Assembly (NCBI GenBank): GCA_043825875.1
Contig: JBDRRF010000076.1
Span: 160,001 to 224,000, forward strand
Direction: 5' to 3'
Source of the DNA: Pseudomonadota bacterium
GTDB lineage: Bacteria; Desulfobacterota; Desulfobacteria; Desulfobacterales; RPRI01
DNA: 64,000 nt
Shown: positions 1 to 64,000 of the stretch, piece by piece
Numbering within the stretch: the stretch's first letter is position 1
Layout: each line of letters opens with the position of its first letter
Program-made: the position numbers and the translations under genes
Notes under the pieces: model-generated
Database searches by the model: none
What the model saw: the letters and a program-made list of their open reading frames with translations, nothing else
What the model was told of the DNA's origin: nothing

Positions 1-2038
1 ACATTGCTTCCAGTTTCATACGGTCAGCCATATCCATGAGCACTCTGTCTCTAGCTTTGTCTATACCGAGAGCCTTGCGCTTTTTATCTATATGGGCAAT
101 CATCTTGTGGGCATGTTTGATAGGATCAGCTTCGCAATCCCACATTCCGCCGTAAATCTTCTCAAGATCCTTGTACATATAGTCCTGGAAAACCGGCGCG
201 CCGCTCATAGGCAGATGTAAGCCAAACACCGTATAGACGCCTGAAGTTACAAAATAGTGCCCTATACTGATGGCTTTTTCACTCATCCATTCGGGAGCGC
301 TTCCGGCCAAGGGCAAATCACAGATGTCTTTCCCGAGACCGCCCGCCTTAACCACTTCGGTGGCGGCCAACAGCAGACGGCTGTTGTCAACACATGAACC
401 CATATGCAAAACAGGTGGAATACCAACTGTTTCACAAACTTCGGCAAGTCCGGGTCCGCAATAAACCGCAGCGGTTTCAGGAGTTAAAAGACCTTCCATT
501 GCGCATGCTATTCCGTTACAACCTGTTGTAAGAACAATTACATCATTTTTGATAAGTTCTTTAACTATAGCAATATGAGCTTCGTTATGGCGGGTTCTGG
601 CGTTGTTACAACCTACAACACCTGCAACGCCGCGGATACGTCCGTTAATTATATTGTCATTTAAGGTATAATAATCCCCGCGGAACGTACCACCAAGTTG
701 ATACTTAATTGATTCAACACTAAAGCCGGCAATCTGGGTAGCTTTCTGGCTTGGGATCATAACTTCAGCTCTTCTGTTTTTGAAGTTATCTATAGACATT
801 TTCACAATGCGCTTTGCATCTTCCATTGCATGATGTTCATCAAACTCGACATGAATTACATTATCCTGCTCCATCTTTGCAATCGGATGTGTTGTGATAA
901 CTTTGGTATGAAAACACTTTGCAACATTGGCAAGATTCTGGAAAATACACTGAACATCAACAACCATGGCCTCACACGCACCGGTTATAATGGCAAGTTC
1001 CTGCTGCAAAAATGTTCCTGCCGGCGGCACGCCATGACGCTGAAGCATTTCATTTCCCGTACAGCAGATTCCGCCAAGCTGAATTCCTTTTGCGCCAACA
1101 GATTTTGCATGATCGATCATTTCTTTTGACTGTGAAGCGGCGACTATCATCTCTGAGAGAATCGGCTCATGTCCGTGAATTATAATATTGACATGATCCT
1201 GCTTCATTATACCAAGGTTAGCCTCTGATTGGAGCGGAGAAGGCGTACCGAACATAACATCCTGAAGATCGGTTGCGATCATTGAACCACCCCATCCATC
1301 AGCCAATGAAGCTCTGGTGCATTGCTTTACAATGTTCTTGTAATCCTGATCAACTCCCATATGGGTTCTGTGCATGATTTCAACAGTTTCCCTGTCGATG
1401 TTTCTAGGAAGAACTCCAAGTTTTTTCCATCTTTCATATAAAGGCTCGGGGGCTCTTTTTAAATTAAGAAGCTCGCCTTCCGGTTTACCCCATTCATTAA
1501 GAGCTTTTTCAGCAACTTCAAGGGCTATCTCATCAATATTGCGGTCAACCTCTTTTCCGTCAACCGTAACTTTTGTTTCAACTCCGTAATGGGGAGCAAT
1601 AGCTATAAGCTTACCAGGATCTTTGATTTTATAATCTGCAGTCTCTTTACGGGCAACAGAAAGAAATACTTCAGCAACTCCACGTCCATGATCAGAGTGT
1701 GCAGAAGCACCGGCAGCTACCATTCTTGCAAAATTTCTTGCAGCAATCGTATTTGCAGTTGCACCGCAAAGGCCTTTTCTATCATCTTCGCCTTCAATTC
1801 CGGATTTGCCAAGAGGCAGGCGGCAAGGACCCATGGCGCAGTTTTTACAGCAGGTGCCCTGAATACCGATATTACACGGCTTCATATTTTCAGCTCTGTC
1901 AAAAACTGTTTCAACACCCAGTTCCTGGGCACGTTTAATCATAGTTTGAGTCGCAAGGTCCATGGATGCCGCAATCGGATCGGCCAGTTTTTTCTCCTTG
2001 GGTGCCTTTACGACCTTATCTTTTGTTTCTTCTGCCAT
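1..2038 (-). CDS. cooS: Anaerobic carbon-monoxide dehydrogenase catalytic subunit (CooS/AcsA); stop codon falls at or just beyond the window edge
   Basis: Absent from the ORF track because it runs off the edge. Manual reading of the minus strand gives ATG at 2038 after a GAGG RBS, CKNCAMGPCRL, HSDHGR, GVVGCNN, HMGSCVDNSR, EWMSEKA and the C-terminus HIDKKRKALGI. Directly downstream of cdhD. Confidence 0.95.
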   Translation of the reverse strand, partial: MAEETKDKVVKAPKEKKLADPIAASMDLATQTMIKRAQELGVETVFDRAENMKPCNIGIQGTCCKNCAMGPCRLPLGKSGIEGEDDRKGLCGATANTIAARNFARMVAAGASAHSDHGRGVAEVFLSVARKETADYKIKDPGKLIAIAPHYGVETKVTVDGKEVDRNIDEIALEVAEKALNEWGKPEGELLNLKRAPEPLYERWKKLGVLPRNIDRETVEIMHRTHMGVDQDYKNIVKQCTRASLADGWGGSMIATDLQDVMFGTPSPLQSEANLGIMKQDHVNIIIHGHEPILSEMIVAASQSKEMIDHAKSVGAKGIQLGGICCTGNEMLQRHGVPPAGTFLQQELAIITGACEAMVVDVQCIFQNLANVAKCFHTKVITTHPIAKMEQDNVIHVEFDEHHAMEDAKRIVKMSIDNFKNRRAEVMIPSQKATQIAGFSVESIKYQLGGTFRGDYYTLNDNIINGRIRGVAGVVGCNNARTRHNEAHIAIVKELIKNDVIVLTTGCNGIACAMEGLLTPETAAVYCGPGLAEVCETVGIPPVLHMGSCVDNSRLLLAATEVVKAGGLGKDICDLPLAGSAPEWMSEKAISIGHYFVTSGVYTVFGLHLPMSGAPVFQDYMYKDLEKIYGGMWDCEADPIKHAHKMIAHIDKKRKALGIDKARDRVLMDMADRMKLEAM

Positions 2039-2117
2039 TAGAGGTTCCTCCTCATATTTTTTATTATTCAGGCATCATCACCAAAAAGGTGATAAAAACC
2101 ATAAATGATCACACAAA

Positions 2118-3674
2118 TTAAATTCTTTTGTGCATTCTGTTCAATTTTTCAAGTATTTTATCGGTTTCCGACTTCTGCTCGGCGGCAGCCGTCATTGCAA
2201 CCGATTTCTCAGGAGCATCTGTTTTAGCAGCAAGGCGATTTTCGCGTTCCTGTGCTCTTTTATCCCTTATCGCTTGCTCTTCGGCTTCTGCTTTTGATCT
2301 TGCTTCTGCTTCCGCTTTGGCCTTTGCATCGGCTTCTGCCTTTACTTTTGCCTCTGCATCTGCTTTTGCTTTTGCCTCTGCATCTGCCTTTGCTTTTGCA
2401 TCTGCTTCTGCTTTGGCTTTAGCATCTACTTCCGCTTTTGCTTTTGCCTCTGCTTCCGCATTTGCTTTTACAGCCGGATCTACTTCCGCTTTTGCCTTTA
2501 CTTCTTCTTTAGGAGCAGCAGGTGCTGCTGCTTTCGGCTCGGCTTTAGGAGCAGCTTTAGGTTCAGCCTTTGGCGCTTCCGTTTTTTTGGCTTCAGCTTT
2601 CTTTGCCGGCTCAGCTTTTTTAGCTTTTTCTTCTGGTATTGTGAGATCCGGTTCAGGCGATAAAGTTTTAAAATCAATAGCTACATCGTCCAGTTTTTTC
2701 TTAATCGGATCAACTGTCTGTAGTGAACCTCCATCTGCAAGACAGTCTATAAAAGACTTTACCATGCGAATAGCTTCAGGATGCCTCATAATCATTATAT
2801 TCGAACCTGCCAGAAGATAACTAACCGCACCGACAGCTTCCATAAGAATCCCACGTTTTTCGGGATCACCAAGAACGGGAGCTTCTTTTTCCGTCTGCTT
2901 TGCTTCTTTGCATTTCCAAACCTCGTTTCCAAGGTTATTAATTATAGGGTACTGCAACTTATCATCACCTTGAGCAAGTGCAGCCATTCTCAAACGTTCC
3001 ATAACGGAATAAGAATATTCCATTCCATATCCAAGACCGCCAGTTGTGGGATCAACAATAATTTTGTCAGATGATACACCCAAATTTTCAAGAAGGATGT
3101 TTATCTGTTTTGCAAGGTTAACATCGATAGGCGATGATGATATAATTGTATGGCCATATCCCATGGCACTTGCGCCTATTCCTTTGTGGTTCTTATCTTC
3201 GACGGGCCCCATCGTTAGGTTTTCACCCTGACATTCTTCAGCAATTTTCTTTAATACCGCCTCATCTTTCTGGGCGTTGGCACATCCCCAAATAATCAGA
3301 GGGACATTAATCGCCGCACTAACTTTTTTTACTGTTGCGGCAATATCTTCAGGTGACGCATCTTTACCATTAGGATCAGCGCTTTTTAATTGAAGAACAA
3401 TCATTTCAGCGCCATATGCATCAACACATTTTTTGGCCCAGGCTACAGGGTCGGAAACCACATCTTTAAAATAGCAAAGCACTGATTCCGGCCAGTCTTC
3501 CGGTTCAGTGTCCCAGATTTCCATTGCAATCCTGGGTTTATTTGGCATACTTCCTTCAAAAAGATAGAAAGGATAGCATGCCTCACCACCAACAGTAACG
3601 GCATTCTCGCCTTTTCCTAATGTAATGCCCTTTATACTGCCGGAATAAGATTCCTTATATATTTCAAAACCCAA
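2118..3674 (-). CDS. acsD: Corrinoid iron-sulfur protein small subunit (acetyl-CoA decarbonylase/synthase delta) with Ala/Lys/Glu-rich C-terminal extension
   Basis: TVGGE..PFYLFEG, SSPIDVNLAKQ, DPTTGGLGYGMEYSYSVMERLR and MRHP motifs. TTG start with AGGAGG RBS. Confidence 0.93.
   Translation of the reverse strand: MGFEIYKESYSGSIKGITLGKGENAVTVGGEACYPFYLFEGSMPNKPRIAMEIWDTEPEDWPESVLCYFKDVVSDPVAWAKKCVDAYGAEMIVLQLKSADPNGKDASPEDIAATVKKVSAAINVPLIIWGCANAQKDEAVLKKIAEECQGENLTMGPVEDKNHKGIGASAMGYGHTIISSSPIDVNLAKQINILLENLGVSSDKIIVDPTTGGLGYGMEYSYSVMERLRMAALAQGDDKLQYPIINNLGNEVWKCKEAKQTEKEAPVLGDPEKRGILMEAVGAVSYLLAGSNIMIMRHPEAIRMVKSFIDCLADGGSLQTVDPIKKKLDDVAIDFKTLSPEPDLTIPEEKAKKAEPAKKAEAKKTEAPKAEPKAAPKAEPKAAAPAAPKEEVKAKAEVDPAVKANAEAEAKAKAEVDAKAKAEADAKAKADAEAKAKADAEAKVKAEADAKAKAEAEARSKAEAEEQAIRDKRAQERENRLAAKTDAPEKSVAMTAAAEQKSETDKILEKLNRMHKRI
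2280..2625 (-). repeat. Coding low-complexity tandem repeat (AEAKAKAD / KAEPKAAP units) inside acsD
   Basis: Repeated gcatctgcttttgcttttgcctct-type 24-nt units encoding (AEAKAKAD)n. Confidence 0.85.
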
Positions 3675-4111
3675 AGCAACCTCCTTTTAACAAAAAAGTT
3701 AACCCACTGTATTACATGTTAATAAACATTATGGGATTAACAAAAATTATGGGTGAAAAAAAACAACCTCTGCCTTAAAAAATTAAATCAACCCCCCTTT
3801 CAATATATTTCCAATTTATTATAAATTTATCTACGCCGGTAGATTTATTGCTGTGAGCATAAAAAAAGAACGGTATTAAACCATCTTTAAAGCTCGCCTA
3901 TTAAATTTTAGCTTTCACATAACAAGTGGACAATGCATATCAAAATCCATTTATCATAACTACTTAACCATTCTTAACCGGTTAGATAGCCATCAATTTC
4001 ATGAAGTATTATTAAATATAAAATTCTATATGATTGCCATATATTGAGATTTTAAGTTTGTCAATAATTAACAATCATTAAATGTTTTTAAATTGAAGCC
4101 TTGAGAAAACG

Positions 4112-6055
4112 CTATCCGGCATTTTTGTGTTTTTCATCAAAACGCGCTTTAACTTTGGGAAATTTATTCATATCAGTATGTGGCAGAAAGAGAGCTGCAA
4201 TATAATTATCCATATAAGAAGCCGTTTCAGAAAGTTCAAAATTTGTCATCTTCTTAGTTACTTCAACAACATCTTTTCTCACGCGGTTTGTAAGGCAGCT
4301 CATTTTTGCTCCAAGCAATGAACCATTTCCAATAAATGTAATCTTTTCAAGGTCTATTTCAGGTAACAAGCCTATAGTTATGGATTTTTCAAGATCAACG
4401 TAACTTCCGAATCCTCCGGCCAGAATAACACGTTGAAGGTCATTTACTGTAAGGCCGACTTCTTCAAGAAGCGTCAAGCAACCGCTATATATGGCACCTT
4501 TTGCACGAATTAGATTGTCAATATCCGGTTCAGTGATAACTATATCCCTGTCAATCTGTGTCTCATTAGCCCATACGACCACATATTCATAAACCCCTTC
4601 TGTATCACGAATTCGTGGGATGTTAAGATCCCTGTTAAATTTTCCAAGATTATTTATAACTCCTGCTTCAAACAAAGATGCTACCATTATTATAAGACCG
4701 GAGCCGCATATCCCTTTGGGGCTTATATTGCCGATAGTAATATTCATAGGCTCAAACGTAACAGGATCTATTGAAAAATCCTCGATAGCCCCTTTTGTGG
4801 CACGCATTCCGAACTTGACGCCGCCACCCTCAAATGCCGGACCAGCCGAACAGGCGGCACATGCAAACCAATCTTTATTACCTATCACTATCTCTGCATT
4901 TGTTCCTATATCCATGTAAAGCGTCAGCTCATCCGAACGATACATTCCGGAGCCCATAACTCCTGCCACAATATCTCCACCCACATAACTTGAAATCTGT
5001 GGATAAACGAGAGCATTGACATGATCTCCAAGTTCGATTCCAAGAAAAGCGGCTTTTATAGGCGGATAAAGCGTGGCCGCAGGAACATATGGCGACCTGC
5101 GAATATACCTTGTATTAACTTTAAGCAAAAGCTGGGTCATTGTCGTATTTCCAGCAATGGTTATAGCTGATATTTCATCAGGATCTATTCCGGACCGTTT
5201 AATTATTTTTTTAATAATTATATTTATTGTTTTGATAATTACAGCATGCAGCTTTTCCAGCCCGCCAGGTTTTTCAGAATACACAATTCTGCTTATTACA
5301 TCTTCCCCATAGCTTATCTGAGCATTGAAATCTCCATGTTGCGCAAGCACCTCGCCACTAACTATATCAATTAACTGCCCATATACAGTAGTAGTCCCTA
5401 TATCCATTGCAATGGCATAATTTTGTTTAGTGGTGTCACCTTCCTTTATATTAATAATATGGGTCTTTCTTCCTTCATGAACAGGACGTGCCAGAGTGGC
5501 TGTTATTTTAAAATCGCCTTTTCTTAAAATATCGGATATTTTTCTTATTACCGGCAAATCGACTACAAGACGATGTTCGTCATAATTTGCTTTTAGATAG
5601 CTTACCAACCGTGAAACATCAGGAAGATTATCCTGTGCGGTTGGCTCCGGGAGTTCAAGATATCTTTTTTCAACCGGTGGAATAAATAATCCCTTTTCCT
5701 TAAGTTCATCAAAATTCATATCCTTGATACGTGCTGTTCGCCTGGGAGTGGGCTGCATGTTAAGTACGCTTGCGTCAATAGAGGATTCAACCGGAATTCT
5801 TACTTTCAGATCGCTTTTGATTTTTGAAAGGCAGGCCTGGCGGTAACCTTTATTTATATCATCATCACTAAGTTTTTCTGTAATTCCTCCTTCTACTTCC
5901 CCTTCCTCAATTATAACAAGGCATTTGCCGCAAACCCCTTCACCACCACATGAAGCATTAACATGTACACCTGCTTCCATCGCAAGTCTCAAGAGGTTAT
6001 AGCCTTTTTCTGCTGATATAGTAATATTATGAGGGTAAAAAATTACCTGATGCAT
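4112..6055 (-). CDS. ASKHA-family ATPase with N-terminal 2Fe-2S domain (reductive activator of corrinoid protein, RACo/AcsV)
   Basis: CGGEGVCGKC...C Fe-S motif, DIGTTT, DIGTNAEI, SAGPAFEG, GICGSG, LAGGFG. Located next to acsD. Confidence 0.92.
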   Translation of the reverse strand: MHQVIFYPHNITISAEKGYNLLRLAMEAGVHVNASCGGEGVCGKCLVIIEEGEVEGGITEKLSDDDINKGYRQACLSKIKSDLKVRIPVESSIDASVLNMQPTPRRTARIKDMNFDELKEKGLFIPPVEKRYLELPEPTAQDNLPDVSRLVSYLKANYDEHRLVVDLPVIRKISDILRKGDFKITATLARPVHEGRKTHIINIKEGDTTKQNYAIAMDIGTTTVYGQLIDIVSGEVLAQHGDFNAQISYGEDVISRIVYSEKPGGLEKLHAVIIKTINIIIKKIIKRSGIDPDEISAITIAGNTTMTQLLLKVNTRYIRRSPYVPAATLYPPIKAAFLGIELGDHVNALVYPQISSYVGGDIVAGVMGSGMYRSDELTLYMDIGTNAEIVIGNKDWFACAACSAGPAFEGGGVKFGMRATKGAIEDFSIDPVTFEPMNITIGNISPKGICGSGLIIMVASLFEAGVINNLGKFNRDLNIPRIRDTEGVYEYVVVWANETQIDRDIVITEPDIDNLIRAKGAIYSGCLTLLEEVGLTVNDLQRVILAGGFGSYVDLEKSITIGLLPEIDLEKITFIGNGSLLGAKMSCLTNRVRKDVVEVTKKMTNFELSETASYMDNYIAALFLPHTDMNKFPKVKARFDEKHKNAG

Positions 6056-6461
6056 ATATTTTTCCTGTTGAATTATTAGTAATGAATTATATTGAAACTT
6101 TTAAACCATATATCAAAACCCTATTTTAAGTCAACCTGTTCCAAAATTATTGAAATGCAAAGTTCATTATTTATAAAATATTTTTAATTTTTTCTTTTTT
6201 AAAACACATAATTCTTGCCAACATAAATAGTCCATGCTAATTGGAAAATTGTTTAAATTACAAAACAATATGGGATATTATACAACTATCTATATTTAAT
6301 AGTTATTTTAATCCTTGTTTGATTTATTGAAAGCTTAAAAACAGGCTAAGGATATATAATTCCAGCCTGTTATGAAGAAGGAACCATTTATATCTTAACA
6401 GGAACAGGCTTAATCTGTTCCAGAAAAATTAAACTATTAACAATTAAGGAGAATTTGAAAG

Positions 6462-8225
6462 ATGGCTTATGATGCAGTAAAAATGGCTGACTGGCAGATT
6501 TCCGAAGCAGCGGAAGCAAACATGCCGTCACCGGAACAATGGAGAGATAAACTTGGCCTTATGCCCGATGAAATTCTTCCTATGGGCAGGCTCGCAAAGC
6601 TTGATTTTCTTAAAATAATGAACCGCCTTGAGAAGGAAGATGATGGCAAGTATATTGAGGTTACAGCTATCACCCCTACACCGCTTGGTGAAGGTAAAAG
6701 CACAACCTCGGTCGGCCTTATGGAAGGCCTTGGTTTGCGTGGAAAAAATGTAGGCGGAGCTTTGAGGCAACCATCAGGCGGACCAACAATGAATGTTAAG
6801 GGAACTGCCGCAGGCGGTGGAAATGCACTTATTATTCCCATGACAGAGTTTTCATTGGGCCTTACAGGTGACATCAATGACATCATGAACGCTCACAACC
6901 TTGCTATGGTTGCATTAACAGCACGTATGCAGCATGAAAGAAATTATAATGATGAACAATTGGCAAGATTGACCAAGATGCGCCGGCTTGATGTTGATCC
7001 CACACGTGTTGAAATGGGATGGATAATTGATTTCTGCGCACAGGCACTTAGAAATATCATTATCGGCCTTGGCGGAAGAACAGACGGTTTCACAATGCAA
7101 TCCAAGTTTGGAATTGCCGTTGGTTCGGAATGTATGGCTATTCTTTCCATAGTCAAGGATCTTGCCGACTTAAGAAAACGTCTTGATGAAATAACTGTTG
7201 CGTTTGATAAGAGCGGCAAACCGGTTACAACCGGAGACCTTGAAGTTGGCGGTGCCATGACCGCTTTTATGAGAAACACTATTAATCCCACTCTTTTAAG
7301 TACAGCCGAATATCAGCCCTGTATGATTCATGCCGGACCGTTTGCAAACATTGCTGTAGGCCAATCATCTATCATCGCAGACCGCATTGGTCTTAAATTG
7401 CATGATTACCATGTTACAGAGAGCGGTTTTGCAGCAGATATCGGATTTGAGAAATTCTGGAACGTAAAGTGCCGCAACAGCGGTCTCAAACCCCATGTTT
7501 CAGTTCTCACCTCCACAATACGCGCTCTTAAGATGCACGGCGGCGGACCCAGAGTTGTAGCAGGAAAAGCACTTGATGAAGCATACACCAAGGAAAACCT
7601 CGCACTGGTTGAAAATGGTGTAGAGAACATGGTTCACATGATAGGCGTAATCCGCAAAGCCGGCATAAACCCGGTTGTTTGTGTTAACAGATTCTATACC
7701 GATACTGATGCTGAAGTTGCTGTTGTTAAAAGAGCGGCTGAGGCAGCCGGAGCACGCTGTGCCGAATCAAGCCACTGGGAAAAGGGCGGAGAAGGTGCTC
7801 TTGAACTGGCAGATGCCGTAATTGATGCATGTAACGAAGAAAACGATTTTAAATTCCTTTATCCGCTTGAGATGAAGCTTCGTGACAGAGTTGCTCTTAT
7901 AGCAAAAGAAGTATACGGAGCAGATGGCGTATCATGGAGTCCTGAAGCAGAAACAAAAGCCAAAATGCTTGAAAATGATCCCAAATACGCTGACTTCTCA
8001 ACAATGATGGTTAAGACTCATTTAAGCCTTACTCATGAACCGACTCTAAAGGGTGTTCCAAAAAACTGGACACTTCCGATAAGAGACATTCTGATTTATT
8101 CAGGCGCCAAATTCCTGTGCCCATGTGCAGGAACCATTAGTCTCATGCCCGGAACAAGTTCCAACCCGGCATTCAGAAGAATCGATGTTGATACAAGTAC
8201 AGGAAAAGTAAGCGGACTTTTCTAG
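6462..8225 (+). CDS. fhs: Formate--tetrahydrofolate ligase
   Basis: [53 protein letters not shown] motifs. Confidence 0.97.
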
Positions 8226-8257
8226 AAACTATTAGGAATATATCATAATACCATAAT

Positions 8258-8299
8258 AAATGGGGCCCCAGGATTTTCCTGGCGCCCCATTTTTATTTT
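8258..8299 (+). terminator. Intrinsic terminator after fhs (probably bidirectional)
   Basis: aaatggggc.ccagg-atttt-cctgg.gccccattt stem followed by a T-run. Confidence 0.8.
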
Positions 8300-8354
8300 A
8301 AAATTGCAAAAATCGAATTTATGGTAACTACTTAGGTTGTTAGGTTCACAGTTT

Positions 8355-8470
8355 ATTACCTTGAGCCCTTCATACGCAAATCCCGGTTTCTTTGTCATAG
8401 GATACACTTTTTTAGTCAATCCAAATGCCAGTCGGTAAGCCTCAATATCTTAAAAACATTCGATTTTCAT
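8355..8470 (-). pseudogene. Remnant of a four-helix-bundle (23S rRNA IVP / TIGR02436-like) gene
   Basis: Minus strand reads MKIECF*DIEAYRLAFGLTKKVYPMTKKPGF, resembling the family N-terminus MKIxxFEDLxxWxxAxxLxxxVYxxT. Has an in-frame stop and is truncated. Confidence 0.65.
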
Positions 8471-8476
8471 CGCACC

Positions 8477-8521
8477 TTGAACCATGAACCATGGAACTGT
8501 GAACCTATAACCGTAAACTGC
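8477..8521. repeat. Degenerate 7-bp tandem repeats (TGAACCA-like) upstream of the four-helix-bundle remnant
   Basis: ttgaaccatgaaccatggaactgtgaacctataaccgtaaactg, with a complementary ggttcacag/ggttg tract near 8335-8352. Confidence 0.6.
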
Positions 8522-8523
8522 AT

Positions 8524-9180
8524 TTATATAATAACAAGTTTTTTTACCGCATCAACCACTTCTTCCGGATCATCCATAACCTGGAGTATATCAATATCGT
8601 CTTCTGAAATCTTATTCGATTCCAGCATCCTGGATTTAATCCATTTTTTGAGCCCACCCCAATAGTCTGATCCGACAAGAATAACCGGCAGCGGCCTTAT
8701 GCGGTGAGTTTGAATAAGCGTAACAGCTTCAAAAAGTTCATCTATCGTACCAAACCCACCAGGCATGATAATATATGCATAAGCATATTTTACAAACATT
8801 ACTTTTCGGATAAAAAAATATTTAAATTCAAGTTTTATATTAGAATATGGATTAGGCTCTTGTTCAAAAGGCAGGATTATATTAAGGCCTACGGATTTTC
8901 CACCTGCTTCGGCAGCTCCTTTATTGGCAGCTTCCATGACACCACCACCACCACCCGTAATTACAGAAAAATCGTTTTTCACAAAAAGGGACGCTATCAA
9001 TTCAGTTTTCTTATATACAGGATCATCCGGCTTGATTCTTGCCGATCCGAAAATACTTACAGCCGGTCCTAATTCATGAAGGGCCTCTATCCCTTCAACA
9101 AACTCGCCCATAATTCTAAAAAGCCGCCATGACTCCGATATAGACAATTCATCTATTAAATACTGTTTTTCCATTTTCAC
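8524..9180 (-). CDS. LOG family (TIGR00730) Rossmann-fold nucleotide phosphoribohydrolase
   Basis: SIFGSAR, ITGGGGGVMEAAN, FFIRKVMF, PGGFGTIDELFE. Confidence 0.92.
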   Translation of the reverse strand: MKMEKQYLIDELSISESWRLFRIMGEFVEGIEALHELGPAVSIFGSARIKPDDPVYKKTELIASLFVKNDFSVITGGGGGVMEAANKGAAEAGGKSVGLNIILPFEQEPNPYSNIKLEFKYFFIRKVMFVKYAYAYIIMPGGFGTIDELFEAVTLIQTHRIRPLPVILVGSDYWGGLKKWIKSRMLESNKISEDDIDILQVMDDPEEVVDAVKKLVII

Positions 9181-9298
9181 CCCTAAAATATCGTCTTTAA
9201 TAAAATAAAAGCAATCAAATATACTCTTTTCGAAATAATATTTTAGTATAAATTATATTAAACCGAAACTCAAAGAAATTAAAGTTAAACAGTATATT

Positions 9299-9363
9299 TT
9301 TATACTAATTATTTATTGTTATGTCAATTGAACATTGACAAATACGTTACATATGATTAGATT
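9299..9363. promoter_or_regulatory. Back-to-back divergent sigma70 promoters for the LOG gene (-) and ptsH-ptsI (+)
   Basis: Plus: TTGACA(9335-9340)-17bp-TAGATT. Minus: TTGACA(9327-9322)-17bp-TATAAA. Confidence 0.7.
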
Positions 9364-9452
9364 GAAGAAATTATGGCTTGCAAATTTAACAATATTAAAG
9401 CTATTATTTTTTTGTTTAAAACCACCTTTCTTATCATTTAACTAATAACTTA

Positions 9453-9734
9453 ATGAATAAAAATTCCAACGATCTTCTACAAAAAACAACTATAGTAAAC
9501 GAACTTGGACTACATGCAAGGGCGGCAGCTAAAATTGCACACCTTGCCGCAAACGCTAATAAAAAAATCTGGATTATAAACGAAAGTGAAAAAATAGACG
9601 CTTCAAGCATAATAGATATCCTTACACTTGGTTATGCCAAGGGTACCCGGATAACATTTGAGGCGGAAAACGAGACTGATATTGATATTTTAAATCATAT
9701 AATAATCCTGGTTGAAAATGGGTTTGGAGAATAA
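9453..9734 (+). CDS. ptsH: HPr phosphocarrier protein
   Basis: NELGLHARAAAK and DASSII motifs. Confidence 0.93.
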   Translation: MNKNSNDLLQKTTIVNELGLHARAAAKIAHLAANANKKIWIINESEKIDASSIIDILTLGYAKGTRITFEAENETDIDILNHIIILVENGFGE

Positions 9735-9741
9735 ACTCAAT

Positions 9742-11499
9742 ATGTCTGAAAAAGAAAATATAGAAGAAATAAGATTAAACGGAATTGAAGCTTCACCCGG
9801 AATCTGTATTGGCAAAGCATATCTTGTTGATAAAGAAGGTGTGGATGTAGTTGAAAAATATTTTATCGACAAGAAAAACCTGGATCATGAACTAAAGCGC
9901 TTTAAAACAGCGGTAAAACAGGCTGTTAATGACTTAAAACAAATAATCGAAAATATACCTAAGGAAGTGCGCAACCATACCGGTATCATTGAAACCCATG
10001 TTGCTCTTCTTAAAGACAGGAAACTCTATGATAAAACCATAGAAACTATAAAAAACGAAAGAGTTAATGCTGAATGGGCGCTTAAAAAGGTTGTAGCAGG
10101 CATCATGGTGATGTTCCAGAGCATAAATGATCCTTATCTTAAGGAACGGTCTAATGATATTTCTTATGTTTCAGATCGTATTGTGAAAAAACTGATGGGA
10201 TCTGAAGAAGTAAATATCGGCAAAATAGACAAGCGCGTCATTCTGGTTGCAAAAGATCTTTCACCTGCCGATACAAGCCAGATCCAGTTGGATAAAATTA
10301 TGGGTTTTATTACCGACCGTGGCGGTAAGACTTCTCACACAGGAATCATAGCCCGTACACTTGAAATACCTGCTGTTCTCGGCTTGGGTAGTGCTACAAA
10401 AATAATACATAATGATGATACGTTAATAATAGACGGATCAACAGGGGTTGTAATTGTAAATCCCTCGGAACAAACACTTAAGAAATATAAAGAGATTGAA
10501 ACCAGAGAAGAAGAGCATAAAGTACATTTATCGTTTGAAAGCCATTTTAAGGCAGAGACTATCGATGGGTTTTCTCTGCCGGTTATGGGGAACATAGAGC
10601 TTCCTGAAGAAGTTCCTTCAGTGCTGAACCATGGTGGTGATGGCATAGGGCTTTACAGAACCGAATTTCAATATCTTACACGAAGCGATTTTCCAAGCGA
10701 GGAAGAGCTTTTTGATAAGTACAAAAATGTTGTTGAGTCGATAGCTCCGAAACCGGTGACAATCCGTACGCTTGACATAAACGGGGATAAAGCGCTTGTA
10801 TCTTCCAATGGTTTTGACGAACCAAACCCTGCTCTTGGACTTCGTGCTATAAGATACTGTCTGGAACGGCCTGAAATTTTTATAACACAATTAAAAGCAA
10901 TATTAAGAGCCGCTGCTTTTGGAAATGTGAGAATCCTGTTTCCAATGATATCAGGCATTGATGAAATACGCGAAACAAAAAAATACCTTAATGAAGCTGC
11001 TGATCTGCTTGAAAAAGAAGGAAAGGCTTATAATAAAAACATCCCGTTCGGAATAATGATTGAAGTACCATCCACAGTTATAATGGCCGATGCTATGGCC
11101 GATGAAGCTGATTTTTTCAGTATTGGTACAAATGACCTTATCCAATATACTCTTGCGATAGACAGGGTTAATATGGGAGTCGCCCACCTTTATCAACCCT
11201 TTCACCCTGCTATTTTACGCATGATCAAGCACGTAACTGATGTTTGCAAAGCAAAAGGCATAAAGGTTTTTGTATGCGGGGAAATGGCAGGTGATCCTTT
11301 GAATGTGCCGGTTCTGCTCGGGTTGGGAATAGACGGACTGAGTATGAATCCCCAGTCAATTCCGGCAGTAAAAAATATGATACGATCACTAAAGATCGAG
11401 GATACAAAAATATTTATGAAAGAAATTCTTAATAAGACCACCACAAATGACGTAGCAAAACTTGTTGAAGCCTCTTTCGGAAACATTATTTCAAAATAG
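9742..11499 (+). CDS. ptsI: Phosphoenolpyruvate-protein phosphotransferase (PTS enzyme I)
   Basis: GGKTSHTGII, GIGLYRTEF, NPALGLRAIR, MIEVPS, SIGTNDLIQY, CGEMAG. ATG 9742 preferred over the TTG overlapping ptsH. Confidence 0.95.
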   Translation: MSEKENIEEIRLNGIEASPGICIGKAYLVDKEGVDVVEKYFIDKKNLDHELKRFKTAVKQAVNDLKQIIENIPKEVRNHTGIIETHVALLKDRKLYDKTIETIKNERVNAEWALKKVVAGIMVMFQSINDPYLKERSNDISYVSDRIVKKLMGSEEVNIGKIDKRVILVAKDLSPADTSQIQLDKIMGFITDRGGKTSHTGIIARTLEIPAVLGLGSATKIIHNDDTLIIDGSTGVVIVNPSEQTLKKYKEIETREEEHKVHLSFESHFKAETIDGFSLPVMGNIELPEEVPSVLNHGGDGIGLYRTEFQYLTRSDFPSEEELFDKYKNVVESIAPKPVTIRTLDINGDKALVSSNGFDEPNPALGLRAIRYCLERPEIFITQLKAILRAAAFGNVRILFPMISGIDEIRETKKYLNEAADLLEKEGKAYNKNIPFGIMIEVPSTVIMADAMADEADFFSIGTNDLIQYTLAIDRVNMGVAHLYQPFHPAILRMIKHVTDVCKAKGIKVFVCGEMAGDPLNVPVLLGLGIDGLSMNPQSIPAVKNMIRSLKIEDTKIFMKEILNKTTTNDVAKLVEASFGNIISK

Positions 11500-11600
11500 G
11501 ATAAAATCGGCACAATTTAAATTATTTGGAAATATACGGATTGTGACAAATCATAAAGCAGGAGCTGTAAAACCGGAATTTAAGCATTTGGAAGAAATCA

Positions 11601-12059
11601 TTGGAAAATACCCGCAATAAAAATATCTCAGAAAACAGAAAAGCACGGCATGACTATTTCATTGAAGATGAATATGAAGCAGGCATGGTTCTTCTTGGAA
11701 CCGAAGTTAAATCTCTAAGGCTTGGCCGGGCAAACCTCAAGGATTCATACGCAAAAATTAAAAACGGAGAGATTTTTGTTCATCAAATGCATATAGGCCC
11801 CTGCCCATTCGCTTATTATGCAAATCATGATCCGTTGAGAATAAGAAAACTTCTATTAAACAGGCAGGAGATAAACAAGCTTACAAACAAGGTAAACGAA
11901 AAAGGACACTCCCTGATTCCTTTAAGGTTATATTTCAAAAACGGAAAAGTAAAAATTTCAATCGCACTCGCCAAAGGCAAAAGACAATACGATAAGCGGG
12001 AAGCTATCAAAAAACGCGATGAAAAAAGGGAAATGGATAGAGATAGAAGCGAAAGATAG
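11601..12059 (+). CDS. smpB: SsrA-binding protein SmpB
   Basis: NRKARHDY, EAGMVLLGTEVKSLR, RKLLL, GKRQYDKRE. Confidence 0.97.
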   Translation: MENTRNKNISENRKARHDYFIEDEYEAGMVLLGTEVKSLRLGRANLKDSYAKIKNGEIFVHQMHIGPCPFAYYANHDPLRIRKLLLNRQEINKLTNKVNEKGHSLIPLRLYFKNGKVKISIALAKGKRQYDKREAIKKRDEKREMDRDRSER

Positions 12060-12221
12060 CCTCTATTTGTGCACAGCAATTCCCGGTGGAATAATAAACT
12101 GTCTAATATAACCATCCAAAACAAAACTGAAATTAAAGACTATAAAGATTGCTGATTTCGGGAAATTTTGCTTGACTTTATAGCCATTCTTTATTAGATA
12201 AACAATTCTTTAAAAGACTGA

Positions 12222-12297
12222 TCCCCAGTAGCTCAGCAGGTAGAGCAAGTGGCTGTTAACCACTTTGTCCGCGGTTCGAGTCCGTGCTGGGGAGCCA
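12222..12297 (+). tRNA. tRNA-Asn (GTT)
   Basis: 76-nt cloverleaf TCCCCAG...CTGGGGA-GCCA, anticodon loop ctGTTaa, GGTTCGAGTCC T-arm, encoded CCA. Confidence 0.97.
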
Positions 12298-12299
12298 AA
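12247..12299 (+). repeat. att core, left copy (3' part of tRNA-Asn)
   Basis: aagtggctgttaaccac...ggggagccaaa is identical to 20533-20585. Confidence 0.95.
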
Positions 12300-12305
12300 C
12301 AAATC

Positions 12306-12342
12306 AAGGGCTTAGATAAGTTTTAAATCTAAGCCTTTTTTT
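12306..12342 (+). terminator. Element-supplied terminator downstream of tRNA-Asn
   Basis: ggcttagat...atctaagcc stem followed by a T-run. Confidence 0.75.
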
Positions 12343-12363
12343 ATTCCCCACGTTATTCCCCAC
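12341..12363 (+). repeat. Putative integrase arm-type sites (2x TTATTCCCCAC)
   Basis: Tandem copies at 12341 and 12353. The same motif occurs at the other end (about 20348, 20385, 20397). Confidence 0.7.
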
Positions 12364-12450
12364 ATTTTAACTTGAAAATAAAAAAAGGCGGATGAAATCA
12401 CCCGCCCCCTTAAATTCTTTCAAAAGCCTTTCCGGATCTTTACGCTTATT

Positions 12451-12945
12451 TTATAATGCTTTTGGTGTATTCTTCCGCCGCATTCGAAAATCATCTAAAT
12501 TTAATACCGGTTCTTTTATTTTCAAATCCTCAATTTCAATCAACAAACTATCAAAGTCTTTTAGTAAAATTTGGCAAGCTGCAACGGGTGAAATGTCTTT
12601 TTCTGCTAAATCGTTCATTCTATTTATAATGCCATTAAGAAATTTATATTTATTTAAAACTTCCGCTGAAAAAAGCGGGCCATTTCGACGCATCTTTATG
12701 GCTGCAATTATATCTTTAAAAAACATGTTTGAGTATCTATCCCGCTCGGTTCGGATATTTTTTACATAATTACGATAGGTTTTTAACGTCGATTCTTTTA
12801 ATGGTTTCCCGTACTTGCTAACATGGTTTTTAAGCTTCTTTTTTATATTGATATATTTATTGATAACGTTCGTTCGGTAGTAATGTAATTTATGTTTAAG
12901 CTCAGCTTCAAGCTCATTTAAATCCATACTTTGATATTGTTTCAT
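12451..12945 (-). CDS. Hypothetical protein (element cargo)
   Basis: 164-aa ORF with ATG and a G-rich RBS. No recognised motif. Confidence 0.6.
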   Translation of the reverse strand: MKQYQSMDLNELEAELKHKLHYYRTNVINKYINIKKKLKNHVSKYGKPLKESTLKTYRNYVKNIRTERDRYSNMFFKDIIAAIKMRRNGPLFSAEVLNKYKFLNGIINRMNDLAEKDISPVAACQILLKDFDSLLIEIEDLKIKEPVLNLDDFRMRRKNTPKAL

Positions 12946-13157
12946 ATCTTACCCCCCCCTTAAAATAAAAAAGCCTGAAGGCGTCCCCGGTCCAGAGAAC
13001 CGCTCACAATATCACTATTGCAAGTACCTTCAGGCTTATTTTTAATATTTGTTTTCATGTCTCTGGCTTTGGGGTTTTTATATACTTATATACGTGTATA
13101 AGCATTGTCAAGCATTATTTATTGACTTTTAAGTTTTAAATCCATATAAAAAAAGTT

Positions 13158-13322
13158 ATGAAAGAACGAAAACCCTTCACAACAAGTTTAAACATATTGC
13201 TACTTAAAGATATTAAGAAGCTTGCAATTGACCATGACAAAGGTGTTAATGATCTTCTCGAAGAAGCTATCCGGGATATTCTAAAAAAGTATGAATTACA
13301 GTCTCAAAAACCCACCAAATAG
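13158..13322 (+). CDS. Small ribbon-helix-helix DNA-binding protein (54 aa, below ORF-track cutoff)
   Basis: MKERKPFTTSLNILLLKDIKKLAIDHDKGVNDLLEEAIRDILKKY fits the RHH pattern. TTGACT promoter element just upstream. Confidence 0.8.
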   Translation: MKERKPFTTSLNILLLKDIKKLAIDHDKGVNDLLEEAIRDILKKYELQSQKPTK

Positions 13323-13478
13323 CATAACCTATTAACTAATTGAAATTGCTTATAATATCGGCTTAATTAGAGTCGTTTACAGCGTACTTTATGAAAAAGA
13401 CATGGTTTAGCATGCCTCGTTTACGGCCGTTTTTCAGTTTTGAACCCGGATTGCTACGCTTTACCCCAAAAACAGCTT

Positions 13479-13525
13479 GGGTCCTTCCAGAGGTCTTTCG
13501 ATATTAGGGGTAATTCGCACCCGTC
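13479..13525 (+). other. Putative lambda-type cos site (cosQ + cosN), plus-strand copy
   Basis: GGGTCCT (13479-13485), 23 nt ending TTAGG, then the 12-mer GGTAATTCGCAC (13509-13520). Same geometry as lambda GGGTCCT-23nt(..TTACG)-GGGCGGCGACCT. Confidence 0.75.
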
Positions 13526-13579
13526 TATTTTTCTACATGTGATGATTTTTCATAAGTACCTAATACCATGACATAATCA

Positions 13580-13933
13580 TTAATCCCCAAATTTAAAAAA
13601 ACCCAGATCATCATCTGGATCATCATCAACGTCATCATCCGGATCATCATCAAAGCCAAATTTGTTTATATTTACAGATAGTTCAGGATAATCATAAACA
13701 AAATCTATACACGAATTATTTTGTTTTGGCTGTTTCCGGTTTAACAGAAAGCTTTTGCGGCCCCACTCCTGCAAAGCAACTTCAAGATCAATTTTCTTTA
13801 CATTTTTTATATTAACAATAGAGTGGCTTAACTTGCCGGATTTAATCGCGGCGGAGATCCTTTGCCGTGATACTCCTATCAGCCTGGCAAATTGGCTGTT
13901 GGTTATAAAGATTCTATCTTTTTTTCGTGGCAT
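13580..13933 (-). CDS. Small winged-HTH protein, terminase small subunit (Nu1)/Rpp-like
   Basis: TNSQFARLIGVSRQRISAAIKSGKL...IDLEVALQEW HTH plus an acidic tail. Starts immediately downstream of a cos-like site, as nu1 does. Confidence 0.6.
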   Translation of the reverse strand: MPRKKDRIFITNSQFARLIGVSRQRISAAIKSGKLSHSIVNIKNVKKIDLEVALQEWGRKSFLLNRKQPKQNNSCIDFVYDYPELSVNINKFGFDDDPDDDVDDDPDDDLGFFKFGD

Positions 13934-14011
13934 GGCATAACTTTTAAAAACTGCTGTTGTTTTTTCTTTAAAATTACAACCCGATTTTGTAACTTTGTGT
14001 CTAAAAAAAGG

Positions 14012-14058
14012 GCAGGGTGCGAATTACCCCTAATGGAAAAAAACTTTTAGGAGGACCC
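14012..14058 (-). other. Putative lambda-type cos site (cosQ + cosN), minus-strand copy
   Basis: Minus strand GGGTCCT (14058-14052), 23 nt ending TTAGG, the same 12-mer GGTAATTCGCAC (14028-14017), flanked symmetrically by AGG/CCT. Confidence 0.78.
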
Positions 14059-14071
14059 GCACCTTTTCCGG

Positions 14072-14818
14072 TTAACTTGCGCTTAAAGTTTCAAGGTATT
14101 GGTCATGCAATTCCGGTTGATCATGTATAACGGCACGAACAGCCTGTGCCATTGACATGTTATGTTCCGAAGAATACTGATTAACCGCTTCCATAAATGG
14201 CTCTGTCGTATGTTCTACCTTTGCCATAGGTTCACTCTTTGGCGCCTTGGCTTCATCTATCAGGTTGTTAACGTATGATTCATGCAGATCCGGGTTTTCT
14301 TCTGACACGGCACGAACAGCCTGTGCCATTGACAAGTTATGTTCTGAAGCATACTGATTAACAACGTCCATAAAAGATAGTTTGGTTTCTGTCTGGACTG
14401 AAGCTTTGCCTTCCTCTTTTTGTTTGAGACAGATATGATCCGTCCAAAGTTTCGGATATAGCTCTTGACATCTAAGCGTTGCTACGCCCTTTGATTGTTC
14501 TTGGTGTTCCCACTGATACCTTGAAACAGCCGCCTCAAAAGTCAAAGGGATTCCACCCGGGACACCTTGCTTGCCTGTATCCTTTACTTCTTCAGGCTCA
14601 ACGGCTGCATCTGTGCTTATTAAATGGTTAAAATAACTCTCACCGTTTGGGAATTGTTTCTGAAGCTCTTTATCGCGGAAAAACTCACGATCTGCACTTA
14701 TTTTTAGCAGTAATTCTGACCCTTTAATCTCGCTCGGTTCCCCATTTTCCAGAATATGCCGATAAAAGCTTAATGCTTCCATTGTGTTTTCTGCAGGACT
14801 CAAATTATTATCCATCAT
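14072..14818 (-). CDS. Hypothetical protein with three copies of a ~35-aa helical domain (capsid scaffold-like)
   Basis: FMDVVNQYASEHNLSMAQAVRAVSEENPDLHESY and FMEAVNQYSSEHNMSMAQAVRAVIHDQPELHDQY, plus a diverged third copy. Confidence 0.7.
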   Translation of the reverse strand: MMDNNLSPAENTMEALSFYRHILENGEPSEIKGSELLLKISADREFFRDKELQKQFPNGESYFNHLISTDAAVEPEEVKDTGKQGVPGGIPLTFEAAVSRYQWEHQEQSKGVATLRCQELYPKLWTDHICLKQKEEGKASVQTETKLSFMDVVNQYASEHNLSMAQAVRAVSEENPDLHESYVNNLIDEAKAPKSEPMAKVEHTTEPFMEAVNQYSSEHNMSMAQAVRAVIHDQPELHDQYLETLSAS

Positions 14819-14829
14819 AACCCCCTTTA

Positions 14830-15384
14830 TTAAATAAAATGTGAATGTTCGAATTTTCTAAAGACGTCATTCATTTTAAATCGCATGTTTGCATCAAGCC
14901 CGGAAAGTGCGTTGGTACTATCGGGCAAGCATTCATCCTGAATAATTTTTGCCATGGTTTTAAAAGCTGTTTGACGCTCTTTAATGAACTCGTTTATTTC
15001 ATCCACGAGCAAATCGCCATGAGGAAGAAGCCGGTCAGTCAACTTTTTTAAGATTTGCTGATTGATTTCAAAAATCTGCTGTTCGATTGGTTTTATCTGT
15101 GAGTCAATTTCTTCGGGAATGTCTTCATACTGCGGAAGTAATTCAAGGATACCGGTCAGCTTTTTCTGGATTTCGGGAACCTTGGCATCATTGCCATCGA
15201 CAAGAAGATCTTTTATTTGTTTTTTCAAGTCTTCTGCCTGCTTCTCATATCCAAGAATAGTGTCCTCAACTTTCTTCTTCCGCTCCATAATCTGCTCTTT
15301 GTTTTTGATAAGCACCTGTTTTTGTTCAAGTTCAGTTTTTACTGCTTCAATACATTGGTCCAGACAGCTGTTCTCTTTCTCCAT
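14830..15384 (-). CDS. Coiled-coil hypothetical protein
   Basis: Heptad-rich E/K/Q sequence, AGGAG RBS, tightly linked to the next gene. Confidence 0.75.
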   Translation of the reverse strand: MEKENSCLDQCIEAVKTELEQKQVLIKNKEQIMERKKKVEDTILGYEKQAEDLKKQIKDLLVDGNDAKVPEIQKKLTGILELLPQYEDIPEEIDSQIKPIEQQIFEINQQILKKLTDRLLPHGDLLVDEINEFIKERQTAFKTMAKIIQDECLPDSTNALSGLDANMRFKMNDVFRKFEHSHFI

Positions 15385-15484
15385 GGTCCAATTCTCCTAT
15401 TTTGTGTAATGGTTATTAAAATTTTGCCGTGTGAATGTGCCGACCGGAAAGGGTTTCGGTTGCCGGGCCTCACGGTTGCCGGAT

Positions 15485-15727
15485 TCACACGGGCAAACTG
15501 TTTAAAGCTGTATTTGCTAAACTTATTAAAAAATTAACGTGATTTATTTCTTCTTGGTAATCATGCTTTAGCTTTTCTCTTTTCTTAAATTCTTTATAAT
15601 CAAGATATCCGCTCGGCAATTCAGAAAGCTTTGCTCTGGCATCTGCAATCCGCTTGTTATAATTTTCAAGATCAAGAACTGCTTCTTGTGTTAATTGTTC
15701 AGAAGTATAAAAAATAGTATTCGACAT
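15485..15727 (-). CDS. Small coiled-coil hypothetical protein
   Basis: MSNTIFYTSEQL... helical ORF in the element's main operon. Confidence 0.6.
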   Translation of the reverse strand: MSNTIFYTSEQLTQEAVLDLENYNKRIADARAKLSELPSGYLDYKEFKKREKLKHDYQEEINHVNFLISLANTALNSLPV

Positions 15728-15789
15728 TTTTACTTTTATCTTTTTTGTTTTTAAAAAAACACACAAGTGTGAATCTGGAAGATTCGCAC

Positions 15790-15957
15790 CCTTCTTAAGA
15801 CCTTCTTAAAAACATACTTATAATACCTTCTTAGGGGGGAATTTTTTCCCATGTTTTGGAAAAAATCTCCCATGTTCAGGGAAAATTTTCCCGTCATTAC
15901 GGGGAATTTTTTCCCATGCTCTTTTTTGATCTTATTTATTACAGGGAATTTTTTCCC
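15790..15957. repeat. Iteron array / probable replication origin of the element
   Basis: Five GGGAATTTTTTCCC-like quasi-palindromes at about 15837, 15858, 15879, 15902 and 15944 (21-23 bp period, one 42-bp gap), plus three CCTTCTTA repeats, directly downstream of the rep gene. Confidence 0.75.
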
Positions 15958-15968
15958 ATAAAAAAGCA

Positions 15969-16685
15969 TCATACCGCCACCCGATCTCTTAACTTTTGGT
16001 TTAAATAACCCGGCTTCCAATGCTTTTTTGGAATAAGAAAAACCCGCCAAACTCTTTCGCCTTCATAGGTATCATATGGTTCAATTAAAAAGTTCTTTTG
16101 AAGGCTTTTTATAGCATCCCCCACACTTCGCCTGTTGATTCCGGCAAATTCAGCTAACCGCCCAATTTCAGCACTACACAACTCCCAGCGTCGTTTTGCA
16201 AAACGCTCTTTGAACTCAAGGTTATCATATTCAACGTTCTCATCTTCTTCGGCATCATAATATGAGAAATATCTCATTACTGGATAAAGTGCTTTTGCTG
16301 TTGGTTTGAGTTCTGACCATGTGCCGCTTCTAATAATCCCATTATAAAAGAAGAACGACCGGCCATTTTCACCCTTTTGAGGAAATTTCAATTTATAGTA
16401 CTTACCCCGTTTTCCGTGCCGGGTCAGAAAATACTCCCATGTAAACCCAGGAAAACCGTCAAGGTCTTTAATACCTTGCCGTACGGTTTTAATATCTAAG
16501 CGCGATAGTGCAGCAATTGTTTCTTGACCCGGAAATGCTTTACCGTGTTCATCACAATGACAAGCAATTACAGGAAGAACCGCCTTTGCTGCTGTTGATA
16601 TATTTGACCAGTTCATATTCTCGTTCCATCTTTTATCGAAACGAAAAAACAGCGTCCAATCAATATCAGCCGAAAAATGATACAT
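15969..16685 (-). CDS. Replication initiator-like protein with tandem winged-HTH domains
   Basis: AFPGQETIAALSRLDIKTVRQGIKDL (HTH_36-like) and internal duplication WSNISTAAKAVLPVI / WSELKPTAKALYPVM. ATG 16685 follows a GAGGG RBS; iterons lie downstream. Confidence 0.75.
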   Translation of the reverse strand: MYHFSADIDWTLFFRFDKRWNENMNWSNISTAAKAVLPVIACHCDEHGKAFPGQETIAALSRLDIKTVRQGIKDLDGFPGFTWEYFLTRHGKRGKYYKLKFPQKGENGRSFFFYNGIIRSGTWSELKPTAKALYPVMRYFSYYDAEEDENVEYDNLEFKERFAKRRWELCSAEIGRLAEFAGINRRSVGDAIKSLQKNFLIEPYDTYEGERVWRVFLIPKKHWKPGYLNQKLRDRVAV

Positions 16686-16787
16686 TATTATCGCCCTCAC
16701 AGCGCAACCGCCCCACAAGAAGTAATCGGAAGAGAAACGAGGTGTGAGGTTCCTTGCCTATCGGCGCGCGCCGCCTATCTCTTCCGA
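16686..16787 (-). ncRNA. Structured leader RNA upstream of rep (possibly int-alpA motif family), copy 2
   Basis: 10-bp outer stem TCGGAAGAGA/TCTCTTCCGA enclosing TAGGC..GCCGATA and a hairpin with loop CCTCAC, which is complementary to downstream GTGGGG and GTGAGG (the RBS). Confidence 0.65.
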
Positions 16788-16928
16788 AATTCAAAATCTG
16801 CAACTGGTTTTTGTTTTGGTTATTAAATGCGTCAAGTGAACGGTTTGAGCAACCCTGGGACATAGTATCAGGCTGACACATGCCGGAAGCTGAAAACCCG
16901 CTTCTTAGAACCTCTGGTGGCTTCATGC

Positions 16929-17126
16929 TTATGCACTCAACGACTTTTCAGGATCAATCCGGTGTGAGTCTATAAAAGACTCAATATCTTTAAGCCGGTA
17001 TCTGACAGAACGCCCGATTTTAATAAATGGAAGTCCACGGCTCATAAAACGATCATTTCGTAAAGTGAATACGCTTTTACCGATAATTTTTGCTGCTTCT
17101 TTTTCGTTGATAATTCCTAAGCTCAT
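16929..17126 (-). CDS. AlpA/excisionase-like HTH protein
   Basis: INEKEAAKIIGKSVFTLRNDR..GLPFIKIGRSVRYRL.DIE is a typical MerR-like HTH_17. AAGGAG RBS. Confidence 0.9.
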   Translation of the reverse strand: MSLGIINEKEAAKIIGKSVFTLRNDRFMSRGLPFIKIGRSVRYRLKDIESFIDSHRIDPEKSLSA

Positions 17127-17323
17127 ATTTACTCTCCTTTTTTCAATGTACTTCTTTTAAAAAACAAAAAAGCCACAAGATTATTTATCCTGTAGCTATA
17201 GAGTACTACTATTTTTTTCTAAGTCAATTATTTAAAATGATTATAGGAAGTTAGCTGATATTTTAAACTTTAGAATATCAGCTTTTCTTTTGATAAATAA
17301 GAGGGTTTTACAGTTATTAAAGT

Positions 17324-18370
17324 TTAAACCCTTTTCAGGTATAATGGTATATATATTAACCGGAGAGTGTTTTCGCTGAGGTATAAGTTGAACTTTTCAA
17401 TATGAACGGTATCTCTTGTTATGCTTTTAAGCAAAAAGGGGTTTCTTTTGATCTTTTGTAAAAAAGCATAAAGATCTATTGCAAAACCGCTATTGCTTTT
17501 AATCTTATAAGGTTTACTTCTCTCTTTTAATTTTATTTCACCTTTATTATTTGTAATTGCTTCATTTGCAAGAAAGTATTCTATAATTTTAAAAAGAATT
17601 TGATCTCTGGGATTAATTCTTATTTCTCGTTCTTTTTCTTTTTGCTTTATTTTTGCAATGCTTTTCTTTTTGCTTTCCAGGTATTTCTTTTCGGCTGCTG
17701 GCCGTAATTCATCACTTTCACTCATAAACCGATGTATTAAAAATGCGTCCATTTTTGCTCTATTAATTGTTGCTGCTCGTTTTGAGTACGTTCGGGCATC
17801 TTCAAGATACTTCATAGAAGAACTATCTTCTTCAAATCTCATACCTTCCACTAAAAAACTTTTTACAGAGAATATTGCCATTTCAATAGCAAACAGATTA
17901 AACAGTGCCTCCGAATCGATTTTTTCCCTCGCGCCTGGACTTACTCCATTAGTGCAAAGTGCCTCTCGCCATATTACCTCTTCTGGAATGCCACATTCGC
18001 CTTTCATCCCTGAATAGTTGTTACGATATCTTTTAAAAAGTGCTGCTGAAGCATTTAAACTATCCGTGTAAATAGAATCTGCTCCCCGTTTGTAAATAGC
18101 GCGTAAATCTTCAAGAAATTTTGCAGGAAAACCGATAAGGCTTTCAATAACCTTTGAGGAAGGCCAAAGAGAATTCCCTAAGCATGGCACGTTATCTTCA
18201 AGGTGAAAACAAACAATAAAATTTGTGCGGCATTCTCTTATAATTAAAAGGCATTCTTGGAAGTATTTACTTTCAATTTCCAAAGATTCCAACCGCTGAA
18301 TATCTCCAAATATCGGGCATCGTTCATTATAAAATTCTGTTTTATAAGGATTGTTTTCAAGTTTATTCAT
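17324..18370 (-). CDS. Hypothetical protein between integrase/TA and alpA
   Basis: 348-aa ORF with no recognised motif. Confidence 0.75.
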   Translation of the reverse strand: MNKLENNPYKTEFYNERCPIFGDIQRLESLEIESKYFQECLLIIRECRTNFIVCFHLEDNVPCLGNSLWPSSKVIESLIGFPAKFLEDLRAIYKRGADSIYTDSLNASAALFKRYRNNYSGMKGECGIPEEVIWREALCTNGVSPGAREKIDSEALFNLFAIEMAIFSVKSFLVEGMRFEEDSSSMKYLEDARTYSKRAATINRAKMDAFLIHRFMSESDELRPAAEKKYLESKKKSIAKIKQKEKEREIRINPRDQILFKIIEYFLANEAITNNKGEIKLKERSKPYKIKSNSGFAIDLYAFLQKIKRNPFLLKSITRDTVHIEKFNLYLSENTLRLIYIPLYLKRV

Positions 18371-18459
18371 TGCTTGTCCATTTGCAATGCGTCCTGAAAT
18401 TTATTGAGGGAAGCTGGCAGGACATTTCCAGCTTATCGGCCCGTCGGCCTATCCCTCAA
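18371..18459 (-). ncRNA. Structured leader RNA (possibly int-alpA motif family), copy 1
   Basis: Outer stem TTGAGGGA/TCCCTCAA enclosing TAGGCC..GGCCGATA and an AGCTGG/CCAGCT hairpin with loop TGTCCTG, which is complementary to downstream CAGGAC and GGACA just before the ATG. Confidence 0.65.
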
Positions 18460-18471
18460 AAGTATTTGTAA

Positions 18472-18822
18472 TCACATAAGCACCCGGTAATCAATCTTGA
18501 GTGCATCGCCAAATAACCGGGCATTTTTCCGGCCTATAACCCTTTTCCCGTTTTCCATTTCAGAAATGTGACGCTGAGGGATTCCGGTCAATTCGGAAAG
18601 TTGCCCTTGCGTCAAACCCTCTTTATGCCTTGCGCCTGATAGGGCGACACCGGGAGAATTGTCTTTAAATTCAGGAAAGGCATCTCTCCAGGGAATAGTA
18701 TCCGATGCATCCTTATAGCCGATAGACTTCATCAACTTGACGGCCTTATCTTTCTCCGACACCGGCCCGGAGAACGTTAATACAATGCTTTTAGTACGGC
18801 GCTTTTTCGTGTGTTCCAGCAT
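18472..18822 (-). CDS. XRE-family HTH antitoxin (HigA-like)
   Basis: ARHKEGLTQGQLSELTGIPQRHISEMENGKR. Downstream of and overlapping a RelE-like toxin. Confidence 0.88.
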   Translation of the reverse strand: MLEHTKKRRTKSIVLTFSGPVSEKDKAVKLMKSIGYKDASDTIPWRDAFPEFKDNSPGVALSGARHKEGLTQGQLSELTGIPQRHISEMENGKRVIGRKNARLFGDALKIDYRVLM

Positions 18823-19072
18823 AAACAACCTCGATCAATTGTATTTCATTATCAATAATCTGCCAAACCGCAACATAGGTCGGCTGACCCTTTTTTAAAT
18901 GGCAATGGTGCCTCTGATCTTTCAGTTTGCCATAATTTGGCCAGTTGCCCCTTATCGGCCCTTTGAGTTCAATCTCTCTCAACAGGGCAAAAAGAGATTT
19001 CTTCGCCCTGACAGGCAACCGGTCAATCATCTTGTTTATCCGCCTGGGAATTACCACCTGCCATTTAATCAT
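18791..19072 (-). CDS. RelE/HigB-superfamily toxin
   Basis: 93 aa, basic, WPNYGKL...HHCHLKKG.PTYV..W...EVVYAGTHEKAPY. Toxin-first order. Confidence 0.8.
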   Translation of the reverse strand: MIKWQVVIPRRINKMIDRLPVRAKKSLFALLREIELKGPIRGNWPNYGKLKDQRHHCHLKKGQPTYVAVWQIIDNEIQLIEVVYAGTHEKAPY

Positions 19073-19162
19073 GATAATAATATACCTTTTTTTAGTATCA
19101 AATCAAGATTTATTTTTTATCGTTTACATTTGCCGCTTCTTATCGGCCCGTCGGCCTATCCC

Positions 19163-20332
19163 TCAAACTTCGTTTGCTGCTTTAACCTTTGATGTTTTGT
19201 TCGCTGGCTTGTTTATTATATCCCCTGCAAGCGCTGAGGCTCTTTTCAATGCGTCATCTCGCAAGTGTGCATACCTTTGAGTCATTAGCGGGCTCTTATG
19301 AGTCAGAAGCCTTTGCAAGGTGTATAAGTCAACTTGCCCAGAGCTTGCCAACACAGACGCATAAACATGACGGAGCCCATGCATCGGCCTAAATCCAACA
19401 GGAAGTCCAGCCTTGTTTCGGATACGGTCAACGCTTTTTCTATTCAAAGTAGTTAAATGAGATCCTTCCCTTTGCCCTGGGAAAATCCATCCATTACTTC
19501 CTGCTTTTTCTATTTTTTCTAATACAGCTAACGCAGAGCCGTTTAAAGGGATACTCTGATCTTGCCCGCCCTTTGGGTTACGGATTGTAATAAAACCCCG
19601 CTCAAAGTCAATGTCCTGCCATTTTAACCGGAATATTTCGCCCCGTCTCATGCCTGTATAAAGTGCAAGTTTCATAATACTTGCCGTTGTCTGATCTTCA
19701 TCTCTCTCTAAAACAGCCAGTAAAGATTTAATCTGATATTCTGTTAGATCTTCTGTTGTTTGGTTGTTCAATCTTGGGATTTCAATTTTAAAAGTAATAG
19801 GAGAAGTCTTGCCCTTTTTCACGCCATAATTGAGAGTCCGGCGAAGGATTTCAAGCACCCTTGCTGCTGTTGTCTTATGTCCCTTTTTTAATAACCCCAA
19901 ACGGAGCCGATCAACATCAAGCGGAAGAAGTTGACCCGGTTCTTTATCGCCAAGCACCTGCCTTATGTGAACATCGAATTTTCTTTTCTCCGCATTTATA
20001 ATTTTATTGTATGGATTATTTTCACAGTATGAATCCCAAAGTTTCGCAATAGTCCATCGGGTATTTACAGCTTCCTTCCTTGCCTTTTCAACTTCTCTTT
20101 TTTCTGTATTTGAAGTTTGATTCCCTTCAATTTTTTGTGCCCGGATACGCGCTGCCTTTGCAGGAGTCATATCATCTTGGAATTGACGCCCCACTTTTTC
20201 ATCAATTGCTTTCCCTGCTTTCCGATAACGGATATAATAAATCCTTTCCGGCCGGCCTGTAACTATTCCCTTGCTTTCAATATAATATACTCCAGGATAT
20301 TTTGTCTTGATTCGTAAAAATGATTTTGGCAT
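19163..20332 (-). CDS. int: Tyrosine recombinase / site-specific integrase
   Basis: LYTGMRRGE, K in NPKGG, HGLRH, LLTHKSPLMTQRYAH catalytic motifs. Adjacent to the att repeat. Confidence 0.95.
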   Translation of the reverse strand: MPKSFLRIKTKYPGVYYIESKGIVTGRPERIYYIRYRKAGKAIDEKVGRQFQDDMTPAKAARIRAQKIEGNQTSNTEKREVEKARKEAVNTRWTIAKLWDSYCENNPYNKIINAEKRKFDVHIRQVLGDKEPGQLLPLDVDRLRLGLLKKGHKTTAARVLEILRRTLNYGVKKGKTSPITFKIEIPRLNNQTTEDLTEYQIKSLLAVLERDEDQTTASIMKLALYTGMRRGEIFRLKWQDIDFERGFITIRNPKGGQDQSIPLNGSALAVLEKIEKAGSNGWIFPGQREGSHLTTLNRKSVDRIRNKAGLPVGFRPMHGLRHVYASVLASSGQVDLYTLQRLLTHKSPLMTQRYAHLRDDALKRASALAGDIINKPANKTSKVKAANEV

Positions 20333-20532
20333 TTTAAACCTCTTTTTGTTCCCCACACTACACAATAATTATAACCACTGCTTTTTATTCCCCACACTAT
20401 TCCCCACACATAAATTAAATATACAGGTAATAAAAAGTAAGTCAATAAAAATAATACTCAATAATAATCTATTATTTCAAGGTATTTAATGACATAAATA
20501 AAAAGGAAGGTAAATTAAGGTAAATAGCTTAA

Positions 20533-20585
20533 AAGTGGCTGTTAACCACTTTGTCCGCGGTTCGAGTCCGTGCTGGGGAGCCAAA
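20533..20585 (+). repeat. att core, right copy (duplicated 3' part of tRNA-Asn)
   Basis: Identical to 12247-12299. Lacks the tRNA 5' acceptor strand and D-arm. Confidence 0.95.
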
Positions 20586-20591
20586 AATTAT

Positions 20592-20621
20592 AGCCCGTTC
20601 ATTAATTGAGCGGGCTTTTTT
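20592..20621 (+). terminator. Original tRNA-Asn terminator (displaced by integration)
   Basis: agcccgttca-ttaat-tgagcgggct followed by a T-run. Confidence 0.8.
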
Positions 20622-20781
20622 ATTGGATTTTATCATGTGATACGTATATATTAGTAATAGTTACGGTTTATAAATAACTTATGTTTTCGGAAATGCGTTC
20701 AATCCCATAAGGATGTATTGAAAAACCAAAATGGGAAAAGACGGAAATCGATACGAATTCAAATTCCCGTCTTTTTTTGTT

Positions 20782-21468
20782 TTATACTTCTTCAGCAGAT
20801 GCGCTTTCAGAACATAATCCGCGAGATGCTTTTTCCCAATCTTCTACTTCTTCGCCTTCTTCGATTTCTTCCCACCCGGTAATCATGGCCTTTATATGTG
20901 CAAAAATTGAGTGGCCGGTTGTAGTCATATAAACATGCACAACGATAAACGCGAGGATGGAGAATGCTCCGGCCAAATGAATCAGCGCCACAACGTTTAA
21001 AGAAAGAAAATCAAGTCCCCAACTCTCCCAGGAATTATATGTCCAGTAGAAAATTCCCGTGAACATCTGGATGGGCAAAAGCATTGCTGCCAGAAAGAGA
21101 TAGGTCAGTCGTTGTAATGGATTGTGTTTGGCGCCTTTTCGTTTCGGCACCGGGTGCGATTCGCCTTTAAAAATACCAAAACCATAGTAATGTACGACCT
21201 CCAACAGCTTTTTTGTAGTTGGAATATACTGTTTCCATTCACCGGTCGTAAATATCCAGAACACGAAAAACGCAAAAGCAATCAGCCAGGTAATGCCAAG
21301 GAAATTATGCACCTCAACAGCCCGTTCAAAACCAATTAGCGAGTAAACACCGTGGATTTCAAAACCTGTTATAAGCAGCAAAAAGATCAGAAGCATTTGC
21401 AGCCAGTGCCAGAAACGCTCGTAGCGGGTGTACAGATAGGTGGTTATAAGTTTTATTGAATGCATCAA
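20782..21468 (-). CDS. Cytochrome b/b6-domain membrane subunit (PhsC/FdnI-like)
   Basis: ERFWHW, HN, KHNPLQRLTY, H..GA, HVYM. Four TM segments. Confidence 0.9.
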   Translation of the reverse strand: MMHSIKLITTYLYTRYERFWHWLQMLLIFLLLITGFEIHGVYSLIGFERAVEVHNFLGITWLIAFAFFVFWIFTTGEWKQYIPTTKKLLEVVHYYGFGIFKGESHPVPKRKGAKHNPLQRLTYLFLAAMLLPIQMFTGIFYWTYNSWESWGLDFLSLNVVALIHLAGAFSILAFIVVHVYMTTTGHSIFAHIKAMITGWEEIEEGEEVEDWEKASRGLCSESASAEEV

Positions 21469-23100
21469 TTACTCCTCCTTCTTACGACCATTGGTAAAGA
21501 TCCTGCCCAGAGCGTGGAGAACAATACCACCAAATGAACATAGAACAATGGCCCATCCGGCAAAGTCGATAATATTGACTTTGTCGCGTCCCGGCATATA
21601 AAACCCAGCCAGATTGGCCAGACGGCTGTCAGGCCGTGTGTGACACTGACTGCATTTCAGCGCTTCTTCCCTGGGAGAAACCATATGGGTGCTTGGAAAA
21701 ACATAGGCAGTTTCTACAAAGTCAATTTTGCCGCTAAATGGCAGATCCAGATATTTTGCGCCCCGCTGAATGGAATCCTGCCAGTCAAAAGTGGTCCAGT
21801 ATCCATGTTCTCCTGATAAAAGCGGCGTTGTCATTGTTTTGTTTACCGTGTCATAGGGCTGTTTGCCCGAATGAATATTAAAGGGGAAAATACGTGCGTT
21901 TTTATCATTACGATTTCCATTCGGCCAGGCCAGTTTGACTATCTTGCTCGGATCAATCATATCTTTGGCTGTGACCCCTTTGATGGAACCGTTGAACCAC
22001 AGATATTTTGGGATCACATTTTTTTCCCATTTTGTATCTCCTTTGGTCGTTTGATATACGGGCTTTCCGAAAGGACCGTATACATCATAAGGCTTTCCGT
22101 CTTTTTTCTTTCCTGCCTTGGACCAGTCCCACCATCTTTGAACAGGTAAAACTTTCGCAATAACAGGAACATGACAGGCCTGACATGCAACCTTGTCCGT
22201 ATGGTCATTCATTTTACTGCTTAACGCATGAGGCTTGTCACTGTGACAGGATTCACACATAATTTTGGGTTCAAGATCGTGCTCAAGAAGGCTGTGACGC
22301 GTTTCAGAAGCCGGTGTTCCGTAAATCCTTCCTGCAACATGGTGCGCAATGGTTGTATGGCATCTGGTGCACTCAAAATCCTGGCCATCATATCCCATAT
22401 GAACATCGAGTTCTTTGTTGGGATTAATTAAAGAAGGATCCAGATCACCATGCTTAACACCATCTCCACCTCCACCGGAAAAATGACAGGTACCGCAGTT
22501 TTTGCGCGTTGGGCGTCCGATACTCTGGACAACTTCGTGGATTTCAGCCTGAGCGTCTTTGGCAAGAGCTTTTTCTTCCGGATCTTTTGACTCAGCAAAA
22601 TACTTATAATCTCCAAAAACCTCTTCCCAGTTGATTTTTTTCCGGCCATGACATTTCAGACAATCGATTTCTGTTTTCTTGCCTTCCTCATTCCATCCAA
22701 TGTGACATTCGTTGCAGTGATGATCATTCATTGCATTGGCTGAAATACAAAAATTGTTTACCGAATATCCGGCCTTGCCCATTTTATTATCCTTTGGTGA
22801 ATTGGGATCAAGCCACGTCCAGTGAAGCGTTTTTTTCAACTGGTTGGCCGCTTCTGTATGGCATGAAAGACAGGCTTTACTGATTTCGGGTCCTGATGTA
22901 AAATTTTGATTCAATGCTTTAAACTGTGAATGATCAGCTGTGGTAGTATTCTTTGCTTCTTTAACTACCTGCCGGGCAAGTTCCAAACCGGGTGCATCCT
23001 GATCCTGATTTGCAAATAAAAGTGTAGACGCAAAAAACAGGAAACATATCCACAGGAAGAATAATACATAACTTTTATGTGTTAATTTAAACCTCATCAT
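21469..23100 (-). CDS. Octaheme c-type cytochrome, tetrathionate reductase (OTR) family
   Basis: Eight CxxCH motifs, HWTW, NNFC, CHF.GGGGDGVKHGDLD, signal peptide, C-terminal TM anchor. Confidence 0.92.
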   Translation of the reverse strand: MMRFKLTHKSYVLFFLWICFLFFASTLLFANQDQDAPGLELARQVVKEAKNTTTADHSQFKALNQNFTSGPEISKACLSCHTEAANQLKKTLHWTWLDPNSPKDNKMGKAGYSVNNFCISANAMNDHHCNECHIGWNEEGKKTEIDCLKCHGRKKINWEEVFGDYKYFAESKDPEEKALAKDAQAEIHEVVQSIGRPTRKNCGTCHFSGGGGDGVKHGDLDPSLINPNKELDVHMGYDGQDFECTRCHTTIAHHVAGRIYGTPASETRHSLLEHDLEPKIMCESCHSDKPHALSSKMNDHTDKVACQACHVPVIAKVLPVQRWWDWSKAGKKKDGKPYDVYGPFGKPVYQTTKGDTKWEKNVIPKYLWFNGSIKGVTAKDMIDPSKIVKLAWPNGNRNDKNARIFPFNIHSGKQPYDTVNKTMTTPLLSGEHGYWTTFDWQDSIQRGAKYLDLPFSGKIDFVETAYVFPSTHMVSPREEALKCSQCHTRPDSRLANLAGFYMPGRDKVNIIDFAGWAIVLCSFGGIVLHALGRIFTNGRKKEE

Positions 23101-23198
23101 AGTATATCCATTTTTTTATTGCTGCCAAGGCACAAGAGACACAAATAAAGAAGTAGAAAATATGTCTTTGCGCCTTTCGACATTCATATCAAATAAAT

Positions 23199-23543
23199 CT
23201 ACTTGCATTTTGCCGGGGATGGAGAATCTGCCGCATGTTCATATAAATACGAATAAATGTCGTTCAAATCTTTTTCTGACAATTTGCTCCATTCTTCACT
23301 GCATTTAAACTGATCAAAATCTTTTTTTTCGAAAGTCCGCTTCCATTGGGCCTGTGTTTTTGAATCAGGACTCAATAGCGGTTTGGGAGAATCAATTTCA
23401 CCACGCTTGCTGCACGCTTTATAAACATTACGATACGTGTATTTACCTTTTCGCGAATTGCCGTCTTCACCGGCAAAACCAATACCGATAGAAGTAAATA
23501 CAAAACCAATTACCATTAAAGTTAATACTACTTTTTTTAACAT
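23199..23543 (-). CDS. Small exported cytochrome-c-like protein (no intact CxxCH)
   Basis: Signal peptide, GNSRKGKY..R, LSP.SKTQAQW.R.F, HAADSPSPAKC. Confidence 0.65.
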   Translation of the reverse strand: MLKKVVLTLMVIGFVFTSIGIGFAGEDGNSRKGKYTYRNVYKACSKRGEIDSPKPLLSPDSKTQAQWKRTFEKKDFDQFKCSEEWSKLSEKDLNDIYSYLYEHAADSPSPAKCK

Positions 23544-23589
23544 GTTACCTCCTTATATTTATTAAAAATTATATTGCTTAGGATTTTAA

Positions 23590-23904
23590 TTAAAAAACCA
23601 CATATCGATCCATGTTAGCCACCATTTCAGCATTTTTTGCCTGGGTGGCAAAGTCTTTGAAACCAACGCCAGGAACCTCATCTTCACGCCCGTGCAACCC
23701 ATTAGCTCTGAAACTGACATCACATATTGCCAGTTTTGCTTTTCCCACCAGTTTCTTAAAATCAGGTTTAAGCGTCAGAAGCACACCCTTTCCTGTAAAA
23801 AATATATGAACATCTTTTCCTTTCAAATGGGCGGCCCGTGTCAGGTTGACAACATAATCAAGATGCTTATCAGTATTTACAAGAATACCCAGCGTATCAG
23901 CCAT
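23590..23904 (-). CDS. DsrE-family sulfur relay protein
   Basis: VHIFFTGKGVLL, ICDVS with conserved Cys, DRYVVF end. Confidence 0.8.
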   Translation of the reverse strand: MADTLGILVNTDKHLDYVVNLTRAAHLKGKDVHIFFTGKGVLLTLKPDFKKLVGKAKLAICDVSFRANGLHGREDEVPGVGFKDFATQAKNAEMVANMDRYVVF

Positions 23905-23948
23905 AGCCTTTACTCCTTCCTAAAATTGATATTGATGTCATTTACTTG

Positions 23949-24122
23949 CTACCACCAGCAAATGACCTTATCGTGTAAAAAAATATCATCCACAAGCCCT
24001 TCCCAGTCAACATTGCCTTCATATAGCATTATAACAGATGACTGATTCTCTTTGGAAACAGCTTCGCCAAGTTTTTCAACGGTTTCATCCGGTTCTGATC
24101 TTAGGATATTAAGTACTTTCAT
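23949..24122 (-). CDS. DsrH/TusB-like small protein (57 aa, below ORF-track cutoff)
   Basis: MKVLNILRSEPDE...VDWEGLVDDIFLHDKVICWW resembles the DsrH C-terminus. Fills the operon gap and has an AGGA RBS. Confidence 0.75.
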   Translation of the reverse strand: MKVLNILRSEPDETVEKLGEAVSKENQSSVIMLYEGNVDWEGLVDDIFLHDKVICWW

Positions 24123-24133
24123 TTTATTATCCT

Positions 24134-24421
24134 TTAAAATGGTATTACAAGGTCAGCTTCATTGATTTTTACACCAACATCCGCCAGGGTAATATATTTA
24201 AAGCCGTATTTTTCCACATTGGCCGAATTATTTGAAAACCTTTCACCTTCCATTTCATCTAAAAATTCCATATTGTCACTATACGCCTCATCCATGTTGG
24301 AAATTTCATGGTGAAGAACAAACATCTGAACGTTTGTGTCCTCAAGCAAAAGACCCAGGCTGGTTCTAAGCCCCTCATACTGTTGATCTGTATCTTTGAT
24401 GATAACTGCAACTTTTTTCAT
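24134..24421 (-). CDS. DsrF/TusC-like protein (DsrE/F family)
   Basis: MKKVAVII...EGLR.SLGL...ADLVIPF. Confidence 0.7.
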   Translation of the reverse strand: MKKVAVIIKDTDQQYEGLRTSLGLLLEDTNVQMFVLHHEISNMDEAYSDNMEFLDEMEGERFSNNSANVEKYGFKYITLADVGVKINEADLVIPF

Positions 24422-24430
24422 GATTGACTT

Positions 24431-24676
24431 TTACCCCTTTTTAATAAAATATCTTGTGTGGCCTTCTGAAGAATCCAGCATGCCGATAAACTGATTTCCC
24501 CCTTTATTTCCAAAATCAGGTATGTCCTTTTTTGATCCCGGATCAGTTCCTAATATTTCCAGAATTTCACCGGATGCCATTTCTTTTAAGGCTTTTTTTG
24601 TCTTTAAAAGCGGCATGGGGCAAGTAAGGCCACGGGTGTCTAAGACATTGTTTGGTTGAATATTTTCAAGATCCAT
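24431..24676 (-). CDS. tusA: Sulfurtransferase TusA family
   Basis: LDTRGLTCPMPLLKTKKAL, TDPGS..DI. Confidence 0.92.
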   Translation of the reverse strand: MDLENIQPNNVLDTRGLTCPMPLLKTKKALKEMASGEILEILGTDPGSKKDIPDFGNKGGNQFIGMLDSSEGHTRYFIKKG

Positions 24677-24700
24677 AAATATAACTCCTCTTTCCTGTTA

Positions 24701-25870
24701 TCAAAATATAACAAATTTTTCCGTTTCTTCATTCCACATGGCAACCAGAACCCAGACCAGAAAAAACACCAACATAAAAGGTATAGTAATTTGCCATGTA
24801 AGTATATCCGGTATAAACATGTCCTGGCCGAGTTTTTCATACAGGTTGCTGTTAAGCAAAACTTTAGACACTAGTGAATTGGTCAGCACAAATGTCACCA
24901 GAGTCACCATAAGCTTGGTTTGCCCTTCACCCACACGCCATAAAGTACCACTGGCACACCCTCCGGCCAGAATCATCCCGATACCGAAAATAAAACCGCC
25001 CATCAAGCTGCCTAAAACAAAAGGATGGTAAACACCCATAGACGGCTCCTGGAGATACGCCCATTTTATTACAGCTGTTCCCGTAAAATAAATGATAATA
25101 CTAATCACCACCACTTTTACCATTTTCGCCTCACCGGTCATGAATGGATCACGAAAGGGGCGCACAAAACAAAATCGCGAACGATGCATAACCATACCGA
25201 TTAAAAAGCCGAAAAAAAGCCATCCACCCAACTGTGTCTTGTTTAAAAATGCATAGGTATAAAAAACAACGATTATACCGATGGCCACCACCACCCCTAC
25301 ATACGGTTGGATTTTTAGCCAATCAAAGGTCTTGGGTTTTGTTGCATCTTTTGGTTTTGCATAAACCGTCTGGCTCGGAATATTCTCCATTTCCCAGAGC
25401 AAATAACGAAGGCCCACCCATGCACCTGCACCTAAGCCGATCATCATTGCAAATCCGCCTGCCGACATCATGACAACGGCAGAAAAGAAGCCGCCCACAT
25501 TACAACCCTTGGCCATTGAAGCCCCGGCGCCCATAAGTATTCCGCCCACAAGACCTTTTGCATATTCAAGTTTGGGCGCCGGATGGATTTTAAATTGACG
25601 TGCCATAAGTGCTGAAACAAAGGCTCCGGTTACGATACCGGCATCGGACAGTGAAACCGGATGAAGCCAGGATGCCACAGGACGTTCTTTGTATGCTCCC
25701 ACAAGATAGTAAAACCAGTCACCCCAGTTATTTAAACCTGCTGCAATTCCCCAGGGACTCTGCCAAAGGAACATCATAAGCGCAATGATGGCAACTAATA
25801 TACCAGCCAACCATGAGGGCCATTCCTGTTCAAAAACAGCAATGTAGTAATTTCGTATTTCCGTTTTCAT
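24701..25870 (-). CDS. YeeE/YedE thiosulfate/sulfur-compound transporter
   Basis: GGILMG.GA..AKGCNVG, RSRFCF, GG.IFGIGMILAGGCASG. ATG 25870 with a GGGG RBS preferred. Confidence 0.9.
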   Translation of the reverse strand: MKTEIRNYYIAVFEQEWPSWLAGILVAIIALMMFLWQSPWGIAAGLNNWGDWFYYLVGAYKERPVASWLHPVSLSDAGIVTGAFVSALMARQFKIHPAPKLEYAKGLVGGILMGAGASMAKGCNVGGFFSAVVMMSAGGFAMMIGLGAGAWVGLRYLLWEMENIPSQTVYAKPKDATKPKTFDWLKIQPYVGVVVAIGIIVVFYTYAFLNKTQLGGWLFFGFLIGMVMHRSRFCFVRPFRDPFMTGEAKMVKVVVISIIIYFTGTAVIKWAYLQEPSMGVYHPFVLGSLMGGFIFGIGMILAGGCASGTLWRVGEGQTKLMVTLVTFVLTNSLVSKVLLNSNLYEKLGQDMFIPDILTWQITIPFMLVFFLVWVLVAMWNEETEKFVIF

Positions 25871-25895
25871 ATTCAATAAATCTGTCCCCTTTATA

Positions 25896-27620
25896 CTACC
25901 AACGTAATGTAGCCGACAGATAAGCATTCCATACCTTGTCGACAACCGGGAATAAGGCATCAAAAGAAGTTAATTTATTGATTCTAACCGGCTCACCCAA
26001 TGGATTTCCACTTCCGGTATAGTCATAATCATAGTACTGACCGCCAAGTTGTATGAAAAAATTTCGGCCGACTATAGGCTGGTTATAATAGATTTCATAT
26101 ACCTGTCCACGGGTAGCAAGTTTGCTCCCGATAAGTGAATCTTCGGCACCGGTAAAATTAAACCAGTATTTTGATCCATAGTTATATTCCAGGCCAACCT
26201 TGGCATCCAGCGGCATGGGGAAAATGGCCCCCACATAGATCATGTATCCATCCCGGCTTTTCAAGTCTCCGTTGGAACTCAAAAGACCCTGACCCATAAT
26301 CTCATAAAATGGATTTTCCGAGATCTGTGATGGGTCCGTATGACTCCATGAACCGGATATAAAGAAATCGATATCTTTATCAAATTTCTCAGTAAGATTT
26401 GATCTTACAAGTAATGAAGCAGCTTGCCAGTCACCGATATTACTAGTTGGCTCAAGCCTGCTGATAAATCCCCCATAATTTTTTTGAAAATAATACTCAT
26501 TAACACCGTCATTGTTAAGATCGTCTTTATAGGCGATAAACGGCATAACCGTCAGACCCGTAAAACCGTCGGTAACATCCCATGCATAGGCATAATTCAA
26601 TACTGCACTGGTTGTATCGTTATTAAAAAGCGTTGCAATAAAACCAGCCATGTGGACATCATCTACATCCGCAGTACTGCTCAATGAAGCGCTGTTGCCA
26701 TATTCGCTTTCAAAACCCAAACCATAGCAGAATTTTAATTCAAAACCGGGAATGTTTGTGGCATCCTCTAAACCAAAGCTTAAAGAAGCACCATCAAATT
26801 GCCAGTTAATAAGCGTAGCTACGGGTGATCCGCCCTCAAGGCCGTTGTTACGGTATTCAAGCGGTGGACCTTCTGTGGAGGGTCGACGACCCAAAGACAG
26901 GTTAAACGGCACTGATCCCATATAGTTTTTATAATTAAAATATGCCCGTTCAAGACGAATAGTGTCTCCGTGGGGCAGGCTTGATGTATTGCCGTCAAAT
27001 GTAGCGTCTCCAAGGCTTCCATGGTTGAATTTGACACCGGTGCTGTCACCATATACCTTGTATGTTGCTAAACGACCGGCAAAAGCAAGGTTGTCATTAA
27101 CTTTGGCTTTCATTTCCAAACGTATCCTGTTGGTGTAAATGATGTCATTGTTAATATCGTATTGCTCAACAGGCGGAACCATACCGCCTGCTATCATACC
27201 AGCAATACCCGCTTGAGCCTGTGCAAGTGTTGCACCATTAAAGCCTGTTGGAGCGTTAACAAAAAAACCGTTTACCAGAGAGCTTGGCGCCACTCTGAGA
27301 TCCTGGTAGTGAATGCTTTCAGCCCTGGTTCTTAAATCAATGCCAAATGAGATTTTGTCGGTGGCCGTATGAAGTTCAGCCTTGTTGAGCCGACTATCCA
27401 TCTCTTTGATCTGGTCCTTTTTTTCAGACTCTGTTGTCTCCATGGCTTCAATTCTTTTCTGGAGTTCCTCCATTTGTTGAGACATGGTCTGAAGTTGCTC
27501 TTTAAGAGTCTGAATTTCGTTTTCAGCAAAAACATCAGATACTGAAAACAGAGACAACAGAAAGAACAGACCAAAGATTTCAGCAAAAATTTTTACCCTT
27601 AATTTTTTTTTCTGTTTCAA
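25896..27620 (-). CDS. DUF3373-type outer-membrane porin-like protein
   Basis: Signal peptide, N-terminal coiled coil, ERAYF, LGRRPST.GPP, EYNYGSKYW, SKLATRG, aromatic C-terminus. GGAGG RBS. Confidence 0.8.
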   Translation of the reverse strand: MKQKKKLRVKIFAEIFGLFFLLSLFSVSDVFAENEIQTLKEQLQTMSQQMEELQKRIEAMETTESEKKDQIKEMDSRLNKAELHTATDKISFGIDLRTRAESIHYQDLRVAPSSLVNGFFVNAPTGFNGATLAQAQAGIAGMIAGGMVPPVEQYDINNDIIYTNRIRLEMKAKVNDNLAFAGRLATYKVYGDSTGVKFNHGSLGDATFDGNTSSLPHGDTIRLERAYFNYKNYMGSVPFNLSLGRRPSTEGPPLEYRNNGLEGGSPVATLINWQFDGASLSFGLEDATNIPGFELKFCYGLGFESEYGNSASLSSTADVDDVHMAGFIATLFNNDTTSAVLNYAYAWDVTDGFTGLTVMPFIAYKDDLNNDGVNEYYFQKNYGGFISRLEPTSNIGDWQAASLLVRSNLTEKFDKDIDFFISGSWSHTDPSQISENPFYEIMGQGLLSSNGDLKSRDGYMIYVGAIFPMPLDAKVGLEYNYGSKYWFNFTGAEDSLIGSKLATRGQVYEIYYNQPIVGRNFFIQLGGQYYDYDYTGSGNPLGEPVRINKLTSFDALFPVVDKVWNAYLSATLRW

Positions 27621-27742
27621 TTTTCCCTCCTTTTTAAATGTATAACTGTACCCGATACTTTTGAGGCAGGTGCATGGTTAGTGCATCCAATATGAACCCG
27701 AAATATTATCAACACCCGGAACCAGCAGTAACAGATCACCAG

Positions 27743-27758
27743 AGCAATGATTGTACCA
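27743..27758 (-). promoter_or_regulatory. Sigma54 (-24/-12) promoter of the porin-YeeE-OTR operon
   Basis: Minus strand TGGTAC-AATCA-TTGCT matches TGGCAC-N5-TTGCW. A sigma54 activator gene lies divergently. Confidence 0.8.
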
Positions 27759-27850
27759 AATGAAAAGAAAAAGATAAGCAAATAGTTAATTAATTGAAAT
27801 AATAATGCAATTTACCATCTTGTTTTTTTCTTGCATTATTCGGTTTTATT

Positions 27851-27878
27851 GTTATGTTAACAGGTGTTAACTTTACAG
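27851..27878. promoter_or_regulatory. Candidate upstream activator sequence (TGTTAAC palindromes)
   Basis: tgttaacaggtgttaac about 100 bp upstream of the sigma54 site. Confidence 0.45.
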
Positions 27879-28254
27879 GTTTACAATTAAACGATAATTT
27901 TTTATCCGTTTAATTTCATGCATCAGACCAATAGCTCTGTTAGTGCACCCTCAAGAGGTTCAACCGGTCCAGGGTACAATATTTGGAAAGTGGTTATAGG
28001 TTCTTCCTTAAGGAAAGGCCCAAAAAATTAGGGATTAAGTAAAAAGAACCATTTGAAAACTGAAAAATTTTAACACATAAAAAAAAGAACTGCAAATATT
28101 ATGTAATTGTTGTTTCTTAATTTTGAAGTAAAACCATATAAGATTAACTTAGAATAAAGATCTGCATACCACCATCTCTGCTGATAATATATTGATCCTT
28201 ATGTTGTAATGTATTCATTCTTTATAAAAACTTCAGATTGGGGAGAAAATCGTT

Positions 28255-29640
28255 ATGGATATCGGAAAGCACTGGGAAACGATTATAGAAACCATACAGG
28301 ACGGAGTTTTGGTGATCGATCCGGAAGGTAATATTATGTCCGCAAATCCTGCGGCTGAGCGTTTGACAGGATATTCATCCAAAGAACTTATCGGTAAGTC
28401 TTGCCGTATTTTAAACTGCACGGGATGCAAAATTAAAGGAGGGGGTCCCGGGGAAGTATGGTGCAAACTTTTTGTAAAGGGCAAAAGTAAAAACAAGAAA
28501 TGTTTGATGACTCATAAAGATCGCCGCACTGTACACATTATCAAAAGCGCGACCGTTCTGCATGATAAAGACGGAGAGATAATTGGCGCCGTAGAAACCC
28601 TGACCGATGTTTCACAATTGGTGCGCCAACAACAAGAAATTGTATCTTTAAGAAAAACATATCACTTGGATGATGGTTATTACGGGATACTGGGCAAATC
28701 TGTAATTATGCAGAACATGTTTGAACTGATTGATAATGTTGCCCAGTCGGACGCTCCGGTCATGATTCAGGGTCAAAGTGGTACGGGCAAAGAAATGGTG
28801 GCCAGGGCAATTCATCAGGCCAGTGCTCGTTGTGATAAACCTTTTGTAAAAGTAAACTGTGCTGCTTTGAATGAAAACCTTCTGGAAAGCGAACTCTTCG
28901 GTCATATCAAAGGGGCTTATACCGGAGCCGATAAAACGAGAATCGGACGTTTCGAGGCTGCCCATGAAGGCACCATATTTCTGGATGAAATCGGTGACAT
29001 ACCCCTTTCGATTCAGGTAAAGCTTCTTCGTGTCTTAGAGGAAAAAGAAATTGAACGGGTCGGCGACCATAACCCTATTCCTGTTAATGTGCGTATAATT
29101 ACTGCAACAAACAAAAACCTTGAACAATTAATTGATAAGGGACTTTTCCGGGAAGATTTATTTTTTCGTATAAATGTTTTTCCGCTCCATTGCCCGACTC
29201 TTTCGGAAAGGATGGAAGATATTCCATTTATAGTTCAGAGTTTTATTAAGCAAAATTCAATCCGGAGCGGCAAAAAAATTCTGGGTGTCACACCTGAAGT
29301 AATGGAAATCTTCTCCTCCTATTCCTGGCCGGGAAATGTCAGAGAGCTTAGAAACGCTATCGAATATGCATTTGTGCTTTGCTCCGGCGGAGCAATTGGA
29401 AAACAACATTTACCACTAAAAATTTTAAAGGCCAAAGGAGCGAGTTCAAAATCAGCAATCTGCTCCCAGAACGATTCTGTGGAACGTGAAAAGCTCATAA
29501 AGATTCTTCAAGAAGCCAACGGGAATCAGTCCGAAGCTGCCAGGGTCTTAGGCATCAGCCGGGTCACAATTTGGAAAAGGATGAAAAAATACGGTATTAA
29601 ACCAACAATAGATTTAAATGGAGAAAAAAATTTAACATAA
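28255..29640 (+). CDS. PAS-domain sigma54-dependent Fis-family transcriptional activator
   Basis: PAS with Cys cluster, [37 protein letters not shown]-terminal HTH. Confidence 0.95.
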
Positions 29641-30141
29641 ACCGGAAAATATTTTCAGACTTTCAATTCCCCTTTAAATGATATGAAGCTATCTAAAAAG
29701 CAGTATTATTGTTATTCATACGCAAACGAATATTTTTTTAACAATAAGTTAAATATCATAGAGTATAAGGCTGATTGTTTGCTTGTTTTCTTATCAATTT
29801 ATGATATATAGCTGATAAATTTATTTATATTTCAAAATAGCCGCGAATTTTTATAATTATAAAAGTTTTTTACAGAATCATGGGCTTGTTTTTTGCTTTG
29901 TTTTTCTAAACCTTAAAATTAGGTTTGTACCTTATATTGATGGGATACATGGTAACATTATTCAAATTCCTGAGGGCAATGCTTGATATATAATTATTTT
30001 AACTTTTTATAAATACTTAAGAATTACCGGAGTAATCGGCCCGGTTGGAAAGCCGATTTTTTTTACTCTTTTATATATATAATATGAACAACAGTATCAT
30101 TTTGTTATTCAAATGATCAAAAAAAGCTGGAGGTAAAAAAA

Positions 30142-30357
30142 ATGAGTCAGGAAGTGCGGTCTCCGATGCAGGGAGTTATTCTGGAGATTAAGGTTAAAGA
30201 AGGCGACAAGGTAGCTGAAGATGATGAGCTTTTTATTCTTGAAGCAATGAAAATGGAAAACCCTATATATGCCCCGTCAAACGGAACGGTAAAGGAGATC
30301 AAAGTTAAAAAAAAGGATAGCGTTGAAGTAGAACAGGTATTAATGGTCTTGGAATAA
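30142..30357 (+). CDS. Biotin carboxyl carrier protein
   Basis: EAMKMEN biotinylation motif. Confidence 0.92.
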   Translation: MSQEVRSPMQGVILEIKVKEGDKVAEDDELFILEAMKMENPIYAPSNGTVKEIKVKKKDSVEVEQVLMVLE

Positions 30358-30406
30358 ACAAGAAATAAAGTGTATTTTATAAAGGTATTATAATTTACTG
30401 TTTTAA

Positions 30407-30450
30407 TAAATTACAAAAATCAGCTACATTTAGCTGATTTTTGTAATTTA
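30407..30450. terminator. Perfect 20-bp inverted repeat (terminator or operator)
   Basis: taaattacaaaaatcagcta-catt-tagctgatttttgtaattta. Confidence 0.7.
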
Positions 30451-30502
30451 TATATTTTGCATCTGCAACAGGTTTCAGCATTATTTTTTAAGGAGGTATT
30501 TT

Positions 30503-30649
30503 ATGGCTGAAAATATTTGGGTAACCGCAATCAGGATTTTTATATATGGCTTTGGCACAGTATGTACCAGTTTAATAACATTAATGTTTTGTATCAAACT
30601 AATGAGTGCTGCAATCCTGAGACTGAAAGGCAGTGAAAAAAATGGCTGA
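30503..30649 (+). CDS. OadG-like (gamma/delta) subunit of Na+-translocating decarboxylase, 48 aa (below ORF-track cutoff)
   Basis: [35 protein letters not shown] single TM segment. AAGGAGG RBS; overlaps the beta-subunit start. Confidence 0.75.
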
Positions 30650-31790
30650 AAATTTTCCTTTATTGAATCAGATTATCTTTAATACAGGTTTTCTTCATTT
30701 GCAAATCGGCCACGTAATAATGTGGATTATTGCCTTTACCTTTATTTATCTTGCCATAAAAAAAGAATTTGAACCGCTTCTTTTGTTGCCTATCGGTTTT
30801 GGAATACTTCTTGTTAATCTTCCTTTAGCACCAATAATGGGAATGACTGAAGGAGCTGAAGGTCTGCAAAGAGATCTTGTTAAATGGTTTTATGACTTCG
30901 GTATAGCTACTGAGATTATCCCATGTCTGATTTTTATGGGTGTAGGCGCACTTACTGATTTTGGGCCTTTGATAGCAAACCCTAAAACTTTGCTTCTGGG
31001 AGCTGCCGCACAATTTGGAGTATACATAGCTTTTTTCGGAGCAATAATTTTCGGATTCAACCTGCAGGAAGCCGCATCTATAGGCATTATAGGCGGCGCT
31101 GACGGACCCACATGCATATATCTTACTTCAAAACTGGCTCCGCAATTGTTGGGCGCAAATGCTTTGGCTGCGTATTCCTACATGGCAATGGTGCCTCTGA
31201 TTCAGCCTCCTATTATGAGACTGCTCACCACCAAGGCAGAACGAAAAATCAAAATGAAACAAATGCGGCCTGTTTCAAAAACAGAAAAAATAATTTTCCC
31301 TTTAATTGGGACAATTCTTATCTGTATGCTTGTCCCTCCTGCAGCCCCCTTAATAGGTATGATGTTTCTTGGAAATCTTTTCAAAGAAAGCGGAGTTGTT
31401 GAAAGATTAAGCCATGCAGCACAAAATGAGCTTTTAAATATTGTCACTATATTCCTTGGCTTAGCAATTGGTGCCACAATGAATGCTGAAGCATTTCTTA
31501 AACCCCAACCTATTTTCATCTTCTTTCTAGGACTTGCTGCTTTTGCTTTCGGCACTGCAAGCGGAATAATAATGGCTAAAGTTATGAATCTGTTTTTAAA
31601 AGATAAAATTAACCCCCTTATAGGTTCTGCAGGTGTTTCAGCTGTTCCTATGGCAGCCAGGGTATCGCAAATAGAGGGGCAAAAAGCCAATAAGCAAAAT
31701 TTTCTATTGATGCATGCCATGGGGCCTAATGTTGCCGGGGTAATAGGCACAGCAATAGCCGCCGGATTATTTTTGACAATGCTTAAATAA
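30642..31790 (+). CDS. oadB: Na+-translocating decarboxylase beta subunit (OadB/GcdB/MmdB family)
   Basis: [53 protein letters not shown]. Confidence 0.95.
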
Positions 31791-31809
31791 AAATTATGGC
31801 AGAAACCTG

Positions 31810-32982
31810 ATGATAAATCAGAAAAATCAGGACAACTTAAAAATTGCAATGCTGGGTTCCTTTCCCCCGCTTCGCGGACTCAGCAGTTATTGTCTGGAGC
31901 TTGCCTTGTCTGTCGCAGATCTGACTGATATAGAATTTATCTCATTTAAAAAACTATATCCGGCTTTCATGTACCCTGGGGGTGATCTAAAAGAAGACAA
32001 CACATTCCCTGTTCCGCACCATCCGAATCTTAAAATAAAACGCAGGCTAACCTGGTATAATCCATTAACCTGGTTAAAAGAAGGGATGTTTGGCAATGGT
32101 GATTTATTGCATGCACAGTGGTGGAGCCTGCCGCTTTTCCCTGTCTATTTAATAATACTTAGTTTCTTTAAAATACGATGCCGTCCCATAGTAATCACTG
32201 TTCATAATGTTGTAGACCATGAAAAATCATATACATATAAAAAGTTTTCAGGTTTACTGTTTAAGCTTGCAGACCATCTGATTGTTCATACCGCAAAAAA
32301 TAAAGAGCAGATGATTACCGAATATGGAATTTCTCCTGATAAACTGAGTCTTATACCTCATGGGTCTTTAGATTTCCATGTTAAGTATAATATAGACAGA
32401 GAAGAAATTCGAAAAGAATTGGGATTTGATATAAAAAATAAAATCATTCTTCTTTTTGGCGCAATTCGTCCGTATAAAGGAGTCGATACGGCTCTTAAAG
32501 CATTCGCCCAGGTTTTAGCAAAAGTACCCGATTCCCGTCTTTTGATAGCAGGAAAACTATGGGAGAAGTGGGAGCCTTATCAAAAATTGATAGAGAAGCT
32601 TAATATAGAAGAGTATATTTCAACTTATCTTGATTATATACCTTCAGGTGAAGTATATAGATTTTTTACTGCATCAGATATAGTAATTCTGCCATACCAC
32701 CATTTTGACAGCCAAAGCGGTGTGGGGGCTACAGCGGTTTCTTTCCGCAAACCATTAATTGTAACAGATGTAGGTGGATTGCCGGATCTTGTTTGTGATA
32801 GGCGTTTCATTGTAAAGCCAAACGATGAATCTTCCCTTGCATCTGCAATAATCGGATGCATAAATGATCCTGAAAAACTAAAAACAATGGCGAATGCATC
32901 AGATACTATTATTGAACAACTTGCATGGCCGGAAATAGCAAAAAAAACTTATTCCATTTATAATCAATTGTTGGGTTTTTAA
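31810..32982 (+). CDS. Glycosyltransferase family 4
   Basis: FGAIRPYKG, LPY...SQSGV, TDVGGLPD. Confidence 0.9.
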   Translation: MINQKNQDNLKIAMLGSFPPLRGLSSYCLELALSVADLTDIEFISFKKLYPAFMYPGGDLKEDNTFPVPHHPNLKIKRRLTWYNPLTWLKEGMFGNGDLLHAQWWSLPLFPVYLIILSFFKIRCRPIVITVHNVVDHEKSYTYKKFSGLLFKLADHLIVHTAKNKEQMITEYGISPDKLSLIPHGSLDFHVKYNIDREEIRKELGFDIKNKIILLFGAIRPYKGVDTALKAFAQVLAKVPDSRLLIAGKLWEKWEPYQKLIEKLNIEEYISTYLDYIPSGEVYRFFTASDIVILPYHHFDSQSGVGATAVSFRKPLIVTDVGGLPDLVCDRRFIVKPNDESSLASAIIGCINDPEKLKTMANASDTIIEQLAWPEIAKKTYSIYNQLLGF

Positions 32983-33005
32983 AAAAGCTTTGATGGGGCA
33001 TAAAA

Positions 33006-34133
33006 GTGAGCTATCTTAAAGAAGTACTTCCAAAGATTATGCGATATCACCTGGCAAGAAGGAAAATCATATCTTGCGGTTTGCCCTTAAATCTTACATT
33101 TTCCGTCACTAATATGTGCCAGTCCCGTTGCCGCACCTGCAATATCTGGGCTGTATATGAAAAAGATCCAGAAAAACTAAAAGAAGAATTAACAATTGAT
33201 GAAATTGAAAAAATTTTTCGTTCGATGGGGCATATCTATATATTTAACATCAGCGGAGGAGAACCCTTTTTACGACCTGATATTACTGATATTATAAAGC
33301 TTGCCTGCAAATACTTATCTCCCGGCATTATTCATATCCCAACAAATGCTATAGATGTTGAACTTGCTTATAATAAAACACGTCAAATTATAGATTTTCT
33401 AAAATCAGAGTTTCCAAACACCCATCTGACTGTTAAACCCAGTCTGGATCATATAGGCGAGAAGCATGACAAAATCAGGGGGGTAAAAGGTAATTTTGAT
33501 AAAGTAATGGAATTGTTTAATAAGCTTAAATCCATGCAGCCTGATTTTCCTAACTTTCATGCAGAACTTGGCACTGTCATATCAAAATGGAACGTGAATG
33601 ACATAGAAGAAATCTCTGCTTTTGTAACATCGCTTGGTGTTGACAGCTATAGAAATGAAATTGCAGAACAACGCTTTGAAATGTTTAATACACAAAACTC
33701 TATAACACCGAAGGTTGAAGATTACGAAAAGGCTATAGAGCATTTCGTGTCTCATATCAGAGCAAATATGAAAAACCGTTTGTTCTTTCTTCGCATTACA
33801 AATGCTTTTCGTCTGGTGTATTATTCTCTTGCTATTCAAATCCTTAAAGAAAAGCGTCAGGTCATTACCTGTTACGCAGGCATTTCCAATGCCCATTTAT
33901 CCCCATACGGCGATATCTGGGCCTGTTGTACCCTTGCGAATCAGAAATCTATGGGAAATTTGCGCGATTATAATTATAGCTTTAATGACCTTTGGAACAG
34001 TAGTCAGGCGGATACTGTCCGGAAAGACATATACAACAAAACATGCAGTTGTCCTCTCGCGAATCAAACATATTCAAATATGCTTATGCATGGCCCTACC
34101 ATGCTTAAGGTGCTGCATGAGATGATAAAATGA
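33006..34133 (+). CDS. Radical SAM protein with SPASM/twitch domain
   Basis: CQSRCRTC, SGGEPFLR, C-terminal CYAG...GDIWACC...MGNL...C.C. Confidence 0.9.
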   Translation: MSYLKEVLPKIMRYHLARRKIISCGLPLNLTFSVTNMCQSRCRTCNIWAVYEKDPEKLKEELTIDEIEKIFRSMGHIYIFNISGGEPFLRPDITDIIKLACKYLSPGIIHIPTNAIDVELAYNKTRQIIDFLKSEFPNTHLTVKPSLDHIGEKHDKIRGVKGNFDKVMELFNKLKSMQPDFPNFHAELGTVISKWNVNDIEEISAFVTSLGVDSYRNEIAEQRFEMFNTQNSITPKVEDYEKAIEHFVSHIRANMKNRLFFLRITNAFRLVYYSLAIQILKEKRQVITCYAGISNAHLSPYGDIWACCTLANQKSMGNLRDYNYSFNDLWNSSQADTVRKDIYNKTCSCPLANQTYSNMLMHGPTMLKVLHEMIK

Positions 34134-34154
34134 TACCCTTTAAAAAGGAATGAC

Positions 34155-35141
34155 ATGCGATACTTGGTAACCGGTGCAACCGGTTTTATCGGACCTTATC
34201 TTATTCGAAAAGTGACTTCTCTTGGCCATACTTGCAGATGTCTGATTCGAAAAGGAAGTAATACTGATGCTCTGAAAGAGTTCGATATTGAGTATGTTAC
34301 TGGTGACATTACTGACCCTGCGACTCTATGTTATATTGCTGAAAATATAGATTGCCTCATTCATATGGCAACACTCGGGCATATGAACAATTTTACTGTA
34401 AGTGAATCCATGTTCGATGAAGTAAATGTACGGGGAACTTCAAACATAATGAAAGCAGCTCTGTCGGCAGGTATCAGCAAGATCGTGCATTGCAGCTCAG
34501 TTGCCGCTATGGGAATCTGCCAGGATATTCCTGCAACAGAAAAAAGCGAATGCTACCCTCATCATCCTTATGGCAGAAGCAAACTTAAAGCTGAAAAAGA
34601 AGTTCAGCAGATGGTTAAGCAAGAAAAGCTGCCTGCTGTAATAATAAGATTTTCTATGGTATACGGCCCAGGCGATAAAAGAGACATGTTAAAACTTACC
34701 CGTATGGCAAAAAAAGGCTTGTTTCCAAAGGTGGGTAAAAAAGCCAAGCTGACTCCGCTTATACATGTTGAAGATGCTGTAGAAGGAATTCTGGCAGCAG
34801 TAGAAAAAGGCACACCTGGAGAAATCTATCTGATAACAAACACGCGATCCGAAGAGTTTGACAACATACGCAAAATTATTCAAGAAGCATTAGGTATTCA
34901 TAAAACAGTATTGTACATTCCTGAGTGGTTGGCATTGGCCGGAGCGTCGCTTGCTGAAAAGACATTTTCAATTTTTGGAAAAACACCTCCGGTTTCCAGA
35001 AAAAATATAGAGTCTACTTTAGCGGACAGAGTTTTTTCAATTGAAAAGGCACAAAAAGAGCTGGGGTTTAATCCTAAAATAAAACCTTATGATGGAATTA
35101 AAGATACTGTGGATTGGTATAAAAAAAAGGGGTGGATATAA
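34155..35141 (+). CDS. NAD-dependent epimerase/dehydratase
   Basis: TGATGFIG, YGRSK, VYGPGD. Confidence 0.92.
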   Translation: MRYLVTGATGFIGPYLIRKVTSLGHTCRCLIRKGSNTDALKEFDIEYVTGDITDPATLCYIAENIDCLIHMATLGHMNNFTVSESMFDEVNVRGTSNIMKAALSAGISKIVHCSSVAAMGICQDIPATEKSECYPHHPYGRSKLKAEKEVQQMVKQEKLPAVIIRFSMVYGPGDKRDMLKLTRMAKKGLFPKVGKKAKLTPLIHVEDAVEGILAAVEKGTPGEIYLITNTRSEEFDNIRKIIQEALGIHKTVLYIPEWLALAGASLAEKTFSIFGKTPPVSRKNIESTLADRVFSIEKAQKELGFNPKIKPYDGIKDTVDWYKKKGWI

Positions 35142-35142
35142 A

Positions 35143-35940
35143 GTGGGAAAGGAAATAGAAGTATTCGGGGTAACCTACGACAGATATGTACTGCTGAATC
35201 TGCACAAAATCTTTGCAAAGCAATTTAACTTAAAAACCGTAGTTGAAATGCCGAGTCATGGTGCAAAAGCAGCAGGATCTTTGTATTCAATAGGCTTTGG
35301 ACTTGCTGGTTGCAAGGTGACGCTCGTGAACCCCGAATCTGATATGCTTTATGGATGGGAAAAAATAGGAATTAAAAATAAAGTTGAAATGGTTTCAAAC
35401 ATAGATGTTTATAATTCAGGCTTTAAAGACAATCAGTTTGATCTTGCCTGGAATTTTGTCACATGGACGGAACTTGATAATCCTCCAAAATATCTTGTTG
35501 AAATGAAACGGATTTCAAAAAAATATATTCTTCTTGTCACTTGCAATAATTTTCAGCCAGGATACCCCTGGCACAGGCTAATTCACAAAGCATTTGGGTT
35601 CCCGTGGACACACGGACAAGTAAAGTACAATCATATTACAAAAGTTAAAAAGCTTTTTAAAGAAACCGGAATAAATGTAATTGAATACGGCGCTATCGAT
35701 ACCCCAGGCTGGCCTGACCCAAGCGGCCCAAGAGATATAAGACTTCACAAAAGATTCGGAAGTAAAAACGAAGAACCGCCAAAAGAAAAACCGGAATGGG
35801 AAGTACCTTTTGTTGAATATGTACGAACAGGAATTTATCCTGGCTGGATGAAGGCCTTAGGTAAATGGGATATGACTTTCAGGAAAGGAGTTTTCAAACT
35901 GCCTATGAGTCATTTGTTTTATGTGCTGGGGGAAAAGTGA
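35143..35940 (+). CDS. Class I SAM-dependent methyltransferase-like protein
   Basis: FKDNQFDLAWNF, EMKRISKKYILL. GTG start right after the epimerase stop. Confidence 0.65.
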   Translation: MGKEIEVFGVTYDRYVLLNLHKIFAKQFNLKTVVEMPSHGAKAAGSLYSIGFGLAGCKVTLVNPESDMLYGWEKIGIKNKVEMVSNIDVYNSGFKDNQFDLAWNFVTWTELDNPPKYLVEMKRISKKYILLVTCNNFQPGYPWHRLIHKAFGFPWTHGQVKYNHITKVKKLFKETGINVIEYGAIDTPGWPDPSGPRDIRLHKRFGSKNEEPPKEKPEWEVPFVEYVRTGIYPGWMKALGKWDMTFRKGVFKLPMSHLFYVLGEK

Positions 35941-35953
35941 TTATACCCAAAAG

Positions 35954-36141
35954 TTATTCATCAAAAGTTAAAACAAAGTCTTCTGTTAAGGCCTTTTTAA
36001 AATGAATATCATTGGATATTATAAGATCAACGCTATTTATAATTCCTGATGCAATAACTATTTCAAATATATGATGATATTTGTATCCACCAATACGCAT
36101 TTGCCTGATACAGACTTTTCTAGAAAGGTGGATTTTATCAC
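35954..36141 (-). pseudogene. Internally deleted PIN/VapC toxin
   Basis: N-terminal VLVDTNIIIYL followed out of frame by C-terminal IASGII..VDLIISND.HF. GTG overlaps the AbrB-type stop. Confidence 0.7.
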
Positions 36142-36398
36142 ACTGACCTGTCTTTTCTTTCTTTATCTATGTATTCTTTTACATGATCCGCATTTTCCCC
36201 AAAACTGCCTTTTGTTAATCCTGACAGTTTTTCCGTGAAAGAAGAAACAGGCTGAAGAATAATTTTATTATCTTCCCTGCTTAACAGGATTTTTGTGCCT
36301 GATTTTATATTCATCTCTTTTCGAATGTGTGCTGGCAGAATAATATACCCTCTGTTTGAAACTGTCACACTATCAGTAATCATGCTGTCATTCTCCAT
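36138..36398 (-). CDS. AbrB/MazE/SpoVT-family antitoxin
   Basis: VSNRGYIILPAHIRKEMNIKSGTKI. Confidence 0.88.
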   Translation of the reverse strand: MENDSMITDSVTVSNRGYIILPAHIRKEMNIKSGTKILLSREDNKIILQPVSSFTEKLSGLTKGSFGENADHVKEYIDKERKDRSV

Positions 36399-36465
36399 AA
36401 ATGCTGTTAATCTTATTATTAATTGCAATATTTATTACTGTCAACAAAAGATAATTTTATACTAT

Positions 36466-36494
36466 TTGACACAATTTAAAATAATGGCTATTAT
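36466..36494 (+). promoter_or_regulatory. Sigma70 promoter for phd-vapC
   Basis: TTGACA-17bp-TATTAT. A divergent TTGACA lies at 36444-36439. Confidence 0.65.
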
Positions 36495-36531
36495 CAAAAT
36501 CAAACATGTACATAATCAGGAGTATTCAACC

Positions 36532-36804
36532 ATGGAAAATGTAGGCGTTAAAGAACTTAGAGACAGTCTCAGCATCATCCTTAAGAAAGTGGAAAATGGG
36601 GAGATAATAAAAATCATGCGACACGGAAAAGCTGTTGCAGAGCTTAAGCCGCTGGTAACCCCCAGTGAACAAATGTTACTAAATAACCTAAAAAATAAAG
36701 GTGTGTTAGGGGGCGGCAATGGCAATATTGGCTTCATAAAGAGTGTTAAGAACAAAATTCCTGATATGCCTGTTTCCGACTTAATTACACAGGATCGTAA
36801 ATGA
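36532..36804 (+). CDS. Phd/YefM-family antitoxin
   Basis: MENVGVKELRDSLS.IL.KVENGE...I.RHGKAVAEL.P. Confidence 0.9.
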   Translation: MENVGVKELRDSLSIILKKVENGEIIKIMRHGKAVAELKPLVTPSEQMLLNNLKNKGVLGGGNGNIGFIKSVKNKIPDMPVSDLITQDRK

Positions 36805-37238
36805 TTTCCTATTTTGACAGCAGCAGCATAGTAAAATGGTTTTTTGACGAACCATATGCCGAAATTTCACGCTCGCTTAAAGATGAAACGGATATGGCTT
36901 TTACCTCATTAATTTCATATCCGGAAGTATTTTCTGCCTTCAGACGTGCATGGAAAGAAAAACGATGTTCAAAATACGACATAGAGATTGTTCAAGGAGA
37001 GTTTTTGCGGATTTGGCATGACTTTCGTTGGATTAAACCAAACGAAATATTGATCTCAAATACCAGAGAATTAATTTTCAGGCATGAATTGAAAGGATAT
37101 GACGCTGTTCATCTGGCATCTTCACTGATGTTGAAAGATCAAAGCAACGGCATAGAAATATTTTTCTCATGTTTTGACAAAACTCTAAATAAGGCGGCTA
37201 AGAAAGAAGGATTAATAATACATGAAATTTCAATGTAA
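36801..37238 (+). CDS. vapC: VapC/PIN toxin
   Basis: YFDSSSIVK, LKGYDAVHLAS, FD..L..AA. Confidence 0.9.
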   Translation: MISYFDSSSIVKWFFDEPYAEISRSLKDETDMAFTSLISYPEVFSAFRRAWKEKRCSKYDIEIVQGEFLRIWHDFRWIKPNEILISNTRELIFRHELKGYDAVHLASSLMLKDQSNGIEIFFSCFDKTLNKAAKKEGLIIHEISM

Positions 37239-37378
37239 TGAATCCGGAAAGGTATATAAGAATGCCTGTATGATGAAGGCATTAGGCAAATGGAATATGG
37301 CTTTTAGGAAAGGAGTTTTCAAGCTGCCTATGAGTCATTTGTTTTATGTGTTGGGGGAGAAATAAAACATTTTCTCAG

Positions 37379-38584
37379 TTATGTTTCTTTATATTTGTTA
37401 ATAGTATTATTATATAAACTCTCATATTTATCAATCATTTGCACAAATGAAAAATCACTTTGGATTAATTCATATGCCTGTTCTACCACTTCTTCCCTAA
37501 GATTCTGGTTAGAAATCAATAATTCAATAGAATTTGCTAAAGACTCTGCATCACGCGGCTTGCAAAGAACGCCAGTTTTCCCTTGAATAACAATTTCAGG
37601 AATACCGCCAACTGCTGAGGCAATAACAGGAACTCTACAATTCATAGCCTCCAGAATTGTAAGAGGACTATTATCCCCAAGTGTCGGTAGCACAAAAACA
37701 TCCGATAGTTTGTAATATTTTTTCATATCTTCTCTGGTTACCCCATCAACAAGGGTATATGTGAAAGGAAAGTTTTTAGGGAAAGATACCTTGTCTCCTA
37801 TATACAATAGATGAATATCCTTTCTTTTCAAACTCAATATCTGAAGAGCAGGCAACAGATATTCCCACCCTTTTCTTACAGCAGGCAATTCTCCGGCTAA
37901 CCGCTTACCTCCAATAAATAGCAAAATTGTTTTTTCTTTCGGCAACTGAATTTCACTAATATTCTGTTTTTCTTCATGCAAATTAAAGCTTGAAGGATCA
38001 ATTCCGTTATGAATAATTTGAATCGGGCTGAAAATAATTCCAGATGATTCTAATCTTTCCGCCATCCATTTACTGGGAGAAGCAAATTTTACCTTTGCTA
38101 TTTTAAAAGCATATCGTTTTATTGTTCTATTAAGAAATACTATAAAGCTTGGCCATCGAGAACAGTTTTTGCACTGCCTCAACAAGCCGGGACAATCAGG
38201 CGGATCAGGCCATCCCGTTAGACAAACTGGCCACAAATCATGCAGTGTCCAAACCATGGGATATTTTCTTGAAAACAGAAGTGAGCCAAGTGAAAATGTC
38301 TGAAGATTTATATTGTGAATATGGATGATATCCGGTTTGATATTCTTTAGTAATCTAAATAGCTCCCAAATTAACTGTGGATTGAAATAATGAAATGCCG
38401 GATTTTTCCATATTCTTTTCAAAACTCTAACTGTATACAAATCCTTTTTAAATACGGAATAAGCATCCCCGGAAGTAATAAAAACAACCTCATGTCCCTT
38501 CTCAGACATTCCTTTTGCAATATCCAGGGCTGCTATTGAGGCACCCCCATGATTGAGGGTAGCTGTGATAACACATATCTTCAT
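37379..38584 (-). CDS. Glycosyltransferase family 4
   Basis: WTLHDLWP..G, DNSPLTILEAM, VGGIPEIV. Confidence 0.9.
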   Translation of the reverse strand: MKICVITATLNHGGASIAALDIAKGMSEKGHEVVFITSGDAYSVFKKDLYTVRVLKRIWKNPAFHYFNPQLIWELFRLLKNIKPDIIHIHNINLQTFSLGSLLFSRKYPMVWTLHDLWPVCLTGWPDPPDCPGLLRQCKNCSRWPSFIVFLNRTIKRYAFKIAKVKFASPSKWMAERLESSGIIFSPIQIIHNGIDPSSFNLHEEKQNISEIQLPKEKTILLFIGGKRLAGELPAVRKGWEYLLPALQILSLKRKDIHLLYIGDKVSFPKNFPFTYTLVDGVTREDMKKYYKLSDVFVLPTLGDNSPLTILEAMNCRVPVIASAVGGIPEIVIQGKTGVLCKPRDAESLANSIELLISNQNLREEVVEQAYELIQSDFSFVQMIDKYESLYNNTINKYKET

Positions 38585-38644
38585 ATAATAAGTAAATTTG
38601 AGGCTTGTGTATAATAGCATCAAGCCTCGAAGGGGTATTTTGCT

Positions 38645-39595
38645 TTACTGCAAATATCTATTTATTCTTTTATTTTTAAACCCGTCAATCAAAGCCATTG
38701 AATAGGCTTTCATTATTTCCAGGACTTCTTTTTCTTTAAATATACTTATAAACATCCGAAATACTATCCCCGGAATTGTATGTGTCCAGAAAGAAGCCCC
38801 ATAATACTTTCGGGAAGTGATAATTTTATTTCTTACATCATAATAAACTTTCCATGGAGGTAAACTTTTATAAGGAATACCCCATTTTAATATTCTAATA
38901 AATTCATTACTGGTCACTGGGTGATAAATTAAACTGTTTTTAACAACATATAATCCATATCCAAAAGCTTTTGCTCTTTCACAATACTCTTTATCATCCC
39001 AATATATAAAATAATCCGATACCGGCAAACCAATTTCATTTACTGCTGATCTATGGATCAAAAACCCAAGAAACGGAGTATATTTCACTTTTTCAACTTC
39101 ATTTAAATCATCATGCCACTCAATATATTTACTTTTATTCTCAGCTTCTATCAACCAACAAAGTTTCTTTTTTCCATCTATATTCCCTACAGCTGCTGAA
39201 GCAAATAACGCTTTTTTTTTATCAGTATTTTTTAATAAATTATCTAACGCATCTTTATCGGGTTTAGCATCATCATCCATTAACCAGAAACATTCCCAAT
39301 GATGCTCCATTGCATATTTAATGCCCTCATAGAATCCACCGGATCCACCCAAGTTCTCTTTTAAGCTTAAATAATAAATTTTCTTGTTGGGTAAAATATT
39401 TTTTTCATGAAGATAACTTGATGTTCCATCAGTAGATAAATTGTCTACAATAATAATATCACATGGTAGGGTTTGTTTAAGAAGAGCTTTCATACACTCT
39501 AATAGAAGGTATTTCCGGTTAAAAGTAACAACTATAGCAACATGAATGTCTTTTTTAATACTTTGTACGGTATCTTTTTTTTCCTCTAAATTCAT
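38645..39595 (-). CDS. Glycosyltransferase family 2 (galactofuranosyltransferase-like)
   Basis: VVTFNR..LL, NLGGSGGF..G, WLMDDD, YFIYWDD.EY. Next to glf. Confidence 0.85.
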   Translation of the reverse strand: MNLEEKKDTVQSIKKDIHVAIVVTFNRKYLLLECMKALLKQTLPCDIIIVDNLSTDGTSSYLHEKNILPNKKIYYLSLKENLGGSGGFYEGIKYAMEHHWECFWLMDDDAKPDKDALDNLLKNTDKKKALFASAAVGNIDGKKKLCWLIEAENKSKYIEWHDDLNEVEKVKYTPFLGFLIHRSAVNEIGLPVSDYFIYWDDKEYCERAKAFGYGLYVVKNSLIYHPVTSNEFIRILKWGIPYKSLPPWKVYYDVRNKIITSRKYYGASFWTHTIPGIVFRMFISIFKEKEVLEIMKAYSMALIDGFKNKRINRYLQ

Positions 39596-39613
39596 AAAAT
39601 AATAATTATATAA

Positions 39614-40744
39614 TTACAGTTTACTTATTGTTTTTTCAAAAAATATTAATGTCGACTCGATAACATCATCCATATCATAGTATTTATAACTTCCTAAACG
39701 GCCTCCGAAAAACACATTCTCTATTTTTTCAGTTTGATATTTTTCAAGTCTTTCCTTATCTTTCCTGGTATTAATTGGATAATACGGCTCATCATTTTCT
39801 TTCGAAAATCTTGAATACTCTTTATCAATTATAGTCTTGCCAGAAGTATAAGTTCTTTCAGGATGTAAATGTTTAAATTCATGAATACGGGTGTACGGTA
39901 TTGTTTCATCAGCGTAATTCATAACCGATGTTCCCTGGAAATCTTTAACCTCAGCAACTTCTCTTTCAAAGTCAAGAGTTCTCCATCCTAATTTACCATA
40001 TTTATAATTAAAAAATTTATCTATTGGCCCCGTAAATATAATGCAACTGCTTTTAGGAATTTTATCTTTGATATCAAAAAAGTCCGTGTTTAATTTTACT
40101 TCAATTTTTTCATTGCATAATAATTTTTTAAATATACTTTCATATCCTTCGATAGGTAAACCTTGAATAGGATCATCAAAATACTCCGAGTTATAGTTAT
40201 ATCTAACAGGAATTCTTGTAATGATATCTGCCGGCAATTTTTTGGGATCAGTCTCCCATTGTTTCAGGGTATATCCTTTTATAAATGCTTCATACAATGG
40301 TTTACCTATAAGAGAAATTGCTTTTTCTTCAAGATTCTGCGGATCTTTTATACTTTCTTTTCTGATTTCATTTTCTATAAAGGATTTTACTTCATACGGT
40401 TTTAAGTTTAAGTTATAAAATCGGTTTATTGTAGATAAATTGATAGGCATTTGATAAACATGATTTTGATATGTCGTAAGCACATGATGCCTATAGTAAT
40501 TAAGAGGCATGAATTTAGAGATATAATCCCATACTTTTATATTACCAGTATGAAAAATATGAGAACCATATTTATGGGCTTCAATACCGGTTTCTTTATC
40601 AAACTCTGAATAACAATTTCCCCCAATATGGCCCCTTTTATCAATTATTAATACTTTTTCTTTTCTTTGTGAAGCAATCCGTTCAGCTAAAACAGAACCA
40701 AAGAAACCGGCTCCTACAATACAATATTTAAAATCTTCTATCAT
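39614..40744 (-). CDS. glf: UDP-galactopyranose mutase
   Basis: VGAGFFG, HIGGNCY, HKYGSHIFHT, YT.KQW, TRIHEFKH, EPYYP, GRLG.YKYYDMD. Confidence 0.96.
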   Translation of the reverse strand: MIEDFKYCIVGAGFFGSVLAERIASQRKEKVLIIDKRGHIGGNCYSEFDKETGIEAHKYGSHIFHTGNIKVWDYISKFMPLNYYRHHVLTTYQNHVYQMPINLSTINRFYNLNLKPYEVKSFIENEIRKESIKDPQNLEEKAISLIGKPLYEAFIKGYTLKQWETDPKKLPADIITRIPVRYNYNSEYFDDPIQGLPIEGYESIFKKLLCNEKIEVKLNTDFFDIKDKIPKSSCIIFTGPIDKFFNYKYGKLGWRTLDFEREVAEVKDFQGTSVMNYADETIPYTRIHEFKHLHPERTYTSGKTIIDKEYSRFSKENDEPYYPINTRKDKERLEKYQTEKIENVFFGGRLGSYKYYDMDDVIESTLIFFEKTISKL

Positions 40745-42030
40745 AGTTTCTTTTGGGATATAGTAACATTAGGATATCTACCACAACAATATTTATATCT
40801 TAATCTTATCAAATTAATAATATATAATAGTGCATTTCGTTTTCTGTTATTGCTCAAAACATACCCATTGGTTTTTACAAGACAATTTATTTTACTAAAA
40901 AGCATAATTATATGAACACGATTTGATATGATTATAGATTTTTTTGTTATTATTTTAATAATAATTTTAATTTTTGCCGGTAAACTCAATGTCTTTTTCC
41001 AAATAAATATCTTACAAGCTTTTATTTTACTTTCTATTGTTTCAGAAGATTTGTGTCCTATTTGGATTATCATGTCTATTCCATTTAGATCTTCATTTCT
41101 TCCTTCATCAATTTTCGAATTTTTTCTCAACATAGTTTCTATATCTTGACGGCCTCTTATTCCTTTAAAAAAATCGTGTATACCAATATGTACTGCTGCT
41201 GCCAATTCGTTAGCCCCAAGCAATTTGTAAAGCATCAACTTTTGGTATGCTATATATAAATATTTACTAACCCCTTTATTCTTATTTTTATTCGGGTAGT
41301 GATAATAAATAAAATAAAGAGCATTTCTTATGTAATAATAAATACGCCACGGTTCCTCAGGTTTATCACCATGAAAGCTATGAACAACTCTTGATCTTAA
41401 ATCACAAAGGATAGTGCGGCCTTGATTTTTTAATCTTGTACAAAATTCAATATCATCCCAGAAGACAAACATTTCGCTATCAAATGATCCAAATTTTTTA
41501 ATATCTTCAATTCTTACCAGCATTGAACATGCCGGACAAAAATCAACTTGTTCAATTAGATCCAATATTGGATCGTCTATTTCATCTCTACGATTTAGGC
41601 GCGTATCGCACCTATGCCAATCAATATAACCTCCACATTCCTGAATTACATTTGTTCCAGCTCTTGCAATTCGACTTCCGCATACTGCTGCATTCGGATT
41701 ATTAGACAATGTTTCCAATAAATAAGTTAAACTCATAGGATCTACTTCAACATCATTATCAAGCAACCATACAAATTCAAATTTCTCTTGTGCAATAATT
41801 TGCTCAATACCCGTGTTAAAGCCTCCAGCACCACCAAGATTCTCATTGTTCCTTAATAAATTAACATCGGGATATAATGACATCACAGCCTCTGATGTAC
41901 CATCAGTCGATGCATTATCCACTAAGAAAACCGTAAAATGTGGGTAAGATATTTTTGCAAGAGTTTCGAGCAAACTTAAAACAGCTTTTTTATTATTCCA
42001 TGTTACAATAACTGCTGCAATATTTGTCAG
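40741..42030 (-). CDS. Glycosyltransferase family 2 (probable CTG start)
   Basis: NLGGAGGFN.G, WLLDND, FWDDIEF. The frame extends to IAAVIVTWN with CTG at 42030 after GAGGAGG. Confidence 0.85.
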   Translation of the reverse strand: MTNIAAVIVTWNNKKAVLSLLETLAKISYPHFTVFLVDNASTDGTSEAVMSLYPDVNLLRNNENLGGAGGFNTGIEQIIAQEKFEFVWLLDNDVEVDPMSLTYLLETLSNNPNAAVCGSRIARAGTNVIQECGGYIDWHRCDTRLNRRDEIDDPILDLIEQVDFCPACSMLVRIEDIKKFGSFDSEMFVFWDDIEFCTRLKNQGRTILCDLRSRVVHSFHGDKPEEPWRIYYYIRNALYFIYYHYPNKNKNKGVSKYLYIAYQKLMLYKLLGANELAAAVHIGIHDFFKGIRGRQDIETMLRKNSKIDEGRNEDLNGIDMIIQIGHKSSETIESKIKACKIFIWKKTLSLPAKIKIIIKIITKKSIIISNRVHIIMLFSKINCLVKTNGYVLSNNRKRNALLYIINLIRLRYKYCCGRYPNVTISQKKL

Positions 42031-42081
42031 TATATATCCTCCTCACTTATAAATTGTTGTATGCAGAAAAATTTTATGGCT

Positions 42082-43266
42082 TTATCCAATATTAATAATA
42101 GATCTTATAATTACTTTGAGATATTTTAATAGTAATCTTCTTAATTCCTGCCTTTCCCAAACAAATTGATTTGAACCTACCAAAGCAGATATTATTATCT
42201 CAGCCAGTAAATATGGCCTTGATATGTTGATATTTAATGATGCTGTAATCTCCTGAATATATTTTTTAATTTTAGCATTTCTATTGGATTTTACAAAACA
42301 TGAACTAGTCTGGAAACACATTATTCTTAAACAAAACAATGTTAAAAGAATATTCCAGCTTGACTTGTTTGATTTGGCAATTCTCTTTGCCTCATTAAGT
42401 CTTTGAAATACATATTCTAATAGTTTATAACCACCATCAAGTTGGAAATCATCCAATCGCACAATGGTTTGTAATACACCTGCAGAAAACGCCAAAAGTG
42501 CTTCAAGTCTTTGGTTTTCCGGATAATGTGGATTTTGATCAAGGAGAACAGACAATCTTTTATGGAGGATAGCATCATGAAGATACTGGCGTCTCAAATC
42601 GGCAGACATACTTTTATGATGACGACGATAATAAACTAATCCGCTATGATTATATTGGGGAATAAAGCCTTTCATAGCAGCTCTCAACCAAAAATCATAA
42701 TCTTCACAAGCTTTCAGATGAGTATCAAACCAACCTGTTTGTATTATAGCTTCTCTTCTAAAAAGAAACGCATGAGGTGGAGCAATATTAAAATAACATA
42801 GGTGAACCGCTAAACTCTTTTTAAAAAGAATCCAAGGTATTGTTGGTTTTGGCCTACCTTCTGGTGTCGTTTCCTGAAAGTAATAACTTTGGCATACAAC
42901 CACATCCGCGTTTGAATTGTTTTCTAAATATTTTAGTTGTGAACTTATTACGTCCGGACCAAGAACATCATCAGCATCTAGGAACAATATAAATTCACCT
43001 GAGCTGTTTTTGATACCGGTGTTTCTTGCGGCAGAAAGACCAGCGTTTTCCTTATAAATGTATTTAATATTTTTTTTATATCTTTCCAGAATGTTATATG
43101 TTCTATCAGATGATCCGTCATCAACAACTATGATTTCTTTGTCAATGCCACACTGTTCCAGCACACTGTCAATAGCGGTTGCAATAAAATTCTGGTAATT
43201 ATATGTTGGGATAATGACAGATACACACCCTTCCCGATAATCATAAATAGATTTATTGTCCGGCAT
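42082..43266 (-). CDS. Glycosyltransferase family 2
   Basis: VSVIIPTYN, VVDDGS, GLSAARN, FLDADD, EDYDFWLR. Confidence 0.92.
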   Translation of the reverse strand: MPDNKSIYDYREGCVSVIIPTYNYQNFIATAIDSVLEQCGIDKEIIVVDDGSSDRTYNILERYKKNIKYIYKENAGLSAARNTGIKNSSGEFILFLDADDVLGPDVISSQLKYLENNSNADVVVCQSYYFQETTPEGRPKPTIPWILFKKSLAVHLCYFNIAPPHAFLFRREAIIQTGWFDTHLKACEDYDFWLRAAMKGFIPQYNHSGLVYYRRHHKSMSADLRRQYLHDAILHKRLSVLLDQNPHYPENQRLEALLAFSAGVLQTIVRLDDFQLDGGYKLLEYVFQRLNEAKRIAKSNKSSWNILLTLFCLRIMCFQTSSCFVKSNRNAKIKKYIQEITASLNINISRPYLLAEIIISALVGSNQFVWERQELRRLLLKYLKVIIRSIINIG

Positions 43267-43269
43267 GCA

Positions 43270-43746
43270 CTATTTCTTTTTAATATCATCCTTCGGTAAA
43301 AACTGGCGCATTATTGGCTCTAACCAGAACGGGCTTTTGACGTACAACACATTTCGTATGCCAAACGTATCTGATCCCGTTTTATAGCCCAAAAGATGGC
43401 CCCGGATATTAACTATTCTGGAAAAAAAATATTCAATAACAGATTCCCATAATGTCGGATATAGCCAATCCTTACATGTCAATTTTTCCCCACCATAATG
43501 ATTAATTGAGAATGAATATAGTAGTAGTTCTTCGCACCGGTCAAGATTAAACATTATCAATTCTAATGACAGTGGGCTGTCATTAGAATTGCCATTTTCC
43601 ATTTTTTCTTCCAATATACTATCAGCCGTACATATACGCATATTAATCTCATTACAAACGCAAGCATCGGTTTGTGAAAAATCGTAAGTTTCTATTCGTT
43701 GTCGAATTTGCTCAATGCGATGTTTAATTAAGTCGTTTGCCTGCAT
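43270..43746 (-). CDS. Hypothetical protein in polysaccharide operon
   Basis: Translationally coupled to both neighbours. No motif recognised. Confidence 0.65.
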   Translation of the reverse strand: MQANDLIKHRIEQIRQRIETYDFSQTDACVCNEINMRICTADSILEEKMENGNSNDSPLSLELIMFNLDRCEELLLYSFSINHYGGEKLTCKDWLYPTLWESVIEYFFSRIVNIRGHLLGYKTGSDTFGIRNVLYVKSPFWLEPIMRQFLPKDDIKKK

Positions 43747-45821
43747 TAAAAAGACCTCTTAGAAATAACCTTATAAAGATTAAACAAAAAAAGCAGCCCA
43801 GGATAACCGAGCGAAGCCAGATACCCTTCTTTCCATAAAACATCATTATTAAACCTCCGCCAGAAATTAATAGAAGAAACAGTTTTAAAACCATTTTCAG
43901 GAAACTTCAGCATATAATCACTACCAAAATCCTCCACATTTGAAAATTTATTAAAAATCCTACTTTCATAATACCTAGGAAACCGAAAAAATGTATTTAT
44001 CCGATTAAGAAAATACTGTGAATATACTTCAGCAGATTCTTCCATAAATGGAATAATATTAGAATAAGCATCGATAAAGTCGAAAATCCCGGCTTGCAGC
44101 GATGTTATGAGATTACGGTCTTCAAGTTCATTAAGTCTGGCTGGTTCATCTTCACTCTTGAAAAGAGGTACAATTGTTCCATTTTTTGTATCCCTATGCA
44201 GTCCAATTGTTGTTGCACTTGGAGAGCGAGTGCATAGTTCGAATAACTGGAAAAATCTATGAAAAGCACTTTGCCCCACAGATTCCCTCTCATGATGATA
44301 TAATATGCCTTCATAAGTTGATTTAGGCGTTGAAATATACGGGAGATTTCCGATAAATCCCATATAAAAACCGTATAATTGTGGCCATTCTTTTCGTTCT
44401 CTGAAGGCACATGTCAAGGCATCTTGTACAGTTCCTTGCCAACCCACATCTACCAACGCAACTCGTTGTGTTCTCCAAAAACCGATTTGAGCAAGATAAT
44501 CATACAGTAGAACTTGATGTTTCCTGCAGTTTTGTTCTACCATATAGCAGACCTGTGGATGGCGAATAAAACTCAAAAGATTATTGTTTCTGATAGGATT
44601 ATTTATAATAGCGTCTATAGATTCCAAGCCACACTCCCTGGCCAGTTGATCAAATTGTTGTGGTTCCAGACCAAGGCGGACCAACATTGTTTTAACAGAT
44701 GGTTTACTTGTAAAACTAAATCCTTTAATAACCTCTCTTATACCAATTGTCATCGCTGAAGCAGGAAAAACGGTTTTTCTGGACAAAAAGCAATATTCAC
44801 TTTTTATTGGGTTAGAGATAAGATGTTTCTTGAATGCATTGAAAATATAATTGAGGACAAAACCTTCCCTGGCAGGAAAGAGAACTAACTGAATTTCTTC
44901 TTTTACCACCCGTTCAATTACACGGTGAATAAAGTTTGCCAAAACTGGACCTAAAAGCCAAAACCCCATATCATATCTCAAATCCATAAAACGTTCAGGC
45001 TGCAATTTGTGAAGGTAAACATTGTTGAACATTTCTATGAGAGCTGCTCCAGCCCATGAACTTTTATTTTGAGCTATACGTTTTATACGAACATTCCGTT
45101 TTATTGCATGGAAATGATCATCAGGCATGAAATGAAATGAACGTCCTTTTAAACTTTTAGGTTGTAAATAATCATCTCTGAAGTTATCGCCAAAATGCAT
45201 CCAACGGTGGGGCAATATTTTTTCTTTTGCAAGCATCAGTTTGAATAACCGTCCAGTTTTTTTTCTGAGACTGTAATGAGAAGAAACGTAACAACCGTTA
45301 AATAGATTTCTGAAGCCATTATTATTAATAATAGACAATACATCCTCTTGCCGAAGATACATATCTGAGATTAAGACCACTCTCTTATTCATTTTTTTGA
45401 GTGTTATAAGAACTTCCTTCATCCCGACAACTGGAAAAGTGGCGGACTTTTCAGCATCAATTTCTGCTTTTATCAACTGATCAAATAAATGTTTATTATT
45501 GTTATTTTCCGTAAACGATTCTATCCATTCCTCAAAAACCTTATCAATCGGATGTTCCCAATCGTTTCCGGCAGCTTTTGAATTTCGTCCGATCCGTTTT
45601 TCAATTTCAAAACGCCGTTTAATTACTTCTTTTAAAGATATTGATATCCCCTGTTTAGATAATTCAGTTACCAAGGTTTTTGCAGCCGGCACTTTTGATA
45701 TTTCCGGCGGAGCTACTCGTCTCCTAATAAGCGTATCAAAAACATCGAAAGAAACCATATCAATTGAATTTTTTAGTGATATAATTATGTTTAATATTTG
45801 GTTGGTTGAACGAATCCGCAT
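43746..45821 (-). CDS. HAD-superfamily hydrolase-like protein of polysaccharide loci
   Basis: SFDVFDTLI.R, ISDMY, HFGDN..D, AREG, VDVGW.GTVQ. Confidence 0.85.
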   Translation of the reverse strand: MRIRSTNQILNIIISLKNSIDMVSFDVFDTLIRRRVAPPEISKVPAAKTLVTELSKQGISISLKEVIKRRFEIEKRIGRNSKAAGNDWEHPIDKVFEEWIESFTENNNNKHLFDQLIKAEIDAEKSATFPVVGMKEVLITLKKMNKRVVLISDMYLRQEDVLSIINNNGFRNLFNGCYVSSHYSLRKKTGRLFKLMLAKEKILPHRWMHFGDNFRDDYLQPKSLKGRSFHFMPDDHFHAIKRNVRIKRIAQNKSSWAGAALIEMFNNVYLHKLQPERFMDLRYDMGFWLLGPVLANFIHRVIERVVKEEIQLVLFPAREGFVLNYIFNAFKKHLISNPIKSEYCFLSRKTVFPASAMTIGIREVIKGFSFTSKPSVKTMLVRLGLEPQQFDQLARECGLESIDAIINNPIRNNNLLSFIRHPQVCYMVEQNCRKHQVLLYDYLAQIGFWRTQRVALVDVGWQGTVQDALTCAFRERKEWPQLYGFYMGFIGNLPYISTPKSTYEGILYHHERESVGQSAFHRFFQLFELCTRSPSATTIGLHRDTKNGTIVPLFKSEDEPARLNELEDRNLITSLQAGIFDFIDAYSNIIPFMEESAEVYSQYFLNRINTFFRFPRYYESRIFNKFSNVEDFGSDYMLKFPENGFKTVSSINFWRRFNNDVLWKEGYLASLGYPGLLFLFNLYKVISKRSF

Positions 45822-45833
45822 AAAATACCTGCT

Positions 45834-47165
45834 TTACTTTGATCCTCCCGGAGTTCTAAAGACTTCAAATATACATCTGATACAGCGCCAGATACAAATG
45901 GCCGGTTTACCAGGTAAAGTTACGGACAAAAAATCAAGCAAATTCAATTCTGAAAAAATCTTATTTTTTCTTGGTGCAATCAGAATTACCTTTCGCACAA
46001 CTATACGGCCATATATCTTTAGCCCGACCTGAAAAAATGCTCCTGCAAGATTTAATAAAGCATTTACAGTGTTAATACCGATTACTCTCTCTATGGTAAT
46101 CTTGTTCAATATAGCTTCCACCAGCTCTCCAATGAGTTGGCGGCTTTCATTACGTTGCTGATATTCAAAAGAAGATAGAGGTAACGGATGATAGAGAAGC
46201 AATCTGCTTAACTGATTGCATAACAAAACTCTAGTGGCCAAGGATAGGTTGGCTTCTATCACAATAAGCTTTTTAAGAATTTCATGTAAAATTTCCTCTA
46301 TTTCATATCGCAGATCAACACTCTTTAACCGCATACAATAACCACCAATTAGATGCAAAAGTGTATCGGCCTGAGGAGGCATTGTAAGTATTTTTTTTAC
46401 ATATCGTATCCAAACAGCCCTTCGTGTCCGACGCATATTATCCGGTATCTGGGACATACTCTTAGGAGTTTGGCGATAAACACAAACTATGGAATGAAGA
46501 ACAACGGCTTCAAACCCCATACAAGCCAATCGGCACAAAAGATCATAATCTTCATGACCTCCTTTAACATACGTTTCAGTTGCAAATCCACCAGCTTCGC
46601 GAACAGCCTCAGTAGGAAAAAGGAAAGTATGCGGAGGCCCGGTATTCACATAACAGAGTGCATGTCTAAGACGACCAAATTCCGGATAAATATCTTCATC
46701 TTCACGGTTTTGCCCATCAAAATAAAGTCTATATCCGCCAACAGCAATATGCTGGGACATTTCTTTCAAAACATTGTATTGTTCTTCAATACAATTAGGC
46801 AACAGCCAGTCATCCGCATCGAGAAATTTAATATACTTACCTGTTGCAAATTTAAGACCGGTATTTCTGGCAGCGGAAAGCCCCATATTTTGCTGCTTAA
46901 CAAATATTATCTTTTTTTCAAACGGCTCAAGCACTTCATTGACATTATCAGGTGAACCATCATCAATTACAATTATCTCGATATAAGGGTATGTCTGGTC
47001 AATACAGGATTGGACCGATTGTGATAATAAATTCGATTGTTTATAACACGGAATTACTATAGTAACCAGCTTTTCATTCGGGCTTGGTTCGCTTTGTGTA
47101 TTTTTTTCTGTCAACAAAGTTTCAGTTATATTTTTCAGGATCATACACGATTCCATGATCTGCAT
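45834..47165 (-). CDS. Glycosyltransferase family 2
   Basis: VIPCY, IDDGSPD, GLSAARN, FLDADD, EDYD. Confidence 0.9.
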   Translation of the reverse strand: MQIMESCMILKNITETLLTEKNTQSEPSPNEKLVTIVIPCYKQSNLLSQSVQSCIDQTYPYIEIIVIDDGSPDNVNEVLEPFEKKIIFVKQQNMGLSAARNTGLKFATGKYIKFLDADDWLLPNCIEEQYNVLKEMSQHIAVGGYRLYFDGQNREDEDIYPEFGRLRHALCYVNTGPPHTFLFPTEAVREAGGFATETYVKGGHEDYDLLCRLACMGFEAVVLHSIVCVYRQTPKSMSQIPDNMRRTRRAVWIRYVKKILTMPPQADTLLHLIGGYCMRLKSVDLRYEIEEILHEILKKLIVIEANLSLATRVLLCNQLSRLLLYHPLPLSSFEYQQRNESRQLIGELVEAILNKITIERVIGINTVNALLNLAGAFFQVGLKIYGRIVVRKVILIAPRKNKIFSELNLLDFLSVTLPGKPAICIWRCIRCIFEVFRTPGGSK

Positions 47166-47976
47166 ATATTTGATATAGCAATCTTTCCTTCCTTGCTACC
47201 ATTTCAACAATTTCCGGTGTTAAATATTTCTTTCGATAACTTGCAGATTGCATAAATGTATTTCGTGGGCGAAGTTTCTTCTTATTTAAAATAAAATCAA
47301 TTTCACTTTTACGATAACCCGTTTTGTTTAAAAACTTGTATAAGTCCAGGTTTAATCTTTCAGTAGCAAGAAATTGAATATTATAGATATCATTTCGATA
47401 TAATCCGGAAAGAACGTAATCATCATCAAAGATTGGGAAAATTTTGGAGGGGTTTTTAAAAAAAAACTGAATGAACTGGATCGTCTGATTACCCAGATCA
47501 ACTCGTAATTTATCGATTCCAACACGATATTGAATATTAAAATTTTGATATGTCAAAAATTCTTTAAAGGAAAGATCCGGAAATTTGGGAAATTCCCGTT
47601 TTAAAATATCTACAGGGGGAATAGGATGATCAGCCCACCAACGGAATTCATAGGTTGAAATATTTCTGGCATGCGGATTGCGAACAATACTAACGATTGG
47701 TTTGTCTCTGTATTCTTCCGGAATTTCTTCACATCTTCCATGCTGATGAGATAGTGCGTTATTTCCTGTAGCAAATTCTGACTGTGGCAGCATTATAGTT
47801 TTAGCAAAAGACCTTTTTGCAGTAAACCACTGCCCGCACAATAAACTAATAAAAGACTTTTTCTTTTTTCTGTGTGCATATATACCTTTAATTGAATCTG
47901 CAGCAAATGTAGACCCTGTTTTTGGAAAAAGTATCATTACAAAACTGTCGGTAACAAGCATTGAAAAAACCATCAA
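47122..47976 (-). CDS. Sulfotransferase-family protein
   Basis: PKTGST PAPS 5'-phosphosulfate loop and VRNP..R..S.Y motif. Confidence 0.75.
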   Translation of the reverse strand: MMVFSMLVTDSFVMILFPKTGSTFAADSIKGIYAHRKKKKSFISLLCGQWFTAKRSFAKTIMLPQSEFATGNNALSHQHGRCEEIPEEYRDKPIVSIVRNPHARNISTYEFRWWADHPIPPVDILKREFPKFPDLSFKEFLTYQNFNIQYRVGIDKLRVDLGNQTIQFIQFFFKNPSKIFPIFDDDYVLSGLYRNDIYNIQFLATERLNLDLYKFLNKTGYRKSEIDFILNKKKLRPRNTFMQSASYRKKYLTPEIVEMVARKERLLYQIYADHGIVYDPEKYN

Positions 47977-47997
47977 CCTATAGAGAATATATTCTAA

Positions 47998-48861
47998 CTA
48001 TTTTTTTGGTATATTTCTAATTTTATCCTGAAATTTGGCAAAGGCATTTTGATATAAGGCAAAATCCAATTGATTATGCTCTACAATTTTTTGTTTCAGC
48101 CCCGAAGAAATTTCGTCAACCAACTGCCGTTTAGGGGTGATATTTACACGGTGATACAAATCGCCCTTCCATCCGAACTTATGTGCAAACAGTTCTATCG
48201 AATCATTGAATTTTTCCTGAAAGCCGACAACATAACATCGTTCGATCAGAGCAAATGCAGCATCAAGAGCTTCTTGTTCATATTGTACTTGGTTTTCATC
48301 TCCCGGCAAATTTTCAAACCACCTTATCTGATGTCTTAACGGTCTTAAAATTGAACGAATCTGGCCATTAAAAAATTCATTAAATGGTGAATACGGATCA
48401 TCGGCAGGTATATAGTTTTTTAAGTCATCACTAAAAATCTGCTCGAGTGTTAAATTGTACTTCTTTATAATTCGGGCAAATTTATATATGGTATCATCCG
48501 GCAAAGAAATTCCGTAGTAATAAAGTGATAAGGCTCGATCAACAGGGTCCCTGAGCAGTGTAAATACAGTAAAAGGTTGTTGCACAGCACCTGCAAAGCC
48601 CCCCGCAGAATGTCCAAGAATACATTTTAGTGACTGCTTTTTTTTATTTGGGAGATCATCATAGTATTTTTGATACCAAGCAAAATCTTTTTGGGTTACT
48701 CTGTTCTCTATATCATAAATATACAATAATTCGTTTTTCTTGTACTGAGACTCAATCGCAAGTTTAAGCGAACTACCTCCAGTTTTTGGTGTGTGCTGAT
48801 ATATATACAGCATATTTTTTGTTTCAGCAGGTTTTTGTCTTATACTAAAAAAGCCCATCAA
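47998..48861 (-). CDS. Sulfotransferase family 2 protein
   Basis: HTPKTGGSS, LRDPVDR.LS.Y, N.LD..LY. Confidence 0.85.
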   Translation of the reverse strand: MMGFFSIRQKPAETKNMLYIYQHTPKTGGSSLKLAIESQYKKNELLYIYDIENRVTQKDFAWYQKYYDDLPNKKKQSLKCILGHSAGGFAGAVQQPFTVFTLLRDPVDRALSLYYYGISLPDDTIYKFARIIKKYNLTLEQIFSDDLKNYIPADDPYSPFNEFFNGQIRSILRPLRHQIRWFENLPGDENQVQYEQEALDAAFALIERCYVVGFQEKFNDSIELFAHKFGWKGDLYHRVNITPKRQLVDEISSGLKQKIVEHNQLDFALYQNAFAKFQDKIRNIPKK

Positions 48862-48872
48862 AAACTCCTTGT

Positions 48873-50318
48873 TTATGATTTTTTTTTGGTTTTTAGCAGG
48901 TTATTCAGAAAAGAATAAACCTTCCAGTACTTTGAATTTTTAATATTATTAATTTCATCCTTATGTCTATTCAATTCATAAATATTTTTTTCCTTATGTT
49001 GATTTAGCTTGCGGACAAGCACCTCATTTTCATAGTGTTTGGTAACATGATACTGCGGATGATCGGGAAACTCGGAAGGCTGATCCAAAGGTACATGCAA
49101 AGGGTACTCATTTTCCCTGTTATATTCATTAAACGTACTTTCGAGCCATTCCATATCTTTTGGTGCAATGCCTTTTGTTTTAGTGCGTACCTCCGATGTC
49201 AAAATACTCTTAAACAAGCCGCCGTTGTAAACAGTACTTTTAAAGGTTTCATTTGCTACTCCGACTCCCTCGATTTCAGATATCGGCTTCGGCCATGTAA
49301 TCATATCTCCAATAAAAGAAATACCAAGCTGTTCACAACATTTGCGCAATACTACCTCTGATTCTGTGATAAGTGATTCAAATCTAATAATAGGCCAATT
49401 ATTTTCCCTAAACTGTTGCCAGTCAAAAAGGAATCTTTTAAAACGAATGCGTAAGGGAGGATCTTCAGCAGTAGTACCGTTTAATCCATAAGACTTGTTC
49501 CGTAGTGAAGAATATGCTGAACGAACATCTCGAACAACTAGTAGCGGTCGGACCCGCCATCCCTGATCACTGTAAAAATCAGCAACTTCATTCCACCTAA
49601 AACAAGATGTTGTCATTTTACACCAAGCCAGTTCCGTATTCGTATAAGGCATCAACAATATCCCTTCACTCCACATATCAAGTATTCCGCTCATATCCGG
49701 CCTTTGCAAGAAACACCACGAAACCAATGTTGAGCCACCACTTTGCATACCTGTGCATAAAATCATTTCATTCTTGTTGTCATTTTTTTTAAGGCAGCGA
49801 AACCGTCCTTCTCCCTGTATTGCACGAAACCCTGAATCCGCCCCAATTTTTTTTTCAGACATCCTATATGCAACCTGATCCTCACTTTTATTACATAATA
49901 ACACAACCCCACCTTCGCAAAGATATTGCTCCAAATGACCAGCAATCTCAGCGTTGTTATTGTATATATCAATATCTATCACTATTAAATCAAATCCTTC
50001 TTTTGAAACAGGATGGTCTCCAATTTCTGAAAATTTGATATATTTTATTTGTTTTTCAATGGACAAAGAACCAAAAATATTTTTTAATAGATCTTTATTA
50101 CAATCATTTTCTATACATTCTTTTATATCAACTGAATTCTTTGAGCATGCAACCAGATAAACAGTCCCGCTACATTCTTTAGCAACCTCTCCCAAACAAA
50201 CCCCGATAGAAAGGCAGCTCGTTCCTATCTGAAGCAACGACCCGGTTTTAAAGGAAAGTTTTGACAATTTATACAAATAACACAATTCTTTTTTTGTTAG
50301 TAAAGTCAATTCGCTCAT
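48873..50318 (-). CDS. Fusion: methyltransferase-like N-domain + sulfotransferase domain + C-terminal coiled coil
   Basis: LLQIGT...FDLIVID...L..GGVVL, then GMQSGGSTL, VVRDVR.AYSSL, IRFESLI, and a helical tail ending NSKYWK. Confidence 0.7.
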   Translation of the reverse strand: MSELTLLTKKELCYLYKLSKLSFKTGSLLQIGTSCLSIGVCLGEVAKECSGTVYLVACSKNSVDIKECIENDCNKDLLKNIFGSLSIEKQIKYIKFSEIGDHPVSKEGFDLIVIDIDIYNNNAEIAGHLEQYLCEGGVVLLCNKSEDQVAYRMSEKKIGADSGFRAIQGEGRFRCLKKNDNKNEMILCTGMQSGGSTLVSWCFLQRPDMSGILDMWSEGILLMPYTNTELAWCKMTTSCFRWNEVADFYSDQGWRVRPLLVVRDVRSAYSSLRNKSYGLNGTTAEDPPLRIRFKRFLFDWQQFRENNWPIIRFESLITESEVVLRKCCEQLGISFIGDMITWPKPISEIEGVGVANETFKSTVYNGGLFKSILTSEVRTKTKGIAPKDMEWLESTFNEYNRENEYPLHVPLDQPSEFPDHPQYHVTKHYENEVLVRKLNQHKEKNIYELNRHKDEINNIKNSKYWKVYSFLNNLLKTKKKS

Positions 50319-50325
50319 AAAAAAT

Positions 50326-51261
50326 CTATTTTCTTTTGTTATTGGAATATATAAAATTACTAAATCGTCTTTTTGCTCTACTTAGCAATTTTTTTTTATC
50401 TACAATGCCTCCATTATTTAACGAAACCAGACTACTATAATAATTTAAATCCACTACAGGTATAGTCTCAAGAAATTTTTCGCATTCAAGGATATCTGCA
50501 ACTCGGCTTCCTGAAAAGTTTCTACAGTTTACAATCCAGGACTGTTCCAACCCAGAATAAGGAATTATCCATGAATACCTGTAGCGTGCCATCCTGAGCG
50601 TTTTCCTGTCATCTTGCATTGGCTCACCAGAACCTTGATGCCACGGATGGTAGACTTTTTTATCAGGAGACCATTTTATTGCCATTCCTGAATTGCGAAG
50701 ACGTGTATATAGTTCTATAGCCTGACAACCTGACCCGGCAAAAGCACTATGGGTTTCATATCCATTTACATTTTCAAAGTTATAACGGCTCAATGTCAGG
50801 CATCCACTGTAATTTTCCGGGTTTGTCAACCGGCAGTTTTTCTCCAAATAAGAAAATGCGATTCTTTCTTTTACCCGGGTTTCCCCTATTTCATCATATC
50901 GCTGAAAATATAATGCCAGATCTCTATGATACTGATGTGAATCCCATATGTACTGTAAAATATTCCGATCAACGGCTATATCACCGTCAGGAATCACCAG
51001 CAATTCTCCTAAGCTCAATTCTACACCCGCATTAATACATAAACCTAAATGCCAGGGTTCATCATAAGGATGATTTAGGGTCAAAAGCTTTGCATTGGAA
51101 TATTGGCTTATTGTTTCTTTGATTTGATTATTTGACTGGTAGAAATCGACCCAGATCAACTCATATTCATTATTTTTAAAATTCTGATCACCAAAAGACC
51201 TTATAGTATGATCGCTTTCCCTGAAATTACCATCCCATGTAATAACCGATATTTTCAGCAT
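50326..51261 (-). CDS. Glycosyltransferase family 2/7-like
   Basis: ELIWVD, NAGV, PDGD, VNGYE, VYHPWH. Confidence 0.75.
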   Translation of the reverse strand: MLKISVITWDGNFRESDHTIRSFGDQNFKNNEYELIWVDFYQSNNQIKETISQYSNAKLLTLNHPYDEPWHLGLCINAGVELSLGELLVIPDGDIAVDRNILQYIWDSHQYHRDLALYFQRYDEIGETRVKERIAFSYLEKNCRLTNPENYSGCLTLSRYNFENVNGYETHSAFAGSGCQAIELYTRLRNSGMAIKWSPDKKVYHPWHQGSGEPMQDDRKTLRMARYRYSWIIPYSGLEQSWIVNCRNFSGSRVADILECEKFLETIPVVDLNYYSSLVSLNNGGIVDKKKLLSRAKRRFSNFIYSNNKRK

Positions 51262-52262
51262 CCTCGCTCTTCCACGGTTTTCGCAGTTAATCTTTTAAAA
51301 TCACTTATCCATGCATTGCAACTTTCCAATTCCATAGATCCAACTAATCCTTTTTTATTCAGCATCTTATATATCCTTAAAATATTATCCGGTTGATCGG
51401 AACTTAAATCGATCGATTCAAGAATATCTACTACCTCTTTCGTCTTGAGATAACATTCTATTTCCTGCTCGAAATCGTCCATAAGATTGTGAGTATTTCT
51501 TTCCTGATATACAACCGCTTTGCTGAAACCTAATCGAAGATCATTAACCCACATCAAACGCTGTGCAATATAACTTCTTAATATATCAGTAAACCTAAAA
51601 GTGACACTAACAGGCAGATAAAGACAGGGAAAAACGTTGCGAATCCAAAAAGTGTTTTGAGAATTAAACGGACAATAACAACCTTTATCAATAGCAAGTG
51701 AAGGATGTTTATCAAATACTATCTTTTTGTTAACCGTCAACCGGTATATGGCATCTACATCAGGATCAATATCCACAAGCCCTTGTAAAATACCAATATC
51801 AGTTACGATATTAGTTTTTAGCTTATCACCAAGATATTTTTTTATTTCATCTAACGGAAAACCTCGAGGCCAAACCTTATACCGCGTAAAGTATTTATAG
51901 ACATTTACAAACCGTTCTGAAGATACAATCATCCTGTCACAATAAAAATCCGGTAACTGCCAATCGGATGTCGGGAAATTATCGTCATCGGTATCATATA
52001 TAATTTCAGCACCTTTTTTGATTGCATACAAATAGCCAATATTTTTTCTCGCATAATGGTTATACGGCAACTTCTCTATAATCGAAAAAGGTAATTTCCT
52101 TTGATCCTCTAATGAAAGATATGTCAAATTGGCAGTACTTTCAATATGTTTACTTTTTTTGTCACCAACAACCACAATATGCCATCCATCGAATTTTTCA
52201 AACTCGGATATAGCCTTTGTTTTTTCATTAATTGTTGTTATTATAATGAAGTTTTTCATCAT
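51255..52262 (-). CDS. STELLO-like (DUF288) glycosyltransferase-family protein
   Basis: IITTIN, VVGDKK, YARKNIGYLYAI..GA..IYDTDDDN, WPRGFPL, DPDVDAIYRL, PFNSQNT, FRFTDILR. Confidence 0.85.
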   Translation of the reverse strand: MMKNFIIITTINEKTKAISEFEKFDGWHIVVVGDKKSKHIESTANLTYLSLEDQRKLPFSIIEKLPYNHYARKNIGYLYAIKKGAEIIYDTDDDNFPTSDWQLPDFYCDRMIVSSERFVNVYKYFTRYKVWPRGFPLDEIKKYLGDKLKTNIVTDIGILQGLVDIDPDVDAIYRLTVNKKIVFDKHPSLAIDKGCYCPFNSQNTFWIRNVFPCLYLPVSVTFRFTDILRSYIAQRLMWVNDLRLGFSKAVVYQERNTHNLMDDFEQEIECYLKTKEVVDILESIDLSSDQPDNILRIYKMLNKKGLVGSMELESCNAWISDFKRLTAKTVEERGC

Positions 52263-52263
52263 T

Positions 52264-53490
52264 TCACCAAGAAGAACTTTTTCTATCAATTGCCTTAGAG
52301 TTCCATTCCCCTATAATTTGGACAGGAGAATGACCAATGAATTTACCCGTTACCCTGAAATTACAAAGGTTTTGACACTTATAAACAACCTCACCATGTC
52401 TTTCAGTAGTGATGGTCAGGCAAATTGCATATAAACTTGGATTTAAATAAATTTTGCCTAAGCCAATCTCAAGAGTCATTTCACAGCCTGAATTTATAAT
52501 CTTAATATCATTAAAAAATGAGCTGCACTGTACAATTTCCTGTAACTCTTGGGTAACTATTGTCAAGCAGATATTGGGGTTTTCAATTTCCTTGGCTACG
52601 TTAAATTGAATAAGCACATAAAGATCTTCCCCAAAGATAACTTCGTTGATATTTGCCTTCTCTCCACTTCGCAATTCAATTTTATTAACAATAGCTTTAC
52701 CGCTCCCCCCCACCACAAGCGAGTGTTCCTCTGGCTGAAAGTGGTTGTAATAAATGTCTATTCCAGATGCCACATCTTTCCCATGGTAGCATACTTTACC
52801 AAAATCGATCACAATAAGATTAGTACATATTCTTGAAACCTGTGGCATTGCGTGAGTAACTAAAATAACAGCCGCCTTCTGCATCATACCATAAATTGCG
52901 TTAAAACATTTCGCTCTGAAGCCAACATCTCCCACAGAAAGTACTTCATCAATAATCAGAATATCCGGATCCATCTGCACTGCTACTGCAAATCCCAACC
53001 GTACCTTCATACCCGAGCTGTAATACTGAACCGGAGTATCAATGAACTCAACAATCTCCGCAAACTCGACAATGTCATCAAACTTCCGGTCAACTTCCTC
53101 TTTTGTAAACCCTAATACTGCTCCATTAACATAGATATTTTCGCGTCCCGTAAGGATAGGATTGAAACCCGCTCCTAACTCAATTAACGCACCTACTCGT
53201 CCGTGCATCTCAATTCTGCCGCTATCCGGCTTAATCAAACCATTTAGCATTTTAAGAAGTGAGCTTTTACCGGCTCCATTAGGCCCAATTAGCCCCAAAC
53301 ATTCACCCCGCTTCAATTCGAAACTAACATCCTTCACCGCCCAGAACTCATCTTGACGCAGTTCTTCATTTCCGCAGTGTGAGCCGATCAACTCGCTACC
53401 CAAATCCTTCATGCCATACCATAAAGACCGCTTCAGGCTTCGACAGAATTTTTTTGAAACGTTTTCGACTTTAATTAGAGTTTCAGACAT
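52264..53490 (-). CDS. wzt: Polysaccharide ABC transporter ATP-binding protein with C-terminal Wzt-C domain
   Basis: GPNGAGKS, YSSGM.VRLGFA, IDEVLSVGD, plus about 160 aa of C-terminal beta-rich domain. Confidence 0.93.
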   Translation of the reverse strand: MSETLIKVENVSKKFCRSLKRSLWYGMKDLGSELIGSHCGNEELRQDEFWAVKDVSFELKRGECLGLIGPNGAGKSSLLKMLNGLIKPDSGRIEMHGRVGALIELGAGFNPILTGRENIYVNGAVLGFTKEEVDRKFDDIVEFAEIVEFIDTPVQYYSSGMKVRLGFAVAVQMDPDILIIDEVLSVGDVGFRAKCFNAIYGMMQKAAVILVTHAMPQVSRICTNLIVIDFGKVCYHGKDVASGIDIYYNHFQPEEHSLVVGGSGKAIVNKIELRSGEKANINEVIFGEDLYVLIQFNVAKEIENPNICLTIVTQELQEIVQCSSFFNDIKIINSGCEMTLEIGLGKIYLNPSLYAICLTITTERHGEVVYKCQNLCNFRVTGKFIGHSPVQIIGEWNSKAIDRKSSSW

Positions 53491-53681
53491 TCGGATACTC
53501 TGCCGGAGCCTTCTGCTATATTAAAGACCACCGAAACTGATGATCTTTTTAGTTGGGATGTTAACCCGAATTTTTCTTCCGATGGGAAAGCACCCACAAG
53601 ACGATAGAGTTGATCCACCCAGCCCATCGCCTTTATCCAAACATCAAACTTCTCAAATCTAAATCCGGATTCATCTACCAT
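53475..53681 (-). pseudogene. Truncated four-helix-bundle (23S rRNA IVP family) gene
   Basis: FEKFDVW.KA...Y....FPSEEKFGLTSQLKRSSVSV..NIAEGSGR, then cut off at the wzt start. Confidence 0.85.
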
Positions 53682-53749
53682 ATTAATTCGTGAATCTCAC
53701 TTTTTATAGCTTTACTTTTTCGCACCTATCACCTCTCGTCTTTTGTCTC

Positions 53750-54601
53750 TCAGGCGCTCATCCGTTCGATGAGAATAGGCATGGCAATCCGATATATTAT
53801 CCAAACAATTAGAAGAAGTACGATAGATATTGCATTTACCAAAAAGAAGTATCCTAAATACTCCGGGGAATATCCTGTAAGCCAATCTCGAGCCGTCAAC
53901 ACCAATGGAGTTATAGGATTAATTTTATAAATGTACAACGCCCAACCGCTTTTCGGCATCGGAAACAAAACCGGAGTAAGATACATCAAAAACTGCATAA
54001 GCAAAGGAAGCGCTTTACCAATATCTGTATATAGCATCCCAACCGGCGTTAACAAAAGGCCTATAGCTGTTCCGGTCATAATAAGAGATATTATTCCAAA
54101 CGGAAACAAAACAAATGTCCATGTTGGATAAATGCCAACTATCAGCAGAACAACAAGCATCAAAAGTATTTTAATTGTACTATTAAACAGAGTCTGATAA
54201 ATTCCGGAAAGTACTATAGCTTCTTTAGGAAAATTAATTTTTGCCAGCATATGCTTTGCAGCGGTTGTCTGCTGTAAAGGTTTGTTAACCGACTCTATAA
54301 ATATTGCCCAAAGAATTGTTCCGGTAAATACATATACCGGATAAGGCAGATTGGTTTTACCTACTTTTACAATGCCTGATCCGCTCAGAAATATCCAGGT
54401 AAGTGCATGAGCAAGAGGCAGTATAAATGCCCAAAGAAAGCCTAATGCAGTTTGCCGATACTGAGCTCGTATATCCCGCTTGGCAAGCTGCGTTGCAAGC
54501 TCACGCCCGGCAAACAAATCCCTAAACATATCGCGCAGCATATGCATTGGATTTCGCAAAGAAGATTCAGGTGTATAAACAGTAATATTATTTTGTTTCA
54601 T
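53750..54601 (-). CDS. wzm: Polysaccharide ABC transporter permease
   Basis: RDIRAQYRQTALGFLWA, KINFP, YLTPV.FP, NP.TP. Confidence 0.93.
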   Translation of the reverse strand: MKQNNITVYTPESSLRNPMHMLRDMFRDLFAGRELATQLAKRDIRAQYRQTALGFLWAFILPLAHALTWIFLSGSGIVKVGKTNLPYPVYVFTGTILWAIFIESVNKPLQQTTAAKHMLAKINFPKEAIVLSGIYQTLFNSTIKILLMLVVLLIVGIYPTWTFVLFPFGIISLIMTGTAIGLLLTPVGMLYTDIGKALPLLMQFLMYLTPVLFPMPKSGWALYIYKINPITPLVLTARDWLTGYSPEYLGYFFLVNAISIVLLLIVWIIYRIAMPILIERMSA

Positions 54602-54607
54602 GTATTG

Positions 54608-54855
54608 CTACTTATTCAAAAACATCTTCTTATCATTAATTAAATAATCCACCAGCATATTCACACTCTCTTCTATAGTACTTTCACTTGTGTCAATTAC
54701 TATATCCGGATTTTCAGGTTCTTCATAGGAAGAGCCTACACCGGTATAATTTTTTTTTAACTCCCGATCTGGCTTTTGCGTATAAACCTTTGGCATCTCT
54801 TGCTTCACATACATCAAGCGGACAATTACAATAAACTTCAATAAAGCTTTTGGGA
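54608..54855 (-). pseudogene. Frameshifted duplicate of the cysC 3' end
   Basis: Near-identical to 57136-~57385, with a +1 T in a poly-T run. Confidence 0.9.
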
Positions 54856-54936
54856 AAAATTGGTAATAGAAGGGGTTCTACATCCCGTGGCTATGGGGCA
54901 AGCGAAGGGCACAAAAAATAAAATATAACTATCGAT

Positions 54937-55335
54937 CTAACAGAGGGACTTTAAAGCCTGCCTGAAATGCACATCAAAACACAACGCAACCTTCAACCGT
55001 TCCTCCTTCATTACCACAAACGAAAAACAGTCCACAAGCCCCCATGCTTTATCAGAATGTCCCTTATACAGAGCGAGCGCTTTCTCCATGTCTTCAGAAT
55101 CAAAAGGAACAACCTTGGTATTCCTGTCCGACCTTATCTTCTCAATAACAGCCACAGCGGTTGCACGATAAGGAGGCTTTGCAAGGCAATTGGCAAGTTC
55201 GACAAGCACCAGATCAGTCGTTATAAAAGGACCGGCATGGTTGGCTGATGCAGAAAGGGCATCTTCATGCCGTGCATCCTTTTTTCTGATTAGCGCAAGA
55301 AGATAGCTCGTATCAAGAAATATCGCCTGCATCAC
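54937..55335 (-). CDS. vapC: VapC/PIN toxin
   Basis: FLDTSYLLAL...D..H, LVE, DK.WGLVDC.SF.VM, FD.HF.Q. Confidence 0.88.
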   Translation of the reverse strand: MMQAIFLDTSYLLALIRKKDARHEDALSASANHAGPFITTDLVLVELANCLAKPPYRATAVAVIEKIRSDRNTKVVPFDSEDMEKALALYKGHSDKAWGLVDCFSFVVMKEERLKVALCFDVHFRQALKSLC

Positions 55336-55553
55336 TTCTTAGATACCCCGTAGAGATAGTGGTCATGTTGCTCCGCCAAGTCGGCTGGGAGGTCATCCTC
55401 TATGGCATAAGCAGCGACCTCGGAAAGAAGGGTTACGGGTTTCCCGGTCGTTTTATATTGCCTTTTCAGTTTTTTAACGAGATGTTCAACCTCAACCAAC
55501 ATTGAAGCCGGCAACAGATCAAGGTCTTTTTTTAGTATTTCCAGTTTATTCAT
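55332..55553 (-). CDS. Antitoxin partner of VapC
   Basis: MNKLEILKKDLDLLP...DLPADLAEQHDHYLYG. Overlaps the vapC start; GAGG RBS before ATG 55553. Confidence 0.8.
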   Translation of the reverse strand: MNKLEILKKDLDLLPASMLVEVEHLVKKLKRQYKTTGKPVTLLSEVAAYAIEDDLPADLAEQHDHYLYGVSKK

Positions 55554-55605
55554 ACAGTAACCTCTGTAAAAAAAATTCACTATTAAAGCTCTCTCTGAAT
55601 AAAAA

Positions 55606-55923
55606 TCAATGAGCCCGGTACGCCTGATCATGCGGCCCAAGCAATACAAACTTGACTGTCTGGTCAAGGGTCGTTCCGCAGTCTGAACAGAGGATAACGG
55701 CATCATCACCTTTTTTCCGGCAGATCTCACAGAACAGGTAAATGATAATGAAATTACGTTTGACATGGCAGGAATAGAACCCTTGCCAGTTTCCCTTCAA
55801 GGGTTCACCCATTGAAATGGGGTTCTCAAGAATCATGTCGACTTTGTTTTTCACCAGTTTCCTGATGGAAGCATGCTTCTTTAAAGCTTTGAGAAAAGCT
55901 GCTTCGAAACGCGCTTCAATCAT
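55606..55923 (-). CDS. RelE/ParE (YafQ-like) toxin
   Basis: F.KALKK..., ENP..GEPLKG...G.YS.HV..., GPHD.AY. Confidence 0.82.
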   Translation of the reverse strand: MIEARFEAAFLKALKKHASIRKLVKNKVDMILENPISMGEPLKGNWQGFYSCHVKRNFIIIYLFCEICRKKGDDAVILCSDCGTTLDQTVKFVLLGPHDQAYRAH

Positions 55924-56177
55924 TCCGCGAACACCTCGTCGTAGGTATGCCACACAGTCGAGCCGTCCTTGAGACGGATCATAACTTCCTGCATGGCGGT
56001 CTGAAACGCCGGGTCTGCAAAAATGAACTCAGCGTTTCTGCCTTCAACCTTTCTTTTCAGGTTGAGCAAATACTGCGTCATCAAATCGGCAACAGTAACG
56101 CGGTTTTCCGCGGCAAACACCCGGGCGAAATCTGCAATATCCTGATCGAGACTGATGTTGATACGTGTTTTGGGCAT
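55920..56177 (-). CDS. RHH-type antitoxin (DUF6364-like)
   Basis: KTRINISLDQDI..FAR.FA.EN..TV..L, C-terminus TYDEVF. AAGGAGG RBS; coupled to the toxin. Confidence 0.8.
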   Translation of the reverse strand: MPKTRINISLDQDIADFARVFAAENRVTVADLMTQYLLNLKRKVEGRNAEFIFADPAFQTAMQEVMIRLKDGSTVWHTYDEVFAE

Positions 56178-56383
56178 GATGTACCTCCTTATGATATGTT
56201 CCCAGCATACACACGAATGGATCAGATGTCAAACAATTTTAGGAGGAAAATAGAGGAACGTACAAAAGGTTCTTAAACCACTCCGGAAACATAGAAACAA
56301 GAAACGGTTCCTCGCTATTTCGTGTGGGTAACTCTCACCCTTGGATGCAATTCGATAAACATAGGGCCACAACAAAACCTTAT

Positions 56384-56465
56384 CTGACAGGATTTACATG
56401 ATTAACAGGATGATTTATCAGACCGCTCCAAAAAGAGCGGCCTGAAACATGCAGCCGCTTCACGG
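56384..56465. repeat. Partial REP-like element (ACAGGATT(T/A)AC-type 9-mers plus hairpin) beside GxxExxY remnant
   Basis: tgacaggatttacatgattaacaggat followed by cag.ccgctc-caaaa-gagcgg.ctg. Confidence 0.5.
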
Positions 56466-56508
56466 AGGGTGAAACGCCAATGGTGTCCGGACCACTCCGA
56501 TCGGCAAC

Positions 56509-56700
56509 TCATTGCTTTCCCTTCGCTGTACGATACTTGCGTTTGACATAAACACCCATTAAACCAAAATTGATCAGCAGGCCAACCTCAATTCCAGTTG
56601 CCACCAAATAGTTCACCAACTGTTTTCGATAGACGCTTTCCAAAAATCCGAATCCCAAGTTGTTATAGACTTGGTAAGCACAGCCGATTACTTTGTGGAT
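56509..56700 (-). pseudogene. Internally deleted GxxExxY (PD-(D/E)xK-like) gene
   Basis: VIGCAY.VYN.LGFGFLESVY fused directly to QL.NYL.ATG.EVGLLINFG. The central part is missing. Confidence 0.85.
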
Positions 56701-56719
56701 TTCAAAGCCCCATAGTCCA

Positions 56720-57043
56720 TTATAATGAGAAAATTTCCTGCCCGGTGCTCTTAATCTCATCAATAAGTATTCCACCTTTTGCATAGTCCTCAGGAGTAAA
56801 AGGGATGGGTTCAATCCTGCTGTCTATTCCACGTCTTAAGGGAACGATAAGCCTCCTGTCTGAATACCTGTCACCTTTAAATGCGGATGAAATAACAGCA
56901 ATATCTATATCACTGTCTTCCCTTGGTGTTTTTTTCATGTAAGAACCAAACAACAACACTTTTTCAACAGAAATGTTATTTTCTTTTAATCGTACTATAT
57001 ATTTTTTTATTAAATTAATAATTAAAGATTTTGAAGAAGCCAT
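56720..57043 (-). CDS. Minimal nucleotidyltransferase (MNT) of a HEPN-MNT-type pair
   Basis: LFGSY......DSDIDIAVIS..F. Only a short possible HEPN C-terminal remnant (..IERLKKWLLQNL) overlaps its start. Confidence 0.88.
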   Translation of the reverse strand: MASSKSLIINLIKKYIVRLKENNISVEKVLLFGSYMKKTPREDSDIDIAVISSAFKGDRYSDRRLIVPLRRGIDSRIEPIPFTPEDYAKGGILIDEIKSTGQEIFSL

Positions 57044-57135
57044 TTTTTTAACCTCTCAATTTGTTCAAGTTTATTTATAGCACAATCATTATTTTAATAT
57101 ATTTTATACTATTCCGATATCATCTGCAAGGATTC

Positions 57136-57768
57136 CTACTTATTCAAAAACATCTTCTTATCATTAACCAAATAATCCACCAGCAAATTTACACTCTCTT
57201 CAATAGTGCTCACACTGGTATCAATCACCAGATCAGGATTTTCAGGTTCTTCATAGGAAGAGCCTACACCGGTATAATTTTTTATAACTCCCGAACGGGC
57301 TTTTGCGTATAAACCTTTGGCATCTCTTGCTTCACATACATCAAGTGGACAACTGCAATAAACTTCTATAAAACTTTCTGGAGATATCAGCTGACGAAGC
57401 CACTTTCTGTTTGATTTATACGGCGAAATAAAAGCGGTTAACACAATTATTCCTGCTTCCAAAAAAAGCTTTACGGTTTCTCCTATACGTCTGATATTTT
57501 CGTGACGGTCTTTTTCCGAAAAGCCAAGATCACCGCATAATCCGTGTCTTACATTGTCACCATCAAAAACTATCGTTCTGCTCCCCATGTCATACAGTTT
57601 TTTTTCAAGGTTATGAGCAATAGTGGATTTTCCTGAACCGGAAAGCCCGGTAAACCAGACGGCTATACTTTTATGCCCATTAAGGATAGTTCGATCCTCT
57701 CGACTTACTAAAGATCTATGCCAGACAGTATTTTCACTTTTAGGAACTGAATTTGATTTTGTGTTCAT
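57136..57768 (-). CDS. cysC: Adenylyl-sulfate kinase
   Basis: WFTGLSGSGKSTIA, DGDNVRHGL..DLGFS..DR.ENIRR, FISPY, RD.KGLY.KAR, YE.P. Confidence 0.96.
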   Translation of the reverse strand: MNTKSNSVPKSENTVWHRSLVSREDRTILNGHKSIAVWFTGLSGSGKSTIAHNLEKKLYDMGSRTIVFDGDNVRHGLCGDLGFSEKDRHENIRRIGETVKLFLEAGIIVLTAFISPYKSNRKWLRQLISPESFIEVYCSCPLDVCEARDAKGLYAKARSGVIKNYTGVGSSYEEPENPDLVIDTSVSTIEESVNLLVDYLVNDKKMFLNK

Positions 57769-57809
57769 GAGAACCTTTATCTATTCTGGAACATCCCAAT
57801 TAATATATT

Positions 57810-58748
57810 TTAGCCAAATACACCAAAAGAACAAATATTCAGATAATGCATACGTTTCATCTCCCGTCTTCCTCTTGTTACACTGTCTAAAATAATGCCT
57901 ATAGTCAGATTAATAAAAGCTAAAAGCATTAATCCTGTACATAATATTGCGGTAGGAAAACGGGGGACAAGACCTGTCTCAAGATATGTTATTATAATAG
58001 GCCATGCTAAACCAAAAGACATAGCTGTAAAAACAACAAAAAATATACCGAAAAAAAATAGCGGCCTTACTTCTTTTAGAAGTAATATTATAGCAGCTAA
58101 AATACGAATACCATCTCTGAATGTTTTCAATTTGCTTTCAGAGCCAGCAGGCCTTGCATTATATGGAGCCTCAATTTCCAACACTGGCATTCGTAATTCC
58201 AGAGCATGTATGGCTAATTCAGTCTCTATTTCAAAACCTCTGGATAATGCAGGAAATGATTTGACAAAACGACGTGAAAAAACTCTATAGCCGGTCAAAA
58301 TATCTTTAAACCTATTGCCAAACAGCCGGGCTACCAAAGTTGTAAAAAGCCGGTTACCGAACTGGTGGCCAACACGAAAGGCATCATCTACTTCGGTTTT
58401 ATTGCGTGAGCACGAAACCATATCCAAATTGTTTCGCACAAGTTCATTGATCAAAATAGGTGCTTGTTCTGCATCGTACGTACCATCTCCATCTGCTAAA
58501 AGATATATGTCAGCATCTATATCGGCAAACATCCGCCTGACCACATTACCCTTACCCTGTAACGGTTCTTTACGTACAATTGCCCCTGCTGATTCGGCAA
58601 CCTGAAAAGTGAAATCGGTTGAGTTGTTATCATAAACGTAAATAGAAGCATCCGGCACAGCTTTTTTAAAAGACTTAACAACATCTGCAATAGTCGATTC
58701 TTCATTATAACAAGGTAATAATACTGCAATAGTATGGGTTTTATTCAT
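57810..58748 (-). CDS. Polyprenol-phosphate glycosyltransferase (GT2, GtrB/DPM-like)
   Basis: PCYNEE, YDNNSTD, GKGNVV, DGDGTYD, FEIETE, two C-terminal TM helices. Confidence 0.9.
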   Translation of the reverse strand: MNKTHTIAVLLPCYNEESTIADVVKSFKKAVPDASIYVYDNNSTDFTFQVAESAGAIVRKEPLQGKGNVVRRMFADIDADIYLLADGDGTYDAEQAPILINELVRNNLDMVSCSRNKTEVDDAFRVGHQFGNRLFTTLVARLFGNRFKDILTGYRVFSRRFVKSFPALSRGFEIETELAIHALELRMPVLEIEAPYNARPAGSESKLKTFRDGIRILAAIILLLKEVRPLFFFGIFFVVFTAMSFGLAWPIIITYLETGLVPRFPTAILCTGLMLLAFINLTIGIILDSVTRGRREMKRMHYLNICSFGVFG

Positions 58749-58771
58749 ATACTTATTTTCTCCATATTATT

Positions 58772-60100
58772 TTATGCTGATAATGCTGTTGTTTTGAATT
58801 TTTCTTTAAGTAAGGCAAAGCATTGCGAACAGGCAAATATCGCTAAGCCATAAATAACAGGCCTTAACGGAATGCTGTAACGAGGATAAGGAGCACCAAT
58901 AATATGTAAAGCAATAAAATAAACTATCAATAATGATAGGAGTCGTACGGCAAAGATAGTTTTATCGGATAGATTTTTTGTATAGAATTTCATCCATACA
59001 AGAAGCATAGATATAAACGCAGATATGACCAAAAACCAGTGCATACTCTTCATAAAAAAATATGTAATAGTAAAAAGTATTTTGTCAAAATAAGGAGAAT
59101 ATTTTACCGGATAAACAAATACATCCCCAGCACCTCCGACAATACTCCATGAAAACAATGTTAATGGCTTGTCAAGCAAATACCATTTAAAGTATTTGTA
59201 AGGTTCATTGCTGAAACGACGGATGATTTCTGAAATTATTGTTTTATAGTCTTGAGAAATTTTTTGGCTGTCTGGATCAAACCGATATGGCATTCCCCGG
59301 CTGGATGGAATGTCTTTATATGTAAAATCCGGATATATACCATGGTATATTGTGTTTTTAGTTAGTGTTGAATCCGAGATTTTTCCTATAACAGAAAGGT
59401 TATATAGAATCCAGGGAGAAAAAAGAATCAAAAAGCCCAATATCAAGGGCAAGGTTAAACGCAATGAGGCTTTAAAATTAGTTTGGCAAATAAACAATCC
59501 AATAGGAAATACAATAAAATACTGTAAGGTAGGCCTGGTTAATGTTGCACACGCAAAAACAATTCCGGTTATAAATGCAAGAACTATTTTATTTTTCGAA
59601 TGTGTTTCAATTAAAAGCCAAATAGAAAGTGCCATAAGAAAAGTAAATAAAGTTTCACTCAGCATATAAGTATTCATAGAAATCAAGTGAGGTGAAATAG
59701 CCGTTAGCAAGGCTGCAATAAAAGCAGGTATTTGAGAAACAAAATATCGAAAAATTCGATATGCCAAAAAAACAGTCAAAGTATCTAAAAAGGCCTGAAC
59801 TATATTTATTATAAACAACATTGAATCAGAAGGAGGATACTTGACAAAAGGTATTAAGAAAACAGGGTACCCTGGTGATCTCATTGTATCCGGCTTTATA
59901 TTATGACCTGCAAAGCTTTGGCGTGAGTATGTATGTTTATATTTTAAATTCAGGGCATAATTATAATATTCGGAAGCATCACTGCGAATGGGCTTGTCTA
60001 TTACCGTATGAATAACAGCATACATCCGCAAACCAAATGATAAAACAATAATTACTGTCAAGCCGATAAATCTCAGATAGTTTGGCTGATTTGAAACCAT
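58772..60100 (-). CDS. GT-C fold membrane glycosyltransferase (family 39/ArnT-like)
   Basis: DA.EY..YA.NL, R.PGYP.FL, LSETLF, LTRP, RY..P; multiple TM segments. Confidence 0.8.
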   Translation of the reverse strand: MVSNQPNYLRFIGLTVIIVLSFGLRMYAVIHTVIDKPIRSDASEYYNYALNLKYKHTYSRQSFAGHNIKPDTMRSPGYPVFLIPFVKYPPSDSMLFIINIVQAFLDTLTVFLAYRIFRYFVSQIPAFIAALLTAISPHLISMNTYMLSETLFTFLMALSIWLLIETHSKNKIVLAFITGIVFACATLTRPTLQYFIVFPIGLFICQTNFKASLRLTLPLILGFLILFSPWILYNLSVIGKISDSTLTKNTIYHGIYPDFTYKDIPSSRGMPYRFDPDSQKISQDYKTIISEIIRRFSNEPYKYFKWYLLDKPLTLFSWSIVGGAGDVFVYPVKYSPYFDKILFTITYFFMKSMHWFLVISAFISMLLVWMKFYTKNLSDKTIFAVRLLSLLIVYFIALHIIGAPYPRYSIPLRPVIYGLAIFACSQCFALLKEKFKTTALSA

Positions 60101-60229
60101 ATGTTTTATTCTGTTACCTAAAAAAGATTTTTACTTGGACAACATTTTAAAAATATAGTATTAAACAAAAAAATTAATCTCGAATTTTACTACTTGGAAA
60201 ATAAACTCATACAATCTTCTTAAAAGGGC

Positions 60230-62344
60230 TTGGATAAACACTTATACTCTGTGAATATGCGAAAAAATAATATCTGGCTGTTAATTATAGCCTCCGCATT
60301 TATTATATTGTTTTCATTTTATTCAAACGTCAGCCGTTCATACCCTTATTATTTTATATGGGATATGGATCACGTCACATCACTTGATGTTATACTAATT
60401 CAAAGCAGTTTGCTACCGGATCATATATGCCACCCCGGCTTTGGAATGTATTTCCCGCTTGTTTTCAGCACAAAAATAGCATCTTTTTTTAATATTATAT
60501 CTATTATAAATTTAGAAGAACTGGCTGCTTCAATAAATCCAATAGGAGGGTATGCGGAACTTACTGATTATATCAGAGCTCATTCGCCATTTATTGCTGT
60601 CGGTATTGTAATCATACTCACAAGCACGTTATGCTTTCTTCTTAACCTTCCGGGATGGTTTGCCTTACTTATTGCTTTATCCATAGGTACCCAAGAATCA
60701 TTAGTTTATCATTCCAGTATGATACGCACTGATTTCTACAGTGTTTTCTGGTGGGCTGCTTCACTGCCTATGCTTACAGCTCAAACGCACACAATGAAAG
60801 CAAAAAGCATCTTTTTATTCATTGGTGGTATTTTGCTCGGACTTTCGTTTCTTGCAAAGGTACAATCTCTTTTTTTAATTCCTTTAGCCATAATAATTTG
60901 CATTTTTGGATATTCATTTTCTCAATATAAAAATAAATTCTCAGTAGAAATATCCAGACACACTGCGATTATAATAACCTCAATAAGCCTTGCTGGATTT
61001 TTAATTTTTATATTTTTTATATCCGCAGCTAATTTAGTTATCATACCACCAGGTGTGCCAACGTGGGCAAAAGTTTTTGGCATAACACCTATTGTTTTTC
61101 TTTTCGGCACAGTTCTTTTTTTGCTGTTTGTTTACCAATTGTTCTTTACTGTCACAGGCAAATTCATATCAAAATATTTTCTATTATCATCATTTATCAC
61201 TATTATTGCCGCCGGTTTTCTTGCTTCATTTTTTCTTCATTTTGCAATCTACCCAGAATTAGGTATTTCCTTCAAGTACCTGCTGTTAGATTTCAAAATG
61301 ATGTTTCTAAGAGATTCCAAGCTGATGGAGCTTAAACATATCTCTATATATTTCAATGATTTCATATCTTATATTTTATACAATCCAGTGCCTTTTGTTG
61401 TAAATTTTATTCTCCTTGCCACACTTGCCATCAGTTACCGCTTCAAACTTATTAATCTATCATCCAATCAACTTCTGTTGTGCTTTCTGGCTACCGCTAT
61501 TGTATTCACTAATATGTTCGTTGCAACCAGGTTTATTATAAGAGATATTTTATGGAAGGAAATACCTCTTAACTTCTTAAACCTTCTGTTCTTAGCTATT
61601 ATACTTACACGTGCAATGCGATATGAAAAAGCGGTTAAATGGATTGGAAGCGGATTGATCATTTTGTTTCTTATTACAAATTGCATACATTCTGCAAAAA
61701 TGCCGAGCCGCATCGCTGCAAACTATAATCATTACGGCTGGGATAAAACTCAATTTTTTAATGGCACTTATGGCGGCAACCATCGTCTTTATACTAAACT
61801 TATAAGAAATAGATATACTCCTAATACCGCCATGTTCGCAGCAACTAAGGCGGTCAACCATAACTTGATTAAAAATACATTAAAATTCGTATTCCAGAAT
61901 CAAATAATTACCCACCAAAATATTGGAATCGTACTTGAAGGTATGAGTGTATATACAACCAATTTAAACTACAAAATAATACAAGCACCTGCACCGTTAC
62001 GCGGTGCAATAATTTTTGACAGTGCAAATGCCAAAATTGTTAAAAACCACTTTCTGAAACAAAAATATGTTCTTAGACATTCGGAATATCTTGATAAATT
62101 AACATCAGGATCAGACAAAAGCATTTCAGTTCTTCCACGGACTGATTTGAATATTTTCTTATTTGTCAAACCAAAGTCCATTCCTTCACTGCTAAGTAAA
62201 TATATAACTGAATCGTCCTATTCAATAACGCTTCAAAAAAATGGACAATCTTTTAATTATAAAGGCCTTGAAATAATAAATTACTGCGAGATAGCGTTGG
62301 AAAATTTGGGAAAAAACTATTTCTTTGTAATTCAAAAAACATAA
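60230..62344 (+). CDS. Polytopic membrane protein, possibly GT-C fold
   Basis: Many TM segments, HPG and RTD motifs, soluble C-terminal domain. Confidence 0.65.
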   Translation: MDKHLYSVNMRKNNIWLLIIASAFIILFSFYSNVSRSYPYYFIWDMDHVTSLDVILIQSSLLPDHICHPGFGMYFPLVFSTKIASFFNIISIINLEELAASINPIGGYAELTDYIRAHSPFIAVGIVIILTSTLCFLLNLPGWFALLIALSIGTQESLVYHSSMIRTDFYSVFWWAASLPMLTAQTHTMKAKSIFLFIGGILLGLSFLAKVQSLFLIPLAIIICIFGYSFSQYKNKFSVEISRHTAIIITSISLAGFLIFIFFISAANLVIIPPGVPTWAKVFGITPIVFLFGTVLFLLFVYQLFFTVTGKFISKYFLLSSFITIIAAGFLASFFLHFAIYPELGISFKYLLLDFKMMFLRDSKLMELKHISIYFNDFISYILYNPVPFVVNFILLATLAISYRFKLINLSSNQLLLCFLATAIVFTNMFVATRFIIRDILWKEIPLNFLNLLFLAIILTRAMRYEKAVKWIGSGLIILFLITNCIHSAKMPSRIAANYNHYGWDKTQFFNGTYGGNHRLYTKLIRNRYTPNTAMFAATKAVNHNLIKNTLKFVFQNQIITHQNIGIVLEGMSVYTTNLNYKIIQAPAPLRGAIIFDSANAKIVKNHFLKQKYVLRHSEYLDKLTSGSDKSISVLPRTDLNIFLFVKPKSIPSLLSKYITESSYSITLQKNGQSFNYKGLEIINYCEIALENLGKNYFFVIQKT

Positions 62345-62455
62345 AGATACCATCAAACAGATCATATAATTGTTATACAGCTCCGCCCCTTAAATTACAG
62401 ATGGCAAATAATTTATTTATTATAATACAATTAGTTAACAGTATTAACTAAAAAA

Positions 62456-63004
62456 TTATTTCTTCTTATTTTCCCATATCAAAATACTTGGGCGGTTCTT
62501 TAATTTCGGGAAAAAATCATTAAACTCTTCTTTACTTACAACCATTGATCTGATTTTTCTTTTTATATAACGTTCAGTTTTTCTGCTCAAATCATTTAGG
62601 TGAAACTGATCGATATTGCCTACAAGCAGCAGATCTATAATTCCGCTGTCTTTACCTTCTGCATAATCATCAATAAGGTATGCACGTTCAAGTTCTCCAA
62701 GCCTTTCCACTATACCGTCTATAACCTGGTCAATTCCCATTACCTTGCCAACCATTGATTTAAGTTCAGGAAATATCGGATGTTTAATATTTGCCATATA
62801 ATGAATCTTACGGCCTATTTTCTCTGATTTCAGAAGGTTGGTATTGGTAAGTTGATTTAATTCTTCACGTATTGAATTGCTTGAAACATCAAATTCTCTG
62901 GCAAGTTCTCTAAGATATGATTTGGCTTCAGGATTAAAGAAAAATCTTGTCAAAAGTTTGATTCTTGTTTTGGATGATATTAATCCTGAAAACAAATTTT
63001 CCAC
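62456..63004 (-). CDS. ArsR-like wHTH regulator with degenerate nucleotidyltransferase domain
   Basis: SKTRIKLL..FF.NP....YLRELA...NSIREELN.L, DYA.G.DSGIIDLLLVG. Confidence 0.8.
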   Translation of the reverse strand: MENLFSGLISSKTRIKLLTRFFFNPEAKSYLRELAREFDVSSNSIREELNQLTNTNLLKSEKIGRKIHYMANIKHPIFPELKSMVGKVMGIDQVIDGIVERLGELERAYLIDDYAEGKDSGIIDLLLVGNIDQFHLNDLSRKTERYIKRKIRSMVVSKEEFNDFFPKLKNRPSILIWENKKK

Positions 63005-63088
63005 AAAAAACTCCTTTATGAGTAGTTATCTTACTCATAAAGGAGTTGGAGACGCTTGTCAAGTATTTTGTAATTTTTATATTGCATT

Positions 63089-63436
63089 TTAAGCTTTATA
63101 TAATAGTTGGTCATTTTTATATTTCTTAATAGTATAGAATTCAAATATTTCCCTTCTTTCGTTCTCATCAAGTATTCCTGTAAACGGGCTTGAAGAACGA
63201 AGCCTGACTGATTCTTCGTTATCACCCTCAAGAATGGATAATATTTCTTCTTTGGTTTTTATTTTAAAAATGTTTTCCCATTCATTGATAGCGGTAGACT
63301 CCTCACCTCTATTTTTTTTCCATTTAGTTAAATTACGTTTCGGTATATCCCACAATTCATTATATATTCTAAGTTTTTTTGCAATCTCTCTGTGAAGCGA
63401 TGCTGATCTTTTATCGGCACGTTGCTGCATATTCAT
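63089..63436 (-). CDS. Hypothetical protein, partner of DUF6036-type NTase
   Basis: RS..LHR.IA.KL...EW..I...LR.SSPF.GIL...ER. Overlaps the upstream stop (ATGA). Confidence 0.7.
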   Translation of the reverse strand: MNMQQRADKRSASLHREIAKKLRIYNELWDIPKRNLTKWKKNRGEESTAINEWENIFKIKTKEEILSILEGDNEESVRLRSSSPFTGILDENERREIFEFYTIKKYKNDQLLYKA

Positions 63437-63987
63437 TTCATAAAACCTCTTTCTACTTCTCTCTCAATGACATTTCTTCTTTCTTCCGACATCAATGTTT
63501 TATGTAGCCTATTCAGCAGTGTCTTCTTTGATAATAACCCAAGCTTTACGGCCGCATAAAAAAATTCAGCATCTTTTTCCCGTCCCGCATAAAGTTTAGA
63601 TATTATCAGGTCATGAATTTCAAGACATAGCCCAGATATATTATTTGTATTCTCATTGCGTATTCTTACGAGTCGTTCTTCCCAACCTTCAGGGAGATTT
63701 GATGTCGTATGATCAACACCTTGTGCATAATAACCGAAAGTATCATGAAATGATGAAAGTTCTCCCATTATTGTTTCAACAAGTTCTACCTTCTCTCCTG
63801 ATTCGGGAATCATAATATCCGCTTCCATTGATCTAATCATTATTTTACAACTCTCCGAATCATCTGTTTTGTGGCTTAGTTCAGGATATTGTCCTAAAAC
63901 AGACTGACTGCCCAGTATGATAACCTTCTGTACTTTGGCTATCTCTCCTGATGCTCTGATTATATGCTCCAACTCTTTCCTGTTCAA
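63433..63987 (-). CDS. DUF6036-like nucleotidyltransferase-fold protein
   Basis: LEHIIRA, GSQSVLG, S.EAD, GELS.FH.TFGYYA.GV, LP.GW..RL, HDL..SKL.AGREKD. Confidence 0.78.
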   Translation of the reverse strand: MNRKELEHIIRASGEIAKVQKVIILGSQSVLGQYPELSHKTDDSESCKIMIRSMEADIMIPESGEKVELVETIMGELSSFHDTFGYYAQGVDHTTSNLPEGWEERLVRIRNENTNNISGLCLEIHDLIISKLYAGREKDAEFFYAAVKLGLLSKKTLLNRLHKTLMSEERRNVIEREVERGFMK

Positions 63988-64000
63988 CGTAATCTGCTCT

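Follow-up and report, generated by a model that had tools for sequence, protein, structure and literature searches.

An 8,286-bp element inserted in a tRNA-Asn gene of the 64,000-nucleotide stretch analysed here (the window) appears, with a probability of roughly 0.6, to be a helper-dependent, cos-type, PICI-like satellite that would steal the terminase of a lambda-like phage and engage the capsid of its helper with a doubled scaffold tail. The most informative feature is the set of scaffold-tail repeats in a 248-aa protein (ORF248), left unidentified in an earlier note on this DNA; they offer a candidate gene for capsid hijacking and indicate a helper lineage. The features of the element, in window positions, are as follows.

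12222..12297, plus strand: tRNA-Asn(GTT), integration target (ARAGORN, Rfam)
12247..12299, plus strand: attL core, 53 bp, 100% identical to the attR core
12338..12364, no strand: 27-bp repeat (family 70-93%), which we infer to be likely integrase arm-type sites
12451..12945, minus strand: 164-aa ORF (ORF164), no family over the cut-off
13158..13322, plus strand: ribbon-helix-helix (RHH) regulator, 54 aa (phrog_3180, Arc-like, E 1.5e-6)
13479..13521, plus strand: cos2, with cosQ heptamer, 21-nt spacer and cosN-like 15-mer, facing the 3' side of the terS-like gene
13580..13933, minus strand: TerS/Rpp-like protein, 117 aa (phrog_57, E 4.7e-6)
14016..14058, minus strand: cos1, of the same heptamer, 21-nt spacer and 15-mer composition, directly upstream of the terS-like gene
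14072..14818, minus strand: 248-aa repeat protein (ORF248), likely an internal scaffold mimic (scaffold-tail motif copies)
14830..15384, minus strand: 184-aa alpha-helical hairpin/coiled coil (ORF184; structure model)
15422..15497, minus strand: long intergenic hairpin (z -2.9; equally stable in 2/200 shuffles)
15485..15766, minus strand: 93-aa helical ORF, likely start ATG 15724 (ORF list)
15790..15959, no strand: likely origin, AT-rich DNA with 8-mers followed by iterons
15969..16718, minus strand: replication initiator (rep), wHTH type, likely start ATG 16685 (HTH_36, E 1.4e-13; phrog_1032, E 5e-10)
16716..16790, minus strand: int-alpA-like hairpin motif, third copy, in the alpA-rep interval (motif search)
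16929..17126, minus strand: AlpA/excisionase-like HTH regulator, 65 aa (HTH_17; phrog_66, E 3.5e-5)
17324..18370, minus strand: 348-aa cargo ORF (ORF348), no family over the cut-off
18392..18459, minus strand: int-alpA RNA motif (RF02996; 39.3 bits, gathering cut-off 35.8; folding z -2.7)
18472..18828, minus strand: HTH_3 antitoxin-like gene (Pfam/NCBIfam family match)
18791..19072, minus strand: toxin-like gene of a toxin-antitoxin (TA) pair (51% to an annotated plasmid protein)
19139..19167, partner 18432..18460, no strand: perfect 29-bp direct repeat flanking the TA pair on both sides
19163..20365, minus strand: tyrosine integrase, likely start ATG 20332 (PF00589, E 4.7e-30; phrog_1, E 2.5e-55)
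20533..20585, plus strand: attR core, 53 bp, 100% identical to the attL core

The perfect 53-bp direct repeats at a spacing of 8,286 bp described in the earlier note were recovered by repeat comparison at 100% identity. These att cores overlap the 3' part of the tRNA-Asn gene and occur twice in the whole assembly, at the two element ends, and the PICI core component of an integrase with its att site is present. Further copies of the 27-bp repeat lie at 20331-20357 and 20382-20408, and a similar sequence was found 3' of tRNA-Asn in two genomes of the same genus. No empty attB was found among 12 same-genus loci, in which smpB is unlinked to tRNA-Asn; two same-genus tRNA-Asn loci have an attL-like stub, but neither the element nor a matching right flank, and thus provide no clean empty site. 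In sequencing run X1, which may be the source data set, no attP or attB joint is listed, and the read depth of the element (26.5) equals that of its flanks (27.0-27.6). Runs X2 and X3, which appear to be one data set deposited twice, contain a diverged relative (~88-92%) that spans rep to ORF164 in pieces (ORF164 at ~88-90%) and leaves ORF348 uncovered; ORF348 was also found in none of 250 other genomes of the class. Run X4 holds other integrase/TA pieces only. The host assembly (4.77 Mb in 118 contigs, 99.8% complete by markers) contains a dsrD gene, consistent with a sulfate reducer. None of its 42 CRISPR spacers, in two arrays, matches the fetched loci.

Nearly all genes had been described as co-oriented, and 11 of the 12 credible ORFs indeed lie on the minus strand, the RHH gene being on the plus strand. 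The gene order and strands were also given correctly, except that ORF164, beside which a terminator-like hairpin lies at 12382-12411, was missed. ORF86 and ORF99 are likely spurious, as they have no family and overlap rep and the iterons. The assignment of alpA stands as an HTH_17 gene (28.1 bits, cut-off 27) with a phrog_66 match, without a PF05930 (AlpA) match at E<=0.1; this gene at the alpA position, with the int-alpA RNA upstream, is a candidate for the PICI regulator component (alpA/merR/stl). The int-alpA-like hairpin motif occurs three times in the whole assembly, always within the element, and the copy at 16716-16790 folds no better than shuffles (z 0.47). The plasmid match of the toxin-like gene is a 'cytotoxic translational repressor of toxin-antitoxin stability system' adjoining an HTH gene. 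The TA pair and ORF348 represent exchangeable cargo. PADLOC gave generic HTH and coiled-coil matches only, and a promoter scan remained at chance level (26 vs 22.8).

At the sequence level, the two cos sites correspond to the sites at which lambda-like phages start packaging. The proposed cos and inverted cos both hold, each consisting of the lambda cosQ heptamer and the same cosN-like 15-mer; when the lambda ends were compared, the heptamer of the element proved to be that located 23 nt before lambda's left end. The pattern of heptamer and 15-mer was found at 25 viral and 31 genome loci in public data, and at 48 of these 56 a co-oriented GpA-type TerL lies within 3 kb downstream. In the host assembly the 15-mer occurs twice, both times inside the element, whose cos is absent from the other genomes among 400 of the class. 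The pair forms an exact 20-bp inverted match, a length reached in none of 200 shuffles (maximum 18) but matched or exceeded in 28 of 524 tiles of equal size from the actual genome; inverted-repeat length alone is therefore not unique, and the identity of the cos sites rests on the heptamer/15-mer matches and the linkage to TerL. A metagenomic cos match (L042) was ruled out as the same element, being a different island. With these two sites the PICI component of a small terminase or helper cos/pac site is present.

The 117-aa protein encoded between them had been called TerS-like, which is appropriate for its N-terminal TerS-type DNA-binding domain (aa 7-67), to which the match is limited. A TerS-type N-terminal wHTH, as in the Rpp family, is present; RppC, however, has a dimerising C-terminal helix, whereas this protein ends in an acidic tail. 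Weak phmmer matches (E 0.002-0.03) link it to four of 39 TerS candidates that follow the same cosN. A search of 300 genomes of the phylum gave no relative and one of near-length proteins only the protein itself, BLAST gave no match to lambda Nu1, and the PDB no sequence match to Rpp or Nu1.

ORF248 is likely, from its sequence, a CpmB-like internal scaffold mimic. It contains two C-terminal copies (aa ~144-184 and ~203-244) of the ~40-aa protease/scaffold C-terminal motif, and a degenerate copy at aa ~91-134 perhaps makes three in all; it thereby has the C-terminal motif in common with a phage scaffold that characterises the CpmB type. In the AF2 model each copy forms three helices, in blocks at pLDDT about 92-96, and the linker between the copies is of low confidence and flexible. 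The copies are 81% identical in DNA; the alignment of the repeat varied too much to serve for pattern scanning. A phmmer search over 1.84 billion proteins yielded 29 non-self matches, 27 of which were scanned (two long repetitive proteins were left out), and 10 of the 27 are head-maturation proteases (PHROG), aligned via the C-terminal part. A tail-motif profile had matches in 21 of 400 genomes of the class (24 non-self matches, 20 regions fetched), although this reciprocal test is partly circular because the query went into the profile, which is also biased towards proteins with two copies. Thirteen of the 20 regions are prophage head modules, in which an S49 protease with one motif copy at its C-terminus (13/13) precedes a phrog_1005 capsid, mostly together with portal and TerL. 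The other seven lack TerL, portal, and capsid; six of them are located at tRNAs and have two motif copies, the second being weak in three (L070, L080, L083), and in these six islands the motif protein adjoins a coiled-coil ORF of 198-245 aa. Four of the six have a clear cos; as the relaxed cos regex matches unrelated loci by chance, the count was restricted to sites lying between the replication gene and HTH/TerS. In island L081 a full S49 domain precedes the two copies. With a profile built from 12 prophage tails alone, ORF248 was retrieved at E 1.5e-20 and the next of 48,045 six-frame host segments at E 0.2. Many proteases carry two to four motif copies, and doubling is thus not confined to stand-alone proteins. 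ORF248 matched only itself among near-length proteins and nothing in viral contigs or GenBank phages; for the repeat, fold searches reached a best Z of 4.1, with no Foldseek match under E 0.2, and the PDB contained no sequence relative. For the PICI component of capsid morphogenesis no capsid-family match was obtained, and the ORF248 tails offer a different sort of candidate.

Cos, TerS stub, and scaffold tail might instead be leftovers of deletions in a decayed lambda-like prophage. The truncated TerS and the origin of the tail as a prophage part would be in line with this, as would the prophage packaging-region genes (small HTH, Zn-ribbon ORF) in some related islands and the cement protein and tape measure in island L068. 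However, the prophage tail follows cos-terS-terL-portal, whereas the tail of the element precedes cos. Moreover, the att cores are perfect, the ORFs open, the second cos inverted, and the tail duplicated; the diverged relative keeps the same region, and the doubled tail is common to six other islands in four different tRNA/replication settings. Decay is therefore a very unlikely explanation.

ORF184, next to ORF248, might be a Psu/Sid-like capsid factor, a lead provided by its nearest named Atlas cluster, Psu (0.90, 179/256 features). Its modelled fold resembles generic helical hairpins (best Z 12.0, rmsd 2.9, 118 aligned; PspA/ESCRT-III in Foldseek, E>0.02), and Psu and Sid are not among the matches in these non-specific lists. 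By sequence, it matches neither P4 Psu nor Sid, and among near-length proteins only itself; the seven coiled-coil ORFs of related regions align with it no better than E 0.04, too weakly to indicate homology.

The replication module is of another type than in canonical PICIs: no primase or helicase family was found among the 14 ORFs, which include an HTH_36 initiator instead, and for lack of a primase-replicase module the element is called PICI-like and not a PICI. Of the tandem-wHTH Rep proposed earlier, the wHTH was recovered, and the tandem has weak support (the halves align at E 7.5e-4, probability 25%). The iterons, starting at 15837, 15879, 15902, and 15944, comprise three exact 16-mers, the only three in the 4.77-Mb assembly, and one copy with 3 mismatches; three 8-mers (15790, 15801, 15826) lie in the AT-rich part, which shares 80% identity across 55 bp with the DNA directly behind the rep homologue of island L009. 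Rep homologues occur in four of 300 genomes of the class, three of them in tRNA-linked islands without the scaffold-tail motif, and none were found in viral contigs. Five related islands, scanned or read, carry primase-type genes. Across 57 aa, the 93-aa ORF shares 54% identity with an ORF that follows the replication genes in L146, a tRNA-Val island, and RHH homologues (45% and 48%) adjoin the integrases of L009 and L146. L146, from the same genus, was rejected as a relative despite scattered DNA matches: it has in common only the RHH, the 93-aa ORF, and short stretches, and lacks cos and tail.

As noted earlier, no capsid, portal, TerL, tail, or relaxase family is recognisable among the 14 ORFs (Pfam, PHROGs, NCBIfam), and of the genes that PICIs should lack no tail, holin, portal, or head-tail gene was found. 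Together with two lambda-type cos sites, the absence of recognisable capsid, portal, large-terminase, and tail genes makes a helper-dependent satellite likely. The element could also be an integrative element, moved by conjugation or immobile, with cos and scaffold parts as passengers. The same rep, RHH, and 93-aa ORF do occur in tRNA islands (L007-L009, L146) that have neither the tail motif nor a clear cos, the assembly yielded no helper when examined for GpA TerL, lambda portal, and phrog_1005-type capsid, and ORF348 and ORF164 are unannotated. Yet the 14 ORFs also include no coupling-protein family, and conjugation leaves unexplained the clustered, intact, equally spaced cos pair, the TerS-type domain between, and the scaffold tail, which renders this the most improbable of the readings considered. 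As first proposed, the best fit is a cos satellite that depends on a helper and has an initiator of the iteron type, given the lambda-like cos, the absence of any recognised relaxase, and the missing collinearity with related prophages. Most phages that carry the identical cosN come from alphaproteobacteria, and these phages give no tail-motif match, and the tail-bearing prophages have cosN sequences that differ from that of the element; thus, no single phage encountered matches both.

If the element is such a satellite, helper induction would very probably lead the AlpA-like protein to switch on the operon, Int to excise the 8,286-bp circle, and the wHTH Rep to copy it from the iterons. The helper TerL would then, with nearly the same probability, cut cosN. 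Either cos alone would give unit-length genomes, and the pair, because the two sites face each other, packaging in opposite directions. The 117-aa protein might well act like Rpp, its DNA-binding domain pairing with the helper TerS and favouring the satellite's own cosB, for which the odds are slightly better than even. The ORF248 repeats would probably attach to the helper capsid protein on its inner face, where the helper's own scaffold tail binds. Somewhat less probable than not is a final step in which each chain, with its two tails, links adjacent capsomers in the manner of the CpmB dimer, so that heads become too small for the helper genome, perhaps with the help of ORF184. Alternatively, head size could remain unchanged, the tails titrating helper capsid (interference) or aiding assembly while concatemers enter normal heads. 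EcCICFT073 uses cos and Rpp, with no known need here for a scaffold mimic, the modelled linker of ORF248 may be too flexible to constrain capsomer angles, and two to four copies also occur in many proteases. Against this, copy number separates prophages (one, 13/13) from tRNA islands (two, 6/6, three of them weak) among the 20 regions, and divalent binding of the CpmB type is a known route to small heads; unchanged heads thus appear unlikely.

More tentatively, and with odds somewhat below even, the Desulfobacteria may harbour an undescribed family of cos satellites in which a divalent single-chain scaffold tail remodels lambda-like helper heads, together with a Psu/Sid-like coiled coil and interchangeable replication modules; the divalent tail would be an independently evolved Gram-negative counterpart of CpmB. 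If this were true, it would represent a new capsid-hijack route in Gram-negative bacteria, where the reviewed routes use external scaffolds (Sid, TcaP) or satellite capsid genes. The ~40-aa motif would then serve an entire group of lambda-like phages as their capsid-binding tail, and satellite replication and hijack modules would mix freely. The tail profile may also serve as a marker for satellites in sulfate reducers, of which a literature search found no report.

Among known systems, PICIs are defined by five core components (PMC10085698). Gram-negative cos PICIs such as EcCICFT073, described as having two cos sites and an Rpp with a TerS-like wHTH (PMC6092414, PMC6739421), resemble the element in the order int, cargo, alpA-like, replication, packaging, in two lambda-type cosQ/cosN sites, in a small TerS-type wHTH protein, and in the lack of structural genes. 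Unlike EcCICFT073, the element has a wHTH initiator with iterons instead of a primase-replicase, no detectable Rpp similarity, an acidic C-tail, a doubled scaffold tail, and a likely sulfate-reducing host. P4-like satellites are alike in tRNA integration, cos packaging, and a long helical ORF nearest the Psu Atlas cluster, but the cos of the element is of lambda type, and no family match to alpha primase-helicase, Ash, Delta, Sid, or Psu was obtained in it. The PLE of Vibrio cholerae also has a replication initiation protein and not a primase (PMC10085698); in contrast, PLE parasitises the lytic ICP1, and no other PLE marker was recognised in the element. The cf-PICIs are similar in the left half (int, regulator, replication) and differ in having their own capsid, portal, TerL, and head-tail genes. 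As to capsid redirection, CpmB of SaPI1 possesses the helper scaffold's C-terminal motif, competes for the scaffold's site, and straddles capsomers as a dimer (PMC5644958). ORF248 gave no positive sequence or fold match to it, and SaPI1 differs from the element in that the latter has a Gram-negative host and a predicted cos helper with an S49 protease-scaffold. Both are nevertheless satellite proteins with a scaffold's C-terminal motif and two tails per unit: in CpmB, a 72-aa dimer, as a helix-and-hook tail, and in ORF248, as modelled, as a three-helix ~40-aa motif repeated within one chain.

The island between two perfect 53-nt direct repeats (12247-12299 and 20533-20585), which overlap the 3' part of a tRNA-Asn gene and are spaced 8,286 bp apart as the earlier note had placed them, is most probably a satellite (probability about 85%). 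Its near-uniform gene orientation was confirmed, with 11 of the 12 credible ORFs between the att repeats on the minus strand, and the genes and strands listed previously stood, the 164-aa ORF having been missed.

Features of the element, in window coordinates
minus strand, integrase
minus strand, toxin
minus strand, antitoxin
18392-18459, int-alpA RNA (Rfam)
17324-18370, minus strand, 348-aa orphan (ORF348)
minus strand, AlpA/excisionase-like HTH protein
15969-16718, minus strand, wHTH initiator (rep)
minus strand, 93-aa ORF
14830-15384, minus strand, 184-aa ORF (ORF184)
14072-14818, minus strand, 248-aa repeat protein (ORF248)
14016-14058, minus strand, cos1
13580-13933, minus strand, 117-aa TerS-like protein
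13479-13521, plus strand, cos2
plus strand, RHH protein
12451-12945, minus strand, 164-aa ORF (ORF164)

Scans of the element's 14 ORFs against Pfam, PHROGs and NCBIfam yielded no capsid, portal, TerL, tail or relaxase family, as had been claimed, and no lysis family. One copy of the element is present in the 4.77-Mb assembly, with a GC content of 38% versus 39% for the assembly as a whole. The host likely is a sulfate reducer, because dsrD is present in its assembly, and its class is presumably Desulfobacteria. On the right flank (20782-23904), ORFs read by inspection as cytochrome b, multiheme cytochrome c and small redox proteins.

With ORF248 as query, 1.84 billion proteins yielded 29 non-self matches. 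After removal of two long repetitive proteins, 27 remained: ten belong to two families of head-maturation protease and match via their C-terminal part, and the others are mostly small unannotated proteins consisting largely of repeats. The repeat profile matches 21 of 400 genomes of the host's class, and 20 of its 24 non-self locations were fetched, four on short contigs being left out. Thirteen of the fetched regions are prophage head modules, in which an S49 protease is followed by a phrog_1005 capsid gene, mostly together with a lambda-type portal and GpA TerL, and each has a single motif at the extreme end of the protease/scaffold. In the other seven, TerL, portal and capsid genes are all missing. 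Six of them sit at a tRNA gene (Arg, Phe or Ala) and have two motif copies adjoining a coiled-coil ORF of 198-245 aa; the second copy is clear in three (L068, L069, L081) and weak in the other three (L070, L080, L083). The seventh, L084, is a contig of 4 kb with a single copy. The tail closest to the ORF248 repeats is that of the prophage L072, at 30%. A profile made exclusively from 12 prophage tails recovered ORF248 at E 1.5e-20 among 48,045 host segments, with the next match at 0.2, a test that is partly circular because these tails came from a profile containing the query. AF2 predicted three helices with high local confidence for each copy and a floppy linker, and no known fold for the repeat stood out in fold searches. 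According to PMC5644958, the scaffold C-terminus of phage 80alpha binds the capsid protein, and the SaPI protein CpmB copies this C-terminal motif, competes for its site and, as a dimer straddling capsomers, forces small heads. CpmB is a dimer with a copied scaffold motif, whereas ORF248 has two copies on one chain. By analogy, ORF248 likely is a single-chain divalent mimic of the scaffold tail, whose binding to capsid protein would be fairly probable; redirection to small heads is more tentative, with the odds leaning slightly against it. Judged by their listings, none of the SaPI, P4, PLE and cf-PICI studies returned by literature searches on scaffold mimics describes a Gram-negative satellite whose scaffold tail is repeated in tandem.

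Among the related islands, att pairs enclose 9.1 kb in L081, 10.0 kb in L083 and 22 kb in L068, where the span takes in apparent insertion sequences. The tRNA-Arg island L068 (G108:C1, 6086-11770) encodes a full Nu1-type TerS and a two-copy tail protein as well as a cement-like and a 953-aa tape-measure-like protein, with no capsid, portal or TerL; it would be out of the ordinary for a satellite to encode a tape measure. In L081, also at tRNA-Arg, an intact S49 protease is followed by two tail copies with no capsid gene (9104-10330), an arrangement that may be transitional from the prophage scaffold to the stand-alone mimic. A c4-2 RNA scored above the gathering score at L068 4237-4317 and L069 2681-2750.

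The inverted cos pair that had been proposed around the TerS-like gene holds: it has an exact 20-bp inverted core, and its cos identity comes from comparison with phage loci. Such a core was reached in none of 200 shuffles but in 28 of 524 real genome tiles, and the meaning of the repeat was therefore taken from outside comparisons. Each arm opens with a heptamer, cosQ, that in the lambda record precedes the left end by 23 nt, followed by a 21-nt spacer and a common 15-mer; a cosQ-cosN-cosB layout is described in PMC6092414. The full pattern is present in 25 IMG/VR and 31 genome loci, and a co-oriented GpA-type TerL begins within 3 kb in 48 of these 56, which identifies the pattern as a site where lambda-like phages begin packaging. 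Two findings complicate this picture: most of the named carriers are alphaproteobacteria, and a screen of 400 further genomes from the host's class turned up no instance. A cosQ-type site lies behind the replication gene in four of the six two-copy islands. EcCICFT073 carries a pair of cos sites whose cosN resembles that of a helper (PMC6092414). The element's cos motif without a TerL match was seen in L042, L016, L092, L093, L094, L103, L107 and L114, which are candidates for satellites in other proteobacteria. Immediately ahead of its cos, L042 shows a tRNA-Thr and a rep-like ORF; integrase or alpA-like matches were obtained in L092, L094 and L103.

The TerS-like identity was upheld for residues 7-67, which match phrog_57 (E 4.7e-6), and the remainder of the protein has no match. 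Of the 39 TerS candidates that follow this cosN in other loci, four match it weakly (E 0.002-0.03); relatives were found neither in 300 phylum genomes nor among near-length proteins, and the PDB gave no sequence match. Its acidic tail, which we take to be reminiscent of SSB-type interaction tails, ends in aromatic residues, and the tail's coding DNA (13580-13660) is a 24-bp tandem duplication (repeat D10). The Rpp layout consists of a lone TerS-type wHTH, and RppC dimerises via C-terminal helices (PMC6739421). The element's protein is likewise a lone TerS-type wHTH but has the acidic tail where RppC has its dimerising helices; the odds of an Rpp-like role seem evenly balanced. ORF184 is predicted to form a long helical hairpin whose fold matches are generic. 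Its nearest named cluster in the Atlas is Psu (0.90, 179 features), no alignment to P4 Sid or Psu was found, and sequence comparison established no homology to the coiled-coil ORFs at the same position in the six islands; a Psu/Sid-like assignment is a lead only.

The proposal of an iteron-type initiator agrees with matches of rep to HTH_36 and initiator families and with four 16-bp repeats adjoining its 3' side, three of them exact and unique in the assembly. Beyond them lie three 8-mers in AT-rich DNA, partly kept behind the rep of L009, and rep itself has a weak internal duplication. Homologues occur in four of 300 class genomes, three of these in tRNA islands without the tail motif. Tail-bearing islands mostly use primase-type replication genes, and thus the hijack genes seem to combine with more than one kind of replication module. 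L007 (tRNA-Ala), L008 (tRNA-Lys; rep apparently frameshifted) and L009 (tRNA-Phe) are islands with the same wHTH rep and without tail motif or clear cos; L010 and L011, from one genome (G037), have near-identical ~300-aa rep-like ORFs matching the second half of rep. The first 29 bp of the int-alpA RNA are repeated directly behind int, and the two copies bracket the toxin-antitoxin pair, which suggests that this cassette entered at the int-alpA motif. The hairpin motif of the RNA's first stem has three copies (19160, 18453 and 16779, minus strand) and no others in the assembly; located after int, after the toxin-antitoxin pair and between alpA and rep, they possibly are a shared termination or antitermination signal.

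Run X1, possibly the source, has contigs in which the element and its flanks are equally deep and neither an attP nor an attB joint was found, although rare excision could escape contig-level data. X2 and X3 are probably a single data set; their contigs include fragments of a ~88-92% relative that run from rep to ORF164, with nothing over ORF348. The host assembly contains no helper-type TerL, portal or capsid. Phages with the element's cosN gave no match to the tail motif, and tail-bearing prophages carry other cosN sequences; the true helper is thus not among the phages observed, and the element may be stranded in this host. In two same-genus genomes, a ~65-bp attL-like stub follows tRNA-Asn (L148 4200-4317, L149 5132-5246). 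Neither an integrase nor another att was found within 15 kb, and the stubs are likely remnants of past insertions at a hotspot.

No report of satellites in Desulfobacterota or sulfate reducers was found in a literature search that covered subscription journals thinly. PICIs are defined by five core components in PMC10085698. The element has the integrase and the packaging signal, and it has no primase-replicase. For the regulator there is a candidate, the AlpA/excisionase-like HTH protein, which passes the HTH_17 cut-off without matching PF05930; for the capsid-gene component there is no capsid-family match, the scaffold tails of ORF248 being a candidate of a different sort. Its predicted way of working is that of a cos PICI, although it is not placed in that class, and it belongs neither to the P4-like satellites nor to the cf-PICI.

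Follow-up and report, generated by a model that had tools for sequence, protein, structure and literature searches.

The closest described counterpart of the locus reported here is the cos1-rppA-cos2 module of the E. coli PICI EcCICFT073 (Fillol-Salom 2018, PMC6092414; 2019, PMC6739421; review, PMC9026076). According to the 2019 report, only cos1 of this island responds to RppA, and its authors list as open why a pair of differing cos sites is found in some PICIs (PMC6739421). The cosQ element of cos is described as 7 bp long and highly conserved (PMC4669245). In the lambda sequence itself, the end lies 23 nt after GGGTCCT. We take cosQ to be exactly this heptamer, which besides lambda is also found in the CFT073 prophage, in both EcCICFT073 sites and in the island of E. 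coli strain N41, at the same distance of 23 nt except at two of the N41 sites, where it is 24 nt.

We analyzed a window of 64,000 nt (the whole stretch of DNA under study) and consider, with a probability of about three in four, that an 8.3-kb PICI-like phage satellite, integrated in tRNA-Asn, has its packaging-hijack cassette in a 580-bp segment of this window, the arms of the segment being lambda-type cos sites. The original prediction had read two inverted lambda-style cosQ-cosN sites at this place, and the core of that reading agreed with all the computational tests that were run. Features of Gram-negative PICIs of the EcCICFT073 type are present on the island, namely an integrase with att repeats at both ends, an AlpA-type regulator and a replication initiator of its own (Table 1). 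When 15 island ORFs, each of 40 aa or more, were searched against Pfam and PHROGs, no convincing match to structural genes, lysis genes or a large terminase was obtained, and the one head-and-packaging match besides the enclosed gene product P0001 was a marginal one of P0002 to phrog_976 (E 0.0015, 0 stretches). P0002 found only itself in the relative search, with no viral locus. No primase domain was found on the island, whose replication protein is of the HTH_36 type.

Table 1. Features of the integrated island and its cassette, in window coordinates
Feature	Position	Strand	Remarks
tRNA-Asn (GTT), integration target	12222-12297	+	ARAGORN; Rfam tRNA 65.3 bits
Left att direct repeat	12247-12299	.	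Is the 3' part of the tRNA; identical to 20533-20585 over 53 bp or more
Arc/ribbon-helix-helix-like small gene	13158-13322	+	Just beyond the left arm; phrog_3180 Arc-like repressor E 1.5e-6; Pfam Antitox_RHH E 2.4e-5, below cut-off
cosQ-like heptamer GGGTCCT, left arm	13479-13485	+	Same heptamer and 23-nt distance to the predicted nick as lambda
cosN-like 20-bp perfect core, left arm	13503-13522	+	Predicted 12-nt cohesive end 13509-13520
cosB-position sequence, left arm	13523-13579	+	T-rich; resembles lambda-type phage cos
P0001, 117 aa	13580-13933	-	Nu1/Rpp-type winged helix (about residues 5-65), then a disordered acidic tail (predicted)
Private cosB-position sequence, right arm	13934-14014	-	Palindrome at 13974-13992; ATG at bp 96
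20-bp perfect core, right arm	14015-14034	-	Predicted cohesive end 14028-14017
cosQ-like heptamer GGGTCCT, right arm	14052-14058	-
P0002, 248 aa	14072-14818	-	Orphan with internal repeat; adjoins the cassette, immediately upstream
Replication-initiator-like protein	15969-16718	-	Pfam HTH_36 E 1.4e-13; phrog_1032 replication initiation protein E 5e-10
AlpA/excisionase-like HTH_17 protein	16929-17126	-	Pfam HTH_17 E 2.4e-6, 28.1 bits against a cut-off of 27
int-alpA RNA motif	18392-18459	-	Rfam RF02996, 39.3 bits against a gathering score of 35.8
cI/Xre-type HTH repressor-like gene	18472-18828	-	Pfam HTH_3 E 5.7e-8
Tyrosine integrase, full length	19163-20365	-	Pfam Phage_integrase E 4.7e-30; phrog_1 E 2.5e-55
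Right att direct repeat	20533-20585	.	Pairs with 12247-12299

The repeat tool reported the two arms (13479-13535 and 14002-14058) as an imperfect inverted repeat of 57 nt, which is 75% complementary with 466 nt between the copies. Both arms contain the perfect 20-bp core ATTAGGGGTAATTCGCACCC, and on each of them GGGTCCT stands 17 nt outside the core, as had been noted. With up to three mismatches allowed, the 18-mer core has two matches in the window, which are the two arms (the mean in shuffled sequences was 0.03, and 0 of 100 shuffles reached two), and the 20-mer core is likewise confined to the two arms in the whole 4.77-Mb assembly, where its reversed control gave 0 matches. The perfect inverted repeat of the original prediction is confirmed. 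The heptamer alone is not rare, with four copies in the window against 3.79 expected; what gives it weight is that it stands at a fixed position on both arms. Apart from heptamer and core, the two arms agree at 8 of 17 bases of the spacer, which was correctly described as largely different, and further on at 14 of 30 and then 24 of 78 bases.

The sequences in the cosB position also differ between the arms, again as proposed, and the right and left arms are asymmetric with respect to lambdoid cos sites. In a fixed register, 20 of the 35 positions at bp 13-47 of the left arm are the same as in the cos of the lambdoid prophage of CFT073 (11 of 20,000 shuffles were as good), against 13 of 35 for bp 13-47 of the right arm (2,047 of 20,000). 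The right-arm palindrome, TTACAA-N7-TTGTAA, occupies bp 37-55 from the predicted end, near the R3 positions published in the review (PMC9026076), and is not unusual alone, since 41 of 100 shuffles contained at least one match; in the left arm there is no palindrome of 6 bp or more. Positions symmetric about the middle of the cohesive end number 6 of 14 in the left arm and 4 of 14 in the right, with 1-8 of 14 in phage-type sites. The bp-96 start of P0001 may be compared with gene starts at bp 89 in N15, bp 102 in PICI-C and bp 191 in lambda, counted from the end (PMC9026076). Because only one site of EcCICFT073 responds to its specificity protein and the arms here are asymmetric, we suggest by analogy that the two sites may answer to different specificity proteins.

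The pattern GGGTCCT-N23-GGTAATTCGCAC was then looked for in public sequences, as phages carrying the 12-mer upstream of terS-terL were the check named in advance by the original prediction. As a result, 18 public contigs were found to have it (4 viral, 5 genome and 9 metagenome), of which 17 are distinct, and the reversed control of the pattern gave 0 matches in viral_contigs. Among 14 loci scanned, a TerS-sized ORF with GpA_ATPase directly downstream is present in eight (L011, L012, L013, L014, L017, L020, L025 and L026), together with GpA_nuclease where the ORF is complete. These prophages and viral contigs (L011-L028), for example those of Thalassovita gelatinovora (strain CECT 4357, L015), Marinibacterium sp. 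and Pararhizobium arenae, share the identical heptamer, spacing and 12-mer with the island, mostly followed by CC. Beyond the pattern, TCC after the heptamer, C.CG before the nick and C after the 12-mer are conserved, and many of the sites have a dyad symmetry centred on the middle of the 12-mer. Each of these loci has a single site, with no second 12-mer in 18 of 18, whereas the island has an inverted pair; moreover, the phages of this class have the site followed by a full TerS and a GpA-family TerL, and all but one are of high G+C. In fact, the contigs with the exact pattern have a G+C of 54-71%, except for one contig of 2.2 kb, which is at 41% and stops 82 nt after the site, while the island region is at about 35-42%, a difference that speaks against the cassette reading. 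The named ones among them belong to Alphaproteobacteria. We define GGGTCCT-N23-GGTAATTCGCAC as a cohesive-end class, which is shared by many GpA-terminase prophages; we found no paper giving the 12-mer. Prophages of marine Alphaproteobacteria that can be cultivated are among its carriers and could stand in for the helper. The idea of one terminase clade per cos class was rejected: in a quick tree, the seven TerLs of the 12-mer class were clustered (4 of 500 shuffles were as low), and they are not one clade because the starred branches force at least three changes.

P0001, the protein encoded between the arms, matched phrog_57 with E 4.7e-6, residues 7-67 aligning to positions 10-69 of a profile of 199; lambda Nu1 belongs to the same family (E 1.3e-76). 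The original prediction of a TerS-like gene thus holds for the Nu1-family N-terminal DNA-binding domain, but not for a whole TerS, as only that domain is present. Seven remote relatives were found at E 0.001 or below, five of them full-length phrog_57 small terminases (162-199 aa) and one a 77-aa phrog_57 match. Residues 1-65 take a confident strand-helix-helix-strand-strand-helix fold in the AF2 model (pLDDT 83-91 over residues 11-60), and after them comes a tail with pLDDT below 50 at residues 65-101 and 107-117 and no helices predicted after residue 65. Among 998 chains, the best VIA structural match of this model was 6hn7_B, from an RppC-TerS entry (Z 8.2, rmsd 1.7 A over 62 residues); excisionases, MerR-type folds and another TerS DNA-binding domain were within about one Z unit of it, and the Nu1 domain 1j9i gave Z 5.1. 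Foldseek returned no match at E 0.001 or below, the sequence gave nothing meaningful against solved structures (best E 1.2), and the leads from the ESM Atlas were all generic, of HTH_17 and DUF1441-like kinds. By BLASTP, P0001 and the presumed E. coli rppA product show no pairwise similarity (E 3.3). In a word-indexed search for close relatives, only P0001 itself was recovered among 45 candidates, and 300 other genomes of the order yielded only two marginal matches (E about 0.006-0.008). When two copies of residues 1-72 were submitted to complex prediction, the score was 0.28 against a mark of 0.42. From the profile match and the modelled fold, P0001 appears to be derived from a Nu1-type small terminase of which it keeps only the DNA-binding winged helix, and its 117 aa suggest that terminase redirection may be possible with less protein than Rpp.

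Against the cassette reading, a helper phage was found neither in the host assembly nor in the host's family or sampled order. The assembly, which is 99.8% complete, has no match to the large-terminase families PF05876, PF03354, PF03237 and PF04466, and PF05876 is present in 0 of 17 genomes of the family. GpA-type terminases do occur in 34 of 301 genomes sampled from the order, and at 9 of 30 such loci GGGTCCT lies on the coding strand within 1.5 kb upstream, about 2.6 being expected by arithmetic. With up to two mismatches, the whole pattern was matched in 3 of 400 other genomes of the order and its reversed control in 11, so these matches are at chance level; one of them (L038) is among ordinary chromosomal genes and another (L037) has a degenerate heptamer before a primase-polymerase gene, and both were treated as chance. 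The 18-mer core had 0 matches in viral_contigs, only chance-level matches (E 2) resulted when the left arm was compared by BLAST with 50,697 phage records, and the cassette DNA had no match in 16 other genomes of the family. The depth of the contigs is 26.5 on the island and 27-27.6 on its flanks, with no joints in the probable source run; given equal depth and no joints, nothing shows island activity.

The sequence data show the anatomy of the cassette, a cos class in common with phages, the domain to which P0001 belongs and the synteny with E. coli islands. That the sites are cut, where exactly the nicks fall, which partners bind and whether both sites are used is what we infer, and it may be put together as follows. 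Read inward, each arm presents the cosQ heptamer, 23 nt and then cosN; together these would make up a cos site recognized by a GpA-family terminase, and staggered nicks in cosN would produce the 12-nt end GGTAATTCGCAC. On the right arm the order is that of phages, namely cosQ, cosN, cosB and gene, its private cosB lying directly upstream of P0001. On infection by a helper phage of the same cosN class, P0001 might bind the private cosB and steer the helper's terminase to the island, either with the helper TerS, like Rpp in E. coli, or through its own acidic tail, and packaging would then run leftward from the right arm. The left arm, with its opposite direction and phage-like flank, could be used by the unmodified terminase of the helper as a second entry point, like cos2 of EcCICFT073.

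Four other explanations of the segment were weighed. It may be a dead relic, in which a captured phage cos-terS region was copied in inverted orientation and has since ceased to be cut or used, P0001 being a decaying, truncated terS. The failure to find a helper in the genome, the family or the sampled order, the loss of the C-terminal two thirds of TerS from P0001 and contigs that show no excision or amplification all speak for it. Nevertheless we hold it to be unlikely, since the heptamer and the 20-bp core are identical on both arms while their surroundings have diverged to near-random identity, which is the pattern expected from selection on the heptamer and core. In addition, the P0001 ORF is intact and its domain folds confidently in the model, the att repeats remain unbroken for 53 bp or more, the integrase has its full length, and the same architecture is reported as functional in E. 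coli (PMC6092414). A slightly smaller chance is given to an inversion switch, in which the repeats would be recombination sites that flip the P0001 gene, through the island recombinase or by homologous recombination, and so change expression or the direction of packaging; this would be compatible with reading the arms as cos sites. Inverted repeats around a gene do have the geometry of such a switch. Against it, there is no serine invertase in the region and the sole recombinase of the island, a tyrosine integrase, lies at a distance of about 5 kb, perfect identity spans 20 bp only, and no strand-changing joint was seen in the contigs of three sequencing runs, contigs being a form of data that drops rare variants and does not display the ends of molecules; the lambda spacing and the 12-mer shared with phages would also be left unexplained.

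It is quite improbable that the arms are regulatory elements, acting either as operators to which P0001 or some other repressor binds or as two terminators that insulate the gene. In favour of this, P0001 is a predicted winged-helix DNA binder, and a consensus scan detected a weak hairpin of terminator type in the right core, with a run of T after it. The RNA folds in the right arm only (-16.2 kcal/mol, z -1.42), the left arm being worse than shuffled sequences (z +1.69), and the pair of terminators was rejected as the left arm does not fold. Operators are disfavoured because unrelated phages have the identical heptamer, spacing and 12-mer upstream of their terS-terL, and an operator private to the island would not be common to them. 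Repeats that bracket a unit of 580 bp would also fit a miniature transposable element, its terminal inverted repeats being 57 bp long and the gene a passenger, but we give this very little credence: the core has no further copy in the genome even with up to three mismatches, there is no DNA match in 16 other genomes of the family, and the flanks lack a target-site duplication. The original prediction had named invertase sites or transposon ends as findings that would count against it, and neither an adjacent invertase or transposase nor any extra copies or target duplication were found.

As compared with the described islands, the cassette is new in its non-E. coli host, its non-lambda cosN class and its minimal Rpp-like protein with a disordered acidic tail. 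Tentatively, an inverted cos pair around a specificity gene derived from a small terminase could be an old, portable hijack cassette, either conserved or invented anew in hosts ranging from E. coli to an unrelated groundwater bacterium, each having a cohesive-end class of its own. The facing pair is present in a distant host with another cut-site sequence, and therefore we argue that the pair is a functional unit. On the portable-cassette reading, the second, facing site would be selected rather than accidental; it may let packaging proceed either way, also into the host DNA alongside, or it may be a bait that draws the unmodified terminase of the helper. P0001 would then be a new minimal solution, with a DNA-binding domain and an acidic tail that recruits or blocks the terminase without the dimerization domain of Rpp. 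The island thus offers a second, independent system for testing the facing cos pair.

With the cos of lambda and N15, the island shares GGGTCCT 23 nt before the top-strand nick, the order of cosQ, cosN, cosB and small-terminase gene, and a T-rich flank after cosN; it differs from them in having another cohesive end, no three R repeats, no large terminase and a second, inverted copy. The head-to-head layout had been predicted to be unusual, which was not upheld. In EcCICFT073 the cos sites (L007:7529-7564 on the + strand and 8304-8339 on the - strand) are inverted around a 144-aa gene at L007:7660-8094, which we take by position only to be rppA (c1503) and which matches the N-terminal part of phrog_57 only (E 3.9e-8). 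The island of E. coli strain N41 (L031) has the same inverted pair around a phrog_57-family gene, whose product is a complete 180-aa TerS covering the whole profile (E 3.1e-53), whereas P0001 corresponds to the N-terminal third only. Compared with EcCICFT073, an E. coli element, the present island is known from sequence alone and belongs to an uncultured groundwater bacterium, in a window of about 30-45% G+C; it has shorter arms and none of the capsid or decoration genes, and its cosN GGTAATTCGCAC agrees with GGGCGGCGACCT of EcCICFT073 at 3 of 12 positions. P0001 ends in its disordered acidic tail, while Rpp proteins are 135-153 aa long, have a helical C-terminal part (alpha3 to alpha6) by which they dimerize and pair with TerS, and block the packaging of the helper. 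However, both are integrase/AlpA islands without a large terminase, and both have two cosQ-cosN sites of differing cosB, one of which looks closer to a phage cos. In each of the two islands these sites are inverted around a short gene that has retained nothing but the N-terminal winged helix of the Nu1 type. In both, the cassette lies at the island end far from int, and the gene starts about 100 bp past the predicted end.

A repeat search of the window identified an inverted repeat whose 57-nt arms are 75% complementary and enclose 466 nt. A perfect 20-mer, ATTAGGGGTAATTCGCACCC, lies within each arm and the heptamer GGGTCCT stands 17 nt outside each copy, as the original prediction had described. 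With up to three mismatches allowed, this core was found only at the two arm sites in the window (0 of 100 shuffles gave two matches), and it is confined to them across the whole 4.77-Mb assembly as well; the heptamer by itself is not rare, with 4 observed in the window vs 3.79 expected. Beyond heptamer and core the arms agree at 8 of the 17 spacer bases, so the spacers are indeed largely different, at 14 of the next 30 bases and at 24 of the 78 after these. This divergence argues that two short blocks were kept at a fixed distance, while the remainder was free to change.

We take the exact heptamer GGGTCCT to be cosQ. At the right end of lambda it is followed by exactly 23 nt, which upholds the lambda spacing invoked in the original prediction and equals the distance from heptamer to predicted nick in both arms here. 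In the parts of PMC4669245 consulted, cosQ is a highly conserved 7-bp site, and the bases beside the nicks are conserved in cos sites.

Features of the inverted-repeat segment, its island and the loci compared with them (positions without a locus prefix are those of the window)
Feature	Position	Strand	Remarks
Island att direct repeat	12247-12299 and 20533-20585		at least 53 bp; 3' part of tRNA-Asn
Left arm	13479-13535	+	
20-mer, left arm	13503-13522	+	
P0001	13580-13933	-	117 aa; gene between the arms
Right arm	14002-14058	-	
20-mer, right arm	14015-14034	-	
Direct repeat within P0002	14093-14197 and 14270-14374		105 nt, 81% identity; P0002 itself is at 14072-14818 on the minus strand
int-alpA RNA motif RF02996	18392-18459	-	Rfam, 39.3 bits vs 35.8
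EcCICFT073 cos sites	L007:7529-7564; L007:8304-8339	+; -	search of the CFT073 chromosome
Gene between EcCICFT073 cos sites	L007:7660-8094		144 aa
CFT073 helper prophage cos	L007:44715	+	precedes prophage terS
Third cosQ-cosN-like site, E. coli N41 island	L031:3568-3604	+	24-nt spacer
Site in Rhodobacterales MAG contig	L019:2310-2351		9.7-kb contig
12-mer in genome G341	L037:~7220-7261		38% G+C

That no phage would share the predicted 12-nt cohesive end, the outcome named beforehand as speaking against cos sites, is not what we found. We scanned three collections for GGGTCCT-N23-GGTAATTCGCAC, which matched 4 viral, 5 genome and 9 metagenome contigs, 17 of the 18 being distinct; the named genome contigs are all Alphaproteobacteria, and the pattern written backwards gave no match in the viral collection. 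Positions that the pattern leaves unfixed are conserved too (TCC follows the heptamer, C.CG precedes the nick and a C follows the 12-mer), and in many sites an axis of symmetry runs through the midpoint of the 12-mer, the place predicted by lambda-type nicking. Downstream ORFs were scanned with Pfam at 14 of the 18 loci, leaving out L021, L022 and L023, which have too little DNA downstream, and L015, whose site sequence and ORF layout are the same as those of L014. At eight of the 14 (L011, L012, L013, L014, L017, L020, L025 and L026) an ORF of TerS size (185-240 aa), often with weak Nu1 or DUF1441 matches, is directly followed by a GpA_ATPase large terminase, which has GpA_nuclease too where its ORF is complete. 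At L016 a Nu1/Terminase_4 protein is encoded 1.1 kb beyond the site, and no Pfam match was found in the downstream ORFs selected at L018, L024, L027 and L028. Downstream of the site at L019 come a 227-aa ORF, a gene for a ClpP-type protease and one for a capsid protein, with no terS-terL next to the site; this contig may be a capsid-encoding satellite using the same cos class. A second 12-mer occurs at none of the 18 loci, and the inverted pair is therefore a feature of satellites, not of phages. We did not find the 12-mer or its complement printed in any paper of the literature searched. In Dinoroseobacter phage vB_DshS-R4C (L029, L030), GGGTCCTTCCTGG stands 33 nt before the record end and, when the ends are joined, immediately precedes terS-terL; at the cosN position this phage has a different sequence, and its large terminase groups with five 12-mer-class terminases in a quick tree.

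The enclosed gene product, P0001, has a single meaningful family match, phrog_57 "terminase small subunit" (E 4.7e-6; residues 7-67 on profile positions 10-69 of 199), a family that includes lambda Nu1 (E 1.3e-76). Searched exhaustively with HMMER, 1.84 billion representatives yielded seven remote relatives at E <=0.001, all aligning solely with the first ~60 residues of P0001. Full-length phrog_57 small terminases account for five (162-199 aa, E 1.8e-22 to 5.1e-31), and the other two are a 77-aa phrog_57 match and a 576-aa protein without one. AlphaFold gives a confidently predicted fold for residues 1-65 (strand, helix, helix, strand, strand, long helix), with disorder beyond. Foldseek alone gave no match at E <=0.001 with this model; when VIA-align was run on its 998 best chains, 6hn7_B, a chain of the RppC-TerS entry, came top (Z 8.2, rmsd 1.7 A, 62 residues), and the lambda Nu1 domain 1j9i reached Z 5.1. 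Within one Z unit of the top match are also excisionases and another phage TerS domain, so the fold alone is not specific. Residues ~94-117 hold an aspartate run and a final LGFFKFGD. Single-strand-binding proteins have acidic and hydrophobic C-terminal tips that dock partner proteins, and the tail of P0001 (window 13580-13650), DDDPDDDVDDDPDDDLGFFKFGD, appears reminiscent of these. The start ATG lies at bp 96 from the right arm's predicted first cohesive-end base. In published PICI cos-rpp modules, which combine helper-like cosQ and cosN with a private cosB, the rpp start codon is at bp 102, and the starts of N15 gene 1 and lambda Nu1 are at bp 89 and bp 191, respectively (PMC9026076). Rpp itself has 135-153 aa and a TerS-like winged helix, without the TerL-binding end (PMC9026076). 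P0001 is without two defining Rpp features, the helical C-terminal half and sequence similarity, and is thus classed as Rpp-like in its mode of action and not as one of the Rpp family.

The segment lies in an 8.3-kb island that contains a tyrosine integrase, an Xre-type repressor, an AlpA-like HTH_17 protein, an HTH_36 replication initiator and several orphan proteins. No convincing virion, lysis or large-terminase gene was found in it with Pfam and PHROGs, the sole head-and-packaging match besides that of P0001 being marginal. This composition is that of a phage satellite of PICI type. The probable source run has the island as a separate contig of 8,291 bp, with the same depth as the flanks (26.5 vs 27-27.6). 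The int-alpA RNA motif lies upstream of a 348-aa orphan gene. P0002, a 248-aa orphan with no relatives in a search of 5.8 billion proteins, contains a direct repeat encoding a duplicated motif, roughly ...VNQY.SEHN.SMAQAVRAV...P.LH..Y. In two marine metagenome runs, which may be a single data set deposited twice, contigs match parts of the island and its chromosomal flanks, and a related island is thus present in a marine relative; they cover window 12418-13016, 14249-15577 and 16344-16857, at roughly 88-92% identity by mismatch counts of the pieces listed.

A helper phage was not found: none of four large-terminase families is matched in the host assembly, and GpA ATPase occurs in none of 17 genomes of the host's family. 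The exact-pattern contigs have 54-71% G+C, all but a 2.2-kb fragment of 41%, and a relaxed pattern matched 3 of 400 other genomes of the order vs 11 for the reversed control. One site in the order (L037) has the exact 12-mer with CGCG before it, but its heptamer is degenerate, with 2 mismatches. A primase-polymerase/DUF5906 gene follows 168 bp later, and the surrounding region holds several recombinases; we counted this site as chance, though it lies in mobile DNA. The order is nevertheless infected by GpA-type phages, the GpA ATPase domain being present in 34 of 301 of its genomes. On the coding strand, 9 of 30 of the order's GpA loci have GGGTCCT no more than 1.5 kb upstream, vs ~2.6 expected by our own arithmetic, with a different cosN-position sequence in each of the nine. 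Large terminases of the 12-mer class cluster in a quick tree, yet do not form one clade, so the helper lineage is not predictable from cosN.

The two arms are also unequal in their likeness to a phage cos. Over bp 13-47, in fixed register, the left arm and the CFT073 lambdoid prophage cos have the same base at 20 of 35 positions (11 of 20,000 shuffles as good), the right arm and that cos at 13 of 35 (2,047 of 20,000). The sequences at the cosB position do differ between the arms, as the original prediction had said. In the right arm, bp 37-55 form a palindrome, TTACAA-N7-TTGTAA, which lies close to published R3 positions and is not unusual by shuffling.

We consider it probable (about 0.75) that the segment is a PICI-type packaging cassette. 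Both arms would be cos sites for a GpA-family terminase; P0001 would bind the right arm's private cosB and redirect the helper's terminase, either pairing with the helper TerS as Rpp does or reaching TerL via its acidic tail, and the left arm would serve as a phage-type site in the opposite direction. Less is explained if the cassette is a relic, if the arms act as operators or terminators, or if they are transposon ends. An inversion switch likewise accounts for less, and it could coexist with the arms being cos sites.

The proposed packaging cassette has counterparts in E. coli. According to passages of PMC6092414 and PMC6739421, EcCICFT073 has two functional cos sites, of which cos1 alone responds to RppA, and the authors left open the reason for having two. 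On the CFT073 chromosome these sites point towards each other, in inverted orientation, from either side of a 144-aa gene, taken to be rppA (c1503) from its position; the text passages of these papers, supplementary figures aside, were not found to state this orientation. Like P0001, the 144-aa product matches phrog_57 in its N-terminal part only (residues 7-47, E 3.9e-8). In the E. coli N41 island an inverted cos pair encloses a full-length 180-aa TerS, unlike P0001; a third cosQ-cosN-like site is present besides the pair. The head-to-head layout, at first considered unusual, is therefore the archetype's own and not an oddity. Moreover, over the next 30 bases cos2 of EcCICFT073 shares 28 with the helper and cos1 shares 24, and this phage-like and private pair is paralleled here by the left and the right arm, respectively. 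The architecture is thus known already from E. coli, while the host, the cos class and the minimal protein P0001 are new here.

Follow-up and report, generated by a model that had tools for sequence, protein, structure and literature searches.

Why does a mobile element place the same structured RNA in front of two of its genes, one of them of no recognized family (orf348) and the other resembling a replication initiator (rep)? Both copies of this leader lie on the minus strand of the window, by which we mean the whole 64,000-nt stretch of DNA analysed, and both are inside an 8.3-kb mobile island integrated in a tRNA-Asn gene.

The island and its genes

By its gene content (integrase, AlpA-like, rep and terminase-small-subunit-like genes) the island resembles a phage satellite. 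The features relevant here are as follows.

12247..12299, plus strand: left attachment repeat, 3′ part of tRNA-Asn (12222-12297), 53-bp identity with 20533-20585
15969..16685, minus strand: replication initiator-like gene (rep), led by copy 2; PF13730 HTH_36, E-value 1e-13; phrog_1032, replication initiation protein
16666..16926, minus strand: 86-codon ORF of doubtful coding status, beginning at the HTH_17 stop, crossing copy 2 and ending 17 nt past the rep ATG
16929..17126, minus strand: AlpA/excisionase-like HTH_17 gene; PF12728, E-value 2e-6; phrog_66
17324..18370, minus strand: orf348, led by copy 1; no family found
18472..19072, minus strand: inserted two-gene cassette, a 93-aa ORF and a 118-aa HTH_3 protein
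19163..20332, minus strand: tyrosine integrase; PF00589, E-value 4e-30; phrog_1; start uncertain, a TTG at 20365 being also open
20533..20585, plus strand: right attachment repeat, 53-bp identity with the left repeat

Searches with orf348 of Pfam, PHROG, NCBIfam and PADLOC gave 0 matches and the atlas no usable one, and the protein has four distant relatives at 31-34 % identity; a family or usable look-alike was likewise sought, and not found, for the 86-codon ORF. The 93-aa ORF of the cassette belongs to phrog_32175, whose function is given in PHROG as unknown. Together with the HTH_3 protein it might form something like a toxin-antitoxin pair, and Pfam, PHROG and further family searches with the 93-aa ORF returned no toxin family. 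The final stop codon of the cassette ends 13 nt 5′ of copy 1.

Structure of the leader RNAs

Each copy consists of a three-way junction, formed by an outer stem (P1) and two hairpins (P2 and P3), followed by two sites complementary to the loop of P3 (loop 3). We refer to the proximal site as T1 and to the distal one as T2, and to the hairpin that carries T2 in its loop as P4.

18404..18459, minus strand: copy 1 junction core, comprising P1 (arms 18459-18452/18411-18404), UA, P2 (GACG tetraloop 18445-18442), GAUA and P3 (loop 3 18427-18418)
18390..18396, minus strand: copy 1 site T1, proximal loop-3 complement and putative decoy; CAGGACG, 7 bp including one G-U, -8.9 kcal/mol
18368..18389, minus strand: copy 1 hairpin P4, MFE -5.7; T2 in the loop, orf348 ATG in the 3′ arm
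16726..16787, minus strand: copy 2 junction core; P1 arms 16787-16778/16735-16726, loop 3 16751-16743, loop 2 with a GCGCGC palindrome (16771-16766)
16711..16717, minus strand: copy 2 site T1; TGTGGGG, 7 bp, -8.7 kcal/mol
16690..16708, minus strand: copy 2 hairpin P4, GTTGC/GCGAT, MFE -6.5; T2 in the loop, rep ATG at 16685
19139..19167, minus strand: truncated copy 0; P1 5′ arm, P2 and junction, with exact 29-nt identity to copy 1

Site T2 of copy 1 is GGACA (18379-18375), at a weak SD position ahead of the ATG at 18370, and its predicted pairing with loop 3 spans 5 bp (-5.4 kcal/mol); the arms of P4 in this copy are CATTGC and GCAATG, the ATG included. In copy 2 the corresponding site is TGTGAGG (16701-16695), which contains a GAGG SD and for which a loop-3 helix of -9.6 and an anti-SD duplex of -6.1 are predicted. 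The core fold has a z score of -3.8 in copy 1 and a weaker one of -1.5 in copy 2. When overlapping 45-mers of the island minus strand were compared with the two loops, the true sites being counted in, 17/1638 matched as well for copy 1 and 11/1638 for copy 2. The copies are not fully orthogonal, as loop 3 of copy 1 can pair with both copy 2 sites by way of G-U pairs (-8.4 and -5.7), whereas that of copy 2 is unable to pair with the copy 1 sites. The integrase stop TGA (19165-19163) lies inside copy 0, and copies 0 and 1 form a 29-nt direct repeat on either side of the two-gene cassette. Filtered searches for further copies in the genome returned copy 1 alone, and since they also missed copy 2 they are insensitive.

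The original prediction, made from the letters of this stretch, was right as to the coordinates, the strand, the outer stem, the GATAGGC-x-GCCGATA junction and hairpin and the second hairpin of both copies, and the two downstream complements of the second loop that it claimed for each are the sites located here as T1 and T2. The TTGC hairpin that it placed between them did not hold up: the intervening stretch folds at 0.0 in copy 1 and weakly, at -2.4, in copy 2, and TTGC is part of the 5′ arm of P4, whose 3′ arm lies past T2. What it had not seen were copy 0, the partial cross-pairing, the self-complementarity of loop 2 and the constant spacing from an upstream stop codon.

Membership of the int-alpA family

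The suggestion that these RNAs belong to the int-alpA motif is supported, by different means for the two copies. Copy 1 scores 39.3 bits against Rfam RF02996 (int-alpA; gathering cut-off 35.8). Copy 2 has no match to RF02996 at the gathering cut-off or at E-values up to 10, but is recognized at 26.8 bits (E-value 4.4e-5) by R1, a covariance model with rough calibration built from 60 homologue cores with the window copies left out, which gives copy 1 47 bits (E-value 1e-10) and copy 0 only 11.4 bits (E-value 0.74). The RF02996 cut-off was passed by 12 of the 20 homologue loci tested. Both copies carry UA before P2 and GANA after it, and the junction bases UAG and CGANAAG are nearly invariant across the family; in the 60-row alignment 12 of 17 pairs are changed on both sides, with a covariation score reached by 0/500 shuffles. 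Copy 1 sits between the integrase and HTH_17 genes and copy 2 after the HTH_17 gene, the int/alpA context of the family being read from its name. The 15 Rfam matches at E-values up to 10 over 15400-20700 include none to C4, c4-2, isrK, PK-repZ or aptamer families. Single-locus look-ups in E. coli and named phages gave related stretches.

The motif is reportedly traced to a survey by Weinberg in 2017. No mechanism for it is described in the literature searched; the name int-alpA is absent from the main text of PMC5737381, and the supplement of that paper, which lay outside the scope of the search, may already give the loop-target pairing.

Two targets of loop 3 in homologues

Loss of the complementarity between loop and ribosome-binding site in homologues had been named as a finding that would speak against a switch, and this complementarity is kept. 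Among 132 homologues chosen without reference to loop 3 or to any sequence past the junction stem, 109 cognate leaders have two downstream loop-3 sites, each at -4 kcal/mol or below, compared with 16 % when loops are swapped, 18.5 % when they are shuffled and 9/132 for the upstream region (permutation z -23; the homologues are related, so that this and other z values overstate independence). The same measure applied to loop 2 gives a z of 0.7, and in a held-out metagenome set two sites are present in 22/34 leaders against 20.6 % (z -8.9). Over 166 leaders both sites are retained in 127, T1 only in 16, T2 only in 13 and neither in 10, and the mean loop-3 helix energies are -7.15 at T1 and -6.68 at T2. 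Where loop positions have changed, 49/61 have changed at both sites, by a pairwise compensation count that is partly circular. The 119 instances examined contain 78 distinct loop-3 cores. The linker that follows the 8-bp P1 is 5-12 nt long in 138/143 leaders, the rough geometric minimum for reach in cis being 5-8 nt, and it is only 5 % G. A rep homologue in a related genome (L514) has the same leader with two perfect sites.

The P4 hairpin and the ribosome-binding position

P4 is found in 131/136 leaders (mean -6.3) and its arms covary (cognate -3.55 versus swapped -1.28, z -16; held-out set z -7). A hairpin between T1 and T2 was rejected, since the family data and both copies alike place T2 inside the hairpin loop. 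A frame-opening start codon lies 3′ of T2 in 109/119 leaders, with a median spacer of 7 nt, and of the two sites T2 pairs more strongly with the anti-SD in 92/119. The match between T2 and loop 3 is not a by-product of the SD, because it is kept in the 20/136 leaders that have poor anti-SD pairing. T2 bases fall within the predicted P4 stem in 74/131 leaders, and there is an overlap of 1-3 nt between T1 and P4 in 69/131, T1 otherwise abutting or preceding P4, so that loop-3 pairing at either site might have the effect of loosening P4 and not of locking it. Cognate pairing of T1 with the start region is at the level of chance (z -0.2), as are cognate helices that would break P1; no conserved alternative fold of that kind was found, and, T1 and T2 apart, neither loop 2 nor loop 3 nor P1 showed a cognate partner in the flanks (|z| at most 1.7).

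Upstream stop codons and promoters

Long upstream frames end 6-14 nt 5′ of P1 in 64/96 cases and 1-5 nt from it in 2, the 6-14 nt distance being seen for 35/39 integrase-like and 34/76 other upstream frames. Following insertion of a cassette the spacing is restored, at 13 nt here and 8 nt in L519. Readthrough of the stop codon into the downstream gene was considered and rejected, the frames being without bias (30/27/23), and so was a peak arising as a by-product of -10 boxes, as the stops are mixed (TAA 25, TGA 23, TAG 16) and a promoter-like site occurs in only 1/20 integrase-led leaders. Such a site is present at the leader start in 23/139 leaders, compared with 7.7 in shuffled sequences; 5′ of the window copies none was found at an 8-of-12 threshold, and a regional promoter scan was at chance (18 versus 14.0).

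Self-complementarity of loop 2

A Watson-Crick palindrome of at least 4 nt is present in loop 2 of 86/132 leaders, against 38.9 in a loop-shuffle null (sd 5.0, max 54), and in loop 3 of only 14/132; in the held-out set loop 2 is palindromic in 23/34, against 12.5 (max 22). There are 28 different loop-2 palindromes, and AGCT and GGCC make up 35/89 of those counted over a wider inner region. A further 17/166 leaders have a GACG tetraloop as loop 2. The dimerization loop of HIV-1 is GCGCGC, as found in loop 2 of copy 2. The GACG loop, which is that of copy 1, forms a stable two-base-pair homodimer in MoMuSV according to a review (PMC7357161). A link between a palindromic loop 2 and the two-site state was looked for within the family and rejected.

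Proposed mode of action

We consider both copies to be portable, cis-acting leaders for translational control in which loop 3 would alternate between T2 (off) and T1 (leaky), and put the probability of this reading, which is drawn from sequence, at about 60 %. It builds on features that computation gives directly, namely the helices, the covariation at both sites, P4, the position of the start codon and the stop spacing. The working unit would extend beyond the Rfam model to comprise the P1/P2/P3 junction, the G-poor linker, T1, P4 with T2 in its loop, and the start codon. In the off state, as we infer it, loop 3 would kiss T2, the SD, loop to loop and lock the initiation hairpin; in the leaky on state it would occupy the T1 decoy as a taut pseudoknot and leave the weak P4 alone over the ribosome site. 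Both pairings would form in vivo, and the leader would need no outside ligand. Since they are nearly equal in energy, the leader would throttle genes that a mobile element has to hold at a low level, here rep and orf348 and elsewhere HNH nucleases and integrases, and a limit on the amount of protein made is its most likely effect. Lying just beyond the footprint of a ribosome stopped on the upstream gene, it would stay folded while that gene is translated. Of the translational switch originally proposed, the cis element with alternative loop-3 pairings that covary in homologues is supported, and the switching itself is probable.

Some observations sit less well with such a throttle. T1 would be dispensable for a plain repressor, and a plain cis switch leaves the self-complementary loop 2 unexplained; in copy 2, moreover, there is no near upstream stop (143 nt), the 86-codon ORF runs through the leader and the core has the lower z of -1.5. 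Pfam matches were obtained for 26/107 downstream genes (including 10 HNH/NUMOD4, 7 replication-initiator-like, 3 integrases and 3 methyltransferases); the other 81/107 proteins, many of them cut by short flanks, have none, so that the notion of genes to be kept low rests on a quarter of the downstream genes.

Alternative explanations

The stop-to-P1 distance, sharply peaked and re-established past cassette insertions, would also suit an activating pseudoknot coupled to upstream termination, similar to that of ColIb-P9, in which P4 represses and a ribosome stopping before P1 triggers or resets a loop-3 pairing that opens P4. That T1 abuts or overlaps P4 agrees with this, and PMC4705826 provides a precedent. 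However, P1 starts where the stretch shielded by the ribosome ends or further on (PMC7518266), so that a terminating ribosome need not open it; a subset of leaders (23/139) begins at a promoter-like site without upstream coupling, loop 3 would cover T2, which is the SD position, T1 lacks cognate pairing to the start region and copy 2 lacks the stop spacing. We regard such coupling as rather unlikely. The excess of loop-2 palindromes in both the main and held-out sets, and the GACG and GCGCGC loops of the two copies, raise the tentative idea, which we think has the odds against it, that the leader gauges the level of its own transcript without any protein. Loop 2 would kiss itself and dock two leaders, which may be those of two transcripts or that of one transcript and a junction fragment that has been released, and docking would tip loop 3 from the decoy to the SD loop, or otherwise between T1 and T2, or bring a second loop 3 that fills both sites, translation then following the transcript level of the element; this would add to the cis switch and not replace it. 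Searches for a cognate partner of loop 2 in cis, covering loop 3 and the flanks, gave nothing above chance, and in two rep leaders that share the three-arm topology but have no such loop 2 the only site kept is the one at the SD position (L511 clearly, L513 less so). On the other hand, 40/166 loops are neither palindromic nor GACG, and two sites are as common among these (34/40) as among the palindromic ones (94/109). Furthermore, joining two full-length leaders leaves the ratio of loops to sites as it is in the monomer, the released junction fragment is only presumed, and the AGCT/GGCC share indicates that lineages were counted more than once.

UA/GA junctions followed by adenines are a common structural motif and do not need a ligand. 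This bears on the proposal that an outside factor, whether a helper-phage protein, an RNA or a metabolite, binds the junction and makes loop 3 switch its partner between T1 and T2, for which one might cite the nearly invariant junction bases, two near-equal states that would be easily tipped, and the resemblance of the island to a phage satellite. Across many phyla, however, this leader stands before genes unrelated to one another, in phages (HNH nucleases, replication initiators, integrases and methylases) as well as in islands, and is not tied to satellites, which argues against one helper factor, and neither a conserved alternative fold nor a match to an aptamer family was found. We thus think an outside factor improbable, and the original idea of sensing a helper-phage protein or RNA is unsupported: neither a conserved fold that breaks P1 nor extra cognate pairing with the flanks was found, and the leader is not confined to satellites. 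Most unlikely of all, in our judgement, is a trans-acting immunity RNA of the c4/CI type, in which the junction would be excised as a stable small RNA and the variable loop would serve as a specificity code silencing incoming elements. Rfam types the family as sRNA, the 78 loop cores are diverse, and IsrK and P4 CI RNA are precedents (PMC4825925). But C4, c4-2 and isrK are unmatched at E-values up to 10, two upstream target sites occur within 45 nt in only 9/132 leaders (over 30 nt, cognate versus swapped z -1.4), and the fixed linker length suits a cis geometry. A fast-diversifying code is unsupported too, as the loop core mostly stays the same in 22 pairs that were matched on the identity of their upstream proteins (48-94 %), and an RNase P-type processing mark was rejected, CCA following P1 in just 24/119.

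Significance and comparison with known systems

The int-alpA motif can now be treated as a defined, testable unit, with loop 3, its two covarying targets, an SD-loop hairpin absent from the Rfam model, a self-complementary loop 2 and a fixed stop distance. The leader is widespread in integrated elements and phages, Desulfosarcina and Mesorhizobium genomes being among its carriers, and stands ahead of replication initiators, integrases and homing nucleases, and it may be a general means by which mobile elements hold risky genes low; as a programmable part of about 100 nt it has potential use in synthetic biology. If loop 2 does drive dimerization, this would be a translation switch set by homodimerization of an mRNA leader, of which one targeted literature search gave no example by title or abstract opening. 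It would then be a portable form of negative feedback that works through RNA only and of which phages, satellites and homing nucleases all make use, with rep and orf348 counted separately through their GCGCGC and GACG types of loop 2.

Copy 1 shares with RF02996 the three-way junction, the junction bases and the integrase/AlpA-like context. The Rfam model stops at T1, shows this tail without base pairs and does not extend to T2, P4 or the start codon, and whereas Rfam types it as 'Gene; sRNA' the evidence here favours a cis leader over a free sRNA. In the ColIb-P9/IncI rep leader (PMC4705826; Rfam PK-repZ) a hairpin also masks the rep start, an upstream loop pairs before the SD and a stop codon is nearby; there the target becomes accessible once a ribosome is at the stop codon of the leader peptide, and the loop is contested by an antisense Inc RNA (PMC4705826), whereas here there are two targets, T1 mostly outside the hairpin and T2 the SD itself, and no PK-repZ match. 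The structure at sites of ribosome termination (PMC7518266) is similarly a stable fold starting at the edge of the terminating ribosome, proposed as an insulator against re-initiation, but it is a generic folding-energy signal and not, like the int-alpA leader, a conserved family with loop-target pairing. Like c4 of P1/P7, CI of P4 and IsrK of Gifsy-1 (PMC4825925, PMC2864571), the leader is a small structured RNA found in temperate phages and satellites, and its loops have complements in its own transcript; those RNAs act in trans after processing or termination, with CI targets on both sides, while both targets here are at most 45 nt downstream. The GACG loop of copy 1 resembles a retroviral kissing-loop dimerization signal (MoMuSV, PMC7357161), transferred here to a bacterial mRNA leader whose dimer is a prediction. 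Finally, the hairpins over the ribosome-binding sites of T4-type homing endonucleases (PMC2988022) also limit translation of phage nucleases by RNA structure, as may be the case for the HNH/NUMOD4 genes among those downstream of the leader (10/107), but those are stable hairpins occurring singly, with relief coming from a late promoter, in contrast to a three-way junction with tertiary pairing at two sites.

Leader RNAs of the island

The leaders lie in an 8.3-kb island. Each of its ends is a 53-bp repeat of tRNA-Asn 3′ sequence, and its gene set points to a phage satellite. Its features are as follows:

12247-12299 and 20533-20585: attachment-type repeats, 53 bp, tRNA-Asn 3′ part
Minus strand: tyrosine integrase; two-gene cassette (93-aa ORF and HTH_3 protein); orf348, without family
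Minus strand: HTH_17 AlpA/excisionase-like; HTH_36 replication-initiator-like; terminase-small-subunit-like (weak)
19167-19139 and 18460-18432, minus strand: 29-nt direct repeat of the RNA 5′ half, on both sides of the cassette
17283-17253 and 17197-17171: hairpins resembling terminators, downstream of orf348 and ahead of the HTH_17 gene; they may divide the transcription unit of copy 1 from that of copy 2
16926-16666, minus strand: 86-codon ORF that starts at the HTH_17 stop, crosses copy 2 and ends 17 nt after the rep ATG
15960-15830, minus strand: iteron-like repeats (ATGGGAAAAAATTCCC type) directly 3′ of rep, likely the replication origin
14818-14072, minus strand: 248-aa ORF that contains two repeats of ~45 aa and weakly matches a head-maturation-protease PHROG (E 0.0015)

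The core of each leader is a three-way junction of an outer stem (P1) and two hairpins, P2 with loop 2 and P3 with loop 3. Copy 1 (18459-18371, ahead of orf348) and copy 2 (16787-16686, ahead of rep) lie at the originally predicted positions and, as also predicted, are each followed by two complements of loop 3, the proximal T1 and the distal T2, the latter at the Shine–Dalgarno (SD) position. Loop 3 of copy 1 (AAATGTCCTG) pairs with T1 CAGGACG (−8.9 kcal/mol) and T2 GGACA (−5.4) before the ATG at 18370, and that of copy 2 (AACCTCACA) with T1 TGTGGGG (−8.7) and T2 TGTGAGG (−9.6) before the ATG at 16685. The chance of equal two-site pairing is about 1 %, since 17 (copy 1) and 11 (copy 2) of 1638 island 45-mers reach it, true sites counted. 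The originally proposed TTGC hairpin between T1 and T2 is rejected, as the intervening stretch alone folds at 0.0 (copy 1) and −2.4 (copy 2); the TTGC stretch pairs with bases 3′ of T2 (−5.7 and −6.5), which places T2 in a hairpin loop. Copy-1 loop 3 can also pair with the copy-2 sites through G–U pairs (−8.4/−5.7), but copy-2 loop 3 cannot pair with those of copy 1.

A truncated third copy, copy 0 (19167-19139), has the same 29 nt as the start of copy 1 and contains the integrase stop, so that the cassette is flanked by two RNA copies, as if, to judge from the sequence, it had entered at the RNA by recombination or duplication. The remnant retains a GACG loop, which could form a kissing interaction with copy 1 where both lie on one transcript.

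Copy 1 scores 39.3 bits against the Rfam int-alpA family RF02996 (cut-off 35.8), and none of the C4, c4-2, isrK and PK-repZ models matches the region of the copies. A covariance model of 60 homologue cores, with the window copies left out, recovers copy 1 at E 1e-10 and copy 2 at E 4e-5; copy 0 is a faint match (E 0.74), and the window has no other. The proposed int-alpA membership thus holds for copy 1 by the Rfam cut-off, and for copy 2 by the 60-core model but not by Rfam, where a match is absent even at E up to 10. The model stems covary, both sides having changed in 12 of 17 pairs, in an alignment whose P1 register is off in some rows. Both copies are a real feature, belonging to a catalogued family without assigned function, and the working unit is longer than the catalogue entry, whose consensus ends at T1, drawn unpaired there.

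Conservation of loop 3 and its targets

Matches to RF02996 occur in 27 of 151 related genomes (30 loci, which at loop 3 and T1 are somewhat biased by the model). Further loci, from among the matches listed, came from three pattern scans over collections of viruses and genomes, specifying junction and stem bases only; a structure-only filter took the 388 loci to 206 instances and, after those more than 80 % alike were dropped, to 131, or 132 with copy 2, a few probable false positives being kept. Another 34 unique instances, from a metagenome scan (120 loci, 71 instances), serve as the held-out set. By record title, the carriers include Alphaproteobacteria, Desulfobacterota-type genera, Gammaproteobacteria, Planctomycetota, Spirochaetota, Nitrospinae and Myxococcales.

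When two non-overlapping sites of −4 kcal/mol or lower are sought within 45 nt downstream, 109 of 132 cognate combinations have them, against 16 % with loops and sites swapped between leaders, 18.5 % shuffled and 9/132 upstream windows. The permutation z is −23 for loop 3, 0.7 for loop 2 as control and −8.9 for the held-out set (two sites in 22/34, against 20.6 %), values that are overstated because homologues are related and non-independent. The loop–RBS complementarity on which the original prediction depended is thus kept in homologues. Identical loop bases pair both sites in 119/132, there are 78 distinct loop 3 cores, and site retention is roughly equal (n=166: both 127, T1 only 16, T2 only 13, neither 10). 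The loop match is still present in the 20 of 136 leaders in which T2 is a poor SD. Among 113 disjoint pairs, 49 of 61 altered loop positions are altered at both sites too, a count that is partly circular because it is conditional on pairing. In locus L120 (plus strand, 284-330) T1 and T2 lie within a perfect tandem duplication of ~14 nt, which suggests that slippage can restore the pair of sites.

The arms flanking T2 form a hairpin, P4 (cognate −3.55, swapped −1.28, z −16; held-out z −7), and a T2-enclosing helix is found in 131/136 (mean −6.3, loops mostly 4–9 nt). A start codon follows T2 in 109/119, at a median of 7 nt, and anti-SD pairing favours T2 over T1 in 92/119. The P1-to-T1 linker is 5–12 nt in 138/143, with 5 % G; reaching loop 3 in cis needs 5–8 nt by a rough A-form estimate that assumes P1/P3 stacking from the junction lengths.

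Loop 2 is palindromic over at least 4 nt in 86/132 (null 38.9, highest of 2000 shuffles 54; 28 distinct palindromes) and in 23/34 of the held-out set (against 12.5); loop 3 is so in 14/132. A further 17/166 have a GACG tetraloop; in MoMuSV this loop is described as kissing through two base pairs to give a stable homodimer (review, PMC7357161). Loop 2 is a GACG tetraloop in copy 1 and holds GCGCGC in copy 2.

Gene context

Families were sought for 60 of the 77 upstream ORFs found: 20 are tyrosine integrases, 11 are phage structural, packaging or lysis proteins and 20 are without match. Downstream, 26 of 107 ORFs have a Pfam match (10 HNH/NUMOD4, 7 replication-initiator-like, among which we take DUF1376 and Lin1244_N to belong, 3 integrases, 3 methyltransferases and 3 others). 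In a subtype the RNA heads the integrase gene instead of trailing it (L012, L037 and L008; L029, L019 and L022 by N-terminal sequence). A sigma-70-like promoter starts a subset of leaders (23/139, against 7.7 shuffled), and 1/20 of those led by integrases.

Upstream DNA is long enough in 154 loci. In 96 of them a frame of at least 150 codons ends no more than 150 nt away; the end lies 6–14 nt before P1 in 64 and 1–5 nt before it in two, with no frame bias between upstream and downstream gene. The peak distance roughly matches the limit of the RNA that a terminating ribosome covers (PMC7518266). Copy 1 is within the family spacing, 13 nt after the last cassette stop; copy 2 is off it, the nearest upstream stop being 143 nt away, and is spanned by the 86-codon ORF, for which family and look-alike searches gave no match and whose translation would unfold copy 2. 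The related island L519 (2848-4848) also has two small genes between integrase and RNA, the last stop lying 8 nt before P1; no remnant RNA copy was seen after its integrase stop.

Homologues of rep occur in 6 of 400 genomes. The L514 leader is two-site, with a GACG loop 2. L511 (clearly) and L513 (less so) have three-arm leaders with no UA/GA junction, no Rfam match and a site at the SD position only, leaders that may be simpler relatives or products of convergence; that of L511 lies on the minus strand ~90 nt before the rep match, its single target being an 8-bp match in a hairpin loop, and that of L513 precedes a rep start near 1430. In L510 the leader position is taken by what look, impressionistically, like insertion-sequence repeats; of the remaining two, one is without a leader and one has an incomplete leader region.

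Mechanism

The best-supported reading, to which we give a probability of about 0.6, is that the leader throttles translation in cis. Helices, covariation and spacing are computational results; that the pairings form in the cell, and in which direction they act, is inferred. Loop 3 on T2 would lock the initiation hairpin P4, and loop 3 on T1 would leave only a weak hairpin that ribosomes could open. The mechanism is now open to direct testing. The searched literature, which most subscription papers lie outside, has int-alpA only as a table entry and as a gene order, and has no mention of RF02996 and nothing on the mechanism of this RNA; the main text of PMC5737381 leaves the motif unnamed, its supplement, which may describe loop–target pairing, lying outside the search.

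Gating by dimers through loop 2, in addition to the cis switch, is possible though doubtful: the palindromes and GACG loops invite it, but the 40 of 166 loops of neither kind keep two sites equally (34/40, against 94/109), which argues against a dimer role in the two-site logic. Sensing of a helper-phage factor, part of the original prediction, found no positive evidence and is improbable. A trans-acting RNA of the c4/CI/IsrK type has precedents (PMC4825925, and table rows on c4 in PMC2864571, both in excerpt), but a corresponding Rfam match and a nearby upstream target are absent and loop cores are mostly retained across 22 protein-matched pairs, so that this explanation is very improbable. 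Hairpins over the RBSs of homing-endonuclease genes are also on record (excerpts of PMC2988022). That the pseudoknot activates translation is unlikely, although T2 bases lie within the P4 stem in 74/131 and T1 overlaps P4 in 69/131, which makes such a version possible; its model would be the rep pseudoknot of ColIb-P9 (PMC4705826).
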